A program made the translations under genes and the position numbers. The notes below the pieces were generated by a model that worked only from the letters and a program-made list of their open reading frames with translations, was not told where the DNA came from and searched no databases. This document shows, in pieces, positions 1-64,000 of a DNA stretch of 64,000 nucleotides (position 1 is its first letter; each line of letters starts with the position of its first letter). Source of the DNA: Candidatus Spongiisociaceae bacterium (GTDB lineage: Bacteria; Actinomycetota; Acidimicrobiia; Spongiisociales; Spongiisociaceae); assembly GCA_965219685.1 (NCBI GenBank), contig CBDCOH010000002.1:2176001-2240000 (forward strand). Direction: 5' to 3'.

Positions 1-1
1 T

Positions 2-622
2 CTTGGCGTCGGGGTTCACCTCCTGAACACCCAACGCAAACCCGTTCAGATGCTTGACCACGCCCTCGAGCGGGAAACCGAGCACAGCGCCTATCACGTT
101 CGTTTCGGTGATGGCGCCAGCGATCATGCCGTCCACGTACCGTCCCTCCTCGGAGGCGATGTCGAATGCTGCCGAGTTCTCCGCGTTCTCGTACCCGCCC
201 CAATGGAGGAACACGGTGTCCGGGTACTGGGGAGCTACCTCAAGGATGTCGGGTTGGAAGAAGCTCGTCAGCACGACGATGTCATAGCCATCCTCCGCAA
301 GCTCGGCCATCGCAGCCTGGCCGGGCTGTCCGGGCAGGATCTGCTCTACGTTGACAGTCTCGATCCCGGGAAGGTGCTCCTCCACATATTGGCGCGCGCG
401 GTCGTGACCTTGCCCCCAACCGCCGACGATACCGCCGTCGTAGATCCAAGCCATCCTGAGGCCCTCACCAGGCATAGCCGCCTCAGTGGTCGTCGGGGCC
501 TGGGTCGTAGGTGCCTGCGTCGTCGGCGCCTGAGTAGTCTCAACTTCATCGTCGCCACAAGCGACTGCGACGAGCATCAAGACCACGGCCACAACGAGCA
601 TCTTGAACATCCGGTGAATCAT
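2..622 (-). CDS. BMP-family ABC transporter substrate-binding lipoprotein (runs off left edge)
   Basis: Not in the ORF track because it is truncated. Manual translation from ATG 622 (RBS GGAGGAG): MIHRMFKMLVVAVVLMLVAVAC lipobox, a TTQAP x3 linker, then WGQGHDRAR...GYDIVVLTSF...GRYVDGMIAGAITETNVIG, which is a BMP/PnrA pattern. Confidence 0.88.
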   Translation of the reverse strand, partial: MIHRMFKMLVVAVVLMLVAVACGDDEVETTQAPTTQAPTTQAPTTTEAAMPGEGLRMAWIYDGGIVGGWGQGHDRARQYVEEHLPGIETVNVEQILPGQPGQAAMAELAEDGYDIVVLTSFFQPDILEVAPQYPDTVFLHWGGYENAENSAAFDIASEEGRYVDGMIAGAITETNVIGAVLGFPLEGVVKHLNGFALGVQEVNPDAK

Positions 623-1019
623 GCTGACTCCTCCCTGCTGTGAGCCTGCAGCACGTACCGCCGTGGAGTCGTGTCGGCAGGTTCCTCAAGAATCCGACAC
701 TAGCAACAGCACGTCGAGAATGACCCCCCGTTATCCGGCAGATCAAACCCGGCGAATTCCCATACGCCATTGGTGAGTGTACGGAGGCTCGATAGGGTTG
801 CCGTTCGTGTCACCCGCGTCGCGCTGGAGGAACAGGCGATGAGGGGCCAGACCCAATCCAGTGTTCTGTCACGGATTCCAGCAGGGATTCCGATCTCGGC
901 CGGTGCAGGCAAACGGCGCCCTGATATGCTCGCCCGAAGCCGGTCATGTCTCGTTCCGGTCCCGACTCCGGTGTCGTCAGCGACCGGAACTGGCTCCTGG
1001 ACGGAGGAGGTTGGCTGCG

Positions 1020-2075
1020 ATGACAAACCACGTCGACCTGCCGGATAGCTCAGTCCGTAACCAACTCGACGTAGACACCGAACTGCGCCTCTATGCCGCT
1101 ATGCGGAACTTCTGGCACCCGGTCATGTACTCGGACGACCTCGGCAACGACCCACAAGCAGCCGTCCTGCTGGGCGAACAAATCGTACTCGCACGTATGG
1201 AGGGCGAGGTGCGGTGCTTTCGCGATCTGTGTTGCCACCGGGGAGCTGCTCTGTCGCTCGGCTGGAACGAGGGGAACCAACTGCGTTGCCTCTATCACGG
1301 ATGGACCTATGGGGTCGACGGTGTCTGCACCTCCATCCCGGCTCGATTCGGTCTTAGGATCCCGACCCGGGCGAGGTTGCAGGCCTTCAGCGTCCGTGAG
1401 GAGGGAGGTCTGATCTGGGTTTGCCTGGCCGACCGACCGATGTTCCATGTCCCCGAGTTCCCGGAGTACAAGGATCCGGAGTTCAAAGTGCTCCGGGGAC
1501 CGTTCTATGACTGGAAGACGAGCGCCCACCGCCGTCTCGAAAACTTCATGGACTTTGCCCACTTCGCCTACGTCCACGACGGTGTGCTCGGCAGCAGGGA
1601 CGATCCCGAGGTCCCAGAACACGACGTTTGGAAGGCAACCGACTCGGAACTCGCTTTCTATCGAACTGTCAAGGAACCGATCGAGGGCCTCACCGGCTAC
1701 GCGTCGGATGAACCACTCGTCGACGTCGACTACACCTACCGGCTGACGATGCCGATCAGCATCCACTTCGACCGGCACTACCTTCCTGGCGAGTCGCGCT
1801 ACGTGCTCTTTTTGGCCTGTTCGCCGGTCGGTCCCAAGCGTGTCCGGTCGTTCTGGTTCTTGGCCAGGAACTATGCCCTCGACGCAGACGACCAGGAGTT
1901 CCTGGGCTTCGAACGTTTCGTCCAGGAGCAGGACCGCCCTGTCGTCGAGAGTCAACGACCCGAGATGCTCCCATATGATCTCACTGCCGAGCTACATGTG
2001 AGAGCAGCCGACAAGGTCTCCGTTGCCTACCGCCGATGGCTGGTCGAGTTGACGAACGAACTCAACCCAGCCTGA
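1020..2075 (+). CDS. Rieske non-heme iron oxygenase alpha subunit, VanA/NdmA-like (paralog 1)
   Basis: Rieske motif CCHRG...CLYHGW; Fe site ENFMDFAHFAYVH; C-terminal ADKVSVAYRRWL. ATG 1020 follows GGAGGAGG, so it is preferred over the ORF-track start 861. Confidence 0.92.
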   Translation: MTNHVDLPDSSVRNQLDVDTELRLYAAMRNFWHPVMYSDDLGNDPQAAVLLGEQIVLARMEGEVRCFRDLCCHRGAALSLGWNEGNQLRCLYHGWTYGVDGVCTSIPARFGLRIPTRARLQAFSVREEGGLIWVCLADRPMFHVPEFPEYKDPEFKVLRGPFYDWKTSAHRRLENFMDFAHFAYVHDGVLGSRDDPEVPEHDVWKATDSELAFYRTVKEPIEGLTGYASDEPLVDVDYTYRLTMPISIHFDRHYLPGESRYVLFLACSPVGPKRVRSFWFLARNYALDADDQEFLGFERFVQEQDRPVVESQRPEMLPYDLTAELHVRAADKVSVAYRRWLVELTNELNPA

Positions 2076-2119
2076 GCCTCCCAAGATCGGATCCTTATCC
2101 GGCATCTAAGACTGCGCCA

Positions 2120-2293
2120 TCCGCTTACGCGAGCAACGGCCGGATGGGGGTCGGCCGGCAGCCGTACCGAACCTCCGTCAACGCTCCATACATGTGCGGC
2201 TCATGCTGTCAGCCCGGCGGGTCGATCACGTTCGCTCCCGGTTATAACGCGGTGAACGTGATCGCCGAGGATCTAGGCCTCAAGCGCTGGTGA
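2120..2293 (+). pseudogene. 3' relic of a phytoene-dehydrogenase-like FAD oxidoreductase
   Basis: YRTSVNAPYMCGSCCQPGGSITFAPGYNAVNVIAEDLGLKRW* aligns with the C-terminus of 50856..52460 (YRTPIEGLYMCGSACHPGGSIHFGPGYNAANVIVEDLGLRRWW). No N-terminal part is present. Confidence 0.85.
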
Positions 2294-2377
2294 GCCAAGC
2301 CGAGCTTCCTGGAAGGGTACGGGTTCTTCGAGGACTGGTAGCCGCTCCGCCACCGCCGGTCGCGATAGAGGTCTCGT

Positions 2378-2392
2378 TCTCACGATACGAAA
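2378..2392. promoter_or_regulatory. Candidate IclR-type operator (TCTCAC-N5-GAAA)
   Basis: Similar 15-mers at 8779 and 21071, each upstream of an operon; an IclR gene lies in the downstream operon. Confidence 0.35.
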
Positions 2393-2473
2393 TGATGCTT
2401 TCGGTCTACGGTAGAACAGATGTAGGCTGCCCTCGACAACGTCTGCAGGCGCGCTACGACTCTCGAGGGAAAT

Positions 2474-3922
2474 ATGACGACTCCATCAGTTCTTTCCAAG
2501 ACCGAACTGCCCCTTCGGCCCGACGTGGTGGCAGCCGGCGAGACGCTATCCGGAGATCCCTTGGAGGTACGGTCTCCCTGGGATGGCTCCCTCGTAGGAC
2601 TCGTGCCGACCGGCGGCCGATCGGAGACGGCGGACGCTATAGACGCGGCTCACCAGGCGACCCGTTCGCCCCTTCCGGCCTACCGCCGGGCCGAGATCCT
2701 TGACGGGGCAGCCGCCGGTATCGAAGCCAATCGGGACGCCTTCGCCCGCATACTGGCGCTTGAAATAGGAAAGCCTGTGAGCCAGGCGTTGGTCGAGGTC
2801 GACCGGTGTGTCCAGACCTTCAGGTTCTCGGCGGCCGAAGCCCGCACCCTGACCGGGACCGGCGTCGCCTTCGACGCCCATCCTGCGGGCGTGGGGCATC
2901 GCGGCTTCACCATCCGGGTTCCGATCGGGGTCATAGCCGCGATTACTCCGTTCAACTTCCCGCTGAACCTGGCGGCTCACAAGATAGGTCCAGCAATAGC
3001 GACCGGATGCGGCGTGGTGCTGAAGCCGTCACGGGATGCTCCGCTGGCGGCCACCGCGCTGGCCGGCCTTCTCTACGAGGCCGGCCTTCCCAGGGAAGCC
3101 CTGTCGGTCGTAGTGGGCTCCTCGTCGGAGATCGGTGACGTTCTCATCGCTGACCAGCGCGTGGGAATGATCACCTTCACCGGTTCGAGCGAGGTCGGTT
3201 GGCAACTGGCGGCCAGAGCTCCGCAGAAGCGCGTCAGTCTCGAACTCGGCAACTCCACGCCGCTCGTCGTGTGCGCGGACGCCGATCTGGCCGCGGCAGC
3301 CGGGTCGGTGGCTGCGAGCGGGTTCGCCTTCGCCGGACAGTCCTGCATTTCGGTGCAGCGGGTCATCGTCGAGGAGTCGGTCCACAGCCGCTTCGTCGAC
3401 GAACTGGTCGGAGCGAGCGCCGGCAAGATCCTCGGGGACCCGACAGACCCGGACACGTTCGTAGGGCCCCTCATCAACAGCAGCGCCCGCGAACGTGTCG
3501 CCGCATGGATCGAGGAAGCACAGGAAAGCGGCGCGACGCCCTTGGTCGACTCCACCAACGGTGGGCTCCACCTCGGTCCGACCGTGCTGGATGATGTCGA
3601 TACGGCGAGTCGGGTCTGGCAGGACGAGGTGTTCGGCCCGGTTGTCGGCATCCGGACCTTCTCTCGCTTCTCCGAGGCCATCGAGGCTGCCAACGCCACC
3701 GAGTACGGACTCCAGGCGGGCATCTTCACGACGGACATCCGCAAGGCGCTCGACGCGGCCGAGCAACTCGACTTCGGCGGTGTGACGATCAACGAGACGC
3801 CGACCTTCCGGGTCGACCAGATGCCCTACGGAGGAACGAAGATATCCGGCAACACCAGGGAAGGTCCCAGATACTCCGTAAGGGAGATGACCGAGGAACG
3901 AGTGGTGGTGATCGGAGGATGA
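2474..3922 (+). CDS. NAD(P)-dependent aldehyde dehydrogenase
   Basis: ITPFNFP, FTGS, catalytic LELG and GQSCIS, EVFGPV. Confidence 0.95.
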   Translation: MTTPSVLSKTELPLRPDVVAAGETLSGDPLEVRSPWDGSLVGLVPTGGRSETADAIDAAHQATRSPLPAYRRAEILDGAAAGIEANRDAFARILALEIGKPVSQALVEVDRCVQTFRFSAAEARTLTGTGVAFDAHPAGVGHRGFTIRVPIGVIAAITPFNFPLNLAAHKIGPAIATGCGVVLKPSRDAPLAATALAGLLYEAGLPREALSVVVGSSSEIGDVLIADQRVGMITFTGSSEVGWQLAARAPQKRVSLELGNSTPLVVCADADLAAAAGSVAASGFAFAGQSCISVQRVIVEESVHSRFVDELVGASAGKILGDPTDPDTFVGPLINSSARERVAAWIEEAQESGATPLVDSTNGGLHLGPTVLDDVDTASRVWQDEVFGPVVGIRTFSRFSEAIEAANATEYGLQAGIFTTDIRKALDAAEQLDFGGVTINETPTFRVDQMPYGGTKISGNTREGPRYSVREMTEERVVVIGG

Positions 3923-4007
3923 CCTGACGGTTTCCGCCGCGTCCCGCAGCTCCCAGCTTGGAGATACCCTTTATCCCCAGGTCACCACGACCGGCTCGGG
4001 TCCCAGG

Positions 4008-4841
4008 GTGCTCGACCGGACGTTCGCGATCCTGCGCCTGTTCACGCCCGAACTCCCCGATTGGACCGTTACCGAGGCCGCCGATGCGCTGGATCTGCCC
4101 GTTCCTACCGTTCACCGCCTGCTGGCCGCTCTGCAGCACCACGGATACGTGGCAAGGGACGAGGTGTCCAAGCGGTACCGGCTCGGCGTCTCCGCGTTCG
4201 AACTGGGCAGGAGGGCAACCGCGTCGACCGACCTGCGGTCGGCCAGTCTGAAGGTTCTGGAGTCGATGGCCTCCGCCAGCGGCGAGACGGTACTGCTGAC
4301 GGCGATCGGTCCCGACCGGCGTACTTCGGTGTGTCTGGAACGGGTGGAGAGCAGGAACCCCCTTCGACTGTCGGTCGTTCCGGGGCTACGGGTTCCGCTC
4401 CACGCAGGGGCTTCCCAAAAGGCTCTGCTCGCCTACATGAGCGATGTCGACTTGCATGCGTTCATAGATGGTGGACTGCCGTCCCTATGCGATGCGACGA
4501 TCACCAACCCGGCTGCACTGAAGAAGGAACTCGAGGCGATACGCAGCCGGGGTTGGGCGACCTCCTACCAGGAGACGAACCTGGGCCTCTGGGGCATCGC
4601 CATCACGTTGCTCGATGCCGGGTCGAAGGCCGTGGCGGCGGTAGGGCTGGCCGGACCCAGGGCGCGCCTGCCGAAGTCGCGGATACCCGAGGTTCTCCAT
4701 GTACTGGACGAGGGTGCCCGCGCCATAGCTGCGAGCAGGGCCTTGACGACTTCGACCCAGTTGACGACAGGCGAATCGCCCCCAAGTGAAGCTCGAAGAG
4801 ATCCAGACCCGGAATACGTTCAAAAGGAGAAGGGCCGTTGA
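4008..4841 (+). CDS. IclR-family transcriptional regulator
   Basis: N-terminal HTH (LDRTFAILRLF...PVPTVHRLLAAL...GYV) and effector domain (PLHAGASQKALLAY, IRSRGWA). Confidence 0.93.
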   Translation: MLDRTFAILRLFTPELPDWTVTEAADALDLPVPTVHRLLAALQHHGYVARDEVSKRYRLGVSAFELGRRATASTDLRSASLKVLESMASASGETVLLTAIGPDRRTSVCLERVESRNPLRLSVVPGLRVPLHAGASQKALLAYMSDVDLHAFIDGGLPSLCDATITNPAALKKELEAIRSRGWATSYQETNLGLWGIAITLLDAGSKAVAAVGLAGPRARLPKSRIPEVLHVLDEGARAIAASRALTTSTQLTTGESPPSEARRDPDPEYVQKEKGR

Positions 4842-5668
4842 CGACATCAAGCCAGACACTTCTAGATTCGTCGGTACCGACATCGGCGCTGAGCGGGAAG
4901 GTTGCGGTAGTCACGGGAGCCGCAAAGGGACTCGGTGCCGCCATCACGCTCGACCTGGCGCGCCAGGGCGCGGACATCGCTCTCGCGGCAAGGGAGGAGG
5001 ATGCCCTGCGCCATCATGCCGACCGCCTCGACGCCGAGTACGGTCATCGCTCGTCACTCGTCGTCAGAACAGATGTTCTGTCCGAAACCGACGTGGAGAA
5101 TCTGGTGAAGGAGACAGTGAGCCGGTTCGGGGGCATCGACATCCTGGTCAACACAGCGGGTGGTACGGGACCGATCGAAACGCCGGCTCAGAACGTCGAC
5201 GTGCAGGCCTTCAGAGACATTCTTGAGCTGAACGTGCTGGGAACCTTCGTCGTGTGCAAGTACGCCATCCCCAGCATGATCGAACGTCGCGACGGCCGGA
5301 TCGTGAACATATCGGGCACGAGCGGGCTGCGAGGCTACATCAACCGCGCCGGCTACTCGTCGTCGAAGTGGGCGGTCCGGGGTCTCACCCGGACCCTGGC
5401 ACTCGAACTCGGCCAGTACGGCATCACGGTCAACGCGGTGTGTCCCAACGTCACGCACGGCGATCGCATGACGCGGATCGTCAACACCAAGGCCTCCACT
5501 CTGGGGGTTACCCCAGAGGAGGTATATGCCGACTTCGCGTCACAGACCGCTCTGGGCCGGTTCATCGACAGCGGCGACATCGCGGCCGCGGTCTCGTTCC
5601 TGGTGTCGAACGGCGCCCGCAACATTACGGGACATGACATAGTGGTAGATGCCGGCTGGGACGTGTGA
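4838..5668 (+). CDS. Short-chain dehydrogenase/reductase
   Basis: TGAAKGLG, YSSSK (YxxxK), ITGHDIVVDAG. Confidence 0.93.
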   Translation: MTTSSQTLLDSSVPTSALSGKVAVVTGAAKGLGAAITLDLARQGADIALAAREEDALRHHADRLDAEYGHRSSLVVRTDVLSETDVENLVKETVSRFGGIDILVNTAGGTGPIETPAQNVDVQAFRDILELNVLGTFVVCKYAIPSMIERRDGRIVNISGTSGLRGYINRAGYSSSKWAVRGLTRTLALELGQYGITVNAVCPNVTHGDRMTRIVNTKASTLGVTPEEVYADFASQTALGRFIDSGDIAAAVSFLVSNGARNITGHDIVVDAGWDV

Positions 5669-5702
5669 AGCGTTCGGGAGAGCCTTCACCCCGGGGGTCC
5701 GG

Positions 5703-6569
5703 GTGCGAGTAGCCGGTGTCCAGACCGGTCCGGTCGACGAGCGGCCAGCGGATGCGGTACGCACGGCATTCCGCCAACTCGGTGACACCACACCCGACCT
5801 GGTCGTCTTCCCCGAACTGTTCAGCCTGCCCTTCTGGTGCGTCGGTCACACCCGTCAGGACTTCTTCGCCTGGGCCGAGGACATCGAGGGGGAGACGCTG
5901 ACCACGGCCCGGGAGGAGGCCCGCGACCGTGGATGCCACGCGGTCGTGCCTTTCTTCGAACGGGGCGCCGTCGACGGGGTGTATTTCAACAGCGCAGCGG
6001 TGGTGGGACCGGACGGGGGCATCGTCCCTGGTGTACTGCCCACCGGTGAGGAAGTCCCTGTCTACAGGAAGAACGCCATCTCGTCCTACAACTGGAGCGG
6101 ATCGGTCAACGACGAGAAGTACTACTTCCGCCCCGGAGCCGGATACCCCGTCTTCACAACGAGCATCGGAAGGATCGGCGTGCTGATCTGCTACGACAGG
6201 TGGTTCGCCGAAGCATGGCGACTCCTTGGGCTCGCGGGAGCAGAAGTCATGTGCATCCCCAATGCCTCCAGCGGAACCGTATCAGGGTTGTTCATCCCCT
6301 CCATCAGGACCTGGTCCGCCCAGAACGTCGTCTTTTCGGTCGCCGTGAACCGCTCCGGCCAGGAGACAGTGAACGGTGTATCCACCGAGTTCTACGGTCT
6401 CAGTTGCGTGGCGTCCCCGCGCGGGAAGCTGCTGTCGGCCGCACCCGAGGGCGAGCCCGGTGTCACCTCTGCGACGATCGACCTCCGGGAAGTGGCCGCG
6501 GCCCGGATGGACCAGACCATGTATCGCGATCGGAGGCCCGAACTCTACGCTCCACTCGCCCGATCATGA
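5703..6569 (+). CDS. Carbon-nitrogen hydrolase (beta-ureidopropionase / N-carbamoylase-like)
   Basis: Nitrilase triad FPELF, YRK, ICYDRWF; also EKYYFRPG and YRDRRPELY. Start 5703 (GTG) is preferred; 5649 is the alternative. Confidence 0.9.
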   Translation: MRVAGVQTGPVDERPADAVRTAFRQLGDTTPDLVVFPELFSLPFWCVGHTRQDFFAWAEDIEGETLTTAREEARDRGCHAVVPFFERGAVDGVYFNSAAVVGPDGGIVPGVLPTGEEVPVYRKNAISSYNWSGSVNDEKYYFRPGAGYPVFTTSIGRIGVLICYDRWFAEAWRLLGLAGAEVMCIPNASSGTVSGLFIPSIRTWSAQNVVFSVAVNRSGQETVNGVSTEFYGLSCVASPRGKLLSAAPEGEPGVTSATIDLREVAAARMDQTMYRDRRPELYAPLARS

Positions 6570-7975
6570 GCATTGCCACCAGCCTGCGGGACGGGCTTGA
6601 CCTGCTCGACCGGAAAGGTGGCCTGGTCCGGATCGGTCGGCCCGTGGATCCGGTCGGCGAGGTGACCGCTGTGCTGACCGCCCTCGAGGAGCAAGGCAAC
6701 TGGTCGGCCGTGCTCTTCGAGTCGGTGAAAGGGTACGAGGGCTGGCGTATCGCCGGGTCGGTCTTCTCAGACCGGTCGAATATCGCGGCGATGCTAGGAG
6801 CAGACCGGGAGCGCCTGGTCGCGGAGTTGAGCGACCGCTTCGCCCACCCGATGCCCACGTCCGACACCACGTCAGCGCCTGTCCACGAGGTGGTCGTGAC
6901 CGGTGACGACGCCTCCCTTGATGACCTCCCGCTCGTCTGGCATCACGAACGGGACGCCAACCGGTACATCTCCATGGGGCTCACCTTCGTGAAGGATCCC
7001 GAGACCGGGAAGCGGAACGCCGGGATCTACCGGTTCATGCAGCGCGACGCCACCACCTTGGTTCCTTCGCTCACCTCAATCTCCAACATCGCGGACATAT
7101 TCCGTCGCCAGGAGGGGCGCGGTGAGCCTCTCGACATCGCCATCGTGCCGTCGGCTTCCCCGGCACTCACGTTGGCGGCCAGCTACAGGGCGGCCCTGGG
7201 AACCGACGAGTGCACACTCGCCGGGGGGCTCCAGCAGGCTCCGGTGGAAATGGTCCCGGCCCGAACCGTCGACGTGGAAGTGCCGGCAGACGCGGAACTG
7301 GTCATCGAGGCCCGCATACAACCCGGCGAACGACACCCGGAGGCCCCGTTCGCGGACATGTCCGGCTCCTACAGCCGCGTCAAGCAGGGCCCCCTGGTCG
7401 TCGTCAGTGCCATCACCCGGCGGAAAGACCCCATCCTCCAACTGGCCTTCTCCGGTCATGCCGACGCCACGAACATGGCGGCGATCGGCCACGAAGTAGC
7501 CATCTGGCGCGCGGTGCAGGCATCCTCTTCCAACGTGGTAGCGGTTCACGTCCCGGCCAGCGGATACGGCTTCCATTGTTACCTGGCCATCCGGAAGGAA
7601 CCGACAGTGGAGGGGGGCGAGCGAGGCGAGCAACGGAACGTGATGCTGGCCGCCTTGGGGGCGGTGCCGCAGCTCAAACTGGTAGTCGCCTTCGACCACG
7701 ACGTTGACATCTTCAACGAGCACCAGGTACTCGGGGCGCTGGCGCGACGCTTCCAAGCCATCGATCCGCGCACAGGACGCAGTCGCATAACGGTCATCGG
7801 AGACGCCAAGGGGGCCACCTACGATCCGAGCAGTTTTCATCGCGAGTACCCGAACTCGAAGCTGATGATCGACGCCACGATTCCCACCGATCTCGATCCT
7901 TCGGTCCGGGCCGCGTTCGAGGAAGCGAAACCCGGATGGCGCGACTCCATCGATCTGACCGAGTATTTCGGTTAG
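6566..7975 (+). CDS. UbiD-family (prFMN-dependent) decarboxylase
   Basis: ATGA overlap at 6566; motifs VLFESVKG, NAGIYR, VPADAELVIE, EAPFADMSGSY, DHDVDI, KLMIDAT. Confidence 0.9.
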   Translation: MSIATSLRDGLDLLDRKGGLVRIGRPVDPVGEVTAVLTALEEQGNWSAVLFESVKGYEGWRIAGSVFSDRSNIAAMLGADRERLVAELSDRFAHPMPTSDTTSAPVHEVVVTGDDASLDDLPLVWHHERDANRYISMGLTFVKDPETGKRNAGIYRFMQRDATTLVPSLTSISNIADIFRRQEGRGEPLDIAIVPSASPALTLAASYRAALGTDECTLAGGLQQAPVEMVPARTVDVEVPADAELVIEARIQPGERHPEAPFADMSGSYSRVKQGPLVVVSAITRRKDPILQLAFSGHADATNMAAIGHEVAIWRAVQASSSNVVAVHVPASGYGFHCYLAIRKEPTVEGGERGEQRNVMLAALGAVPQLKLVVAFDHDVDIFNEHQVLGALARRFQAIDPRTGRSRITVIGDAKGATYDPSSFHREYPNSKLMIDATIPTDLDPSVRAAFEEAKPGWRDSIDLTEYFG

Positions 7976-7999
7976 TTGTTAGTTGGTAGTTATTAGTTA
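7972..7999 (+). repeat. Heptamer tandem array (TTAGTTG-like x4)
   Basis: TTAGTTG TTAGTTG GTAGTTA TTAGTTA; the first unit contains the UbiD TAG stop. Confidence 0.85.
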
Positions 8000-8182
8000 T
8001 GATCGGGCGGTGGCCACCTCTGTCGCGGACAGCGGACATCAGCCGATGTCCATCGTTGGAGACGAGCTGCCGGGGCGATCAGGACGATTCGAGGTCCCAA
8101 GCCTGATGGTAAGAGTGCGAGAAGATGACGAGACGCTTCCAAGAACCCGCGCGGCGGGGATCGACCAGAGCGGGAGGGTGAC

Positions 8183-8713
8183 GTGCCGCCCTTGCGGGGA
8201 GACCTGATCCGCCTTCGCCTCGTACGCAGTGGCGACATCGATGATCTGCTCGATCTCCTCAACGACCTCGGCACGCGCGGTGCTCTGGGCCACTTTCTCA
8301 AGTCTGAGACCCACGTCCGGCACCGGTTCGAGCAGGACGGCTACTGGTCCGACAAGTCTGGAATGCTGCTCATGATCGATGCCGCCGCCGACATAGCAGG
8401 GTGGATATCGTTCACTCCCGTCGTCTTCTACTTCCACGGCTACGAAATCTCCTACCAGGTGTTCGGCGAGCGGCATTCCGGCAAGGGCTATGCAACCGAG
8501 GCTTTAGGTTTGCTCACCGATTATCTGTTCTCGACCAAGCTGATGCACCGGCTCCAACTCAGCATCAGGCCGGACAATCTCGCGTCGCGGCGGGTGGCGG
8601 AGAAGTGCGGTTATACGCAGGAGGGCGTGATGCGTTCGATCGCGTTCAGCCACGGCCGGTTTCACGACATGGAGCTATGGTCGATCACCCGCCAGATGCA
8701 CGAGGCGATGTGA
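8183..8713 (+). CDS. GNAT N-acetyltransferase, RimJ/RimL type
   Basis: SGKGYATEA, DNLASRRVAEKCGYTQEG. Confidence 0.88.
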   Translation: MPPLRGDLIRLRLVRSGDIDDLLDLLNDLGTRGALGHFLKSETHVRHRFEQDGYWSDKSGMLLMIDAAADIAGWISFTPVVFYFHGYEISYQVFGERHSGKGYATEALGLLTDYLFSTKLMHRLQLSIRPDNLASRRVAEKCGYTQEGVMRSIAFSHGRFHDMELWSITRQMHEAM

Positions 8714-8778
8714 TGGCCCTCAAGCAAGTGGCGCGTACCCAGGCAGGATGAGTGCGGGAGATCGCCATCGCACCTAGA

Positions 8779-8793
8779 TTCCACCATATGGAG
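8779..8793. promoter_or_regulatory. Candidate IclR-type operator (TTCCAC-N5-GGAG)
   Basis: Imperfect palindrome TTCCACCATATGGAG upstream of molybdoenzyme operon 1. Confidence 0.35.
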
Positions 8794-8965
8794 ATTATTC
8801 TCGAACGGTACCCTTTTCTGCTACCTTCACCCGCCATGCACGGCGACGGATCAGAGCCTTTGGGATCAGGTCAGGCACACAGGGCGGCGCGTCACCGCAG
8901 GTCCGTCACGCTCGCTTCCGGAACCGCCCACCCCACCGCCGGCCCGTAGCCGTAGGGGAGCAAGG

Positions 8966-11374
8966 GTGACCACCACAAGCACGCATCGCCACGTCGGAAA
9001 GCCGTATCTCGGCTTGACCAACCGGGAGCTTGCCGCCGGCAAGGGCCTGTTCGTCTCCGACATCGTACTGCCCGGCATGGCTCACCTGGCCATCCTCCGG
9101 AGTCCCCACGCGGCCGCTCGCATCGTCTCGATCGACACCTCGGCGGCCGAAGGACTCGACGGTGTCGTCTACGTGATGACCGGAGCCGAGGCGAAGACCG
9201 GGATGAGCCCCATACCCGAAGCCTGGAACACCAAGGAGATCGGCGCCAAGGGGGTCGACTGGTACGCCCTCGCGCCGGACCGGGTCCGCTACGTGGGCGA
9301 AGCGGTGGCTGCGGTCGTGGCGGAGTCCAAGAACACTGCTTTCGAAGCGGTCGGGCTGATCGATGTCACCTACGAAGTGCTACCTGCCGTGACCGACCCG
9401 AGAGCGGCCCTGGAACCCGATTCGACCCTGGTCGAACCCGACTGGGGAGACAACCTGCTGATAACCCGGGACTGGCGTACCGGCGACATGGAGGGCGCCT
9501 TCGAGCGGGCCGAGCGGATCATCGAGGGTGAGGTCCGCTCCGAGCGGATCACCGGCGTCTCCCTGGAACCACGGGGCTCGGTCGCCCAGTACGACGTCTA
9601 CCAGGACAAGCTGACGCTCTGGGAGTCGACCCAGAATCCCCACCCGCTCAGAACCTTCCTGGCGGAGACGCTCGGCATCCCCGAGCGGACTGTCCACGTC
9701 ATCCAACCGAACGTCGGGGGGGCCTTCGGGCTGAAGCAACCGCCATTCCAGGAGCAACCCCTCATTGCATACCTGGCGAAGAAGCTGGGCCGACCGATCA
9801 AATGGATCGAGGGACGGGACGAGAACTTCGCCACCACCGGTCACTCCCGCGACGTCAGATTCGACTACCGGGCCGCCTTCGACCGCGACGGCATCGTCAG
9901 CGGTCTCGACATCAGGGTCATCGCCGATGTCGGAGCCCCCACGGCTCTCCTGGGTTGGGGCCAGTCGTTCGTTACCGCCTACTGCCTGCCGACCGTGTAC
10001 CGAGTCCCGAACAACCGCATCCGGTTGTCGGTCGTGGTCACCAACAAGACACCCTGGAATGCCTACCGGGGTTTCGGGAAGGACTCCGCAACCTTCCTGA
10101 TGGAGCGGATCATCGACCGGGTGGCTCGCGAGACCGGTCTCGATCGTGCCACGGTCCGGTACAAGAACTTCATCCAACCCGACGAGTTCCCCTACTCGCA
10201 GCCGTCCGGAGCCATGCTGGACAGCGGCGACTACCCGGGATCCCTGGACAAGGTTCTGGAGATGATCGGCTGGGACGAGTTTCCCGAGGTGCAGCGCCGG
10301 GCCCGGGAGGAGGGCCGCTACATCGGCATCGGCCTCAGCCAGGAGTTGACCCCCGAGGGTTGCGCCATGCCGGGCGCGGTCCTGATCTCGGCGTACGACG
10401 GCGCGACGGTACGGGTCGCCCCGTCCGGTGACGTCACGGTCCTAACCGGCGTCACCTCACCCGGCTGCGGTAACGAGACGGCGATGGCCCAGATCGCCGC
10501 GGAATTCCTCGGCTGCGACATGGAACGCATCAAGGTGCTCCAAGGCGACACCGAGTCCTGTCCTTACGGCCTCGGCAACTTCAGTTCGAGAGCCACGATG
10601 TACGGCGGCTCGGCCGTGCAGGCCGCCGCAACAGAACTGCGGGAGAAGATGTTCCGCATCGCCGGCAAGATGCTGGAGGCGGCGCCGGAGGATCTCGACG
10701 CTGCCCATGGCAGGATCTTCGTGCTGGGAGCGGAGAAACGTAGCGTCCGCTTCGACGATGTCGCCAACCAGGTCTACCGGCACACGTTCGGGGAGTACGC
10801 GGATGAGGAGGAGCCAGGACTCGAGTCGACCCGCTACTTCCGGATGGGGAACGTCTATCACCAGCCCGAGAAGCAGGGACGGTTCAGCAACTACCCGGCC
10901 TGGCCGAGCGGTACCGCGGCATGCGTCGTCGAGGTCGATCCGGACACAGGGGGCGTCAAGGTGCTGCGCTTCTGCCTCGTCGACGACGCCGGCACCGTCA
11001 TCAACCCGTTGCTCGTGACCGCCAACCTGCACGGATCCGTGGCCCAGGGCATCGGTGGGACGATGTTCGAGCAATTGGCGTACGACTCGAACGGCCAGTT
11101 GCTGACCGCAACGCTGATGGACTACACGATCCCGACGGCCGTCGAACTCCCGCGCTTCGAGATCGAACACCAGCAGACACCCTCGCCCTTCACACCGTTG
11201 GGCATGAAGGGAGTCGGGGAATCCGGCGTCGGTGTGTGCCTGAACGCTCTGTGCAGCGCCATCGAGGACTCCCTGCCCGAACTGGACCTGGAGATCAACG
11301 AGTTGATCCTGTCTCCCAGCCGGGTATGGCATGCCATCAACGAAGCGCGGCAACGGCAGGGGGTGACCCTTTGA
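8966..11374 (+). CDS. Xanthine dehydrogenase family molybdopterin-binding large subunit (set 1)
   Basis: RSPHAAARI, GGAFGLK, AYRGFG, GNFSSR, HGSVAQGIG, KGVGE. Confidence 0.93.
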   Translation: MTTTSTHRHVGKPYLGLTNRELAAGKGLFVSDIVLPGMAHLAILRSPHAAARIVSIDTSAAEGLDGVVYVMTGAEAKTGMSPIPEAWNTKEIGAKGVDWYALAPDRVRYVGEAVAAVVAESKNTAFEAVGLIDVTYEVLPAVTDPRAALEPDSTLVEPDWGDNLLITRDWRTGDMEGAFERAERIIEGEVRSERITGVSLEPRGSVAQYDVYQDKLTLWESTQNPHPLRTFLAETLGIPERTVHVIQPNVGGAFGLKQPPFQEQPLIAYLAKKLGRPIKWIEGRDENFATTGHSRDVRFDYRAAFDRDGIVSGLDIRVIADVGAPTALLGWGQSFVTAYCLPTVYRVPNNRIRLSVVVTNKTPWNAYRGFGKDSATFLMERIIDRVARETGLDRATVRYKNFIQPDEFPYSQPSGAMLDSGDYPGSLDKVLEMIGWDEFPEVQRRAREEGRYIGIGLSQELTPEGCAMPGAVLISAYDGATVRVAPSGDVTVLTGVTSPGCGNETAMAQIAAEFLGCDMERIKVLQGDTESCPYGLGNFSSRATMYGGSAVQAAATELREKMFRIAGKMLEAAPEDLDAAHGRIFVLGAEKRSVRFDDVANQVYRHTFGEYADEEEPGLESTRYFRMGNVYHQPEKQGRFSNYPAWPSGTAACVVEVDPDTGGVKVLRFCLVDDAGTVINPLLVTANLHGSVAQGIGGTMFEQLAYDSNGQLLTATLMDYTIPTAVELPRFEIEHQQTPSPFTPLGMKGVGESGVGVCLNALCSAIEDSLPELDLEINELILSPSRVWHAINEARQRQGVTL

Positions 11375-12216
11375 TAACACGTGAGCTGGAACTCCTCCGG
11401 CCGACCACCACTGCGGAGGCGGTGGAGTTGCTCGCCGAGCGAGGAGATGACATCACGGTCCTCGCCGGAGGGATGAGCCTGCTTCCGATGATGAACCTGG
11501 GCATCGTCCAGCCTGATGTCGTCATGTCCCTCAACCACGTGACGGATCTCGCCGGGGTGACCTACGGGGACAGACTCCGGATCGGCGCCATGGTCAGCCA
11601 CAAGGAGGTCGAGACCAACCCGCTTGTCTCCACCCATGCACCGATGCTCGCCGAAGCGGCGGCGAAGATCGGGGACGTGCAGGTGAGGAACAGGGGCACC
11701 ATCGCCGGTAGCATCTGCCATGCCGATCCCGCCGGCGACTACTCCCCCGTGATCGTGGTGGCGGGGGCCGAGATGGAGTTGGCCAGCCTGGGCGGGACCC
11801 GACGGCTGCCCGCGCACGAGTTCCTTATCGATCTGATGTTCACGGCCAGGGAACCAGACGAACTGGTGACCGCAGTCCTCGTTCCGAGCCAGCCAGACGG
11901 GGCGGGTTCGGCATACGTGCGCTTCGCCCGTGTCGAGGGCAGCTTCGCCATCGTCAACGCCGCGGCGCTGATCGAGCCCGGATTCGCCTCGACCAGAGTG
12001 GCCATCGGAGGGGTAGGGCCCATCCCGGTGGTGGTCGACGCGTCGGACGCCTTCGCCGACGGCCCCGGACCCGCCGCATTCGAGGAGTTGAACGCGAGGG
12101 CCTACGACGCTGCCGTCTATGCATCGTCCGACATCCACTCGGATGCCGAGTACCGGCGCCATATGGCAGGCGTCTTTGCACGGCGCGCCGTGCAGCAGGC
12201 AATCGCGACCATGTGA
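11371..12216 (+). CDS. Xanthine dehydrogenase family FAD-binding medium subunit (set 1)
   Basis: TTG start overlaps the upstream stop; LAGGMSLLP, QVRNRGTIAGSICHADPAGD, DIHSDAEYRR. Confidence 0.9.
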   Translation: MITRELELLRPTTTAEAVELLAERGDDITVLAGGMSLLPMMNLGIVQPDVVMSLNHVTDLAGVTYGDRLRIGAMVSHKEVETNPLVSTHAPMLAEAAAKIGDVQVRNRGTIAGSICHADPAGDYSPVIVVAGAEMELASLGGTRRLPAHEFLIDLMFTAREPDELVTAVLVPSQPDGAGSAYVRFARVEGSFAIVNAAALIEPGFASTRVAIGGVGPIPVVVDASDAFADGPGPAAFEELNARAYDAAVYASSDIHSDAEYRRHMAGVFARRAVQQAIATM

Positions 12217-12232
12217 TCGAGGTGATCGTGTC

Positions 12233-12721
12233 ATGAAGTACCAGGTCAACCTGACGGTCAACGGTAAGGGCAGAACCGTCGAAGTCGACACGCGGACGAT
12301 CCTCGTCGACATGCTCCGTGACGAACTCCGGCTTACAGGCGCCCATGTCGGCTGCGCGACCGGCAACTGTGGGGCATGCACCGTGCTGCTCAACGGCGAG
12401 ACCGTCAAGTCCTGCTGCGTTCTGGCCGCCGATGCCGAGGGCCAGGACGTTCGGACGATCGAGTCATTGAGCACCGGCCCGGACGACCTGCATCCCATCC
12501 AGGAAGCCTTCATCGACAACCAGGGATTGCAGTGCGGCTTCTGCACCCCGGGGATGATCCTGTCGACCCTGGCCCTGCTGGAGGAGAATCCCGATCCGAC
12601 CGAGGCGGAGATCCGCCACGGGATAGCCGGCAACCTCTGCCGCTGCACCGGGTACCACTTCATCGTGGACTCGATCGAAGACGCCGCCGCCCGCCTGCGT
12701 ACAGGTTCAGAGGCTTCGTGA
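12233..12721 (+). CDS. Xanthine dehydrogenase family 2Fe-2S small subunit (set 1)
   Basis: GCATGNCGACTV, QCGFCTPG, NLCRCTGY; ATG at 12233. Confidence 0.94.
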   Translation: MKYQVNLTVNGKGRTVEVDTRTILVDMLRDELRLTGAHVGCATGNCGACTVLLNGETVKSCCVLAADAEGQDVRTIESLSTGPDDLHPIQEAFIDNQGLQCGFCTPGMILSTLALLEENPDPTEAEIRHGIAGNLCRCTGYHFIVDSIEDAAARLRTGSEAS

Positions 12722-12780
12722 TCGTGGGCCGCATCTGGGATGATGGCCGAGGCACTTAGAGCAGACCGCAACAATCCGGG

Positions 12781-14037
12781 GTGAACGTGACAAAGTACTG
12801 GCATCCATTTGCAGACATGCGGGCGATAACCCGAGGCCAGGAACTCGTTATCGACCGAGCCGACGGCTACTACGTGTTCGACGCGGAGGGCCGCCGCTAC
12901 CTCGACGCCACCGCGAGCCTCTGGTATTGCAACGTCGGCCACGGACGTACCGAGATCGCGGAAGCAGCGTTCGAGCAGATGCAGAGACTCGAGGCCTACT
13001 CGACCTTCGGGGACTTCACCAACCCGCCCGTCATGGAATTGACGGACCGGCTCGCCGAGATAGCCCCGGTCCCTGACAGCGTGTCGTTTCTGACCAGCGG
13101 GGGCTCGGATTCCATCGACACCGCCATTAAGCTCGCCCGCCTCTATCACAAGGTCAAGGGGGAACCACAGCGCACCTACGTGTTGAGCAGGTTCCGCGCC
13201 TACCACGGGATGCACACCGGCGGCACCAGCATGGCCGGAATCGCGCCCAACCTCGATGGATACGGAGCGCTCCTGTCCGACACGCGTGTGGTCGGCTGGG
13301 ACTCGCACGACGAATTGATCGAAGCCATGGAGGACCTCGGTCCGGAGAACATCGCCGCGTTCGTCTGCGAACCGGTGATCGGGGCGGGCGGCGTGCTGGC
13401 CCCACCTCCCGGTTACCTGGAGAAGGTGCGCGGCATCTGCCGCGACTCCGGAATCCTCTTCATCTCGGATGAGGTGATCACCGGTTTCGGGCGCACCGGG
13501 ATGTGGTTCGCTAGCGAGCGGTGGAACCTGGCCCCGGACCTCATGACCTGCGCCAAGGGAATAACCTCCGGCTACCTCCCGCTCGGTGCGGTGATAGTCG
13601 CTCCGTGGATCGCGGAACCGTGGTTCGAGGGGGGCGCCGGGATGTGGCGCCACGGCTACACATACTCAGGGCACGCCACCGTCGCCGCGGCGGCGAACGC
13701 CAACCTCGACATCATCGAACGGGAGGGCCTGGTGCGGTCGGCCGCGGTTCTGGAGGCCAAGCTGGCGAAGGGGCTCAGCCCTCTGGCGGACCACCACTTG
13801 GTCAGCGAGGTGAGAGCCGGGGTGGGTGCCATGGCCGCCGTGCAGCTGTCCCTGGACGCGGTGGACGAAGACCCGGGGCTACCCGACAGGCTGATGGGCG
13901 CGCTCCGTGAGCACGGCATCCTCACGCGAATCCTGTTCGGCCACGCCGTGCAGGTGTCGCCCCCCTTCACTCTCGACGACAGCGGCGTGGGAGAACTAGC
14001 CGACGGGATCCGCGGCGCTCTGGACGCTGTGGCTTGA
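12781..14037 (+). CDS. Class III PLP aminotransferase (omega-amino acid transaminase)
   Basis: YLDATASLWYCNVGHGR, AYHG, DEVITGFGRTG, AKGITSGYLPLG, HGYTYSGH. Confidence 0.94.
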   Translation: MNVTKYWHPFADMRAITRGQELVIDRADGYYVFDAEGRRYLDATASLWYCNVGHGRTEIAEAAFEQMQRLEAYSTFGDFTNPPVMELTDRLAEIAPVPDSVSFLTSGGSDSIDTAIKLARLYHKVKGEPQRTYVLSRFRAYHGMHTGGTSMAGIAPNLDGYGALLSDTRVVGWDSHDELIEAMEDLGPENIAAFVCEPVIGAGGVLAPPPGYLEKVRGICRDSGILFISDEVITGFGRTGMWFASERWNLAPDLMTCAKGITSGYLPLGAVIVAPWIAEPWFEGGAGMWRHGYTYSGHATVAAAANANLDIIEREGLVRSAAVLEAKLAKGLSPLADHHLVSEVRAGVGAMAAVQLSLDAVDEDPGLPDRLMGALREHGILTRILFGHAVQVSPPFTLDDSGVGELADGIRGALDAVA

Positions 14038-14152
14038 GGCGTGTTCGCGGTTTGCTCCGCGCGTCCGATGGCGGTCTGCCTAGCTCTCCCCGTCAGGCGC
14101 GATAATGGTTCTCAAACCCAAGTAGACGAACAGAACAGGAGATGACCACTCA

Positions 14153-15559
14153 ATGAGCAAGTTCGATCTGGTAATCCACGGCGGGACACTCGTATTCACC
14201 GACGAGGCAATACCGGGTGACATAGGCGTCAGGGACGGGAAGATAGCGGCCATCTCCGCCCCTGGCATGCTCGTCAACGGCACCCGGACCATCGACGCGA
14301 CCGACCTACATGTGTTCCCGGGCGCGATAGACCCGCACGTCCATCTGCAGACATTCCAAAGCCCCTTCGACGTCAACGTGAAGACCGAAACCAGGAACGC
14401 CGCCATCGGCGGATGCACGACCATGGTTCCCACGCTCCTCAACCGTGAGGACGCCTCGGTCTCGTTCCTCGACTATTACCCGTGGGCTCTGGAAGCCGTG
14501 CAGCGTGATTCGGTGATCGATGCCGGATTCAGCGCGGTGATCGGCACCGACCAGCAGATCGAGGAACTACCGGCGATGGCGTACGACTGCGGCATAACCT
14601 CGTACAAGTTCTACATGGCCTACACCCAGGACGAGGCCTCCGTGTTCGGGATCCTGGCGGTCGACGACGCCCAGTTCCTCGCCGGCCTCCGCCAGGTAGC
14701 CGCCATCGGCAAGCCCGCTATCGCCATGGTCCACGCCGAGAACATGTCCATCATCCACAACCTGAAGGCCAAGTACATCGCCGCAGGCCGGGACGACCTC
14801 AAGGCATGGACCGACGCGCGGCCCGACATCGCCGAGGAGGAAGCCACCCGCCGGGCGATCTGGTACACGAAGGAGACCAACTCGCAGCTCTACATCGTCC
14901 ACATGACCATCGGCCGCGGGGTCGACTGGGTCCGCCAGGCCAAGGCGGACGGCGTGGACGTGATAGCCGAGACCTGCCCTCACTACCTGGTGCTCACCAA
15001 GTACGACAACGACAAGGTCGGCAGCCTCGCCAAGGTGAACCCTCCGCTGCGCGACGCCGAGAGCCAGGAGCTGCTCTGGGAGGGTCTCCGTGACGGCACC
15101 GTGACCTGCGTCGGTTCGGACCACTCCACGGTGGTGGCCAAGCCCGACAAGGTAAAGGAGAGCATCTGGGATGCGGTTCCGGGATTCCCCGGGATGGGCA
15201 TGCTGCTGCCGATCATGCTGAGCGAGGGTTACCACAAGGGCCGTATATCGCTGCCGGGTGTCTCCCGGATCCTGGGGCTCCAGAACGCCGAGGTATGGGG
15301 GCTGTATCCGAAGAAGGGTGTGCTGCGGGTCGGTTCGGACGCCGACTTCGCCATCGTCGACCTGGACCGGGAACGGGTGGTGACGCCCGAGTACATGCAG
15401 TCGGCGGCCGACTGGGGCCTGTACGACGGCTGGAACGTCAAGGGGTGGCCGACCCAGACCATCGTGAGAGGAACCGTGGTCATGGACTCCGGCGAGATCG
15501 TCGGCGACCCGTCCTTCGGCCAGTACATTCCGAGGTATCCGTACGACAAGGCGAGCTAG
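14153..15559 (+). CDS. Cyclic amidohydrolase (dihydropyrimidinase/hydantoinase/allantoinase family)
   Basis: IDPHVH, YKFYMAY, VHAEN, ETCPHYL, NPPLR, GSDH, GSDAD. Confidence 0.92.
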   Translation: MSKFDLVIHGGTLVFTDEAIPGDIGVRDGKIAAISAPGMLVNGTRTIDATDLHVFPGAIDPHVHLQTFQSPFDVNVKTETRNAAIGGCTTMVPTLLNREDASVSFLDYYPWALEAVQRDSVIDAGFSAVIGTDQQIEELPAMAYDCGITSYKFYMAYTQDEASVFGILAVDDAQFLAGLRQVAAIGKPAIAMVHAENMSIIHNLKAKYIAAGRDDLKAWTDARPDIAEEEATRRAIWYTKETNSQLYIVHMTIGRGVDWVRQAKADGVDVIAETCPHYLVLTKYDNDKVGSLAKVNPPLRDAESQELLWEGLRDGTVTCVGSDHSTVVAKPDKVKESIWDAVPGFPGMGMLLPIMLSEGYHKGRISLPGVSRILGLQNAEVWGLYPKKGVLRVGSDADFAIVDLDRERVVTPEYMQSAADWGLYDGWNVKGWPTQTIVRGTVVMDSGEIVGDPSFGQYIPRYPYDKAS

Positions 15560-15622
15560 CGGCCGGGGGAGCCGGCTGAGACCGCTACCACCGAACCGGA
15601 AGTCCCGACTGAAGATCGAGCG

Positions 15623-16534
15623 ATGAACGCACCAGCCAATCCCGGGAATCGTTCCTGGCCGGTACACCGCTGGTTCGCCGACGTCCCCGCTGTGCAGGAG
15701 CGGTTGGCCGGTTGCGACTACCTGGCCGATCGAGGGTTGGCCACCGCGATATTCCTCGCTACGTCGCTGAACCTGCCCCTGCTGCTCGAGGGGGAGGTGG
15801 GGGTGGGCAAGACCGAGGTGGCCAAGGCGGTCGCCCAGGCGCTCGGCCGCCGGGTCGTGCGGCTCCAGTGTTACGAAGGCATCGACTCGACCCAGGCGCT
15901 GTACGAGTGGGACTACCCCCGCCAACTTCTCTACCTTCGAGCGGTCGGGGACGCGAGAACTGACAAGGAGGGCGTGGTCGAAGATCTCTACGGGCCCCGC
16001 TTCCTGAAAGAGCGTCCCCTGCTCGAAGCCATCCGGGCCGGTTCGGGAGTGGTGCTCTTGATCGACGAGATCGACCGGGCCGACGACGAGTTCGAGGCTT
16101 TCCTGCTCGAGGTCCTGGCCGACTTCCAGGTCTCCATCCCGGAGATAGGGCCGGTAACAGCTGTCGATCCGCCGTTCGTCGTCCTGACCTCCAACCGGAC
16201 CCGTGAGTTGCATGACGCGCTGAAGCGACGCTGCCTGTACCACTGGATCGACTACCCCGGCCCGGATCGAGAGGTGGCCATCGTGCGGGCCCGGGTCCCG
16301 GAGGTCCCCGAGGACTTGGCCCGACGGATCGTCGAGGCGGTCCACCGATTCCGTCGGCTCGACCTGATCAAGCGGCCTGGAGTCGCCGAGACCATCAACT
16401 GGGCACTCACGCTGGACCTGCTCGATGTCGATGATCTCGAGACCGAGATTGTGACTCCGACCCTCGGTGCCCTGCTGAAGGAACGAGAGGACATCGACCG
16501 CGTCACCCCTCAACTCGACGCAGTGCTGGCTTGA
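15623..16534 (+). CDS. MoxR-family AAA+ ATPase (CoxD-like)
   Basis: LEGEVGVGKT, RLQCYEG, ALYEWDY, LIDEIDRAD, ELHDALKRRCLYHWIDYP. Confidence 0.93.
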   Translation: MNAPANPGNRSWPVHRWFADVPAVQERLAGCDYLADRGLATAIFLATSLNLPLLLEGEVGVGKTEVAKAVAQALGRRVVRLQCYEGIDSTQALYEWDYPRQLLYLRAVGDARTDKEGVVEDLYGPRFLKERPLLEAIRAGSGVVLLIDEIDRADDEFEAFLLEVLADFQVSIPEIGPVTAVDPPFVVLTSNRTRELHDALKRRCLYHWIDYPGPDREVAIVRARVPEVPEDLARRIVEAVHRFRRLDLIKRPGVAETINWALTLDLLDVDDLETEIVTPTLGALLKEREDIDRVTPQLDAVLA

Positions 16535-17751
16535 TCGGCCCTGGTGACGATCCGGCGAGCGTACTGGTGTCGTTCGGCAATGCCCTGCGTGAGCAGGGCG
16601 TCAAGGTGAGCCCCGCCGAGATCGTCACGCTCGGCCATGCATTCTCGCTCCTCGGAACCGACGATCTCGAAGATGTCTACTGGTCGGGGAGAACCTGTCT
16701 GGTGTCGGCGTACGTCGACATCCCGGCATATGACGCGGCGTTCGCTTCGTTCTTCCTCGGCTCGGACCCGGACATGTCGCTCGAAGTCGGCGAGGATCCG
16801 GAAGACGAGGTGACCGATGCGGGAGCCGCCGGGGCGGGGGACGAGCGGGACTCGTTTCTCGACAGCCCCTCGGTCGAGGACGGTGACGGCGGATCCGAGG
16901 AGCCGGAGGCTGACCCCGACCCGGGAGCCGTGGCCTCGCTCTTCGAGATACTCCGGCACCGGTCCTTCTCCGAGTGGACCGACGAAGAGAAGACCAACCT
17001 GGCCACGCTCGTGGGCCGGATCGAGATTCGGGTACCGCGCCGATGCACGCGGCGACTCCGGCCGGCGACGGTGGGCCACAGCCTGGATCTGCGCAGGACC
17101 GTCCGCCGAGCGCTGCAAACGGAAGGAGAGGTCCTCCGGAGATCATGGCGGCGGCGCGTACACACACCACGGCGTCTGCTCCTCCTGGTGGATGTCTCGG
17201 GGTCGATGTCGACCCAGTCCAGAGCAATGCTGCACCTGGGCTACGGGCTCGCGACGAGCACGCTCGACACCGAGGTGTTCTGCTTCGGGACCAGGCTCAC
17301 CCGCACCACGGACCTGCTCAAGGGACGTGACCCCGACCTCGCGGTGCAGCGCGCATCGGCCGGGGTCGTCGACTGGGCCGGGGGAACCAGGATCGGCGAG
17401 TCGATGGCAAGCCTGCTCCGGGATCCGGTCGCGCTGCGCCATGTGCGGGGAGCGCTCGTTCTGGTCGCTTCGGACGGACTCGAAACGGGCGACCCCGAGT
17501 TGATGGCCGACCAGGTTGCCCGCCTGTCCCGGCTGGCCTACAGGGTCGTGTGGATGAGCCCGCTCAAGTCCGATCCGTCCTACCGGCCGCTGACCCGAGG
17601 CATGAGGTTGGCGTTCCCCCATCTCGACCATCTGGTGGGTGCGGACACGCTCGGCGATCTGGAAGCAGTGGCGAAACTCCTTCCCAGGCTCGTCTCCGGC
17701 ACCCGCTCTCTGCCGCGGCAACCAAGAGCCGGCTACCGGGCGAGACCGTAG
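16531..17751 (+). CDS. VWA-domain CoxE-like protein
   Basis: LDLRRTVR, DVSGSM MIDAS motif, DWAGGTRIG, SDGLETGD; coupled to the MoxR gene. Confidence 0.9.
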   Translation: MIGPGDDPASVLVSFGNALREQGVKVSPAEIVTLGHAFSLLGTDDLEDVYWSGRTCLVSAYVDIPAYDAAFASFFLGSDPDMSLEVGEDPEDEVTDAGAAGAGDERDSFLDSPSVEDGDGGSEEPEADPDPGAVASLFEILRHRSFSEWTDEEKTNLATLVGRIEIRVPRRCTRRLRPATVGHSLDLRRTVRRALQTEGEVLRRSWRRRVHTPRRLLLLVDVSGSMSTQSRAMLHLGYGLATSTLDTEVFCFGTRLTRTTDLLKGRDPDLAVQRASAGVVDWAGGTRIGESMASLLRDPVALRHVRGALVLVASDGLETGDPELMADQVARLSRLAYRVVWMSPLKSDPSYRPLTRGMRLAFPHLDHLVGADTLGDLEAVAKLLPRLVSGTRSLPRQPRAGYRARP

Positions 17752-17889
17752 GTCACCTCCACCAGCCGGCGGTGGTCGTGGACCCTCCCTTACATCTCCC
17801 GGATAGGCTCCGGTACATCGTCCCTTACCGCGGCCCACCGGGGGAGGGGACGGTGACACGGCGCCGGCAGCGACCACAGGAGTCCACGG

Positions 17890-18555
17890 ATGGCAACCAT
17901 CAGGAACGACCGCAAGAGAGTCGAGGAGTTCATCATCCCCCGGGGAACCGGCAAGGCGTTCCACCTGGCGGCAGGGCAGATCCTGCGGATCACCGCCCAC
18001 GAGGGCAAACAGGTCGCGGACGTCAAGTTCATCAACGCCCACGACCACAGGGAGCAATTCTGCGCGTGGTGGTCCTCGTGCCTCAACTCCGAACGCCCCG
18101 ATGGCCTGATAACCGGTGGAACCAAGAGGATCACCGAACTGTTCTCCAAACCCCCCTGGGAGCGGGTGATGCTCCGCGTCATCGACGACAAGGTCGGAGA
18201 CCACCTCTTCAACGGCGCCTGCTCACCCCGTATCCGGGAGTTGATGCCCGAATTCGACTATCTGGGTAGCGAGACCTGCGTGGACCTCTTCCAGGAGGTC
18301 CTCGCTCCCCATGGCATCGGGCTCGAAGACCTGGAGGCGTCCGGTACGTTCAACGTTTTCATGCCGGTCCGCTTCAGGGACGACGAAGCCGGAACGTGGG
18401 AGTTCCTTCCGCCGTCCTGTGAGAAGGGTGACTTCATCGAGTTCCAAGCGGAGATGGACATCCTGGTGGCGGCGACCTCCTGCCCGCAGGTCGCCATCAT
18501 CAACGACTACAACCCCAAGGCCATGATGTACCAGATCTTCGAACGGCAGGGCTAA
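17890..18555 (+). CDS. DUF1989 / urea-carboxylase-associated family protein
   Basis: GQILRI...EGKQVAD, HLFNGACS, FNVFM, GDFIEFQAEMDILVAATSCPQ. Confidence 0.85.
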   Translation: MATIRNDRKRVEEFIIPRGTGKAFHLAAGQILRITAHEGKQVADVKFINAHDHREQFCAWWSSCLNSERPDGLITGGTKRITELFSKPPWERVMLRVIDDKVGDHLFNGACSPRIRELMPEFDYLGSETCVDLFQEVLAPHGIGLEDLEASGTFNVFMPVRFRDDEAGTWEFLPPSCEKGDFIEFQAEMDILVAATSCPQVAIINDYNPKAMMYQIFERQG

Positions 18556-18649
18556 CGACAGGCCCCGTGCCGACCAGTCAAGCCTTAGATCGAGAGTAGG
18601 AACACCACGGCTAACCGCTGGGCGTGCCATGCCGACCTCAGGTGGTCCC

Positions 18650-20815
18650 TTAGAAAGAGGCTTCCTGGGATAGGACCGTCACTGCCAACATGTCTAGGAA
18701 CCTTGCGAGTTCCGGCCATTGGAAATTGACGCCCTGGTAGAAGGAAGACGTCGTACTCCTGGTCAGGAAAACGGCTGTGCTTCCTGCCACAGTGATAGAG
18801 GCCTCATAGGGCCCCTCCGGTGTCCTGGTCACCTCGATCCGGGTGTCTCCTGTATCGAGTTCCCAGGCTCCCCCATGGGTGGCAACCAATTGTCTCTCGG
18901 TCGTTTCGTTCATCGCACGGGGGAGTCGCTCGACAAACGCAGCGACGTGTGCTGTCGACTCCGGCACTCCGTCGTGGGTCATACGCGACTGGGCATCTTC
19001 CGTGATCGTTCTCGCAGAGAGGTTGCCTACCCAAATCGATGCTTCATAGTGTCCTTCCGCGGTTCTGTCCAGAGCGACGTGTACGTCCCCCTTGGAGTGA
19101 TCCCATCGACGCGGGCGTAATACGTAGTGGGTACCGCGCTTTGAGCCGCGGCGTTCCAGTTGGCCATCGCCGACGAGGCGGTTGAGAATCTTGACCACAG
19201 CAATCCGGTCAAGCCCTGTAGCAAGTCTCACGTCGGCGTTCGCAATCGGACCCGCAACCGCGCGCGCCAGTACCTCAGCGTCGAAATCCGTCCCCTTGAT
19301 TCGTGTACCGTCGGGCTTTGCGATTTCTGGGCTCAATGCGTAGGCCGCCCCCGCCCCGGCGCCCTGCTGCTGCAGTAAACCTCTGTCACGAAGCCGTGCC
19401 AGTACCCTGCTTGCCCGGGAAGCATTCACACCCAGGAGGTTCCTGACCACCGTGTTGGTGAGGGCCTCACCGCGGGCGGCTAGGACAAGCAACCGAACAT
19501 CGGACGGTTCAAGGCCCCCAACCAACACGCCGTCACCTACCGAGTACGGCCGGTCCGCAGTGCCAGTGGCTGAGGTGAGGGTCTGAGCGAGCCAGGCACG
19601 CTCCAGTGGCGAAGCCTCCGAGCGCAGCCTGAGCGTGACCGTAACCGACGAGTCATCCGTCTCGAACTTCGGTGGCGCCATCAGGTTCAGCGCCATGTGA
19701 CGGTACATCAGATCGACACCGCGCCCGGCGTCCTCAGCGACACCGAAGTAGCGAAGCGTCCTGATGACCAGCACATTGCGCGGGTTGGACTGCTGCGAGA
19801 GACTATCCAGGGACACACCGTGGGGTAGCCCGCCCGGTGAACGCACGATGACCCGGTCCGGCCGTATCTCAACCCGTACAGCTTCTCCCAGGGCCGCGTA
19901 CGAGCGGTGCGCGACGGCGTTGGTGATTGCCTCGCGCACTACCGGTTCGGGTAGACGATGCAACTCGTGGCGCCAGACACCGATTGTGGCCAAGTCCACA
20001 CCCAGTTCTTCCAGCACAAAGCCTGCGGCGTCGGGCACCTGGTGGTGAAGGGGACCAGTGAACTCCTCGCGGCGGTCGTAGTTGATTCCGTCGTCGGGGT
20101 ACCGGAAAACTTCTACGTGCGCCTTGCCTAACGGTGTACTGGGGTTTGGGAGTAGGAAAAGGGCACCCGCCACGCTGAGCCGATCACAGGCACCACTCAG
20201 CACTACGAAGCCGTTGTCCCGAAGCCGGTCCAGCAATTCAGGCGAGCTACCGCTCCGTTCGGTCCATTGCCATACGCCGGCTAACTGCTGTCCAAGACCA
20301 GGATCGATATCACCGGTAGTCAGCCTCGTAGCGGAGGATTCCGTAGAGCGCCCGAACCGCCTGGCGATGAAATCGGCGAGGTCGGCGCCTAGCAGGGTCT
20401 GATTGGAGGCACCCCGGCGCTGCTTGACCTGGCCGTTGGGCAACTGTGCAAACGAGTGCTTTCGTGGACCCACTGATATCGCGACCACTACGCGACCGTC
20501 GACAGAGAGGCGGTGGATGCGGTAGGGACCGAGTTCCCGAACCTGACCCAACGTCTGACGCAATGAAGTGTCGCTGCTAACGCTCAGGTCGGCACCCTTC
20601 ACGAAGCCCCGGTCGGTCACTCCCACTAGGATCACGCCACCATCGGCGTTCGAGAAGGCCATCGCAGCTTGGGCGATACGGCTGTGGGATGCACCCTCCT
20701 TGAACTCTACGTGCTCACCCTCTGCCGGGAACTCGGCCGCGAACTGTTCGGCAGTCAACTCATCTGCCGGTCGAGAGTGGGAACTCGGATGGAACATAGG
20801 ATATGACATTATCAT
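18650..20815 (-). CDS. Schlafen/AlbA_2 + HATPase_c_4 (RecG-C-like) + winged-helix protein with a duplicated C-terminal module
   Basis: EGEHVEFKE...AFSNADGGVILVGVTD; REAITNAVAHRSY, SPGGLP, AEDAGRG; two wHTH-like segments. The true start may be ATG 20797. Confidence 0.85.
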   Translation of the reverse strand: MIMSYPMFHPSSHSRPADELTAEQFAAEFPAEGEHVEFKEGASHSRIAQAAMAFSNADGGVILVGVTDRGFVKGADLSVSSDTSLRQTLGQVRELGPYRIHRLSVDGRVVVAISVGPRKHSFAQLPNGQVKQRRGASNQTLLGADLADFIARRFGRSTESSATRLTTGDIDPGLGQQLAGVWQWTERSGSSPELLDRLRDNGFVVLSGACDRLSVAGALFLLPNPSTPLGKAHVEVFRYPDDGINYDRREEFTGPLHHQVPDAAGFVLEELGVDLATIGVWRHELHRLPEPVVREAITNAVAHRSYAALGEAVRVEIRPDRVIVRSPGGLPHGVSLDSLSQQSNPRNVLVIRTLRYFGVAEDAGRGVDLMYRHMALNLMAPPKFETDDSSVTVTLRLRSEASPLERAWLAQTLTSATGTADRPYSVGDGVLVGGLEPSDVRLLVLAARGEALTNTVVRNLLGVNASRASRVLARLRDRGLLQQQGAGAGAAYALSPEIAKPDGTRIKGTDFDAEVLARAVAGPIANADVRLATGLDRIAVVKILNRLVGDGQLERRGSKRGTHYVLRPRRWDHSKGDVHVALDRTAEGHYEASIWVGNLSARTITEDAQSRMTHDGVPESTAHVAAFVERLPRAMNETTERQLVATHGGAWELDTGDTRIEVTRTPEGPYEASITVAGSTAVFLTRSTTSSFYQGVNFQWPELARFLDMLAVTVLSQEASF

Positions 20816-21070
20816 AGTCTCTGTCTAGCCTGGTGCATGATTATATCATAAGTCGAAGTGGCTCCAACGGGAAGTGATGGGAGCCTTGGCGGGGATACAC
20901 CTTGCTGGTATCGGTTGCGTGGTTGTCACGGAGGTCAATCAAGCCGGGCCGAGATTGAGGCTGGGCCAACCTGCTACGGCACCCGGTGAACCCAGCGGTA
21001 GCCGCCCTTGCCTGACCGGTACGCACTGCGAAAGGATCGCTCTCCACTTTCTACAGGAATCGCGCTCAAC

Positions 21071-21085
21071 TCTCACTGGATGGAA
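21071..21085. promoter_or_regulatory. Candidate IclR-type operator (TCTCAC-N5-GGAA)
   Basis: TCTCACTGGATGGAA upstream of molybdoenzyme operon 2. Confidence 0.35.
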
Positions 21086-21223
21086 CGGTCGCCCATCGCC
21101 GTTGTTGGGTTTCTAACCTCGCCGCGGCGATCTGGTACCGACGGAGCACGATGAGGCCTCCAGTCGCTCCAGAAGCGAGTGATAGACTCAAATTGTGGCT
21201 GATAGTCGGGAGGTGAGCAACGG

Positions 21224-22099
21224 ATGACGATGACGCGGTTCGACTACGTCGCGCCTACAAGCATCGAGGAGGTGACCGCACTCCTATCCAGCCACGGGAG
21301 TGACGCGAAGATCCTCGCCGGTGGTCAGTCCCTCGTAATCCTGCTCCGGCAGCGGCTTGTCGCGCCCACCGTTGTCGTCAGCCTGAGCGGGGTCGAGGCA
21401 TTGAGAGGTATCACGGGCAGCGACGGCGGCCTCCAGATCGGGGCGATGACCACCTACTCGGATGTCTCCCGCAGCGCGATGGTCAACCGGGTCGCGCCGA
21501 TGCTGGCGACGGCGGCCGGCTCCGTCGGATCCCGCCACATCCGGAACCGGGGAACCGTAGGCGGCAGTCTCGCCCATGCCGATCCCGCCGGGGACGTGCC
21601 CGTGGCATTGCTCGCCCTGGACGCATCGATCACGCTCGCAGGACCGGGGTCAACCCGCACCTGTGCAGCGAATGACTGGTTCACGGGGCTGTTCGAGGTT
21701 GCGATGTCGGATGAGGAAGTTGTCACCGGCGTGACCGTCCCGCGGCCGCCGGAAACAGCCAGCCACGGATACCACCGGTTCAGCTACCGGGAGGGCGAGT
21801 ACCCCATGATCGTGGCCGCCGCCGTCCTCGGTTGGGACGATGGGCGGTGCGCGTCGGCTCGGGTGGCCATGGGCGGTGTCGGTGCCCACCCACAGCGATT
21901 CCCCGCGGTGGAGGATCGGCTGGTCGGATCCGTGGTGAACTCAGGGGATATCGAAGCGGCAGCTGCCATCGCCGGCGAGTTCATGCATCCGCCGGCGGAC
22001 GTGCGCGGCTCCACAGGGTGGAAGAGAAAGGTAGCGGTGGAATTCATGAGGCGTGCGCTTGCCGGGGCGGGCGAAGGTCAGGGGAACGGCAATGGCTGA
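21224..22099 (+). CDS. Xanthine dehydrogenase family FAD-binding medium subunit (set 2)
   Basis: LAGGQSL, IRNRGTVGGSLAHADPAGD. Confidence 0.93.
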   Translation: MTMTRFDYVAPTSIEEVTALLSSHGSDAKILAGGQSLVILLRQRLVAPTVVVSLSGVEALRGITGSDGGLQIGAMTTYSDVSRSAMVNRVAPMLATAAGSVGSRHIRNRGTVGGSLAHADPAGDVPVALLALDASITLAGPGSTRTCAANDWFTGLFEVAMSDEEVVTGVTVPRPPETASHGYHRFSYREGEYPMIVAAAVLGWDDGRCASARVAMGGVGAHPQRFPAVEDRLVGSVVNSGDIEAAAAIAGEFMHPPADVRGSTGWKRKVAVEFMRRALAGAGEGQGNGNG

Positions 22100-22565
22100 C
22101 CAGGACATCACCGTAGTCATCAACAACGAGCGGGTGTCAACGAGGGTTGCCGGCAACCGGCTGCTGCGTGACTGGATCAGGGAGGACCTCGGCCTCACCG
22201 GGACCAAGTCGGCCTGCGAGGATGGGATGTGCGGCGCATGCTCAGTCCATCTGGACGGTGACGTGGTCAAATCGTGCCTCATCCTCGCCCTGGAGGCCGA
22301 CGGACGCACCCTGACCACGATCGAGGGACTCGCACCGCCCGACGGCCTTCACCCCGTGCAGGAGGCCATGATCGACAACTTCGGGTTCCAGTGCGGGTTC
22401 TGCACCCCCGGGTTCATCATGACGATCGTCGACATCTTGGATAAGGAGACCGTGGACGACCCCGAATCGCTCCGCGAGGACCTCGTGGGCAACATCTGCC
22501 GCTGCACCGGATACACCAGGATCGTGGCCGCGGCGATGGACGCCGCCAATAGGAGGGACCAATGA
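22092..22565 (+). CDS. Xanthine dehydrogenase family 2Fe-2S small subunit (set 2)
   Basis: CEDGMCGACSV, QCGFCTPG, NICRCTGY; ATG at 22092. Confidence 0.94.
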   Translation: MADQDITVVINNERVSTRVAGNRLLRDWIREDLGLTGTKSACEDGMCGACSVHLDGDVVKSCLILALEADGRTLTTIEGLAPPDGLHPVQEAMIDNFGFQCGFCTPGFIMTIVDILDKETVDDPESLREDLVGNICRCTGYTRIVAAAMDAANRRDQ

Positions 22566-24904
22566 AGAAATCCAATGGCTCCACCGGTCTCATCGGAACC
22601 TCCATGCGCAACGTCGACGGGCGGGCACTGGTAACCGGCCGCGCCCAGTACACGGTCGACCTGAGCTTTCCCCGCATGGCCCATGGAAAGATCGTCCGGA
22701 GCACTCTCGCCCATGCGCTCATCACATCGGTGGATGCGGACCTCGCACGCGAGGTGGAAGGCGTGCTGCTAGTCATCACCGGCGAAGACATATCGGAACT
22801 CGGCCCCGTGGCGAACGGCCCGATACTCGACATGCTGCTCCTTGCCACCGGAAAGGTCCGGTACGTGGGCGAACCGGTGGCCGTCGTGATCGGCGCCACC
22901 GAGGAGGCTGCCCAGGCAGGTGCGGACCTGGTCCAGGTCAACTACGAACCGCTCCCCCATCTGCTGGATCCCGAGGAAGCCATGCAGAGTGAGGCTCCCC
23001 TGATCCACGAGGGCCTCGACGGCGTGGAGGGCAATGTCTGCTGGCGGCAGGCCACCAGGGCAGGTGACATCGATGCCGCTCTCGCCGAGGCCGACCTGGT
23101 GATCAGCAAACGGCTGGTGACCTCCAAGGCCCATGCCATGCCCATGGAGACGCATGCTGCCGTCGCCCAATACGATGACGTGTCGGGCACCGTCACGCTA
23201 TGGACCGGCACCCAGCAGCCTCATCTCCTGCGCAACGAGATAGCACGGGTCTTCGGCCTTCCCCAGAGCAAGGTCCGTGTCATCAAGCCCTACATGGGTG
23301 GCGCGTTCGGCCATAAGGAAGGCCTCCATACCAACGAGGCAATGGCAATCTGGGCCGCCCGTGCGCTACGGAGACCGGTCCGCATCGAACTCAGCCGGGC
23401 CGAGGAGTTCGCGGCGACGGTCAGCCGCAATCCTCACATCCGGGACGCAACGATCGCGGTCCGCAGCGACGGGAAGGTACTCGGCTGGAAGGAGACCATC
23501 ACCCAGGACGTCGGGGCCTACACCAACATCAGCCCCGCGGTGCTCGCACTGTCCGAGTGGGTAACTGTCGGGCCGTACAAGACCCCGGCCCTCGATATCG
23601 AAGGTGCGGTCGTCTACACCAACAAGCCTCCATCGGGCGCTTTCCGAGGCTTCGGCAACCCGCAGGCAACCTTTGCCCGCGAGGTCATGTTCGATATCGC
23701 CGCCCGCGAACTGGGGATGGACCCGGTGGAGTTCCGTTACAAGAACTTGATCCGATCCGAGGACCTGCCGACAGCCACGGCCAACGGTCTGAAGCTGATC
23801 ACGCTGCCGATCGAGGAGGCAACCGGAGCGGTGGCCGACGCGATCGGATACGACGCCATGCGCGCCTCCAAACCCGCGTGGCGGGGTGTGGGCATCGCCA
23901 ACATGCTCGAGTGGGGCGGTGGGTGCCGCTGGCACGTGAACTACGACGTGGACATGTCGTCGGTGACCGTCGAGATGAACGCGGACGGCAGCGTGGTGGT
24001 CGCCACCGACGCCGCCGACTCCGGACAAGGCCACGCGACCATCTTCACCCAGATCGTCTGCGATCGTCTGGGAGTGGACCCCGCCACCGTGACGGTGCTG
24101 CAGTCGGACACCGAGAGTTCCCCCTTCGGATTGGGGACGTTCGCCAGCCGAACCGCGGTCGTGCACGGCTCGGCGCTCACCAGGGCATGTGACAACCTGG
24201 CCGAGACGCTCATGCAGGTCGCCGGGTCGAGCTTGGAGGCCGACCCTGCGGACCTCGAGATCGCCGACGGCCAGATCCGCATCCGGGGAACCAATCGCGG
24301 AATGCCTGTGACGACGGTCGCTGCCCTAGCCCACTACGTGCGGGCTGTGCTTCCGGGCGACATGGAATGCACCTCACTCGTGGCGACCGCCAGCTTCGAC
24401 ACCCCGTCCGACGTTCCGGATGAGAACGGCGTGGGCAACTTCGCGGCCAACTACACCACCTCCGCCACCATGGTCGTCGTGGACGTGGACCCGACCACGG
24501 GCAAGGTGACAATCGTGGACTGGGCAAGTGCGGAGGACGTGGGACGGGCGATCAATCCGGACCTCCTGAAGGGACAGCTACAGGGCGGCGTCGCCCAGGG
24601 AATCGGCTTCGCCCTCGGCGAGGACCTGATCTTCGACGAGTCGGGTACCGTCCTGAATCCGTCCATGGCGGACTACCAGGTCCCGACGGCGCCGCAGGTT
24701 CCGCTGATCGAGGACAAGATCATGGCGATCGAGAGCTTCGACCCCACCTATCCCCTCCAGCACAAGGGGATCGGCGAGAGCGGTATCACACCCGCAGCAG
24801 CAGCGATAGCCAACGCCGTCTTCGACGCGATCGGTGTACCCATCACGACCCTGCCGATCACCCCGGAGAAGGTGTTGGCAGCAATCGAGAGCCGGCTCGA
24901 TTAG
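22562..24904 (+). CDS. Xanthine dehydrogenase family molybdopterin-binding large subunit (set 2)
   Basis: GGAFGHK, AFRGFGNPQ, GQGH, GTFASR, QGGVAQGIG, KGIGE. Confidence 0.93.
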   Translation: MKKSNGSTGLIGTSMRNVDGRALVTGRAQYTVDLSFPRMAHGKIVRSTLAHALITSVDADLAREVEGVLLVITGEDISELGPVANGPILDMLLLATGKVRYVGEPVAVVIGATEEAAQAGADLVQVNYEPLPHLLDPEEAMQSEAPLIHEGLDGVEGNVCWRQATRAGDIDAALAEADLVISKRLVTSKAHAMPMETHAAVAQYDDVSGTVTLWTGTQQPHLLRNEIARVFGLPQSKVRVIKPYMGGAFGHKEGLHTNEAMAIWAARALRRPVRIELSRAEEFAATVSRNPHIRDATIAVRSDGKVLGWKETITQDVGAYTNISPAVLALSEWVTVGPYKTPALDIEGAVVYTNKPPSGAFRGFGNPQATFAREVMFDIAARELGMDPVEFRYKNLIRSEDLPTATANGLKLITLPIEEATGAVADAIGYDAMRASKPAWRGVGIANMLEWGGGCRWHVNYDVDMSSVTVEMNADGSVVVATDAADSGQGHATIFTQIVCDRLGVDPATVTVLQSDTESSPFGLGTFASRTAVVHGSALTRACDNLAETLMQVAGSSLEADPADLEIADGQIRIRGTNRGMPVTTVAALAHYVRAVLPGDMECTSLVATASFDTPSDVPDENGVGNFAANYTTSATMVVVDVDPTTGKVTIVDWASAEDVGRAINPDLLKGQLQGGVAQGIGFALGEDLIFDESGTVLNPSMADYQVPTAPQVPLIEDKIMAIESFDPTYPLQHKGIGESGITPAAAAIANAVFDAIGVPITTLPITPEKVLAAIESRLD

Positions 24905-25059
24905 CAATCTGGGGCAGTAGCCGGCCCAGGTTCGGGTTTGTGGTAGCCGGTGGCTGGTCGCACAAGACACCGCACTCCTCAATGGGATCAACCGGCTCTG
25001 GAGGCGTCCTGCTCTGACTGACAGGTTGCGCAAACGAGTGAATAGAGCGGAGGACGGGA

Positions 25060-27570
25060 TTGCGGGTACGTTGCGAGCGGTGCGGTTCAGTATTCGACGT
25101 GGTTGGGTCCGGTCTTCACAAGTGCTCCGTCTGTGGCATCTCCGACGAAGTCCGCGCGACCATCCCCGTGGAGCCAGTCGATCGTAGCTTTGGCGATACG
25201 GATGAGTCATCCCCGCCCGCTGGAACTATGAGATCCGGTGGCGGGAAGGTCCGCCCCTTCCTCGGCAGCTGGATGAAGCGGACATATCAGTTCTTGACGA
25301 AGCACTTTCTCGCCGACGAGCCGGAGATACCGACCCCCATACCTACGCCCACTGCATCGCGCCCGGATGAGCCGTTTCCGCCGGCTGGTTTTTTGCCGGA
25401 GATACTTCGACAGGCTGCACATCTCGCGTCCAGCTCCCGGGTCTTGCTCAATGTTCCCCAGACTGCCGAGCGCAACGCCAGATCAGCCTATGAAGCGGAG
25501 TTGGAACGCGTTGTGTCGGAACGGCTGTCGCGAATACCGGTCGATGCCCTGAAGGAGGTTTCCGGGGGAGGGCTCAGGCTACGAGCAATCAAGTCCGCCG
25601 GGTTTCGTACGGTGGCCGAGGTTCGGGCAGCCAGCCGCTCGCGGTTCCAGTTGATACCAGGGGTGGGAGCTATTACCTCTGATGGACTCATCAGGGCTAC
25701 GCATCGAGTAGAGGAGGAGGTCCGTAAGACGACCAGGGTCCGTTTCGATGTTGACGATCGGCCAGCGACCCAAACCGGCCTTCTATCAGCGCTGGCGCGG
25801 CTAGCGGACGCGCGTCGGTATGTCGAGCCTATGCGAACCCGGCTCGAGAGGCTGATTCAGGCCATCAATGCCGACATAAGGGCTGCCCACCTGGAGGAAG
25901 CCGGGCCTGTGCGCCGCTTTCTGGCCGGACCACGTCGCAGGGCAGAAGCGCGAGCAGCTTACGACCGGTTAGCCGGACTGTTGCGCGATCCAGACACGGT
26001 TTCTCTCCTCTCCAGAATCACCGCTATAGAAAAGCGGCTCTTCGCTCCGCGTAGTAGGCGCCAGCGGGTCTGGGACGATTTCACGGCGAGACCCGTTTTC
26101 TACAACGGTCTGCTGGAGGATGTCGGGGGACTGGGTCCCGACGTTGATGTGTCTCAGGGTTTCCTACCGGAAGAGATCGTCCGACGGATCAGGACGTTCC
26201 GCCTGGACATCAGCCTGCTCAACGTGACTCTGCGCGGTTATCAGACATTCGGCGCGAAGTTCGCGTTGGTCCAGCAGCGGACCATCCTGGGTGACGAGAT
26301 GGGCTTAGGCAAGACCATCGAAGCGTTGGCGGTCCTGTGCCATCTCCGGTCACGCGGCGCCAGGCACTTCCTGGTTGTATGCCCTGCCAGTGTTCTGGCG
26401 AACTGGGAACACGAAGTCTGGCGGCACTCACGACTATCGCCCACTTGGCGGCTCCACGGCCCGCAACGGGACCGCCGTCTCCTACAGTGGGCACGCGATG
26501 GAGGTGTCGCCATTACCACGTTCGGCACACTTCGCAGCCTCCAACCCCTAGCGACGCGGATCGCGGCCGTAGTCGTTGACGAAGCCCACTACGTCAAGAA
26601 CCCTATTGCGCTACGCACCAAAGCCGTCCGGTCCTGGCTGAATCTGGCCGAACACAAACTGCTGATGAGCGGCACACCGATGGAAAACCGCGTCGAAGAA
26701 TTCCGCACTCTCGTCAGTCACATCAGACCCGGCCTCGCCTCCCGGATACGCACAACCGACGGAATCGCGGGGGCCAACGCCTTCCGTCGCAAGGTCGCAC
26801 CCGTTTACCTGCGTAGGAACCAGACCGACGTGTTGGACGAACTCCCACCAAGAATCGAAACCGCCGATTGGCTTACTCTCGACGGGCCTGCAGCAGACGA
26901 ATACCGCCGAGCCGTTGCCAGCCGCAACTTCATGGCGATGCGACGCGCCGCTTTCCTCACCCCAGACCCAGGCGACTCGCCAAAACTCCGTCGGCTGGTC
27001 CAGATAGTCGAAGAAGCCGCCGACAACAGCCGCAAGGTGGTCGTCTTCTCGTTCTTCCTCGACGTGATCCAGCTGATTCACACAGCTGTTGGCGCTCTCG
27101 CGGCAGGTTCGATCACAGGTGGCCTGCCAGCCGGCCACAGGCAGGAACTCGTCGAAAGGTTCACGACAACAACAGGACCGGCCGTTCTCATCAACCAGAT
27201 CCAAGCTGGCGGTGTCGGACTCAACATCCAAGCTGCGTCCGTCGTCATCCTGACAGAACCGCAGTGGAAACCCAGCACCGAAGAACAAGCAATCGCACGA
27301 TGTCACCGTATGGGCCAAGTCCGCCCGGTTGAGGTGCATCGGTTACTTACCGAGGACAGCGTGGACGAGCACATGCTGAGAATCCTCGCCCGAAAGTCAA
27401 CCCTCTCTGCCGAGTATGTCCGTGCCAGCACAATGAAGGAGGCTGCACCCGAAGCCACCGATACCACCGTCAGCGACCCCGGACGGTCCGTATCCGTGGC
27501 CGAGCACGAGCGGCGAATCATCGAAATGGAGATCTGCCGACTAGGACTCAAGACTCAGGTGAGGAGCTGA
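25060..27570 (+). CDS. SNF2-family helicase/ATPase with N-terminal Cys-rich motif and HhH-like segment
   Basis: LRGYQ, LGDEMGLGKT, DEAHYVKN, SGTPMEN, GGVGLNIQ, QAIARCHRMGQ. N-terminal CERC..CSVC; start uncertain. Confidence 0.9.
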   Translation: MRVRCERCGSVFDVVGSGLHKCSVCGISDEVRATIPVEPVDRSFGDTDESSPPAGTMRSGGGKVRPFLGSWMKRTYQFLTKHFLADEPEIPTPIPTPTASRPDEPFPPAGFLPEILRQAAHLASSSRVLLNVPQTAERNARSAYEAELERVVSERLSRIPVDALKEVSGGGLRLRAIKSAGFRTVAEVRAASRSRFQLIPGVGAITSDGLIRATHRVEEEVRKTTRVRFDVDDRPATQTGLLSALARLADARRYVEPMRTRLERLIQAINADIRAAHLEEAGPVRRFLAGPRRRAEARAAYDRLAGLLRDPDTVSLLSRITAIEKRLFAPRSRRQRVWDDFTARPVFYNGLLEDVGGLGPDVDVSQGFLPEEIVRRIRTFRLDISLLNVTLRGYQTFGAKFALVQQRTILGDEMGLGKTIEALAVLCHLRSRGARHFLVVCPASVLANWEHEVWRHSRLSPTWRLHGPQRDRRLLQWARDGGVAITTFGTLRSLQPLATRIAAVVVDEAHYVKNPIALRTKAVRSWLNLAEHKLLMSGTPMENRVEEFRTLVSHIRPGLASRIRTTDGIAGANAFRRKVAPVYLRRNQTDVLDELPPRIETADWLTLDGPAADEYRRAVASRNFMAMRRAAFLTPDPGDSPKLRRLVQIVEEAADNSRKVVVFSFFLDVIQLIHTAVGALAAGSITGGLPAGHRQELVERFTTTTGPAVLINQIQAGGVGLNIQAASVVILTEPQWKPSTEEQAIARCHRMGQVRPVEVHRLLTEDSVDEHMLRILARKSTLSAEYVRASTMKEAAPEATDTTVSDPGRSVSVAEHERRIIEMEICRLGLKTQVRS

Positions 27571-27595
27571 ACCAGGCTGGTGCCCCAGATACTCG

Positions 27596-27745
27596 ATGAT
27601 GCACAAGGGGATCGGTGAGAGCGGTATCCCGCCCGCCGTAGCAGCGGTAGCCTACGTTGTCTTCGATGCCATCGGGGTACCCATCACAAACCTGCCAATC
27701 ACACCAGAGAAGGTGCTGGCCGCGATCGAAAGCCACCGCGAGTAA
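27596..27745 (+). pseudogene. Diverged duplicate of the 3' end of the set-2 molybdoenzyme large subunit
   Basis: 27601-27734 vs 24760-24893: 113/134 nt identical by hand alignment; encodes HKGIGESGIPPAVAAVAYVVFDAIGVPITNLPITPEKVLAAIES. Confidence 0.92.
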
Positions 27746-27870
27746 CCACATTAGGCACTAACCGACCAAGGTGCCCGGTTGGGCTACGTACGGGCTTTCT
27801 CAGCACCCTCACCAGTTCCGAGGCGGTCCGTCCGACTGGAGGGGATTCTCTTGAGTCGTCCGCTACATGA

Positions 27871-28020
27871 GACGGTGGCCAACGACTCGCGGGTGAACTC
27901 GTCGGACTCCGGTCATGTCGCAGAGGTGACTATCGGATGATCCACGAACTCTACAGGGATGACCATGTCGTCTTGGTTCATCGGGTGCAGGATCGCCGTG
28001 ATGTGTACCGCCAGAGCTGA
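27871..28020 (+). pseudogene. RelE/ParE-family toxin C-terminal relic
   Basis: Manual translation GQRLAGELVGLRSCRRGDYRMIHELYRDDHVVLVHRVQDRRDVYRQS*; an in-frame TGA at 27868 precedes it, so no intact N-terminus. Confidence 0.78.
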
Positions 28021-28132
28021 CTGCCGAGAGGATCTTGCGGGATAGCGGCGATCCCGCTCTACGGATGACCGAGGCCCCTCCACGAACACGTGATCGGCAT
28101 CACGACCGCAGAGATACGCGCCCGGCCAGATC

Positions 28133-28164
28133 TAGTTGCACAATTGTAATCGTAGTTGTACAAT
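28133..28164. promoter_or_regulatory. Phd/YefM-type autoregulatory operator pair
   Basis: TAGTTGCACAAT and TAGTTGTACAAT, 20 bp apart, with a TG(T/C)ACA core, directly upstream of the antitoxin. Confidence 0.6.
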
Positions 28165-28171
28165 CTGTGTC

Positions 28172-28462
28172 ATGGGATTGACACCAGACGCCCTGCCAGA
28201 TGTGAAGAGCATCCCGATCAGCGAATTCCGTCGGAAGTGCCTCACCCTTCTCCCGGCGATAGCGGAGAACGGGGGCGAGATCATCGTCACCAGGCGCGGC
28301 AGGCCCTTGGCGGTCGTCTCGCCGATCCGCCAGGGCGGGTCCGGCAGCATCTATGGCCTCTACTCAGCCGGCGACCTAGTATATCCCGACCCCACCGCGC
28401 CTCATTACTCAGACGAGGAGTGGGATGAGATCGTCGATGCCTGGGACGCGAACACCGACTAG
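28172..28462 (+). CDS. Phd/YefM-family antitoxin
   Basis: SIPISEFRRKCLTLL...EIIVTRRGRPLAVVSP with an acidic tail; start 28172 or GTG 28202. Confidence 0.88.
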   Translation: MGLTPDALPDVKSIPISEFRRKCLTLLPAIAENGGEIIVTRRGRPLAVVSPIRQGGSGSIYGLYSAGDLVYPDPTAPHYSDEEWDEIVDAWDANTD

Positions 28463-28492
28463 GAACAGGCGTTCAGTGGCGGAGGCTGCTCG

Positions 28493-28930
28493 ATGAAGCG
28501 GTCCGTGGTACTCGATACGCACATCCTCATCGCATACCTGCGGGGCGCTCTTGGCGGAGACGGAAAGCCCAAGACCCTACTCCGTGTCCTGAGATCTGCA
28601 GAAGATGAGAGAAGTTTGCTCGTGTCGGCGGCCACATTCTGGGAAATCGAACTGATCCGCCGAAACCCCAGGAATGACTTGCGAGCACTCCCGCCTACCG
28701 ATTCTCTCGTCTGGACGCTGAGATCGAAGGGTGTCACAACAGTCCCGGTTACTCCCGAACTGGCTGTGCGAGCTGTCCGCCTGCTCGACGAGGGCTTCCA
28801 CAAGGACCCGATGGACCAGTTCATCGCCGCAACCGCGATCGTGGAGGAGAGCATCCTGGCCACACGCGACCGGGCGATCAGAACGTGGGCCGAAGAACGC
28901 GGCATGCCCGAGTTGGCCCCGATGGATTGA
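28493..28930 (+). CDS. vapC: PIN-domain VapC-family toxin
   Basis: VVLDTHIL, VSAATFWEI, HKDPMDQFIAATA, LATRD. Confidence 0.9.
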   Translation: MKRSVVLDTHILIAYLRGALGGDGKPKTLLRVLRSAEDERSLLVSAATFWEIELIRRNPRNDLRALPPTDSLVWTLRSKGVTTVPVTPELAVRAVRLLDEGFHKDPMDQFIAATAIVEESILATRDRAIRTWAEERGMPELAPMD

Positions 28931-28968
28931 CGGGTAGCCCCCCGGCCAGGTCCCATCCTAGGGCGCTA

Positions 28969-29907
28969 TTACCTCTCCTCCCGGGAGTAGGGAATTCCCA
29001 AGGCGGCCGGGGCGCCGATGCGCCTGCGGAGGTCGCCCCGGGCGAGGACGAACAAGGCGGCGATGGTGATCAGGAAAGGCATCATCTTCAGGACCTCGGC
29101 AGGGATCTCATCGAACCCGAGAGCCTGCAAAGTGAAGTTGGTCCGTACGGCCAGACCGAAGATGTAAGCACCGATCAACAGCCGGAACGGTCTCCAAGCT
29201 GCGAACACCACCAACCCGATGGCGATCCATCCCAGACCGGCGACGGTAGCCTCGGCGTTCCATGATGTGACGATCACGGTGATAAGGTTCGCGCCGCCGA
29301 GCCCGGCCAGCGCACCGCCGACTATCGCGTAGACGTAGCGGGTCCTGAGCACGTTGATCCCGACCGTGTCGGCGGTCGCGGGCTCCTCGCCGACCGCCCG
29401 CAACGACAGCCCGAGCCGTGTCCGCGATATGTGGAGGCCGGTCAACGCCACGAGCGCCCAGGAGATGTAGACGAAAATGCTCTGGCGGAACAGGACCGGC
29501 CCCAGCACCGGCACCTGGCTCAAGCCCGGGATCTCGATGGCGGTAACGGCCCTGTTGATCACGGTGAAGCCGTGCGGTTCGCCGATGAAGCGCGCCACTC
29601 CGGAGGCGAAAATGAACAGGGCGAGACCGGACAGTATCTGGTTGGCGCGGAACGAGACTGAGAGCACGGCGTGCAGACCGCCGATCAGCGCTCCCCAGAT
29701 CATGCCGACCACCACGCCCACCACTACGTTGTCGGTCGCCTGAATCGCCGTGAAGGTCCCGATGGCACCGAGCAACATGGTCCCCTCGACCGACAGGTTG
29801 AGAATCCCGGACCGCTCGCTGAGCAACTCCCCCAGTCCAGCCAGGACGATCGGCGTCCCGGCTGTGATGGCGCCGGCGAGGGTGAGGACCAGCACACTCT
29901 CGTTCAT
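28969..29907 (-). CDS. Nucleoside/BMP-type ABC transporter permease
   Basis: LGELLSERSGILNLSVEG, AGLGWIAIGLVVF, PAALGIPY. Confidence 0.93.
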   Translation of the reverse strand: MNESVLVLTLAGAITAGTPIVLAGLGELLSERSGILNLSVEGTMLLGAIGTFTAIQATDNVVVGVVVGMIWGALIGGLHAVLSVSFRANQILSGLALFIFASGVARFIGEPHGFTVINRAVTAIEIPGLSQVPVLGPVLFRQSIFVYISWALVALTGLHISRTRLGLSLRAVGEEPATADTVGINVLRTRYVYAIVGGALAGLGGANLITVIVTSWNAEATVAGLGWIAIGLVVFAAWRPFRLLIGAYIFGLAVRTNFTLQALGFDEIPAEVLKMMPFLITIAALFVLARGDLRRRIGAPAALGIPYSREER

Positions 29908-31085
29908 GTACTCGACTCCTCCCGTGGAACTGTCTCTGCTCCCGGTGTTGCTGCCACGGCGTCCGGGGCATCATCCGGACCGGCGCGGCGCGGTATCCAG
30001 CGCCATCGATAGGACAGAAGGGTTGCACCGCCCACGACGAAGAGGATCAAGGTTCCCTGCACGATTATCGAAACCGAAATCGGGATCGGGTTGGCCATCG
30101 ACTGCAGGGTCAGGGCCGCGTTCTCCACCGCGCCCAGGATCACGGCGGAGACGACAATGCCCAACGGAGTCAGCCTGCCGAGTGCGGCGACCACGATCCC
30201 GGTGTATCCGAGCCCGGCGGCGAAGCCCTCGGGGCTGAAACGCCCACCCCTCCCCAGCAGCTCGATTGCGCCGGCGAGGCCGGCCAGCGAACCGGAGATC
30301 AGCATTACCCGCATCGTGAGAGCACCGATGCTTATCCCGGAATAGTGAGCGGCCTTTGTGGAGCTGTTCATCACGCGCATCGTGAATCCGAGCCGAGTGT
30401 GCCGCAGGATGAAATGCACCGCGACCGCGGCGAGGATGGCGACGAAGAATCCCCAATGCAGCCTGGTCGTCCCGATCCTGGGCAGTTCCAGGAAGGAAGC
30501 CACCTCGCGACCAACCGGATGCCCGATAAGGGTCGTATCACGCCATGGACTGGTCGTGCCATCGACCAGGTAGTAGGAGAATATGACCGCCACGAAGTTG
30601 AGCATCAGGCTGGTGAGTATCTCGTTGACGCCGTACCTGGCCTTGCCGTAGGCCACCAGGGCAACCCAGAACACACCGCCGAACATCCCGGCGATCAGTG
30701 TCATAGGAATCCCGATCTGGGGTGCCATGATGTCGCCTATCCAGACGCCGAACCCGGTAGCGGCAATGGCGCCGAATATGAGTTGACCCTCGGCGCCGAT
30801 GTTCCAGAGCCGGACGCGGAATGCAAAAGCCACGGCGAGGCCGGTGAGGATCAGCGGAGTGGCACTCGTCAGCGTGTCGGCGAAACCGAACCACGATCCG
30901 AAGGCTGTCTTGACGATCTCAACATAGACCTTGAGCGGATCGAACGAGCGGAAGGCGAGAAACGCCGCCACGACCACGAGCGCGAGCGCGATAGACCCTA
31001 TAGGGAGCACAACCTTCAGCCACAGCGGCGCCGCCGGTCGGGGCTCGACGACCACGGGCCAGCGGAAGGCGCGACCGCTGCTCAT
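29904..31085 (-). CDS. Nucleoside/BMP-type ABC transporter permease
   Basis: TPLILTGLA, WNIGAEGQ, NEILTSLMLNF, GYTGIVVA. Confidence 0.93.
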   Translation of the reverse strand: MSSGRAFRWPVVVEPRPAAPLWLKVVLPIGSIALALVVVAAFLAFRSFDPLKVYVEIVKTAFGSWFGFADTLTSATPLILTGLAVAFAFRVRLWNIGAEGQLIFGAIAATGFGVWIGDIMAPQIGIPMTLIAGMFGGVFWVALVAYGKARYGVNEILTSLMLNFVAVIFSYYLVDGTTSPWRDTTLIGHPVGREVASFLELPRIGTTRLHWGFFVAILAAVAVHFILRHTRLGFTMRVMNSSTKAAHYSGISIGALTMRVMLISGSLAGLAGAIELLGRGGRFSPEGFAAGLGYTGIVVAALGRLTPLGIVVSAVILGAVENAALTLQSMANPIPISVSIIVQGTLILFVVGGATLLSYRWRWIPRRAGPDDAPDAVAATPGAETVPREESST

Positions 31086-32575
31086 GCGCTGCTCCCGGTC
31101 ATCGCCAACCCGACCATTTCCCGATCAAGATCTTCGATCGCCGTCTCGTATGCGACCGTACCCTCGTAGAGAACCATCACGGTGTCAGCGAGCGCGAGCA
31201 CCTCGTCCAGGTCCTCGGATATGAGCACGATCGCGCACCCCTCCTCGCGCAGACGACCCATCTCCTCGTGCACGAACTGGGCCGAGGCGACATCCAGGCC
31301 TTGGGTCGGCGAAGACAACACAAGCACCTCCGGGGAACCCGAAAGCTCTCGCGCCAGGATCACCCGCTGGAGGTTCCCGCCCGATAGGGTGCCCGTCTTC
31401 ACATCAGGCCCGGCAACCACGATCCCGTAGTCCTCGATGTGCCGGAGCGCCCGTCGTTGCGCGTGCGAAGCCTTGAACCCGCCCCTCGCCGCGTCGGTCA
31501 ACATCAGGTTCTCGGCAACGGAGAGGTCCGGCGCCAAGCCGGTGTGGAGGCGATCACTCGGAATGTAACCGAGACCCTGGTCGCGGGCGGCCCTCGGACC
31601 GCGCCCGGTTGTTTCCTCTCCCCCGATCTCCACTGAACCCGAGTCGGGCGCGACGAGGCCGGCCAGCACGTCGGCGAGTAGTTCCTGACCGTTGCCTGCC
31701 ACACCTGCGATACCGACGATCTCCCCCGAACGCGCGGCAAGCGTGATCCCATGCAGCCCTTCCCGGTCATTCGTCCTGGACACCTCGAGATCTCTCGCTG
31801 CCAAGACCGGTTCTCCGACCTCGACGGAGCCTTCCAGGCGGGAGAACTCGTGCTCCACCGGACGACCGATCATGGCGGTGGCCAGGGCGGCCGCCGTGGT
31901 CTTCTCCGTAGGGACGACCAGTTCAACACGACCGTCTCGCATCACCGTCACGGTGTCCGACACCGCCATCACCTCCCGCAGCTTGTGGGTGATGATCATG
32001 ACGGCGACCCCATCGGCCGCGAACGACCGGATCGTCTCGAAGAGACGCTCTACCTCCGCCGGTACCAGGACGGCCGTGGGCTCGTCGAGGAGGAGGACAT
32101 CGACGCCCCGGAAGAGGGTCTTCAGCAGATCGACCCGTTGCCGCTCGCCCGCCGACAACTCTCCGGCATAGGCTCCCACGCGTACCGAAAGACCGTAGCG
32201 CTCCATGAGCGAGCGGACCCTGGCGCGGATCTTGCTGTAGTCCAGGTAATAGGAGAGATCGGGGTCACCGAGGACGATGTTCTCCTCGACGGTCAGCCGG
32301 TCCACCAGCCGAGCATGCTGGTGAACCATGCCGACGCCTCTCGCCAGCGCATCAGGCGGGTTCCGGAACTCGACGACCTCTCCGTCGAGCTTCAGGGTTC
32401 CTGCATCGGGTCTGTAGAGACCGGAGAGCATGTTGGCCAGCGTCGTCTTCCCCGCGCCGTTCTGGCCGAGCACGGCATGTACTGAATGCCGCGCCAGGAA
32501 CAGGTCCACGGAGTCATTGGCGACAACCGATCCGAAGCTCTTGCTCAGCCCGTGAGCCTCAAACATGCCGTTCAC
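31082..32575 (-). CDS. ABC transporter ATP-binding protein (double NBD, CUT2 type)
   Basis: GQNGAGKTT, LLLDEPT, AGVAGNGQ, LSGGNLQR. Confidence 0.95.
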   Translation of the reverse strand: MNGMFEAHGLSKSFGSVVANDSVDLFLARHSVHAVLGQNGAGKTTLANMLSGLYRPDAGTLKLDGEVVEFRNPPDALARGVGMVHQHARLVDRLTVEENIVLGDPDLSYYLDYSKIRARVRSLMERYGLSVRVGAYAGELSAGERQRVDLLKTLFRGVDVLLLDEPTAVLVPAEVERLFETIRSFAADGVAVMIITHKLREVMAVSDTVTVMRDGRVELVVPTEKTTAAALATAMIGRPVEHEFSRLEGSVEVGEPVLAARDLEVSRTNDREGLHGITLAARSGEIVGIAGVAGNGQELLADVLAGLVAPDSGSVEIGGEETTGRGPRAARDQGLGYIPSDRLHTGLAPDLSVAENLMLTDAARGGFKASHAQRRALRHIEDYGIVVAGPDVKTGTLSGGNLQRVILARELSGSPEVLVLSSPTQGLDVASAQFVHEEMGRLREEGCAIVLISEDLDEVLALADTVMVLYEGTVAYETAIEDLDREMVGLAMTGSSA

Positions 32576-32700
32576 CGATCCGGACCGACCCTACGGACCC
32601 GAGCAAGATCGGACGGTTCTCAGCCATAGCTAACAATCTACATCCGCCTAGCCGAAGTGGCGGGGTTTCAACCCACAAGCGTGTGACGCCTGGGTGGGAG

Positions 32701-32730
32701 AGAGGTCCCCGCCCATGAACGGGGACCTCT
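32701..32730 (-). terminator. Intercistronic hairpin after the binding-protein gene
   Basis: AGAGGTCCCCG-N8-CGGGGACCTCT, a perfect 11-bp stem; weak U-tract, so it may act as an mRNA stabiliser. Confidence 0.55.
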
Positions 32731-32794
32731 ACCGACCTCCGCCGGCGGGATCACCGATCGTGCTGATCGGGCGGACCACCACCAGCCTGTCTCG

Positions 32795-33946
32795 TTACGA
32801 TGGGAAGCCCCCGATTACCCCTTCGAGAAGGAAGTCCATACCCAGGAGGAAGCCGAGATCGGCGACCTCGCCATCCGCGAGCACCTGGTTACCGTCCTGG
32901 TCATAGAGGGGACCGGTGAACACGTTCAGTTCCCCGCTGGTCATACCTTCTACTGCCGCATCGAGCAGCGCGACCGTCTCGTCAGACAGGAAGTCTGCGT
33001 ACGGGCCCGGGGATAGGAGCCCAGCCCCCAGAGTCAGATAGGTGTTGCCGGCTTCGTAGGTTCCGTCGATCATCTGTTGAGCCACTTCGGCGAAGTAGCC
33101 TCCAAGTTCCAGGAGGGCGCCGGTGAGATAGGCCTCGGGAGCGAACCTCTGTCCGTTGTCATAGATCTCGATCCAGTAGCCACCCCGAGACTGCGCCACC
33201 TCTCCCGCGGTGGTCAACTCGGTTACCTGGGCCACGGCTCTGACGCCCGTGTCGAACAGCGATTCCGCGGCTTGGCCTTCAATGAGCGGGTCGAACCACG
33301 TTCCGGTCCAGACGACCTGGACGGTCGCGTCCGGGTTGATAGACCTGGCCCCCAGCAGCAACCCGTTGATGTCGCGCAGGACCTCGGGGATCGGATACGA
33401 GGCTAGGATGCCGATCTCGTCGGCCTCCACCAGGCTCGCGGCCGCTAAGCCGCCCAGATACATGCCCTGCTCGAAACCACCGTCGTACGATCCGACGTTC
33501 TCGGACAGCAGGAAGAAACCCGGGCCGAGGAACTGGGCTTCAGGATACTTCTCCGCCACTGCGACCACTTGGTCCTGGTAATCGAAAGAAGTCGTGACGA
33601 GCAATGTGAACCCTTGCCTGATGAGATCTTCGAACACCCGTTCTGCTTCGGCTGTCGCGGGTACGGACTCGAGGAAGATCGTCTCCACCGCGTCGCCCAT
33701 GATGTCTTCCAGTTCACGCCGTCCCATGTCGTGCCGGAAGTTCCAGCCATGCTCGCCCACAGGCCCCTGATGCACGAAAGCAACCTTCAATGGCTCCGCA
33801 GCCGGTGCCTCTGTCGTGGCAGGCGCCGCCGCCGTCGTCGTTACCTGGGCAGCTGTGGTGGTCGGCTCGGCTTCCTCACCGCCGCAGGCAACGGCAACCA
33901 AGAGCAGCGCAACCAGGCCGGCAACCAGTCTCATCGATGTCCTCAT
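32795..33946 (-). CDS. BMP-family ABC substrate-binding lipoprotein
   Basis: LVAVAC lipobox, TTTAA linker, GWNFRHDMGR, YPIPEVLRDIN, WTGTWFDP, FTGPLYDQDG. Confidence 0.93.
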   Translation of the reverse strand: MRTSMRLVAGLVALLLVAVACGGEEAEPTTTAAQVTTTAAAPATTEAPAAEPLKVAFVHQGPVGEHGWNFRHDMGRRELEDIMGDAVETIFLESVPATAEAERVFEDLIRQGFTLLVTTSFDYQDQVVAVAEKYPEAQFLGPGFFLLSENVGSYDGGFEQGMYLGGLAAASLVEADEIGILASYPIPEVLRDINGLLLGARSINPDATVQVVWTGTWFDPLIEGQAAESLFDTGVRAVAQVTELTTAGEVAQSRGGYWIEIYDNGQRFAPEAYLTGALLELGGYFAEVAQQMIDGTYEAGNTYLTLGAGLLSPGPYADFLSDETVALLDAAVEGMTSGELNVFTGPLYDQDGNQVLADGEVADLGFLLGMDFLLEGVIGGFPS

Positions 33947-34124
33947 ACAAACCTCCGCAAGCCGGGGGAAGGCTGATGTCCTTGTCCCACCAGCCCATCC
34001 GCGGATGCTAGACCGTCCGTTCGTGACCCGGTGACCCTTCTCGCGACGTGGAATCGATCAGCCGGACCTGCAACAACGGGGTGACCCTCGCATTGTCGTG
34101 GCTCTCGGTGATCGCTCGCGCGGG

Positions 34125-34442
34125 TCAAGAACCCCGTGGTTCGAAACTTCGTTTCACGGCTTCTGAAGCCAGTTCGCTCGCCAAGCCAGTCAGCCATTCT
34201 CTGTAGCCATCCTTGTCGAGCATCATCCGGGCCTTGTTCCGGTCGATGGAATCTCGCTTGGCCCTCAGGAAGTCGTCCGTCTCCAAGCCTGGGATTTCCT
34301 CCGCAGCTTCGATCAGGCGGCTGGCGCCTTCGATGAGGCGGAACGAGCCGTAGATGGCCTTCTCATCAAGGCTGAGACGGGCGGAGGTGACCAGGTAAAG
34401 GATGAACTCGAAGAGCGGATCGTCGTGCTTGGCCTCGCTCAC
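34125..34442 (-). CDS. DUF6092 family protein, AlbB-like (cyclodipeptide oxidase beta-subunit-like)
   Basis: GTGA overlap with the upstream gene; 105 aa; YLVTSARLSLDEKAIYGSFRLIEGASRL resembles the AlbB/DUF6092 core (recalled as YLLSSGRGLLEEPADYGIYR). Confidence 0.78.
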   Translation of the reverse strand: MSEAKHDDPLFEFILYLVTSARLSLDEKAIYGSFRLIEGASRLIEAAEEIPGLETDDFLRAKRDSIDRNKARMMLDKDGYREWLTGLASELASEAVKRSFEPRGS

Positions 34443-35011
34443 GGGACGTCGCTCCAATCCTGCCCGTAGCGATCGTGGTGGACGGTGGGGTGGAAACCCT
34501 TGACCGGCTTGGGATGATCGGCCACGGGAATCCCGACCGCCATGAGAACCTCCGGCCTGATGTGGTCCGGAAGGCCGAAGATCGCCTGGACCACCTCCTC
34601 GGTCCAACTGGTCACCTTGCAGACGCCGATCCCGAGCGCGGGAGCGGCGATGGTCACGAAGGCGGCCGCGGCGCCTGCGTCGAGCCGGGTCACGACCTCG
34701 ACTCCGCGCGGTCCCATGACATCGTGGGCCTTCTCGAGATCGCTGCAGATGACGATGATGGCGGGAGCGTTGTTCACGAAGCCCGGGCAGGCCTGTCTCA
34801 CGGTCCACACCAGCCGCGGATCGGTCACGACGATGAGATGGCGGATTCCCGGCCTGGCAACCTGAGCCCTACCGGCCGCGTATACGAGTTTATCGAGCGT
34901 GTCCTGATCCGGAGGATCGGGAAGAAAGACCCGATGCATGCGGCGTCGCCGCATCGCCTCGAACACGGCTTGCGCCAGTATCTTTGCGGAATGGGATCTG
35001 CCCTCGGCCAC
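34439..35011 (-). CDS. Nitroreductase-family flavoprotein, AlbA-like (cyclodipeptide oxidase alpha-subunit-like)
   Basis: RRRMHRVF, APAIIVIC, LDAGAAA, ALGIGVC, FGLPDHIRPEVLMAVG. Confidence 0.85.
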   Translation of the reverse strand: MAEGRSHSAKILAQAVFEAMRRRRMHRVFLPDPPDQDTLDKLVYAAGRAQVARPGIRHLIVVTDPRLVWTVRQACPGFVNNAPAIIVICSDLEKAHDVMGPRGVEVVTRLDAGAAAAFVTIAAPALGIGVCKVTSWTEEVVQAIFGLPDHIRPEVLMAVGIPVADHPKPVKGFHPTVHHDRYGQDWSDVP

Positions 35012-35187
35012 CGTGCGACTGTACTACAGCGGCGTTCGGCCGGTATCCGACCCCCAACCGCCGGAAACGACCTCGACGCAGGCGGCTCGTCCGGCACCCG
35101 GGTCGCACCCCGGGTTCACTTGGGGCAGCCGGACCGACTCCTACCGCCTGATCGTCCCCATCGGTGCGTCAGCCGGCGTGTCGGCCT

Positions 35188-36450
35188 CTACCACCAGCGC
35201 GTGCGAGCAGTACTCCAGGTCTCGAATCCATCTGAGGTAACCAGGCCATTGTCCTCATGAAAGACACCACCGACCCCCTCAGCACCGAGAAAACCCTCGA
35301 GTGCCAGGTACATCCCTGGCTCCAGCACGACGTCCTCGTTCGGCCTCAGCCACGGGCTCTCCCATGTCAGCCCGAGACCGTGTCCGAGGACCGGAGACTC
35401 TTCCTCGCTCAGCGCGAGCGGAGTGCCAGCGGCCGCTTCGGAGAGCCACTGAATCCCCTGCCGGTGGACCTCTCCGGCTGTCATACCTGGCTTCGTCATA
35501 TCCGCAAGATGTTCGACAAGACCAACGCTCGCCTCCAGGACAATCAGCTGCTCGTCTCGTGGATCGCCACCCACGACCGTCGTCCTTCCGAAGTCCCACA
35601 GGTAGCCCCCATAAGCTCCGTAGCAGTCGGCGTGGAACCAATCGCCCGACTCCAGCGGTCGATAGGCGTCGTACGTCGGGAGCCGTGACCATAGGAAATG
35701 ATGTGCCAGGCGGCCGGATGTCGTGGGCATGTCGTACATGACGGCCCCCGACCCCACGATCACGTCCGCGGCGGCGCGTACCGCGTCAACTTCCCGGTTT
35801 CCCTCTTGGACCGCAGCCATCATCGCGTCCACGGCGCGGCTGCCGATATGCGCTCCCCGACGGAGGATCTCCAGTTCGGCGGGACTCTTGACCCGCCGAA
35901 GTTCCTCGATGAGCATGTCCGCCACGACAAGGGTGGTCTTGCCGGCGACGTGCCGCTGCAACCCGAGGTACGCCGCCGCGGACATGAAGCTCGTGCCGAC
36001 CAGGCCGACCCTGTTGTCCACCAGCCCGCTGTCGCGTAACGCCTTCCCGACCTCGGAATTGATGTCGCTCGCCGCGCGCACGTCATCAGCGACCACAAGG
36101 TCGGGTCTCCACCACGGTCCGTCGACGATGAGAATCGCCGGCCCATCGACCGGAAGCACCGTGACAGCATGGGAACGAGCCGTTCCGAGTTCCTGGTGGT
36201 CGCCGAAGTAGGGATGCGGGGAGTAGTGGTTGGTCAGGTAGAAGACCTCGGGGTGCATGTCCACCGCACTGCCGCCCCTCGAGTAGACAACGAGCGCGTC
36301 GAGCGAGGCCGCTGCCGCCTTGGCACGAGCGGAGTCCTGGCGCTGGAGAAACTCCTCCCTCGGGACAAGGATCTCCGGTCTCTCGAACGCGACCGAGTCT
36401 GTGTCAGACGTGAACCCGAGACCGATGTCACCAACGGTCATTGCCCTCAC
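35188..36450 (-). CDS. M24 Xaa-Pro peptidase / creatinase-fold hydrolase
   Basis: RRVKSPAEL, ADC..GYLWDFGRT, GHGLGL, LEPGMYLALE, HEDN; the D,D,H,E,E metal ligands are present. Confidence 0.88.
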   Translation of the reverse strand: MRAMTVGDIGLGFTSDTDSVAFERPEILVPREEFLQRQDSARAKAAAASLDALVVYSRGGSAVDMHPEVFYLTNHYSPHPYFGDHQELGTARSHAVTVLPVDGPAILIVDGPWWRPDLVVADDVRAASDINSEVGKALRDSGLVDNRVGLVGTSFMSAAAYLGLQRHVAGKTTLVVADMLIEELRRVKSPAELEILRRGAHIGSRAVDAMMAAVQEGNREVDAVRAAADVIVGSGAVMYDMPTTSGRLAHHFLWSRLPTYDAYRPLESGDWFHADCYGAYGGYLWDFGRTTVVGGDPRDEQLIVLEASVGLVEHLADMTKPGMTAGEVHRQGIQWLSEAAAGTPLALSEEESPVLGHGLGLTWESPWLRPNEDVVLEPGMYLALEGFLGAEGVGGVFHEDNGLVTSDGFETWSTARTRWW

Positions 36451-36494
36451 CCGAGGGAGACCAGAGAACCCTTGCGATACAAGATCCTCGCTCT

Positions 36495-36544
36495 GTGCCG
36501 GGGGTAGGGTTTGAATCTACGACGCTCGGGAAAAGAGCCCGACG
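36495..36544 (-). repeat. Degenerate copy of the 3' two-thirds of the neighbouring tRNA-Met (att-like relic)
   Basis: 41/50 nt identical to 36952-37001 by hand alignment, same orientation. Confidence 0.8.
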
Positions 36545-36794
36545 GGGCCTCCGAGTCACGATGCCGGGGCTGTTGTTCACGAAACGGCGGCTCCCACCGC
36601 TTCGAACATGCCCCGGGCTCATGGTGCTGTCGATCTGGCCCTCTGCCACCGGGCGACTCTACTACAGCACTTCCGAGGGCCGGGTCGGTAGCAGGAACAG
36701 CAGACCCTCTGGATCGGCGACCGGAGAACACGGAGATGGAGAAAGATGCCACCGGTCGCCGTATCCATGCCATAGCCTTGTTCAGGCCACACTA

Positions 36795-36815
36795 AAATGA
36801 TAACAGTTCTCATTT
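36795..36815. promoter_or_regulatory. Fur/Zur-like box
   Basis: AAATGATAACAGTTCTCATTT, a 10-1-10 inverted repeat with one mismatch, AT-rich within GC-rich DNA. Confidence 0.6.
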
Positions 36816-36916
36816 AACTGTGCCAGATGTGTGCCGCTGAGTTCGGCCAGCACACTGCTTGCGGCCGGATGGCTCGGAACTACTCACTTAGATGACGGCC
36901 GAGAGGTCGAAACGAG

Positions 36917-36945
36917 CAAGACCCAGGCGCTGCGCCCGGGTCTTG
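36917..36945 (-). terminator. Hairpin downstream of the tRNA
   Basis: The minus strand reads CAAGACCCGGGCG-CAG-CGCCTGGGTCTTG (one G.U pair), starting 6 nt after the tRNA. Confidence 0.65.
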
Positions 36946-36950
36946 TGTTA

Positions 36951-37027
<77 letters not shown>

Positions 37028-37092
37028 TCGTTCGGACCACTTAGTTTAAACCACCAGAGCTTCCTAAGCCAATGCGTACGGCGGGAAGTCCC

Positions 37093-37767
37093 TCAGCCGA
37101 TCAGCGGTAGTCGCGGGTCCGGATGGTCGGAACGGCCTGACGCTGCCCGTATCCAGGCCCAGTCGTCCTCCTGCAGGTCGCTGGGACGGCCCGGCACCGT
37201 TCGCTGAGCCAGGACACCATCCAGGATGCCCGCGGTCACTGCGATCCCTTCGCGTGTTGCGATGGGCTCGATCCCCAGTGCGTCAGTCAGATCGATGCCG
37301 TGTGCTACCGCCTCCACCATGCGGCTCGCCACGAACTCGTCGAGTTGCATCAGCGCGTAGTAGCCCGATCCGATCGTCTCCGGCGGCGTTGCACGAGCCT
37401 CTTCGATCGTCTTGGAAAAGGTCTCGTCGAGAACTCCAACGATGTCCTGCGGGGTCTTCCCCTCGATCATCACGTACGCGTAGTCATACACGACGGGCGC
37501 CACCTCGGAACGCGGGAAGATGAAGAAGCTGATCCGGTCACGACCGACCTGGCCCTCTTGGGGATCCGCTAAGAGCATCCGCGTCAGCCCGATCGAAATG
37601 TCGAAGTGGCCGGCGAGTTCGAACACCGTCCACGGCGTGGCGTCCTCATCGAAGGGAACCAGGTGCGTCGGCATCTGCCACTGTTCATCGGTCAGATCCC
37701 GTAACACGTCCAAAATCCCGTTGAGTTCGCCATCGAGAATGTCCACCATCTCCATATGTGAAACCAT
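37093..37767 (-). CDS. MDMPI_N / DinB-superfamily (mycothiol-dependent) protein
   Basis: LTDEQWQMPT, WTVFELAGH, EAVAHGIDL metal-binding pattern. Confidence 0.8.
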   Translation of the reverse strand: MVSHMEMVDILDGELNGILDVLRDLTDEQWQMPTHLVPFDEDATPWTVFELAGHFDISIGLTRMLLADPQEGQVGRDRISFFIFPRSEVAPVVYDYAYVMIEGKTPQDIVGVLDETFSKTIEEARATPPETIGSGYYALMQLDEFVASRMVEAVAHGIDLTDALGIEPIATREGIAVTAGILDGVLAQRTVPGRPSDLQEDDWAWIRAASGRSDHPDPRLPLIG

Positions 37768-37892
37768 TTGACTCTCCTTACCCGATGGGCCTCCGTTGCC
37801 CTCCTATCAATCTACCGCTTCCGCTACTTCTGGAGCAGGCTAGATCCGGTATCTCACCGGTGGCAGCCTCCCGGGGAATGCTCCGTAGGCAC

Positions 37893-39119
37893 TCATAGAA
37901 CGGCCGCAAGCCGGAGTGCCTCGTCGAAGGAGGCATCGTTCAGCAGCAGCCGGCGCATCTTCATCAAGGGCCCCATCATGTCGATTGCGAAGGCGCCGCC
38001 CAGCCGGTCTCCCCGCCGGTACAGAGCCATCAGGGCGGGCCCGTCCTCTGCGTCGTGGACGAACACCACCTCGTCCCCGGATGCCAGGCCCACCAGTTGC
38101 AGGCGGTGTCCGTACTGGTCGGACCAGAAGTACGGGATCCCCGAGTAGGCAACAGGGGCGTCGCCGGCGAAGGTGTTGATGATGTTGCGGGCCACCGTGG
38201 TGGACTGCTCCACGGTGTTGGTCCAGTGCTCCACCCTCATGCGCTGCCCGAACCGGGGGTTGTGCCAGGAGGCAAGGTCGCCTAGGGCGTACACACCCGG
38301 GAGGGAGGTCCGCATGTGTCGGTCGCAGATCACCGCCCGGTCGGTAGCCATCCCGGAACCGTCGAGCCACTCGATGTTGGGGATCACCCCGATGCCCACC
38401 ACCACGACATCGCAGGAGACCGCGGACGCGTCCGATAGGTGCACGGCCAATCCGCCGGGTGCTTGGTCCACGCCCACGACGCCGACACCGCAGCGCAGTT
38501 CTGTTCCGTAGGCGCCGTGTAGCGCGGCGCAGCGCTCCCCTACCTCGGCGCCCACCGCCATGACCAAGGGTTGCTCGGCCGCCTCGATGATGGTCACGTC
38601 GATCCCCCTGCTGCGGGCGCTGGCCGCCACCTCGCTGCCGATGAACCCCGCCCCGACCACCACCAGATGGCCCGCATCGTCAAGGGCCGACCGGATCGCG
38701 GTCGAATCGTCGAGCGTGCGCATCACGTTGACTCCGGGCACCGTTTCCATCCCGGGAATCTGTCGGGGACGGGCACCTGTGGCTATCACCGCCGCCTCGT
38801 ATTCCAGCCGCTCACCGGTGGCCAGCGTGATGCTCCGGGAGTCGCCGTCGAGAGAGACAGCCGGCGAGCCGAGCCTCAACTCGATCCCTTGCTCCTCGAA
38901 GAAGTCGGCAGTCCGGAATATGGCGTCATCCGGTTGTTTCTCGCCGGTGAGTACCTCCTTCGAGAGCGGAGGCCGGTCGTAGGGGAGGTGTGCTTCGTCA
39001 CCCGCCAGCGTGATCCGCCCTTCGAAGCCGAGCCTGCGGAGCGCGGAGGCCGTACGCAGTCCGCCCAGCGACGCACCGACGATTACGACCGATGGAGAGT
39101 CGGGACCGGGAACTTTCAC
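37893..39119 (-). CDS. FAD-dependent ferredoxin reductase (GR type)
   Basis: VIVGASLGG, PYDRPPLSK, GAGFIGSE, RVEHWTN, PYFWSDQY; GTG 39119 overlaps the upstream stop. Confidence 0.93.
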   Translation of the reverse strand: MKVPGPDSPSVVIVGASLGGLRTASALRRLGFEGRITLAGDEAHLPYDRPPLSKEVLTGEKQPDDAIFRTADFFEEQGIELRLGSPAVSLDGDSRSITLATGERLEYEAAVIATGARPRQIPGMETVPGVNVMRTLDDSTAIRSALDDAGHLVVVGAGFIGSEVAASARSRGIDVTIIEAAEQPLVMAVGAEVGERCAALHGAYGTELRCGVGVVGVDQAPGGLAVHLSDASAVSCDVVVVGIGVIPNIEWLDGSGMATDRAVICDRHMRTSLPGVYALGDLASWHNPRFGQRMRVEHWTNTVEQSTTVARNIINTFAGDAPVAYSGIPYFWSDQYGHRLQLVGLASGDEVVFVHDAEDGPALMALYRRGDRLGGAFAIDMMGPLMKMRRLLLNDASFDEALRLAAVL

Positions 39120-40168
39120 CCGGTGGGAGCGAGCTCGATCTTGCCGTCCGCGAACTCCAGGAGCCAGCGACGGTAAAGGACCGTGCCGAGGTCGGCTGCC
39201 TTGACGTGCATCTCGGCGGTCAGCTCCACGGGGAGCTCCTCGGGCCGTTGTGACTCGACCACCGGCCTGTCCTGGGCGAGGATCACGTGCTGCATCCGGA
39301 TGAAGTCCTCGTCCCGTTCGAAGGCGTAGTCCCTTGCCACGAAGGTGAAACACCGGGTCCGCTTGCGGCTCACCGGCGCCACCGCGACGAACAGGATGAA
39401 GGTCTCGTTGGGGCCCGCCGAACTGTCCAGCCACATGGCGTTGGGCATGAAGACCCTGTACCGCTTCCAAGCCTCATAGGTCTGACCCTCGTCGGAGACC
39501 ATCGAGTTTTTCGGGTTGTCGGTGTATTCGAGGAAGGGGCCTGCGTTGATGCGGATCTCTCCCCCTTGGCGCACGGCCTCGTAATCAGCGATGACGGCGT
39601 TGTCCCTGTCACCGAGAATTCCGTGATGGACGTGGGCGAAGTGGGAGAAGTCGAAGTAGTTCTCGAGCCGCCTCCCTACCGAGCAGTTCCACTCGTAGGG
39701 TTCCCAGCGCAGGATCCGGAATCCGGGATCGTCGAGTTCGGGCAGCACGGCCGGAGGGAAGACGGGGGGTTCATCGGCGAGGCAGGTCCACACCAGGCCG
39801 CCCGACTCGATAGCCGGGTACACCGGAAGCTGGGCCTTCAGCTTCCCGTTGAGTTCCGGACGGGCCGGAATGTCCACGACTGTGCCCTCCTTGTCGTAGG
39901 CCCACCCGTGGTAGGCGCAGCGCAGCCAGCAACCGTCGATCCGGCCCAGCGACAGCGCCGAGCCCCGGTGGCGGCAGATGTCGTCGAACACGTATGGCTT
40001 GCCGTCGAGCCGGGCCACAGCCAGGCGCGTGTCGAAAAGGGTCACCTGGTGGGGTTTGTCGTTCAGGTCCTCGGAGAAGGCCACCGGTTGCCAGAACCTG
40101 CGCAACTGTTCGTAGAGGCGCTCCTCGCCGGCTACGTCGAGTTGGGTGGTCCCTTGCCGCATCCTCAC
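39116..40168 (-). CDS. Rieske oxygenase alpha subunit, VanA/NdmA-like (paralog 2)
   Basis: CRHRG...CAYHGW; RRLENYFDFSHFAHVH; VESQRPEELP; YRRWL. Confidence 0.93.
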   Translation of the reverse strand: MRMRQGTTQLDVAGEERLYEQLRRFWQPVAFSEDLNDKPHQVTLFDTRLAVARLDGKPYVFDDICRHRGSALSLGRIDGCWLRCAYHGWAYDKEGTVVDIPARPELNGKLKAQLPVYPAIESGGLVWTCLADEPPVFPPAVLPELDDPGFRILRWEPYEWNCSVGRRLENYFDFSHFAHVHHGILGDRDNAVIADYEAVRQGGEIRINAGPFLEYTDNPKNSMVSDEGQTYEAWKRYRVFMPNAMWLDSSAGPNETFILFVAVAPVSRKRTRCFTFVARDYAFERDEDFIRMQHVILAQDRPVVESQRPEELPVELTAEMHVKAADLGTVLYRRWLLEFADGKIELAPTG

Positions 40169-40221
40169 CTCCCCGTCGGGTATCGGTTACCGAACGTACG
40201 CGGCGCCGTGATGAACACGGC

Positions 40222-40422
40222 TCACGCGGTGTGGACGCTTATGGCCTCCACCGGGCAACACACTTCGGCGCTGAGCGCATCGTCGAGGAGTTCGTCGGGA
40301 ACATCCGGCTGGAGCACGATGATCTCCTCGTTGTCGTCGGAGACCTGGAACAGGTCCGGCGCCACCGACGCGCACATTCCGGACACTATGCATGTTGCAT
40401 GGTCGAGTTCGATTGTCGCCAC
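40222..40422 (-). CDS. Single-cluster (3Fe-4S type) ferredoxin
   Basis: CIVSGMC...CCPVEAI; GTG 40422 follows GGAGGAG. Confidence 0.9.
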   Translation of the reverse strand: MATIELDHATCIVSGMCASVAPDLFQVSDDNEEIIVLQPDVPDELLDDALSAEVCCPVEAISVHTA

Positions 40423-40503
40423 GCCGACTCCTCCGCTAGTTCGGCAGCCTTCACGCCGAACTATAGCCCCCATCAATGATGATCATCGGGCCAAGTCCAC
40501 AGA

Positions 40504-40522
40504 ATATGTCTCTAGTCAATAT
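40504..40522. promoter_or_regulatory. ATAT-N11-ATAT candidate operator
   Basis: ATAT GTCTCTAGTCA ATAT upstream of the ferredoxin; recurs at 52496, 56178 and 62564. Confidence 0.55.
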
Positions 40523-40563
40523 TATCGGCGAACCCGGAACCTCCGCCCGGCGACCCTCGATGC

Positions 40564-41616
40564 CTAGCCGCTCGCCAATTCGACCTTCCCGTTGGCGATC
40601 TCGAGCAGCCAGCGCCGGTACTCCAGCGTCCCCAGGTCGGCGCCCTTAACGTGCATCTCGGCGGCGAGATCGGCCGGCAACTCCTCGGGGCGCTGGGACT
40701 CGACGATGGGGCGGTCCTGGTCGGTGACCATCTGGGCGAAGGCCTTGAAGTCGGCGTCGCTGCCCGGGTAGTTGCGTCCAACGTAGGTGAATGCCCGCGT
40801 CCGCTTGCGGTTCACCGGCGCAGCGGCCACCCACAGCACGTAGTCCTCGACCGGCCCGGCATCGCTGTTGAGCTTCATTGCGTTGGGCAGGAAGACGCGG
40901 TAGCGCTTCATGGCATCGTAGGTCTCCCCCGAACCGGACTCCGGGTTGTTCTTGACGTTGTCGGTGAACTCGACGAAGGGGCCGGCGACGAACCGCAACT
41001 CTCCCCCCACCTTCTCCACGTCGTAGTCCTCGATGCGGGGTTGGCTGCTGTCGCCGAGGATGCCGTCGTGTACCCAGGCGAAGTGGGAGAAGTCGAAGTA
41101 GTTCTCCAGGCGGCGGGGCAGCGAACAGTCCCATTCGTAGATGTCCAGGTGGACGAACCTGTAGCTCGGATCGTCGAACTCGGGAATGGACGGCACCGGG
41201 AACTTGGGATCGCCGAGGGTCGTGTAGATGAGCCCGGACACCTCGACCGTCGGGAAGGAGGGCACCCGCACGTTGCGGAAGGCGGGCGAGAGTTCCTCCC
41301 GCGCCGGGACCCGGGTGACCCGGCCCTCCGCGTCGTAGGTCCAGCCGTGGTACGAGCAGCGGAGCTCGCAGCCGTCGATCACCTTCCCCAGCGAGAGGGC
41401 CGCTCCCCGGTGGCGGCAGAGATCCTCGAAGACGCGGGGAGCGCCGTCCAGTCGCACCACCACCAGTTGCTCCTCGAACAGGGTGAAGGCCTGGGGTTCG
41501 TCCTTGAGTTCGTCCGAGTAGGCGATGGGAAACCAGAAGTTCGCCCGCATCTGGTCGTAGAGCCGGTCCTCGGCTGCAACGTCGAGGAAGTCGCTGGTTG
41601 CGTGTCGGGTGGTCAC
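40564..41616 (-). CDS. Rieske oxygenase alpha subunit, VanA/NdmA-like (paralog 3)
   Basis: CRHRG...CSYHGW; RRLENYFDFSHFAWVH; closely similar to paralog 2. Confidence 0.93.
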   Translation of the reverse strand: MTTRHATSDFLDVAAEDRLYDQMRANFWFPIAYSDELKDEPQAFTLFEEQLVVVRLDGAPRVFEDLCRHRGAALSLGKVIDGCELRCSYHGWTYDAEGRVTRVPAREELSPAFRNVRVPSFPTVEVSGLIYTTLGDPKFPVPSIPEFDDPSYRFVHLDIYEWDCSLPRRLENYFDFSHFAWVHDGILGDSSQPRIEDYDVEKVGGELRFVAGPFVEFTDNVKNNPESGSGETYDAMKRYRVFLPNAMKLNSDAGPVEDYVLWVAAAPVNRKRTRAFTYVGRNYPGSDADFKAFAQMVTDQDRPIVESQRPEELPADLAAEMHVKGADLGTLEYRRWLLEIANGKVELASG

Positions 41617-41637
41617 GCTTCGCCTCCTAAAGATCGC

Positions 41638-42138
41638 CTAGGTTCCCTCGGGCGTCTCGACTCCCCATGTCGAGCAGACCGCCTTGACGATGTTCTGGTA
41701 CCCCGTGCACCGGCACAGGTTGCCCGAGAGCAGATCCACCACCTGCTCCGGTTCCCGGAAGTCGTCGGGGTCGACACTCTCGAGGGTCATCAGGAAGCCC
41801 GCGGTGCAGAAACCGCACTGCATGGCGTGGTTCTCGTGGAATGCCTGCTGCATCGGGGTGAGTTCCCCGTCGGTGGCGAGGTCCTCGACTGTTCTGATGG
41901 TGCTTCCGTCGGCCTGGACGGCCAGGGTCGAGCAGGAGCGAATGGAGTCGCCGTCGACGATCACCGTACAGGCGCCGCAGTAGCCGTGCTCGCACCCCAC
42001 GTGGGTGCCGGTCAGGCCGACCACGTCGCGGATGAAGTCGGATAGCAGCAGGCGGGCAGGAACCCGGTAGGTCACCTGCATCCCGTTGATCGTGACCGAA
42101 ACGTCGGCCTCGCGAGAGCCGTAGTTGGAAGCCATCAA
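41638..42138 (-). CDS. Xanthine dehydrogenase family 2Fe-2S small subunit (set 3)
   Basis: GCEHGYCGACTV, QCGFCTAG, NLCRCTGY. Confidence 0.94.
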   Translation of the reverse strand: MMASNYGSREADVSVTINGMQVTYRVPARLLLSDFIRDVVGLTGTHVGCEHGYCGACTVIVDGDSIRSCSTLAVQADGSTIRTVEDLATDGELTPMQQAFHENHAMQCGFCTAGFLMTLESVDPDDFREPEQVVDLLSGNLCRCTGYQNIVKAVCSTWGVETPEGT

Positions 42139-43010
42139 ACCCCCGTCCCATCTCCATTGGATGTGACCGCCGACCGGGCGGCCCTCACCACCAGCGCGCC
42201 GAGCGCCTCCCTGCGGTACTCGGCCGTCGCGTGTACATCGTCGACCGCGTCGGCGGCGTCCTCGTATGCCGCTGCATACACATCCGACCCGTCATCACCT
42301 GGCTCGAATCCCTGCATGGCCCCCTCCGCGCTTGCAATCCGGCTCGCCACACCGCTCACCCCGAAGCTGACCAGCCGCGCCCCGTTGATCCCTCCGCCTC
42401 GAAGGTCGAAGGATGCTGCGATGCCGGCGATGGCGAAGTCACCCGAGCGCCGGGCGATCTCGTCCACAACGGTCACAGTAGCGGGAGGCTCCGCCGGGAA
42501 GTGAACCCCGGTCACGATCTCCCTATGGGCGAGGTCGGTCCAGAAGGGTCCGAGGAAGAAGTCATCCGCCGCTACCGTCCTCTCACCGGCCGGGCCCCGG
42601 ACCGTGAGCGTCGCTCGGGAGGCTATGGCCAGGGCCGGCAGCTCGGCGGCCGGATCGGCGTGGGCGAGGCTACCGCACACCGTACCCCGGTTCCTGATCT
42701 GCAGGTGCCCCACGAAGCGCAGCGCTTTCCGCAGACCGGGCACCAAGCCGGCCACCGCGGCGGAGGCCATGACCCGGCTCTGGGTCACCGAGGCCCCGAT
42801 CGTGACGCCGCCGGAACCCGCCTCCAGACCGTTGAGCCCGTCCACCCCCCTGATGTCCACCAGGAGGTCCGGCAGGGCGAGGCGGAAGTTCATGCTTGGT
42901 ATGAGGCTCTGCCCTCCGGCCAGCACCTTGGCGGCGTCGGAGGAAGCCAGGGCGGCTACCGCATCGCCGATCGTGGAGGGCCGGTAGTAGTCGAAGGCGG
43001 CAGGCTTCAT
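42135..43010 (-). CDS. Xanthine dehydrogenase family FAD-binding medium subunit (set 3)
   Basis: MKPAAFDY, LAGGQSLIP, GHLQIRNRGTVCGSLAHADPAAE, RRSGDFA. Confidence 0.94.
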   Translation of the reverse strand: MKPAAFDYYRPSTIGDAVAALASSDAAKVLAGGQSLIPSMNFRLALPDLLVDIRGVDGLNGLEAGSGGVTIGASVTQSRVMASAAVAGLVPGLRKALRFVGHLQIRNRGTVCGSLAHADPAAELPALAIASRATLTVRGPAGERTVAADDFFLGPFWTDLAHREIVTGVHFPAEPPATVTVVDEIARRSGDFAIAGIAASFDLRGGGINGARLVSFGVSGVASRIASAEGAMQGFEPGDDGSDVYAAAYEDAADAVDDVHATAEYRREALGALVVRAARSAVTSNGDGTGV

Positions 43011-45433
43011 CGTTCACCCCGTGCGGCCGACGCCTCCCTGATTGCCTGCCGTATTGCGGACGGCGTGACCGGCGTGGCCTTGATCTCGACCCCGAACTCG
43101 GCAAGAGCGTCGGACACCGCCCCGCTCACCACCGCCGCCGGCCCGATCGTGCCTCCCTCCCCGCAGCCCTTCACGCCCAGAGGTTGATCGGGGGAGGGCG
43201 TCTCGAAGTGCTCGACAGTCATCATCGGTACTTCCGAACAGGTGGGATACAGGTACTCCATGAACGAGGCGAATTGGGGCCGGGCCGTCTCGGGGTCGTA
43301 CTGGAAGTGCTCGTACATCGCCCCTGCGATCCCCTGCGCCACTCCGCCGTGGACCTGCCCATCGATGATCATGGGATTGATCATGGTCCCGCAGTCGTGG
43401 ACCACCACGTAGTCCTCGATCCTGATCTCGCCCGTGCTGATCCTCACGCTGACCACGCCGGCGTGGGCTCCGTTCGACCAACTGGCCGCAGCGTTGACCT
43501 TGCCGTCCATGCCGGGGAGGTGCTCGAGTTCGGGCGGCTCGAAGTAACCCGACATCTCGAGGCCGGGCTCCATACCTCTCGGCAGGTCCACCGTGCGGAC
43601 CCAGGCTGCGGTCGCCACCTGTGACCAACTCACTGTCGGCGCTTCGCTGCCTGCCACGTGGAAGTTACCGCCGGACAGCATGACGTCCTCGGCGGCCGCC
43701 TCCAACATGTGGGCCGCTATGTCCCGGGCCTTGGTCATCACCCGATCAGCGGCCATCAGTATCGACCCGCTCATCACGATGGCCGATCGGCTGCCCCACG
43801 CTCCGAGCCCGTACGGGACCCGGTCGGTGTCGCCCATCACCACCGTCACGTCGTCGGGATCCAACCCCAGGGACTCTGCCACCAACTGCGCAGCGGTCGT
43901 CTCGGTGCCCTGGCCCAGGGCGGTGGTGCCGAGCCCCACGCGGGCGGAACCGTCGGGATCGACCCGGAGGGTGGCGGAATCATAACCGGCCCAGTGCCCG
44001 GTGGTGAGGTGGTAGGTGGGGGTGGTGGGCTCCACGTAGTTGGTGTAACCGACCCCCACCCGCACGTCGGGATCGTCGGCGTACTTGGCCTGCACACGCT
44101 CCACGGAGGGGCCGATCAACTCCACGGCCCGCTCCCAGCCCTTGGCGTGCGATCCGGAGTCCACCCTCCCGCCGCCGTGCATCTTGTAGGGCATCTGATC
44201 CTCCTGGAGGATCATCCGGCGGCGGATCTCCACCCGGTCGGTCCCGGTGAGACGGGCCACCCGATCAATGATGCTCTCCATGACGAACATTCCCTCGGGC
44301 ACCCCGAATCCCCGGTAGGCGCCGGCGGGCGTCTTGTTGGTGACCACGCAGAAGTGATGGACCTCCATGTTCGGGAAGTCGTAGCCTCCCGTCAGGCACC
44401 CGCCGGTCACGAACACCGTGGCGGTGCCGGGCATGAAGATCTCGCCGGATCCGACGTCGCAGTAGGCCTTGCAGCGGACGGCCCGGATCGCCCCGTCGTC
44501 GTCATAGGCCACGTCCACGTCGTGGCGCTGGTCCCTCGCGTGCACGGCGGATACCAGGTTCTCGAAGCGGTCCTCGAGCCAGCGGACGGGCCGTCCCAGC
44601 CTGCGGGCTATCCACGGCACGACGATGTCCTCGGGGTACTGGTGGGTCTTGGTGCCGAAGCCCCCTCCCATCGCCGGGCTGATGACCCGGATGCGCGGCT
44701 CGGGAATGCCCGTCATCTCGGCGAGCGTCGTGCGGACGATGTGAGGGCTCTGGGTGGAGGACCAGACCGTGAGATGACCATCAACCTCATCGGCGAGCAC
44801 CCCCCGGCACTCCAGGGGGAGCCCGGTCTGGCGCTGGCTCACGTAGGTGTCGCTGAAGGTGTGATCGGCCTCCTCGAAGGCTTGCGTCACCTCGGGCTTT
44901 TCGGCGGGGAAGTTGACCAGGAAGTTGTCGGGCCAGTCGTCGTAGAGGCGGGGGGCATCCCCGGCCAACGCCTGATCCAGGTCCGCCACGGTAGGAAGCG
45001 GGTCGAACTCGGTGTGCGCAGCCACCAGCGTCGCCGCGTCCTCCGCCACGTACCGGTCGGTGGCGACCACGGCCGCGTAGGGAGAACCGACATATCGCAC
45101 CCGGTCAACCGCGAGGGGCCGCTGGCCCACCGGCTGGATGTAGAGGATCTTGTGCGGGAAGGAGCCCACATCGGCCAGGTCGGCGCCCGTGAACACTGCA
45201 TGCACGCCGGGCAGGGCGAGTGCGGGACCCTTGTCGATGCTGACGATCCGGGCGTGAGCCTCGGGACTCCGCACGAAGGCCACTTCGAGCATGCCGGGCA
45301 GCTTCAGATCGGCGATGTAGCGCTGGCGACCGAGCAGGGAGGACCGATCCTCCCTGCGAGGCACCGCCCTGCCGATGTGTCCGGCCCGATGCCGGATCAT
45401 CGGGTTGATACGCGTGGGACTGTCTACCGTCAT
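43007..45433 (-). CDS. Xanthine dehydrogenase family molybdopterin-binding large subunit (set 3)
   Basis: GGGFGTK, AYRGFG, GAWGSRS, HGGVAQGI, KGCGEGG; ATG 45433 preferred over 45445. Confidence 0.93.
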   Translation of the reverse strand: MTVDSPTRINPMIRHRAGHIGRAVPRREDRSSLLGRQRYIADLKLPGMLEVAFVRSPEAHARIVSIDKGPALALPGVHAVFTGADLADVGSFPHKILYIQPVGQRPLAVDRVRYVGSPYAAVVATDRYVAEDAATLVAAHTEFDPLPTVADLDQALAGDAPRLYDDWPDNFLVNFPAEKPEVTQAFEEADHTFSDTYVSQRQTGLPLECRGVLADEVDGHLTVWSSTQSPHIVRTTLAEMTGIPEPRIRVISPAMGGGFGTKTHQYPEDIVVPWIARRLGRPVRWLEDRFENLVSAVHARDQRHDVDVAYDDDGAIRAVRCKAYCDVGSGEIFMPGTATVFVTGGCLTGGYDFPNMEVHHFCVVTNKTPAGAYRGFGVPEGMFVMESIIDRVARLTGTDRVEIRRRMILQEDQMPYKMHGGGRVDSGSHAKGWERAVELIGPSVERVQAKYADDPDVRVGVGYTNYVEPTTPTYHLTTGHWAGYDSATLRVDPDGSARVGLGTTALGQGTETTAAQLVAESLGLDPDDVTVVMGDTDRVPYGLGAWGSRSAIVMSGSILMAADRVMTKARDIAAHMLEAAAEDVMLSGGNFHVAGSEAPTVSWSQVATAAWVRTVDLPRGMEPGLEMSGYFEPPELEHLPGMDGKVNAAASWSNGAHAGVVSVRISTGEIRIEDYVVVHDCGTMINPMIIDGQVHGGVAQGIAGAMYEHFQYDPETARPQFASFMEYLYPTCSEVPMMTVEHFETPSPDQPLGVKGCGEGGTIGPAAVVSGAVSDALAEFGVEIKATPVTPSAIRQAIREASAARGER

Positions 45434-45878
45434 CTCTCTCCCCAACCTCCCGCGTCAACCCCTCGAACGGGGACTCCTACCGGGTCGAGATTATTGATGT
45501 AATCTAACACGGCCCGCTTTGGTCTGTTGTCAGAACGGCGCCGGCAAGCTGCGTCGGAACCCTATCCGACGAGTCGGCACACCCATCCACTCGGTCGGCC
45601 GTGTCACAGGCCCGCTACATACTGGTATGCAGCCGTAAACACCACCGGTCCGTTGTGCGGTACCGACCGGGCCGGGTCAGGGATTATGTTCGCGGAACCG
45701 ACCCTTGAAGGGCCGGCGGGACGCGTTCGGAGACAGAGGAGGTGGTGGCGGGGGCGGGCCCTACGGAGGGATCCCGTCCGCCGTTTTTCGCGTTCTCCGT
45801 CCCTGGGCCCTGACCGGTGGTGTGGTTGGCGCGCTCCTGCTTCTTCGGGGGAGGCCCCGTAAGTCACAAAGCCGAGGG

Positions 45879-46790
45879 TCAGCGCTCGCCCCGGTGGTAG
45901 GGGATCGTGAGGGACAGCGGCACGTTGGAGCGGCTGCGGTTGAAGACCAGCGCCACGATGGTGAGGACGAAGGGCAATGCCAGCAGCAGCTGGTAGGGAA
46001 GATCGACGTCGCTTGCCTGCAGAGCGAGCTGGGTGGCCTCCAGGAATCCGAACAGCAGCGAACCCACCAACACCCAGGTGGCCCTCCAGTTTCCGAAGAT
46101 CACGATCGCCAGCGCGATCCAACCCCGGCCGGAGATGATGTCAGGGAAGAACAGGCCGGTAGATCCGAGGGAGAGGAAGGACCCGGCCAGGCCGGCCATC
46201 ACTCCGCCGAACACCACCGCCACGTACTGGCGGGAGATGATGCCCACCCCGCGCATGTCGCAAGCCTCGGGATTGTGCCCGACACTCCGTAGCTCGAGCC
46301 CGTACTTGGTCCGGTAGAGAAACACCCACACGATCGGGACCATCACGAACGCGAGCATGGTAAGCCATGGAATGGGGAATATCTCCCAGGGAGCCTCCAT
46401 CGTCTCGACTGTGGGGATATCGATGCTTCCCTCGGCCTCGTAGATGGATCGGTACCAGAAGAAGGCCAGACCTAGACCCAGGATGTTGAGAGCCAAGCCG
46501 GCCACCACCTGATTCACCTTGGCGGTCACGGTCATCAGCGCCATGATGAGCGAAAGGAAGGCACCACCGAGAGCGGCAGCCACCAAGCCGGCCAGAATGC
46601 TGCCCGTCTCGTTGGCGATGTAGAAGCCGGCGAAGGCGCCCATCGTCATGGTTCCCTCAAGGCTGAGGTTCAGGATGCCGCTGCTCTCGCAGACCAACTC
46701 TCCCAGGGCCGCGAGGAGGAGGGGGGTGGCGATCCGCAGCGTGGCCCAGAAAATCCCGACGATGACGGCGCTGGTGAAGAGGTCTTCCAT
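45879..46790 (-). CDS. Nucleoside/BMP-type ABC transporter permease
   Basis: LGELVCESSGILNLSLEG, GRGWIALAIVIFG. Confidence 0.93.
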   Translation of the reverse strand: MEDLFTSAVIVGIFWATLRIATPLLLAALGELVCESSGILNLSLEGTMTMGAFAGFYIANETGSILAGLVAAALGGAFLSLIMALMTVTAKVNQVVAGLALNILGLGLAFFWYRSIYEAEGSIDIPTVETMEAPWEIFPIPWLTMLAFVMVPIVWVFLYRTKYGLELRSVGHNPEACDMRGVGIISRQYVAVVFGGVMAGLAGSFLSLGSTGLFFPDIISGRGWIALAIVIFGNWRATWVLVGSLLFGFLEATQLALQASDVDLPYQLLLALPFVLTIVALVFNRSRSNVPLSLTIPYHRGER

Positions 46791-46791
46791 G

Positions 46792-47928
46792 TCAGCCGGC
46801 CTTCCGGATCCGGTACCTCGACACCATCGCCGCGATCAGGACCAGAGCCAGGGTGGTCCCCTCGATCACGAACACCAGCGCCTTCGGGATGCCGGTCTCG
46901 TACTGCATGGCGGTTGACCCGTTGACGAGGGCACCGAACAGTACGGCAGCCACGATCACGCCGAGAGGGTGTAGGCGGGCCACCAGGGCGATGATGATGC
47001 CCGTGAAACCGATGCCTTCGGCGATGTCGAGTTGGACACGGTGGTGCAGTCCCAGCAGTTCCCCGGCACCGGCGATACCGGCCAGGGCACCGGAGATGGC
47101 CATGGTGGCGAGGGTCACGGTACCGACCCTGATTCCCTTGTAGCGAGAGGCGACCACGTTGGAGCCGATCCCCCTTATCTCGTATCCCAGGGTGGTGCGT
47201 CGGATGAGCCAGTAGATCACCAGCGCTGCGAGCAGCGCGACCGCGAAACCCCAGTGAAGGCGGCTACCGGTGAAGAACCGGGGCAGGTAGGACGAGTCCG
47301 CCATTCGCTCGGTCTGGTAGTAGAAGGTGTCAGGCGACTGCCAGGGCCCGGCCAGCAGGTAGGAGAGGATGTAGAGGATCACGAAGTTGAGCATGACCGT
47401 GGTGAGGATCTCGTTGGTCCCGTAGCGGACCAGCAGGCCGCTGGCGACTGAGGCCCAGGCCGCACCCGCCAAGGCCGCGAAGATGAACATGGCCACGAAC
47501 AGCAGCGGCGCGGGCAGCCCTCCCCACGTGTCGTAGACGAACCACGTGCCCATGACACCGGCAAAGAACTGGCCCTCGGCGCCGATGTTCCAGACCCCGG
47601 CCCGGAACGCGATCGCGGCCGCCAGACCGGTAAGGATCAACGGTGTCGCCTGCACCAGGGTCTCCAGCGTGGACTCCCAGTTGCCGAATGCCCCGTTGTA
47701 CAGGGCGGCGAAGGAATCGGCCGGGCTCTTCCCGATGATCAGCACCAGGGCGGCGATGATGGCCACCGCCACCACGAGCGCCACCACCAGGGTGACGAAC
47801 TCGTGCCATGGGCGGACCACCAGCCGCTTCTCGATCCGCCAGGCACCGGACTGGAACAGCATCGACAGCGGGTCCCGGCGGTTGGCGCCGGGCGGCGCCT
47901 GGGTCTCGGGAGGAGCTTGGTCGGTCAT
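46792..47928 (-). CDS. Nucleoside/BMP-type ABC transporter permease
   Basis: ATPLILTGLA, WNIGAEGQ, NEILTTVMLNF. Confidence 0.93.
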   Translation of the reverse strand: MTDQAPPETQAPPGANRRDPLSMLFQSGAWRIEKRLVVRPWHEFVTLVVALVVAVAIIAALVLIIGKSPADSFAALYNGAFGNWESTLETLVQATPLILTGLAAAIAFRAGVWNIGAEGQFFAGVMGTWFVYDTWGGLPAPLLFVAMFIFAALAGAAWASVASGLLVRYGTNEILTTVMLNFVILYILSYLLAGPWQSPDTFYYQTERMADSSYLPRFFTGSRLHWGFAVALLAALVIYWLIRRTTLGYEIRGIGSNVVASRYKGIRVGTVTLATMAISGALAGIAGAGELLGLHHRVQLDIAEGIGFTGIIIALVARLHPLGVIVAAVLFGALVNGSTAMQYETGIPKALVFVIEGTTLALVLIAAMVSRYRIRKAG

Positions 47929-49460
47929 GGCGCCGATCCGGACTCGACCGTGTCGGCACCGGCCATGCTCAAGCCGAGGGTCTCCAAGTCCGCCTGTTCG
48001 GGGGTGGTCACGGAGACGATCCGACCGTCGTAGATCACCGCGATCCGGTCCGAGAGTTGGAAGATCTCGTCGAGGTCCTCGGACATCAACAGCACCGCCG
48101 CGCCGCGGTCCCGCTCCTCCAGCAATCTGCGCCTGACGTACTCGCTGGCGGAGATGTCCAACCCGCGAGTGGGCTGGTGAGCGAGCAGGAGTTCCGGATG
48201 GCCCGACAGCTCACGGGCCATGATCACCTTCTGCAGGTTGCCGCCCGAGAGGGTGCGGGTGGGCTGCGATGCCGAGGGTGTCCTGATGTCGTAGCCCTCG
48301 ATCGACTCGGCGGCGAAGGCGTCGATGGCGTTCCGGTTGAGGACCCCGCCCCTCGAGTAGGGACCTGAGCGGTGACGGCCCAGCACCAGGTTCTCCTTGA
48401 CCTTGAAGTCCATCAGGAGACCCTGCGCGATCCGATCAGCCGGAACGCTGGCCACCCCGAGCCGGGCGATCCGGCTGGAGGACAACTCGCCGATGTCCAC
48501 TCCGCCGATCCGGATAGTGCCGCTGGACGGCTTCTCGACCCCGACCAAGGCGTCGAAGAGGCCGTTCTGGCCGTTGCCGGAGACGCCGGCGAGGCCGACC
48601 ACCTCTCCCGCGTGGACCGTGAGGGAGAGACCCTTGAGAGAGCCCCGACCGGTGACGCTCTCCAGATGGATTTCGTCCACCTCGAGAACCGGACCGCCGG
48701 GATGCGACCGCTCCTTGTCGAACTGGAACAGCACCTCGCGTCCCACCATCATCTGGGCCAGGTCCCGCATCTCGACATCGGCGGTGTTGACGGTGCCGAC
48801 CACCTTGCCGAGCCGCAACACCGTCACCCGGTCGGACAGCTCCATCACCTCTTTGAGCTTGTGGGTGATCAGGATGATGGTCAGGCCGTCGTCCCGCATC
48901 CGGCGAAGGGTGCGGAACAGCTCCTGCACGCCCTGGGGCGTGAGGACGGCGGTCGGCTCGTCGAGGATCAGTACCTCCACACCGAAGTAGAGCGTCTTGA
49001 AGATCTCGACCCACTGCTGCTCCCCGACAGACAGGCGTCCGACCTCCGCGTCGGGATCGATCTCCACGTCGTAGTTACGGAAGAACTCGTTGAGCCGGTC
49101 GCGAACCTCCGACAGGTCGAGCCACTGGCTGGCCCCGGTCCCGATGACCACGTTCTCGACCACCGACATCGGAGGTACCAGCTCGAAGTGCTGATGCACC
49201 ATTCCGATACCGGCCGCAATGGCGTCCCTCGGGGTCTGGAGCTCCAGTAACTCGTCGTTGAGCCGGACAGATCCCTCGTCGGGGCGGTACACCCCGTAGA
49301 GAATGTCGGCCAGGGTGGTCTTTCCGGCCCCGTTCTCGCCGAGAACGCAGTGGATCTCACCGCGGTAGATGTCGACGCTCACTGCGTCGTTGGCGACCAC
49401 CCCAGGGAAGCGCTTGGTTACCCGATCCACAGCCAGGATCGTCTCAGTCACCGAGTTCAC
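47925..49460 (-). CDS. ABC transporter ATP-binding protein (double NBD, CUT2 type)
   Basis: GENGAGKTT, ILDEPT, LSGGNLQK. Confidence 0.95.
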   Translation of the reverse strand: MNSVTETILAVDRVTKRFPGVVANDAVSVDIYRGEIHCVLGENGAGKTTLADILYGVYRPDEGSVRLNDELLELQTPRDAIAAGIGMVHQHFELVPPMSVVENVVIGTGASQWLDLSEVRDRLNEFFRNYDVEIDPDAEVGRLSVGEQQWVEIFKTLYFGVEVLILDEPTAVLTPQGVQELFRTLRRMRDDGLTIILITHKLKEVMELSDRVTVLRLGKVVGTVNTADVEMRDLAQMMVGREVLFQFDKERSHPGGPVLEVDEIHLESVTGRGSLKGLSLTVHAGEVVGLAGVSGNGQNGLFDALVGVEKPSSGTIRIGGVDIGELSSSRIARLGVASVPADRIAQGLLMDFKVKENLVLGRHRSGPYSRGGVLNRNAIDAFAAESIEGYDIRTPSASQPTRTLSGGNLQKVIMARELSGHPELLLAHQPTRGLDISASEYVRRRLLEERDRGAAVLLMSEDLDEIFQLSDRIAVIYDGRIVSVTTPEQADLETLGLSMAGADTVESGSAP

Positions 49461-49496
49461 TCCCCCGAGGTGTTGGATCCATTCCGATGATCGGAC

Positions 49497-50678
49497 CTAC
49501 TCGATCGGATCGGTCTTCAGTTCAACCGTGAGAAGCCCGTTCAGTATCGCCTGCTCGGCCTGCGCGACGCCGTCCCGGACGTCGGCGGGAACCAGGTCAC
49601 TGATCTCGCCGAGCGCGGACCCGCCGTCGACCATCGAGGTGTAGACGATCCGCTCCATCGGGGCGTCGTAGGGAACGCCCTCGGTGGTGTAGGCGTACCA
49701 GGCGTCAACAAGGTCCATGAAGGCGGCGTCCCAACGGGCGACCGCGCTGGTGAGCACTATGTCGGAAAGGCCCAACTGGTCGGTGAAGTGACCGAAAGCC
49801 AGGACGTTGCCTGCCTCCTCGGCGGCCGCGAACGGGCCGAAGCGCTCGGCATAGATCATGTCGGAACCGGCCGCGATCTGGGCGGCGGCCGCCTCCTGGG
49901 CGGTGGCCGGGTCGAACCAACTCTCGATGTAGGCCACATCGAAGGTGATCTCACCCTTGCCCAACTGCGCGGCCGCCGTCCTGGCTCCGTCTATGAAGGC
50001 ATGGAGCGGACCGTTGACGTTGGGGAACGGGAAGGCCGCCACACCGCTGATGTGGTTGGTCTGGGTCATGGCCCCGGCGATGAGCCCGGCCAGGAAGGCC
50101 GGCTCGTGGATGAAGACGTCGATCCAGTAGCCGTTACCTCCCGTGGGCTCGTTGCCGGATCCGGAGAAGGCGAACAGGATGTCCGGGTAGTCGTCCTTGA
50201 CCGCGGCGACCGCATCCGAGTAGGTGCTGTGGGCCACGATGATCTCGTAGTCACCTGTCTGGGCCAGGTCCCGGATCACGCGCTCACCGTCGGCGTAGGG
50301 GATCTCCTCGATCTGCTCCAGGGTGACCGTCAAACCGTGGGGCATCTCGTCGGCCACCCGGTGGACCGAGTCGATGAAGGTAGCGTACCAACCCTCTTCC
50401 TTGGTACCCAGCATGATCATTGCCACGTCCAACTCGGTCGGGCCCATCGGCTCCTCTTCTGCGGGCTCCTCCATCTCGGCCTCTGTGGTGGCCGGGGCCG
50501 CCGTGGTATCCGGTGCGGCGGTGGTAGCCGGCGCCGCGGTCGTGGTCGGGGCCGCGGTAGTCGTCGGCGCCGCAGTTGTAGCGGCCGGCTCGTCGTCGCC
50601 ACAGGCCCCGGCGATCATTGCCAGAGCTATGAAGGCCGCAGCCAACGTAAACGCCCGGCGTTCCCTGAATCTCCTCAT
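49497..50678 (-). CDS. BMP-family ABC substrate-binding lipoprotein
   Basis: IAGAC lipobox, about five TTAAP repeats, HEPAFLAG, FPFPNVN, ESWFDPA. Confidence 0.92.
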   Translation of the reverse strand: MRRFRERRAFTLAAAFIALAMIAGACGDDEPAATTAAPTTTAAPTTTAAPATTAAPDTTAAPATTEAEMEEPAEEEPMGPTELDVAMIMLGTKEEGWYATFIDSVHRVADEMPHGLTVTLEQIEEIPYADGERVIRDLAQTGDYEIIVAHSTYSDAVAAVKDDYPDILFAFSGSGNEPTGGNGYWIDVFIHEPAFLAGLIAGAMTQTNHISGVAAFPFPNVNGPLHAFIDGARTAAAQLGKGEITFDVAYIESWFDPATAQEAAAAQIAAGSDMIYAERFGPFAAAEEAGNVLAFGHFTDQLGLSDIVLTSAVARWDAAFMDLVDAWYAYTTEGVPYDAPMERIVYTSMVDGGSALGEISDLVPADVRDGVAQAEQAILNGLLTVELKTDPIE

Positions 50679-50855
50679 CGGGACTTCCTCCTCGTTTCGT
50701 CGCTTGTCCTATCGGACCGCGAGATTGCTCCGCCCGGAACTCCGATCTCGAATCGAATTCGTGCTCGAATCTGATCTCGCGCGCGCTAGCACGCACGGTG
50801 CCTTACACGCCCCCTGCACGATAGCGAGATGCGGACGGATGCACATAACAAAGAG

Positions 50856-52460
50856 CTAGGAACTTGAGAGCACCGGCTTACCGCGAATGCGGTACGGGGG
50901 CCACCAGCGGCGCAGACCCAGGTCCTCGACGATCACGTTGGCGGCGTTGTAGCCCGGGCCGAAGTGGATCGAACCCCCCGGATGGCAGGCCGATCCGCAC
51001 ATGTAGAGGCCTTCGATGGGGGTCCGGTAGCCGCTCGCCTCCGGGAAGGGGCGGTTGATCCCCCACTGGTCGTTCGTGTAGGCGCCCTGGCGGCAACCGC
51101 CGCCCACCATGTTGATGATCCGGTTCTGGATATCGTCGGGGGTGTATGCATAGGTTGCGAGCATGTTGTCCCTGGTGAGGTTGGGTGCGTACTCGGCCCA
51201 GCGGGCCCTCATCCGCTCCAACAGGTCGTCCTTGATGTCGTTGTAGGTCTTGGCGCCGTTCTCCAGTTTGTCGGCGGGGGGACCGAACTGCCAGAACAGC
51301 AGCGTGTGCTTGCCGGCGGGCGCATAGGTGGGATCGATCACCGTGTGACAGCATGCGTCGCCACCCAGCGCCGAAGGGACCCTACCGTTGCCGATCTCCT
51401 CCCAGTGCCGGTCCAGTTCTTCGAGGGTGTTGACACCGAAGAAGATCGCCAGCCCCTTGTTGGCCTCCTCCGAGTACTTGGCCGAGTAGTCGGGCGCCAC
51501 CTCGGATGCGGCGTGGAAGCCGAAGAGGGCGGTGTGGTACTCGATCTCCCATTCCCGGCACCGCTCCGCGACCTCGGGCGAAAGGTGCTCCTCCCCCACC
51601 ATCTGAAGGAAGGTCGCCGGGGGGTCGACCGCCGAAGCGACGAACTTCTCGGCGCGGAAGGTCTTCCCTTCGGAGGTGCGGACGCCCACGGCCCTTCCGC
51701 CCTCGATGATGATTTTCTCCACGTGCTCACCGGTGAGGATGATCCCCCCGCTGGCATGGAAGAACGCGGCCAGCGACTGGGCGATCTGGTGGGTTCCGCC
51801 CCGCACGATGCTGAGGCGCGGCGAAGCGGCGTACCGCATGAAGAAGTCGCCCACCCCGGTGGCGAAGTCCGGCATTCCCCGCACGCAGGCGTTCATGGCG
51901 ATCCAGGTCTTTAGACGGTCGCTCTCGTACAGGTAGTCGAGCACCTCCCTGCCGCTCATGTCGCACATCTTCTGGTACTCGGCCCGGTCCTCGTCCCCGA
52001 GACCCACTCCCCGCTCGGAGGTCGGTTTGGGAGGTGCGTAGAACTCCTCCTCGACCTTGGTGAGGAACCGGTGGTACAGGTCCTCCATCGTGTCGAGGTC
52101 GGCCTTGGGGATCACGTCTTTGAACTGTTGGTAGGTGCGCTGCGGGTCGTCGGTGTAGGTGAGGAGTTCGGCGCCGTCCTCGAACAGATACGCCCGCTCC
52201 ACCTCGCCCCGCATCAGCTTGAGGCCGTACCGGTGCAACTCGAAGTCCTGGTGGGGGGGCCCGTAGGACCAGATGAAGTTGGCGTGCAGGTTGTGGTAGA
52301 AGCCCGGCCTGGTGACCTCCTCGGTGATGGTCGCCCCGCCGTACGCCAGCCGCCGCTCCAGAACCAGAACCCGCAGGCCCTGGCGCGCCATGTAGCCACC
52401 CAACGTCAGGCCGTTGTAGCCCCCACCGACAATGATCCCGTCAAAGGTTCCGTCCACCAC
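50856..52460 (-). CDS. Phytoene-dehydrogenase-like NAD(P)/FAD oxidoreductase
   Basis: IIVGGGYNGL, LERR, GGTHQI, YRTPIEGLYMCGSACHPGG; GTG 52460 after GGAGAGGG is preferred over 52508. Confidence 0.88.
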   Translation of the reverse strand: MVDGTFDGIIVGGGYNGLTLGGYMARQGLRVLVLERRLAYGGATITEEVTRPGFYHNLHANFIWSYGPPHQDFELHRYGLKLMRGEVERAYLFEDGAELLTYTDDPQRTYQQFKDVIPKADLDTMEDLYHRFLTKVEEEFYAPPKPTSERGVGLGDEDRAEYQKMCDMSGREVLDYLYESDRLKTWIAMNACVRGMPDFATGVGDFFMRYAASPRLSIVRGGTHQIAQSLAAFFHASGGIILTGEHVEKIIIEGGRAVGVRTSEGKTFRAEKFVASAVDPPATFLQMVGEEHLSPEVAERCREWEIEYHTALFGFHAASEVAPDYSAKYSEEANKGLAIFFGVNTLEELDRHWEEIGNGRVPSALGGDACCHTVIDPTYAPAGKHTLLFWQFGPPADKLENGAKTYNDIKDDLLERMRARWAEYAPNLTRDNMLATYAYTPDDIQNRIINMVGGGCRQGAYTNDQWGINRPFPEASGYRTPIEGLYMCGSACHPGGSIHFGPGYNAANVIVEDLGLRRWWPPYRIRGKPVLSSS

Positions 52461-52495
52461 GCGCGCCCTCTCCGTTCCCGTACTCTGCGGGCTGA

Positions 52496-52514
52496 ATATT
52501 GGTACCATCTATAT
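52496..52514. promoter_or_regulatory. ATAT-N11-ATAT candidate operator
   Basis: ATAT TGGTACCATCT ATAT about 35 bp upstream of the oxidoreductase start. Confidence 0.55.
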
Positions 52515-52703
52515 CTGTTTGTCAAACGATCTATCCGGCCCACACTCGCCCGACTGGTCCCGGAGGACTGGCTGCCCGCGAGCAAGGGTCTTGACCTCAA
52601 CTGGCCGAGCGGATACGTTGACCGTATGGATACGGTAGGGTGTTCGACCGTGCTTACCGGATCACGGGATCACACCCGACGAGCCATGAGGAAGTGAGGC
52701 CCC

Positions 52704-53111
52704 ATGACCATCACAGAAGAGGCCACCGTCGCGGAGCGGGTCGCTCAGGCATTGGAGTTCTTGGACCAGGCAGAGGCCGAATTCGCTACGGGCGACACCC
52801 GCCAGGCCGCCGAGAAGCTCTATGGCGCCGCCGTCCAGGCCGTCATCGCCGCGTCACGCCAGCGCGGCTGGGACTACCAGTCACATCGAGCCAACAAGAA
52901 CGCCGCCCTCCGGCTGGCCGACGAGTACGACGACCCGTTCCTCACGGCCGGGTTCACCACGGCTGAGAAGTTGCACATCCACTTCCATCACGGCGACATG
53001 GAGGACTACCAGATCACCGCCGACCGCTATGGCGTGCGCCGCTACGTGGAGCGCATGGTGAAGTTGGTAGAGGAGTACGAAGCGAACCGAAGGAGGATCC
53101 GAACGAGATGA
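52704..53111 (+). CDS. PaREP1-family (HEPN-like) protein
   Basis: FLDQAEAEFATGDTRQAAEKLYGAA...GWDYQSH...AEKLHIHFH. Confidence 0.78.
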   Translation: MTITEEATVAERVAQALEFLDQAEAEFATGDTRQAAEKLYGAAVQAVIAASRQRGWDYQSHRANKNAALRLADEYDDPFLTAGFTTAEKLHIHFHHGDMEDYQITADRYGVRRYVERMVKLVEEYEANRRRIRTR

Positions 53112-53333
53112 TTGGTTCCTAGACGAGTAGTTCCAAGGGATCTGCACAAGCGACCCTACTCCACGAACGCTATACAACGCTGTAAAACGCATTTATAACT
53201 GGTGTTCCCCTGTTTCTGGACTCGGAGCCCAGGGCTGCCGTTTTGTGAAGAGCCACCCGCAGCGCAAACTTGAGACCGGAAACAGTGCCATGGAGGATGG
53301 CAGATGACTCGACCTAACGTTAACCGTCGAGCA

Positions 53334-53401
53334 CCAACTAGAAACTGCAGACTACCGACTAGGAACTATTCATCTAGGTGTCAGGTACTAGGTGCTAGCC
53401 G
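53334..53401. repeat. Two degenerate heptamer arrays in opposite orientation
   Basis: CCAACTA GAAACTG CAGACTA CCGACTA GGAACTA, then CTAGGTG TCAGGTA CTAGGTG CTAGCCG. Confidence 0.65.
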
Positions 53402-53608
53402 AGATCCATCCCTCGCTAGGGGGGATCTTCATGGAATAGAAGATGGGTGACCGGTGGTAGAGAGACAGACTGCTCCTTTCGGTCCCTGCAGCGACTCCCA
53501 AACCGGACCCGGCGGACTAATACATCAGAGGTGAGTAGATACCTACATCAGAGTAGAGGAAATTCCTCCATTAGTGGGAGGTAATCTACTACATTAGGAT
53601 CCCTGCCG

Positions 53609-54898
53609 ATGCTGGGAAAGACACTACCCCGACACGTTTCGGAGCAGATCGACGAGGCCCGGGAGTGGGCACGAGTCACACTGATCCACGGCCCGCGCCA
53701 GGCCGGTAAGACCACGCTCGCCCGCCAGATCAGCCACCGGTTGGACGGGACATTCGCCACGCTCGACGATCCTGCGATGCTGGAAGCAGCACGTAGCGAC
53801 CCGGTGGGCTTCGTCACCCAGCCGACCCCGCTGGTGATCGACGAGATACAGCGAGCCGGGGATCCGCTGGTGATCGCGATCAAGAGGGCGGTCGACCTCG
53901 ATCCGACGCCAGGTCGATTCTTGATCACCGGCTCTACCAATTTCCTCACCGTACCCACCATCTCGGAATCACTGGCCGGGAGGTTGGCGATCATCGAACT
54001 ATGGCCGTTCTCCCAAGGCGAACTTGCCCGTGCCGACCCGGAGACCTTCGTGAACCTCGCCTTCGAACAGCCTGAGGTTCTTCGCGCCGGGCCCCCCGGG
54101 TTGACCACCCGCGATCAGTACTTCGAATCCATCTGTGAGGGCGGCTACCCCGCCCTGACCAACTTCACATCACGGCAGCGCCGAGGCTGGTACGGAAACT
54201 ATCTCCGCACGGTGGTCCAGCGCGACATCGTGGAGTTGGCCGACATCCGCCGTGCCGACTCCATTGCTCCGGTGCTATCCACTGCGGCCGCGCTGACGGG
54301 ACAGGAACTGAACGTGGCTCGTCTCGCACGTGGCGCGGGCATCGATCCGCGTACCGCCGCCGGCTATCTCTCCTGGCTGGCCACCGTGTTCCTGGTACAC
54401 CGCGTGCCGATGTGGTCCCGCAACCTATCCACCAAGCAGGCCAAGTCTGCGACGCTATACGTGGCCGACAGCGGATTGGCGGCCCACCTTGCCGGAAAAG
54501 ACCCGGTGGCCTTGGCCCGACCTACCGACACCTCCGTCGGCGGGCTGGTAGAGACATTCGTGGTCAACGAGGTAGCCAGGCAACTCGGCTGGAACCAGCC
54601 CGAGGCGCGTCTTCACCACTACCGCGACCATCGAGGCCCCGAGGTCGACCTGATACTCGAGGCTCCTGATGGACGTGTCGTGGCCATCGAAGTCAAGGCT
54701 GCAATCTCGCCCGGTCCCGGGACAGCCCACTGGCTGAAATGGTTGCGGGACCGCCTCGATCTCCTGGGCAACGACTTCGTCCACGGCTTCGTTCTCCACA
54801 CCGGCCCGAACCGTGCAAGCCTCGGTGACCGACTCACCCTGCTTCCCATCGAAGCACTATGGAGTCCCGGCTTCCCGAACCAGCAGAAACGGCGGTAG
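53609..54898 (+). CDS. AAA_14 ATPase with DUF4143 (PD-(D/E)xK-like) C-terminus
   Basis: GPRQAGKTT, IDEIQR, LITGS, ESLAGR, GGYP, DSGL, EVDLILE...AIEVK. Confidence 0.92.
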   Translation: MLGKTLPRHVSEQIDEAREWARVTLIHGPRQAGKTTLARQISHRLDGTFATLDDPAMLEAARSDPVGFVTQPTPLVIDEIQRAGDPLVIAIKRAVDLDPTPGRFLITGSTNFLTVPTISESLAGRLAIIELWPFSQGELARADPETFVNLAFEQPEVLRAGPPGLTTRDQYFESICEGGYPALTNFTSRQRRGWYGNYLRTVVQRDIVELADIRRADSIAPVLSTAAALTGQELNVARLARGAGIDPRTAAGYLSWLATVFLVHRVPMWSRNLSTKQAKSATLYVADSGLAAHLAGKDPVALARPTDTSVGGLVETFVVNEVARQLGWNQPEARLHHYRDHRGPEVDLILEAPDGRVVAIEVKAAISPGPGTAHWLKWLRDRLDLLGNDFVHGFVLHTGPNRASLGDRLTLLPIEALWSPGFPNQQKRR

Positions 54899-54996
54899 AC
54901 GAGCGCCCGCAATCAAAGGGCCATCCTCCGACCGCGTAGCCGCTGCCTCTATCCCCTCTGAGCGCCTACCGACCTCGTGTTCTTGGGCTTCCTCTG

Positions 54997-56094
54997 CTAC
55001 TCAGGCGGGGCGTCGTTGAGTTCCACCACTAGGTCGCCGGACAGGATCTGGTCCCGCGCCTCGAGGACCTTGTCGCGCACGTCCTCGGGAACCAAGGCCT
55101 CGTTGAGCGGAGCGATGTCACCGCCTCCTTGCGGCATGTGGAACATGATCCGTTCCATCGGGGCGTTCATGGGGACGCCGTTGACCATCTGGTCCCACCA
55201 GGCGTCGATCGTCACCTCGATGGCCTGGTCCCACTTGGCCACGGTGCTGGTGAGCACCACATCGGGAGCCAGCGCCTGCACGTCGACCAGGTCACCGACG
55301 CCGTACACCCCCGCCTCCTCGGCAGCCTCGAACACACCGAAAACGATCGCGTAGAGCACGTCGGCGCCGGCGGCTATCTGGGCCGCCGCGGCCTCCTTGG
55401 CAGTCGCCGGATCCCACCAGCTCTCGATGAAGGTGACGTCCCACTCCACATCCGGGTTAACGGATTCCGCCCCGGCTATGTAGCCGTTGATCGGGGCGTT
55501 GACGTTCGGGAACGGGAAGTTGGCGACGATCCCGATCTTGCCGGTCTCGGTCATCAGACCGGCGGCCACCCCGGTGAGGAAGGCGGGCTCGTGGATGAAG
55601 GTGTCGACCCAGAATGCGTTGCTGCCCAGCGGATCGTTCCCTGACCCGGCGAATACGAACAGGATGTCGGGGTAGTCGCCCATCACAGCGGAAATCGCAT
55701 CGCTATAGGTGCTGCTGCCGAAGATCAGTTCGTACTTGCCGCTGGCCGCCAGATCGCGGAAGATCCGCTCGCTGTCGCCGTAGGCGATGTTCTCGAACCA
55801 CTCGGTCGAGATCTCGAGGCCGTAGGGCCTCTTGTCGGCAAGACGGTCCAGCGAGTCCAGCATCGCCTGGTACCACGGATCGTCGATGGGGTTCGGCGCG
55901 ATGAAGGCCACGCGCATCACCGACGGTTCCTCTGGGGCGGGCGCAGCAGTTGTCGTGGGTGCAGCAGTGGTCGCGGGCGCCGCCGTGGTGGTGGGGGCCG
56001 CCGTGGTGGTTGGCGCGGCGTCCTCCCCGCACGCCGCTCCGAGCACGGCGAGAACGAGGGCAAGGCTGAGTAGCGGGCCTCTTAGCAGTCTCAT
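54997..56094 (-). CDS. Orphan BMP-family substrate-binding lipoprotein
   Basis: ATG 56094 after GGGAGG (the ORF-track extension to 57132 is antisense shadow); LGAAC lipobox, TTAAP repeats; paralog of 49497..50678. Confidence 0.9.
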   Translation of the reverse strand: MRLLRGPLLSLALVLAVLGAACGEDAAPTTTAAPTTTAAPATTAAPTTTAAPAPEEPSVMRVAFIAPNPIDDPWYQAMLDSLDRLADKRPYGLEISTEWFENIAYGDSERIFRDLAASGKYELIFGSSTYSDAISAVMGDYPDILFVFAGSGNDPLGSNAFWVDTFIHEPAFLTGVAAGLMTETGKIGIVANFPFPNVNAPINGYIAGAESVNPDVEWDVTFIESWWDPATAKEAAAAQIAAGADVLYAIVFGVFEAAEEAGVYGVGDLVDVQALAPDVVLTSTVAKWDQAIEVTIDAWWDQMVNGVPMNAPMERIMFHMPQGGGDIAPLNEALVPEDVRDKVLEARDQILSGDLVVELNDAPPE

Positions 56095-56174
56095 CTTTGT
56101 TGCCTCCCTGGTCTGGATCGAGTGGCTTGCGCAGGGTGCGTCCGGTCCCATCCGGACCCGCCTTGTTGCACTTT

Positions 56175-56211
56175 GCGATATCACTGTCAGCAATATCGCT
56201 CCTGGCAATAA
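56175..56211. promoter_or_regulatory. ATAT-N11-ATAT-N11-ATAA candidate operator in a divergent promoter
   Basis: GCGATAT-N11-ATATCGC inverted repeat plus a third half-site at the same 15-bp spacing. Confidence 0.6.
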
Positions 56212-56250
56212 TACACTCGGTGTGAACACGCGTAGGAGTGGGGAGCACAT

Positions 56251-57654
56251 ATGAAGGCCGAGCACGACGAGGTTTGCGACCTGTTGCTCACCAACGGGTC
56301 GGTGATCACGGTGGATGACGAGCGACGGGTCCACGAACCGGGATCGGTGGCCATCCGTGGCGACCGGATCCTTGCCGTCGGTCCGCCGAGCGATCTCGAT
56401 CGATACCGCGCGACCAGAGTGATCGATTGCACCGGGAAGGCGGTCCTCCCCGGTTTCGTCGACACCCACACCCACATGTTCCAGAGCCTCGGGCGAGGCC
56501 TGGGCGAGGGCATGCCCCTCTATCCCTGGCTGAGCGACTTCATGTGGCCGTACGCACAGGTGATCAGCCGCCGGGAGGCGTGGGCGGGGGTCAGGTTGAC
56601 GGCACTCGAGGCTGCCAGGGCCGGCACGACCGCCGTGGTAGACGATCACTACGCCCCCACGGACGTCGAGACGACGGTCGGGGTGGCACGGACCATCGAG
56701 GAGGTGGGTTTGCGCGGCGCGGTGGCGCGGGGCATCTTCGGGTCTCCGGCCGAGGTGACGCGCCACTACGACATCCCGGACTACCTGTTCGCTCTGCCGC
56801 CGGAAGAGGAACTCGAGATCACCAGGGCAGCCATCGAAGCCACCTCCGGCCGGAAGGTGGGGGTCTGGCCGGCGCCCGACGGGAACTTCATCGAACGGGG
56901 TCTGATCCTGGATTCGGTGGCCCTCGCCCACGAACTGGACACTCGCTGGCACATCCATTGCTCCGCCCCGCAGTCCGACCCGGATGCCTACGTGTCCTGC
57001 TACGGGGAACGTCCCGTCCACTGGATGAACCGTGCCGGCATCCTCGACGAACGGGCGGCGATCGCCCATGGCGTCTGGTTCGACGACGACGAAGTCTCGG
57101 CCCTGGGCGAGGCAGGCGCCGGTGTCGCCCACTGTCCCACCTCGAACTGTTATATGGCGGACGGCGCCATCCGCATGAACGACCTCCGGTCAGCCGGGGT
57201 GGTCGTATCGCTGGGTACCGACGGATCGGCCTGCGACCACCGCCAGGACATGTTCGAGCAGATGAAGCAGGCCGTATTCGTGCAGAGGCTGCACACCCTC
57301 GACCCCGTTGCGCTGAGGTCGGAAGAAGCGTTGGAGCTGGCCACCCGGGAGGGCGCCCGCTTTCTGGGCATCGACGCAGGCGTACTCGCTCCCGGCAAAC
57401 TCGCCGACATCGCGGTGGTGGATCTCGACCGGGTCCACCTGCAGCCGCTGAATCGCACCATCTCGACGCTCGTCTACGCGGGCCGCGGTTCCGACGTGGT
57501 GATGACGATCGTCGGCGGAGAGGTGATCTACGAGAACGGCGCCTCCACGATGGTGGACGAGGCAGAGGTTATCGCCGAGGCCCGGGCCCGTTCGGCGGAA
57601 TTGATCGAGCGCGCCGGGTTGCACGGCCTGCTCACCCCGTGGAGAAGGCAATAG
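56251..57654 (+). CDS. Amidohydrolase, MTA/SAH / 8-oxoguanine deaminase (AtzA/TrzA)-like
   Basis: PGFVDTHTH, WHIHC, AHGVW, HCPTSN, LGTDG, GKLAD. Confidence 0.92.
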   Translation: MKAEHDEVCDLLLTNGSVITVDDERRVHEPGSVAIRGDRILAVGPPSDLDRYRATRVIDCTGKAVLPGFVDTHTHMFQSLGRGLGEGMPLYPWLSDFMWPYAQVISRREAWAGVRLTALEAARAGTTAVVDDHYAPTDVETTVGVARTIEEVGLRGAVARGIFGSPAEVTRHYDIPDYLFALPPEEELEITRAAIEATSGRKVGVWPAPDGNFIERGLILDSVALAHELDTRWHIHCSAPQSDPDAYVSCYGERPVHWMNRAGILDERAAIAHGVWFDDDEVSALGEAGAGVAHCPTSNCYMADGAIRMNDLRSAGVVVSLGTDGSACDHRQDMFEQMKQAVFVQRLHTLDPVALRSEEALELATREGARFLGIDAGVLAPGKLADIAVVDLDRVHLQPLNRTISTLVYAGRGSDVVMTIVGGEVIYENGASTMVDEAEVIAEARARSAELIERAGLHGLLTPWRRQ

Positions 57655-57775
57655 CACGGGGGGAACCGGCAGGGGCAAGGCCGGGTCGGGGCGACCAAGA
57701 CCTGCCTAAGCCGGATCGAAGCGGCCGTAGCCCGATTCGAGACGGGATGGAGCACCGCGGCGGAGGCCCATCCGA

Positions 57776-59596
57776 CTACCCCCAGCCCCGGGCGTTGAGC
57801 AGCTTCTTCAGATTGCGCTTGCGCGAGTGCTCGGTCCGTACCCGCTCGAGCAGGTCAGTGAAGCGGTGCGGCTCATCCACGGCATCGCCGAGGCGGCGGA
57901 TTCGATCCATCAGATCGACCGCAGTCCGGTAGGCGGACGTCTTCGTCAGGTTGATCAGTGCCAACACTTCCCGCTCATAGACAGCAATCGCGTCGAAAGG
58001 GTGGGAGTGCTCCCGCGCCCGGGCGAGGGTCAGCCACATCTGTCGGTCGCATCCGAAATCGTTAGCCGTGGTCCAGGCCTCTTCGATGTGACCTTCGTAC
58101 AAGAGGATTTCCAGCAGCGGCCCCGCAAGCCTGGAGGCGACCCCGCCCTCCGCCCTGTCCTTACCTACCTCCTGAGCGGCGAGACGGGTACGAAGGAACT
58201 CCACACTGCGCTGCGACCAACCGCCGCCAACCCCCGGCTGCTCGCCAGCCTGTTCGAGCAGGCGCCTGTAGTTCGGCAGGGACGGATACGCGGCGAAGGC
58301 GTCCCAATACAGTTCCACCGCTCCGCTCGAGTCACCGCTACCCCGGAGCATGGCCGCTAGGTAGTCGCGCAGTCGATCGCTGTGTCCAAACCGACCCGGA
58401 TGGTCGCGGAGGCCTCGCCTTGCCCACTCGATCGCCTCGCTCTCGCGACCGGCGGCGCTCAGCGCCCAGGAGATCTCCAGCACCGCGCCGACGCCGTACC
58501 GCCCACGGCTGTGCACTGCGATGAGCTCGTCCGGGTCGCCGGTGGCGAGAGCCCATCCCACCATCGCCTCTTGGACGGCGTAAGCCTCGCTCGAGTGGGG
58601 ACGACGGTCCTCGTTGACATTCCTCCAGCGTGTTTCGAGTTCCTCGCGATAGACCGCAAGTCCGACCTCGCCCAGAAGCTCCACGTAGGCGACGGCCAAG
58701 CGATAGAAGGACTCCAGGTCCGGATCCAGGTCGACTTCCATTGCCACCAAGCGTCCGGCGAGTTCCTCAGGATCGGGACGACCCTGCACGGAAGCCTGGT
58801 AGTGGAGGTCGAGCAGCCGCGACGCGATCGATGGCAGCCAACCGCCCTCGTAGTCGACGTATGACATGGCCTGATCGGCGCGGCGGCATGCATGTTCCAC
58901 CAAGAGAGCCACGTCGTCGGGGAAGCCGAGCTCGCACAGCTCCTCGAGGGCGTCGATCACCTCGTAGATTTCGGAGGTCCATGCCCTTCCCTCTTCATAG
59001 GTGACATAGCCGCCTGCTGTGCCGAACACTCCATCGATTCGCTTTCTCCAGTCGCCCGAGTCGGGCGCGACACCACGGCCGGCTCGGGACGTCGCCAATA
59101 GGCTCTCCCTCAGACGCCAGTCCGACTCGGCCTGATCCAGGACGATCTCGACCAACCGATCTCTCGGAAGTCGCCCCACGAACTCGGCCACTTCCGCGTC
59201 CGGGTCCCGCGCATACGGCTGGTTCGACCCAGCGGCGCGCACACCTGTCACCAACAGTGGCTTCGGGTTCAGCAAGAGCGCCACAGCCACGCAGTGCTTG
59301 CAGAACGATCCGTCCTCGGCGGCCGGGCACGTACAGGACCACCCCGGCCTATCCCCATCCACCCACAGCTCGACGGTATAGGGAATGGTGCCCCGCACCG
59401 TTGCTTGAAGACCCGATCCGAGCGCGGTCGGCGGCTCGGCCCTTCCGTCACGGTGATACCAGATGCCCCGCTCGAAGGAACGCCCTCCGGCCAGATCCGC
59501 GATCGCGGACGCCGTGAACACTTGCTCCAACGGACCCGCGGTCACACGAGCACCCTTCGCCAAGGGTGTTGACGCTCTGCCATCAATGGCATACAA
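57776..59596 (-). CDS. SWIM zinc-finger protein with helical-repeat C-terminus
   Basis: SFERG..Y, VRGTIPYTV, CTCP...FCKHCVA; ends HSRKRNLKKLL. The start may be GTG 59545. Confidence 0.85.
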   Translation of the reverse strand: MYAIDGRASTPLAKGARVTAGPLEQVFTASAIADLAGGRSFERGIWYHRDGRAEPPTALGSGLQATVRGTIPYTVELWVDGDRPGWSCTCPAAEDGSFCKHCVAVALLLNPKPLLVTGVRAAGSNQPYARDPDAEVAEFVGRLPRDRLVEIVLDQAESDWRLRESLLATSRAGRGVAPDSGDWRKRIDGVFGTAGGYVTYEEGRAWTSEIYEVIDALEELCELGFPDDVALLVEHACRRADQAMSYVDYEGGWLPSIASRLLDLHYQASVQGRPDPEELAGRLVAMEVDLDPDLESFYRLAVAYVELLGEVGLAVYREELETRWRNVNEDRRPHSSEAYAVQEAMVGWALATGDPDELIAVHSRGRYGVGAVLEISWALSAAGRESEAIEWARRGLRDHPGRFGHSDRLRDYLAAMLRGSGDSSGAVELYWDAFAAYPSLPNYRRLLEQAGEQPGVGGGWSQRSVEFLRTRLAAQEVGKDRAEGGVASRLAGPLLEILLYEGHIEEAWTTANDFGCDRQMWLTLARAREHSHPFDAIAVYEREVLALINLTKTSAYRTAVDLMDRIRRLGDAVDEPHRFTDLLERVRTEHSRKRNLKKLLNARGWG

Positions 59597-59830
59597 ACAT
59601 GTTCAGGGTAGTTCGCCACTAGATGAAGGTAGACCACCGGTAGGTGACATCCCGGGGTCTCACGGCTGCAAGGTACCTGTGACCCACGACGCTGAACGGA
59701 CGATCATGGGCTTGGTGACGGGTCGGCATTCCCGTCGGGATGACGACGGTGATAACGACTGTCATGGTCTTCCTGGACGGCCCGGGCTACCCCTCCGCGA
59801 AGAGCCACCCGCGGCGTAAAACACGGGGAC

Positions 59831-59865
59831 CAACTGGCAACTGGCAACTGGCAACTGGCAACTAA
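59831..59865 (-). repeat. Heptamer tandem array (CAACTGG x4 + CAACTAA)
   Basis: On the coding (minus) strand it reads TTAGTTG CCAGTTG x4; the first unit contains the SDR TAG stop. Confidence 0.92.
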
Positions 59866-60614
59866 TGAAATCCAGAGCCTCCGTTGACCCAGATGTTCTG
59901 GCCGGTAACGAAATCCGACCATGGGCTGACCAGATACAGGAGGGTGCCGACCATGTCGTCGGGGACCTGGGTGCGTTTGAAGGCCCGCCGGGCGGTTATC
60001 AGGCCGTCGACGTGCGGTTGCTTGGCGGCGTACTCCGCGTCGTGGGGGATGTAGTCGGGTGTCAGAGTGTTGACCGAGATACCGTCGTCTCCCAACTCGC
60101 GCGCCAACGAACGCGTGAGTCCCCAGATGGCCGCCTTCGAGGCCACGTAGTGGAGGAACCCCGGAGTGCCGTCGTTGACGGTCATCGAGGCGATGTTGAC
60201 GATCTTGCCGCTCTTCTGGGCCCGCATGGTCGGCGCCACGGCCCGGGCGCACAGCCAGGAGCCCTTGACGTTGACGTCAAAACACATGTCCCACTCGTCG
60301 GGAGAGATCTCCTCCATCGGACCCTGGGTGAGCGACAGGTAGAAGGCTGCGTTGTTGACCAGCGCGTCGATCCGACCGAAAGCGTCGACGGTGGCAGCCG
60401 CCATCGCTTCGGTGGAGGCGACATCGCTGACATCCGCCCGCACCGAGATGGCCTTGGCGCCCAACTCCTCGGCCTCCGCCACGATCTCGGAACCGTCGAC
60501 GAGGTCGGCAACGACGAGATAGGCGCCCTCCGCGGCCAGCCCCCGGCTGTAGGCGCTCCCTATTCCACCGGCCCCGCCGGTCACTATCACCACCTGGCCG
60601 TCGAGCATGCCCAT
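59862..60614 (-). CDS. Short-chain dehydrogenase/reductase
   Basis: TGGAGGIG, NNAA, HYVASK, FVTGQNIWVNGG. Confidence 0.93.
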   Translation of the reverse strand: MGMLDGQVVIVTGGAGGIGSAYSRGLAAEGAYLVVADLVDGSEIVAEAEELGAKAISVRADVSDVASTEAMAAATVDAFGRIDALVNNAAFYLSLTQGPMEEISPDEWDMCFDVNVKGSWLCARAVAPTMRAQKSGKIVNIASMTVNDGTPGFLHYVASKAAIWGLTRSLARELGDDGISVNTLTPDYIPHDAEYAAKQPHVDGLITARRAFKRTQVPDDMVGTLLYLVSPWSDFVTGQNIWVNGGSGFH

Positions 60615-60677
60615 GAGCACTCCATCCTTTCGCTTCGGTCGGCCCGGCGCCGCGCCGGCGTCCCTCTCCCGTTTCCG

Positions 60678-61736
60678 CTAGTCCGTCACGAAGTCGGCTG
60701 CCAACTCGAACAGCCAGGAGCGGTAGGCGAGGGTGACGTCGTCGGCCACCTTTATGTACATCTCGGCGCTCAGCAGGTCCGGGAGGTGTTCGGGCCACTG
60801 GGACTCGACCACGGGTTGGTCCTGATCAAGCACCATCAGTTCGAAGTCGATCAGGAAGGCCAGGTCCTCGTCGGTCTGCGCGAAATCCGACCCGATGTGC
60901 CAGAAGTTCCGGCAGGTTGCCGGGCCGGTCGGTGCGGAGACCATGTAGAGCCCGTAGCGCTTGCCGTTGGGGAAGATCCGCAGGAGGTAGATCGTGCCCG
61001 GCAGGGTCAGGTAGTAGCGGTTGAGGACCGTGACGATGTCGTCGGAGATTCCGAGGATCCCCTTCATAGTGTCGTCGTTGGGTTCCACGACGTAGCGGTC
61101 GAACCGGAGCATCTGCCCCTCCCGCCAGACCTCGTGGTCCTCCACCTCCGCCTTGTCGCGAGTGCCAAGGATGTTCTCATGCACGAACGGGAAGTGCGAG
61201 AAGTCGACGAAGTTCTCCAGCCGGCGCGGAGCGCTGGTCCTCCAGTCGTAGAAGGGCGGTGACTGCCAGTGCATGTTCGGATCGTCCCACTCGGCCAGTC
61301 CCGGCGGGTCGCCCCAGGGTTCGTCGACCAGCGACACCCATATCATCCCGGCGCGCTCCCGGCACTCGTAGCGGACCAGGTTGACCTTGAGGATCCCGTT
61401 GAGGTCGGGGCGGGAGGGGATGTTGACCAGGTTGCCCTCCATGTCGTAGGTCCAGCCGTGATACGGGCAGTTGATGCACCCGTTCTCGATCCACCCGAGC
61501 GACGGCGCCGCTCCCTTGTGGCGGCAGACGTCCATGAACGCCCGGGCAATCCCGTCGTGGCGGACGATGAGTATCCGCTCGCCGAGCAGTTGCCCCTGCA
61601 TCATCTCGTCCTCGCCGACATCGCTGCTGTAGGCGACCGGATGCCAGAAGTGCCGCATCGCCCGGTACCACTTGGAGGCACGTTCCGGAACGAAAGGGTC
61701 GGCCAGGTCCTGCATGGTGGGTTTGGCCACGGTCAC
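60678..61736 (-). CDS. Rieske oxygenase alpha subunit, VanA/NdmA-like (paralog 4)
   Basis: CRHKG...CPYHGW; RRLENFVDFSHFPFVH; DQDQPVVESQWP; YRSWL. Confidence 0.93.
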   Translation of the reverse strand: MTVAKPTMQDLADPFVPERASKWYRAMRHFWHPVAYSSDVGEDEMMQGQLLGERILIVRHDGIARAFMDVCRHKGAAPSLGWIENGCINCPYHGWTYDMEGNLVNIPSRPDLNGILKVNLVRYECRERAGMIWVSLVDEPWGDPPGLAEWDDPNMHWQSPPFYDWRTSAPRRLENFVDFSHFPFVHENILGTRDKAEVEDHEVWREGQMLRFDRYVVEPNDDTMKGILGISDDIVTVLNRYYLTLPGTIYLLRIFPNGKRYGLYMVSAPTGPATCRNFWHIGSDFAQTDEDLAFLIDFELMVLDQDQPVVESQWPEHLPDLLSAEMYIKVADDVTLAYRSWLFELAADFVTD

Positions 61737-61766
61737 CTCCCTCCCTGCTGACTCGCGAGGAACGGC

Positions 61767-62516
61767 TCAGACAAAGTATGCACCCCCGTTGACCAGCAGG
61801 CTCTGGCCGGTGACGAAGTCTGAGGCCGCAGAGCTGAGATAGATGATGGTGCCGACCATGTCGTCGGCCACCTGGGTGCGCTTCAGCGCCCGCCCCGCGA
61901 CCACGAACGGGTCGCTGGTGGCGTCGGTGGGGCGCAGGTCGGGGTTGGGGATCAGGTCCGGCGACACCGTGTTGACCGTAATGCCCTCCGGACCGAGTTC
62001 GGTGGCCAGGCACCGGGTCAGGCCCAGCAGGGCCGACTTGCTGGCCACGTAGTGGGGGAAGCCCACCGTTCCCTTGAAGCAGGTGTTGGATGCGATGTTG
62101 ATGATCTTGCCGGAGCCCTGGGCCGCCATGTGCGGGTACACCGCCTTGATGCACAGCCACACGCCGCGGACGTTTACCTCGAAGGTCCGGTCCCACTCCG
62201 CGATGGACACATCGGTGAAGGGGCCCCGTGTGGTCTCGGAGAACATCGCCGCGTTGTTGATCAGGACATCGATGCGCCCGAAGCCGTCCATGGCCGCCTC
62301 CGCCATCGCCACCGTGGACGCCTCGTCGCTCACATCGGTGGTGACCGAGAGGGCCTCGCCACCGGACCCGGCCAGTTCCTCCACGACGTGCGAGCCGTCC
62401 AGCAGATCGGCGATGACCACGGCAGCCCCTTCTGCGGAGACTCCATGCGCATAGGAACGGCCGATCCCGCGAGCCCCGCCGGTGATGACCACCACCTTGC
62501 CGTCTAGCACACCCAT
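61767..62516 (-). CDS. Short-chain dehydrogenase/reductase
   Basis: TGGARGIG, NNAA, HYVASK; paralog of 59862..60614. Confidence 0.93.
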   Translation of the reverse strand: MGVLDGKVVVITGGARGIGRSYAHGVSAEGAAVVIADLLDGSHVVEELAGSGGEALSVTTDVSDEASTVAMAEAAMDGFGRIDVLINNAAMFSETTRGPFTDVSIAEWDRTFEVNVRGVWLCIKAVYPHMAAQGSGKIINIASNTCFKGTVGFPHYVASKSALLGLTRCLATELGPEGITVNTVSPDLIPNPDLRPTDATSDPFVVAGRALKRTQVADDMVGTIIYLSSAASDFVTGQSLLVNGGAYFV

Positions 62517-62563
62517 GGCAAACCTCCCCGCTGTCGGCCGGTACGCGACAGATTAGCCGCCGG

Positions 62564-62582
62564 ATATTGCTGGTGCCAATAA
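62564..62582. promoter_or_regulatory. ATAT-N11-ATAA candidate operator in a divergent promoter
   Basis: ATAT TGCTGGTGCCA ATAA between the SDR and amidohydrolase starts. Confidence 0.5.
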
Positions 62583-62649
62583 TCCCGCACGTTATTCTCG
62601 CCGGATCGCCCACACCCACGGCGACATAGATATGATCAATGATCACCAG

Positions 62650-64000
62650 ATGAGCGATAAACCCCCCGCTTCCGAGGCTCCACTGGAGAGCGAGACCCGC
62701 CCCGGATCCGTAGCTGCATGCGACCTACTCGTCGAAGGGGGCATCCTGGTGACCCTGGACGAGGAACGCCGGGTCATCGAAGACGGCGCCGTAGCGATCG
62801 TGGGTGATCGCATCGTCGCGGTCGGCGAGCGAGCCGACTTCGATCACCTCCGTGCGAACTCGCGCCGCATCGTCGACTGCTCGGGGAAGTTGGTCATCCC
62901 GGGGCTGACCGACGGACACACCCACCTCTTCCAGTGCCTGGGACGGGGCCTCGGTGACGGGATGAGCCTCGTTCCCTGGCTGCGCCACTTCATGCTCCCC
63001 TACTCGCTCAACATGGACCGCCGGATCGCCGTCGCGGCCGTCCAACTAGGCGCCCTGCAGGCCGCCCTCTCGGGAACCACCATGGTGGTTGACAACCACT
63101 ACGCACCGACCGACACCGAGACGACCCTCGCCGTCGCTGCCGCGGTGGAGGAGGTAGGCATCAGGGGCGCAATCGCCCGCGGGATCTTCGGTGAGATGAA
63201 CCCCGGAGCAGAACTCATGGGGGTGCCGACCGACTTCTTCCGGTGGACCGACGCCGAGGAACTCTCCATCACCGAGGAGTGCATGGCCGAGCGGCCGGCC
63301 GGCTCGCTGGTCGAGGTGTGGCCCTGCCCCGAGAACATCGTCTACGTCACACCCGACATCATCGAGGGCTCGGCCCATCTCGCCGAGGCAGGAGGGGTCC
63401 GGTGGCACATGCACTGCTCCGAGGCTCACGACGAGATCGGCTTCTTCGAAGCGGTGCATGCGGACCGTCCGGTCGCCTGGCTCGAGAAACGGGGGGTGCT
63501 GACCCATCGGACGACGCTCGCCCACGCCATATGGCTGGATCCCGACGAGGTCTCCGCCATGGGCGGGGCCGGCGCCACGGCGGTGCACAACCCGATCTCC
63601 AACCAGTACCTCGCGTCCGGCGTCCTGCATCTGGAACCCTTGCTGTCGGCGGGGGCCAACGTGGCTCTCGGGAGCGACGGTGTCGCGGTGGCCGGACAGG
63701 ACATGTTCGAGGCGATGAAGGCCGGTGCACTCATGCACCGTGTGGCACATCTGGACTCCACCACGACCACCGTCGAGCAGTTCCTCGAGTTGGCTGCCCT
63801 GGGTGGGGCGACCATGACCGGCGTGAGCGGTGGTGTGATCGAGGCGGGCCGGGCAGCCGATCTGGTCATACTGGATGTGGACAAGGTCCGTCACACCCCA
63901 TGGAACAGGCCGGTGGCTTCGATGGTGCACTCGGGCCGCTCGGGCGACGTGGAGATGGTCGTCGTCGCCGGAGAGATCATCGTCGAGGATGGCCGCTCCA
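62650..64000 (+). CDS. Amidohydrolase, deaminase-type (runs off right edge)
   Basis: Not in the ORF track because it is truncated. Manual frame: CDLLVEGGILVTLD...PGLTDGHTHLFQ...WHMHCSE...AHAIW...HNPISN...LGSDG; paralog of 56251..57654. Alternative start 62632. Confidence 0.9.
   Translation, partial: MSDKPPASEAPLESETRPGSVAACDLLVEGGILVTLDEERRVIEDGAVAIVGDRIVAVGERADFDHLRANSRRIVDCSGKLVIPGLTDGHTHLFQCLGRGLGDGMSLVPWLRHFMLPYSLNMDRRIAVAAVQLGALQAALSGTTMVVDNHYAPTDTETTLAVAAAVEEVGIRGAIARGIFGEMNPGAELMGVPTDFFRWTDAEELSITEECMAERPAGSLVEVWPCPENIVYVTPDIIEGSAHLAEAGGVRWHMHCSEAHDEIGFFEAVHADRPVAWLEKRGVLTHRTTLAHAIWLDPDEVSAMGGAGATAVHNPISNQYLASGVLHLEPLLSAGANVALGSDGVAVAGQDMFEAMKAGALMHRVAHLDSTTTTVEQFLELAALGGATMTGVSGGVIEAGRAADLVILDVDKVRHTPWNRPVASMVHSGRSGDVEMVVVAGEIIVEDGRS

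Follow-up and report, generated by a model that had tools for sequence, protein, structure and literature searches.

A cyclodipeptide-oxidase-like gene pair in a Candidatus Spongiisociaceae genome without a detectable cyclodipeptide synthase gene

We describe two overlapping genes of a Candidatus Spongiisociaceae bacterium, here called CDOA and CDOB, which probably encode a synthase-independent flavoenzyme of the cyclodipeptide oxidase (CDO) type. Together they would make up a self-contained two-gene unit, CDOAB, for which the neighbouring M24 hydrolase and ABC importer are accessory and not obligate partners. CDOAB is a further example of a synthase-less CDO-like class that is already in print. 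The window, i.e. the whole stretch of DNA analysed, is 64,000 nucleotides long and positions are given in its numbering.

The gene pair and its flavin site

34439-35011, minus strand: CDOA-like subunit with nitroreductase fold, 190 aa, GTG start (Pfam PF00881, E=1.8e-14)
34125-34442, minus strand: CDOB-like subunit, DUF6092, 105 aa (Pfam PF19585, E=4.6e-19)

A sequence-only reading of this DNA had claimed a pair of AlbA/AlbB type, and both the Pfam families and the nearest solved relatives, NdasCDO-A and AlbA, agree with it. More specifically, the best solved relatives of CDOA by sequence are 9exv_A (1.8e-12) and 8uc3_A (1.7e-11), which come ahead of ordinary nitroreductases. In Foldseek the CDOA model returns 9exv_B, 9exv_A and 8uc3_A as the top three matches with TM values of 0.70-0.78. 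The small open reading frame, for which a check for DUF6092 had been proposed, matches the Pfam HMM of this family with 68.9 bits (cut-off 28.7). The sole solved matches of CDOB by sequence are AlbB (E=0.009) and NdasCDO-B (0.011). Its AlphaFold2 model is all-helical (pLDDT 88.7). AlbB was not among the Foldseek matches of the CDOB monomer model, which were led by helical bundles of FliS type with E of at least 0.2; this search was set aside as uninformative about family membership. The GTG start of CDOB and the TGA stop of CDOA overlap as GTGA at 34442-34439, just as had been read from the letters for a nitroreductase-fold gene coupled to a 105-aa helical protein, and the peptide strings quoted at that time are all present in the translations.

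The absence of a cyclodipeptide synthase (CDPS), originally claimed for the window, extends to the whole 4.42-Mb genome (96.7% complete), in which a search with PF16715 found no match; the Bacillus subtilis control gave one.

It had also been suggested that the flavinylated cysteine of AlbA is missing, and the alignment confirms this. The CDOA stretch TRLDAGAAAAFVTIAAPALGIGVC aligns without gaps with AlbA and places Asp111 at the position of AlbA Cys115 (C121 in NdasCDO), while the sole Cys within the stretch aligns with a further-on Cys common to AlbA and NdasCDO-A. Asp111 does not vary across the 18 aligned CDOA rows. Among the best 150 representative clusters Asp is found at this position in 121 and Cys in none. 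Alignment to NdasCDO-A likewise shows that the APxASN position reads AQVARP, as had been noticed: Ser58 of NdasCDO-A falls in a one-residue gap of CDOA and Asn59 aligns with Arg53. The gap and the Arg are shared by 17 of the 18 aligned CDOA rows, the remaining row being canonical. Judging from these alignments, the CDOAB subclade has an altered flavin-site motif in which Ser58 is lost and Asn59 is replaced by Arg, and this is modestly new.

Residues named for NdasCDO are A-Arg32, A-Ser58, A-Asn59, A-Ser145, B-Glu32, B-Pro33, B-Tyr36 and B-Arg40, and its authors regard Ser58-A together with Tyr36-B as crucial (PMC11760959). Two of the A residues are kept in CDOA (A-Arg32 as R27 and A-Ser145 as S135) and three of the B residues in CDOB (B-Glu32 as E27, B-Tyr36 as Y31 and B-Arg40 as R35); B-Pro33 is changed to Lys28. 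Most FMN-contact residues of AlbAB and NdasCDO are kept in CDOAB. Since Ser58-A is absent, the chemistry may differ from alpha,beta-dehydrogenation. One could think of a distinct CDO-like subclade with non-covalent flavin, comprising the deletion-plus-Arg sequences (21 of the best 150 representative clusters) and near-core in the family (15 of 24 genomes, see below), that perhaps catalyses a reaction other than O2-dependent cyclodipeptide desaturation. We hold this reading to be possible but doubtful. For example, another cyclic amide could be reduced, or dehydrogenated in an acceptor-linked manner.

The same residues bear on the question of whether CDOAB is a cyclic-amide oxidase or dehydrogenase at all. 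CDOA might be an ordinary NAD(P)H-dependent reductase of the nitroreductase kind, or use another flavin-type cofactor, and merely keep a DUF6092 partner. Asp111, which is the usual nitroreductase residue at its position, fits such an enzyme, and so does the loss of the Ser and Asn that are important in NdasCDO. A caveat in the available part of PMC11055893 points the same way, namely that CDO-like enzymes not linked to a CDPS may be neither oxidases nor dehydrogenases. However, both by sequence and by fold the two CDO A subunits come nearest among solved proteins, and CDOB keeps the Glu, Tyr and Arg that lie over the flavin in the B subunit of NdasCDO. An ordinary reductase is on balance improbable.

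If CDOAB is a CDO-like flavoenzyme, the A and B subunits would assemble like AlbAB from A2 and B2 dimers. FMN would be bound non-covalently at the A-B dimer interface, and something other than O2 could accept the electrons. The sequence-only reading had proposed that CDOAB, too, belongs to the filament-forming enzymes and possibly runs reductively. Prediction of an A2B2 complex with FMN gave a score of 0.45, the best of three controls reaching 0.00, which is weak support for A-B contact. Of 80 solved complexes, 58 reached the mark used for such predictions, as did 2 of 110 mismatched pairs; at scores of 0.60 or below, only 7 of the 80 solved complexes reached it, along with both of the passing mismatches. 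At least 85% of contacts are common to the prediction runs, and the partner pLDDT is at least 84. Because complexes of this kind (8uc3, 9exv) have already been solved, resemblance to them may be all that the pass reflects.

Neighbouring genes and their distribution

Upstream of the pair lie the following features:

35188-36450, minus strand: M24B-type metallohydrolase (Creatinase_N and Peptidase_M24), 420 aa (Pfam PF00557, E=1.1e-25, and PF01321)
36499-36668, minus strand: decayed duplication remnant upstream of M24 (repeat families D1, D5 and D9; self-blastn)
36951-37027, minus strand: tRNA-Met(CAT) (ARAGORN, Rfam)

With Creatinase_N followed by a pita-bread domain, the M24 protein resembles prolidase / Xaa-Pro dipeptidase (M24B). 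Its best solved relatives are the prolidases 3q6d and 1pv9, with which it agrees at each of the D, D, H, E, E columns (HMMER) that we take to be the five metal ligands. A true creatinase is not known to have these ligands, and because the columns are intact in M24 the creatinase reading was dropped. NCBIfam equivalogs (PepQ, DoeA ectoine hydrolase, DddP, aminopeptidase P) all stayed far below cut-off for M24, at best 59 versus 630 bits.

In related loci tRNA-Met is directly upstream of CDOA in 10 of 28 cases, with one intervening gene in 3 more. The M24 gene is an insertion between these two otherwise adjacent genes. In the remnant next to it, one piece repeats the start region of CDOA (36638-36668, 90%), one codes for FVNN (36560-36583, 83%) and one repeats the 3' half of tRNA-Met (36499-36544, 85%). 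The same remnant is present in L027. We considered the 31-nt sequence that occurs upstream of M24 and at CDOA as a shared regulatory RNA or operator. This was ruled out, as the start codon of CDOA falls within the sequence; the copy upstream of M24 sits together with the FVNN piece and the tRNA half-copy and is thus a remnant of a decayed duplication. tRNA was the only Rfam match in the window.

Downstream of the pair is an importer:

28970-34043, minus strand: BMP-type ABC importer cassette, 5.07 kb, discrete, with a 97-nt leader
32795-33946, minus strand: Bmp substrate-binding protein, SBP (Pfam PF02608, E=5.5e-36)
31082-32575, minus strand: ABC ATPase (Pfam)
29904-31085, minus strand: permease (Pfam)
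28969-29907, minus strand: permease (Pfam)

CDOB sits next to CDOA in each of the 28 related genomes; G023, with a contig of only 2157 nt, was left out of the neighbourhood counts. Elsewhere in the family DUF6092 was found in 15 of 24 genomes; other families of the order gave none in 16 genomes, and a phylum sample gave 3 in 400. That the CDOAB pair forms a unit throughout this family of Acidimicrobiia is modestly new. The family name on the record of one relative suggests sponge symbionts.

The sequence-only reading had placed the pair in a fixed uptake and catabolic operon, in which a cyclic substrate (diketopiperazine- or nucleobase-like) would be imported by the BMP system, oxidised or reduced by CDOAB and hydrolysed by M24. 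Seven genes (M24, CDOA, CDOB, SBP, ATPase and two permeases) indeed lie on the same strand, and the gaps measure 176 and 178 nt. A scan predicted no promoter- or terminator-like site between the genes of interest, at overall counts near expectation (promoter-like sites 2 versus 1.5 expected, terminator-like sites 3 versus 3.8 expected), and is of little information. From the common strand, the gaps and the lack of a predicted terminator it follows that read-through co-transcription and a local functional link are possible in this species. The same gene order is found in G007, and in part in G001 and G002. Peptidases and ABC transporters are enriched near non-CDPS CDOs according to the available text of PMC11055893. 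In distant relatives, and only there, an M20 peptidase, a peptide-binding protein (SBP_bac_5) and hydantoinase A/B adjoin the pair, and Amidohydro_1 stands beside it in a sister genus. Hydrolase and transporter neighbours recur in non-homologous forms, which fits a catabolic theme.

Against an operon with fixed membership speaks the distribution of its proposed members. Co-occurrence of the pair with M24 or BMP genes elsewhere had been set as a test in advance. Of 28 related genomes, 3 have M24 within 10 kb of the pair and 2 have the BMP importer there, all of them in one genus. The neighbours of the pair in most close relatives are unrelated genes. By tblastn the M24 protein matches the G001, G002 and G007 loci. 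Between M24 and the pair, G002 has an aldehyde dehydrogenase, an AsnC regulator and a further ABC cassette. A search of five relatives with the pair, which included no positive genome, detected an M24 orthologue at E<=1e-20 in none of them.

The importer is placed separately. One 84%-identical block of 5080 nt (window 34043-28970) matches G006, where the importer orthologue (91-93%) is 259 kb away from CDOAB and next to genes of xanthine-dehydrogenase (XDH) type and Rieske type. The limits of homology are sharp at 34043 and 28970, the leader belongs to the cassette, and the cassette is absent at the corresponding site in G001, which has both the pair and M24. The importer is a separately inserted cassette, not a fixed partner of CDOAB, and the fixed operon is not borne out. 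That the three components nevertheless work as one catabolic operon on a cyclic substrate is in our view unlikely.

With regard to the substrate of the importer, the SBP matches 3s99 at 4e-76 and AtzT (6pi5) at 8e-66 over nearly the full length. AtzT binds guanine with a Kd of 110 nM and 3s99, a Brucella 'basic membrane lipoprotein', has a modelled adenine (PMC6834077). The window SBP is by sequence like these purine-base-binding proteins of the BMP family. This opens another reading, a catabolic island for purines or N-heterocycles made up of the BMP importer, an XDH-family molybdoenzyme, two Rieske/VanA oxygenases and a ferredoxin reductase (37893-44989), in which the pair acts on a hydantoin- or allantoin-like ring intermediate. 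Both the window and three relatives have XDH-type and Rieske genes upstream, the importer cassette of G006 directly adjoins another XDH/Rieske set, and nucleobase-related roles have been proposed for non-CDPS CDOs (PMC11055893, available part). The island in G006 is, however, without the pair, and in the window the tRNA gene lies between the pair and the oxygenase genes. None of these genes is near the pair in 24 of 28 relatives, and uricase, allantoinase and hydantoin racemase were not seen in the annotated stretch 28136-44989. A role of CDOAB in such an island seems very unlikely.

The "operon" around CDOAB is a mosaic. In the reading that we prefer, CDOAB would be a self-contained two-gene unit, as a rule directly downstream of a tRNA-Met gene. 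The M24 hydrolase and the purine-type BMP importer would have entered this variable region beside the tRNA gene, and only in some few species within a single genus. As the neighbours are movable cassettes, caution is needed when a substrate is inferred from gene neighbours at the CDOAB locus.

Relation to known cyclodipeptide oxidases and to the synthase-less class

The pair had been thought to represent an undescribed branch. This view does not hold, as a class without synthase and without the cysteine is already contained in the available part of PMC11055893 (2024). There, 274 CDO operons were catalogued, 88% of them without CDPS, and Cys115 is retained only in CDPS-linked CDOA (Andreas & Giessen 2024, PMC11055893). 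Transporters, peptidases and hydantoin-type genes are enriched around non-CDPS CDOs, the neighbours named being hydantoin racemase, DUF917, AroM, dipeptide/oligopeptide ABC, OPT and EamA, and a role connected with nucleobases or hydantoins is proposed (PMC11055893, same part of the text). M24, BMP and Acidimicrobiia were not found mentioned in the available portion of that article. No characterised synthase-less CDO-like enzyme was found in the literature searched.

The group that solved AlbAB raised the question of what synthase-less CDO-like enzymes do, and the CDOAB locus does not answer it. As a discovery the locus is ordinary, a further member of a published class. A compact and well-conserved subclade with an altered flavin pocket is nevertheless a reasonable choice for a first biochemical study.

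Like the non-CDPS operons in the available part of PMC11055893, CDOAB has a complete A and B, no synthase and no equivalent of Cys115, and transporter and peptidase genes lie near it, although here both are accessory cassettes. AlbAB (Streptomyces noursei, 8uc3) and NdasCDO (Nocardiopsis dassonvillei, 9exv) are CDPS-linked cyclodipeptide oxidases, AlbAB being an antibiotic-tailoring one. Their filaments alternate A2 with B2 dimers and carry 8-alpha-S-cysteinyl FMN, and they dehydrogenate cyclodipeptides at the alpha,beta position with O2. Identity to the two is only about 24-26%, the CDOAB genome is without CDPS, and Asp stands in place of the flavin-linking Cys. Compared with NdasCDO, CDOAB lacks A-Ser58 and has Arg for A-Asn59 and Lys for B-Pro33. 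Common to all three are the overlapping genes, the nitroreductase-fold A subunit with its DUF6092 B subunit, and the Arg residues that contact the phosphate and the ring.

The gene pair and its solved relatives

The pair of cyclodipeptide oxidase (CDO)-like genes, CDOA and CDOB, lies in the following row of genes, given from its upstream end.

36951-37027, minus, tRNA-Met(CAT)
35188-36450, minus, M24/Creatinase_N hydrolase
34439-35011, minus, CDOA, nitroreductase-fold gene (190 aa)
34125-34442, minus, CDOB, DUF6092 gene (105 aa)
32795-33946, minus, Bmp-family binding protein
31082-32575, minus, ABC ATPase
29904-31085 and 28969-29907, minus, two permeases

The sequence-only reading had recognised an AlbA/AlbB-like pair here, and this is confirmed by the gene coordinates, by the overlap of the CDOA TGA stop with the CDOB GTG start (GTGA) and by a strong match of the small ORF to the DUF6092 profile (E=4.6e-19, 68.9 bits, cut-off 28.7); the peptide strings it cited are all present in the translations. 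The genome has one DUF6092 gene copy, and a genome-wide search for a cyclodipeptide synthase (CDPS), with a positive control, found none.

Among all solved structures, the top two sequence matches of CDOA are the A subunits of the CDPS-linked oxidases NdasCDO (9exv_A, E=1.8e-12) and AlbAB (8uc3_A, E=1.7e-11), with ordinary nitroreductases ranking behind. Likewise, the top three Foldseek matches of the CDOA AlphaFold2 model (pLDDT 82) are NdasCDO and AlbA chains (9exv_B, 9exv_A, 8uc3_A; E 3e-11 to 1.8e-10, TM-scores 0.70-0.78), which generic nitroreductases trail only slightly. Solved relatives of CDOB by sequence are AlbB (E=0.009) and NdasCDO-B (0.011) only. The CDOB model is all-helical and confident (pLDDT 88.7). 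Foldseek with this monomer did not retrieve AlbB, the best matches being FliS-type bundles at E of at least 0.2, and therefore membership among the B subunits rests on the profile match. The predicted A2B2 + FMN complex scored 0.45 against 0.00 for the best of three controls, which supports the assembly weakly: 58 of 80 solved complexes attained the calibration mark, as did 2 of 110 mismatched pairs, and with scores of 0.60 or below only 7 of those 80 plus both passing mismatches did so. Contact agreement between runs was at least 85% and partner pLDDT at least 84. Since similar complexes are already solved, the prediction shows likeness at most. The two window genes encode a genuine A/B flavoenzyme of the CDO-like, synthase-less type, which probably forms a heteromeric complex with non-covalent FMN.

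The flavin site

The absence of a flavinylated cysteine, noted in the sequence-only reading, holds: over a gapless stretch Asp111 of CDOA aligns with AlbA Cys115. Asp is invariant here in the 18 aligned CDOA sequences; of 1132 representative clusters (E<=0.001), the best 150 include 121 with Asp at this position and none with Cys. Of the NdasCDO residues listed in the available part of PMC11760959, five are kept in the window pair (A-Arg32, A-Ser145, B-Glu32, B-Tyr36 and B-Arg40), whereas B-Pro33 is replaced by Lys and A-Asn59 by Arg53. The position of A-Ser58, which the same source considers crucial together with B-Tyr36, is a one-residue deletion. The deletion-plus-Arg motif GRAQVARPGIRH is common to 17 of the 18 alignment rows, the remaining, more distant one retaining APSGSN; among the best 150 of the 1132 clusters the motif is found in 21, and a small residue followed by Asn in 104. 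Judged by these motif counts, the window enzyme is a member of a distinct subclade whose flavin pocket is altered at the level of sequence.

Neighbours of the pair

Searches for DUF6092 gave hits in 15 of 24 other genomes of the family, in none of the 16 genomes taken from the order's remaining families and in 3 of the 400 genomes of a phylum-wide sample. Neighbourhoods were compared in 20-kb regions of 28 distinct related genomes (14 and 14 further); G023, whose contig is only 2157 nt, was excluded. CDOA is next to CDOB in all 28, whereas within 10 kb of the pair an M24 orthologue is present in three (G001, G002, G007) and the BMP importer in two (G002, G007). A dedicated uptake and catabolic operon, as proposed from the sequence, is thus unsupported, and the M24 gene and importer beside the pair are cassettes. 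Gene content around the other pairs is very diverse. A sister genus has the trp operon and a divergently oriented Amidohydro_1 gene there, and other species of the window's genus have an NrtR-type regulator and a class-III aminotransferase; DUF885, DAO, NIF3, ThyX, Na/Pi cotransporter and lactonase genes occur as well. Local co-transcription in the window is possible because the gaps between M24, pair and importer are 176 and 178 nt and no terminator is predicted there.

DNA homology with the related genome G006 is a single 5080-nt block (84% identity, 34043 to 28970), which begins 97 nt ahead of the Bmp start and finishes with the stop of the last permease. The G006 cassette is 259 kb away from CDOAB. 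In G001, homology covers CDOAB, breaks off at 34155 and picks up again at 28954, inside the following gene; the importer cassette is absent. The Bmp protein is nearest to 3s99 (4e-76) and then AtzT (8e-66). According to the available part of PMC6834077, AtzT binds guanine (110 nM) and adenine (2.5 uM), and adenine was modelled in 3s99; by this analogy the cassette is likely a purine-base importer.

The M24 gene sits between tRNA-Met and CDOA. These two are immediate neighbours in 10 of the 28 related loci, and in three others a single gene intervenes; in the 10 loci, spanning two genera, tRNA-Met(CAT) is 150-700 nt upstream on the same strand. The interval takes up inserted genes, M24 in the window and a Na/Pi cotransporter in locus L037. 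The M24 gene of G002 is separated from the pair by a second ABC cassette together with genes for an aldehyde dehydrogenase and an AsnC regulator. At E<=1e-20 an M24 orthologue was not found in five of five pair-keeping relatives, in a search that gave no positive genome. The M24 protein is nearest to prolidases, with identical D, D, H, E, E columns, presumably the metal ligands, and reaches no NCBIfam equivalog cut-off. Upstream of it, at 36499-36668, is a decayed tandem-duplication remnant, also present in G007, with these pieces:

31-nt copy of the CDOA start region (90%)
FVNN-coding stretch (83%)
46-nt copy of the tRNA-Met 3' half (85%)

Other genes of the window are as follows.

43007-44989, minus, MoCoBD, xanthine-dehydrogenase (XDH)-family set
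42135-43010, minus, FAD_binding_5, same set
41638-42138, minus, Fer2_2, same set
40564-41616 and 39116-40168, minus, two Rieske/VanA-type oxygenases (~350 aa)
37893-39470, minus, ferredoxin-reductase-type gene
37093-37767, MDMPI_N (mycothiol-dependent maleylpyruvate-isomerase-like) gene between the reductase gene and tRNA-Met, found in no related locus compared
28459-28956, minus, 165-aa ORF, no family match, convergent with the next
28136-28462, plus, Phd/YefM-antitoxin-like ORF below the Pfam cut-off (28.3 vs 29.8 bits)
25060-27570, plus, SNF2-family helicase gene (836 aa)

In G001 the Phd/YefM-like and 165-aa ORFs directly follow CDOB. The G006 orthologue of the purine-type importer lies immediately beside a paralogous XDH-type set with a Rieske oxygenase. 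The XDH/Rieske genes (window 37893-44989; locus L051 1-5919) and the importer may form a module for uptake and oxidation of N-heterocycles, possibly methylated purines, and may resemble methylxanthine N-demethylases.

The published synthase-less class

An undescribed catabolic branch with non-covalent FMN had been suggested for the pair. The available text of Andreas & Giessen 2024 (PMC11055893) shows that this class is already described, though uncharacterised: of 274 CDO operons only 12% have a CDPS, and Cys115 is retained solely in CDPS-linked CDOA. That text contains no mention of M24, BMP or Acidimicrobiia, and a full-text literature search on DUF6092/PF19585/CDO-like found no other paper. 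According to Andreas & Giessen, non-CDPS CDOs have neighbourhoods enriched in peptidases, in ABC and other transporters, and in hydantoin racemase, DUF917 and AroM genes; the authors propose nucleobase or hydantoin-related roles and caution that the activity may be other than that of an oxidase. In the distant Actinomycetota genome G356 (locus L050, 9420-10253) a DUF3830 gene precedes the DUF6092 gene, with no nitroreductase gene in that place, and hydantoinase A is nearby. In distant relatives (~50% identity) the pair adjoins M20 peptidase, SBP_bac_5 and hydantoinase A/B genes, which fits the enrichment given in PMC11055893. The window pair is a further member of the class described in 2024.
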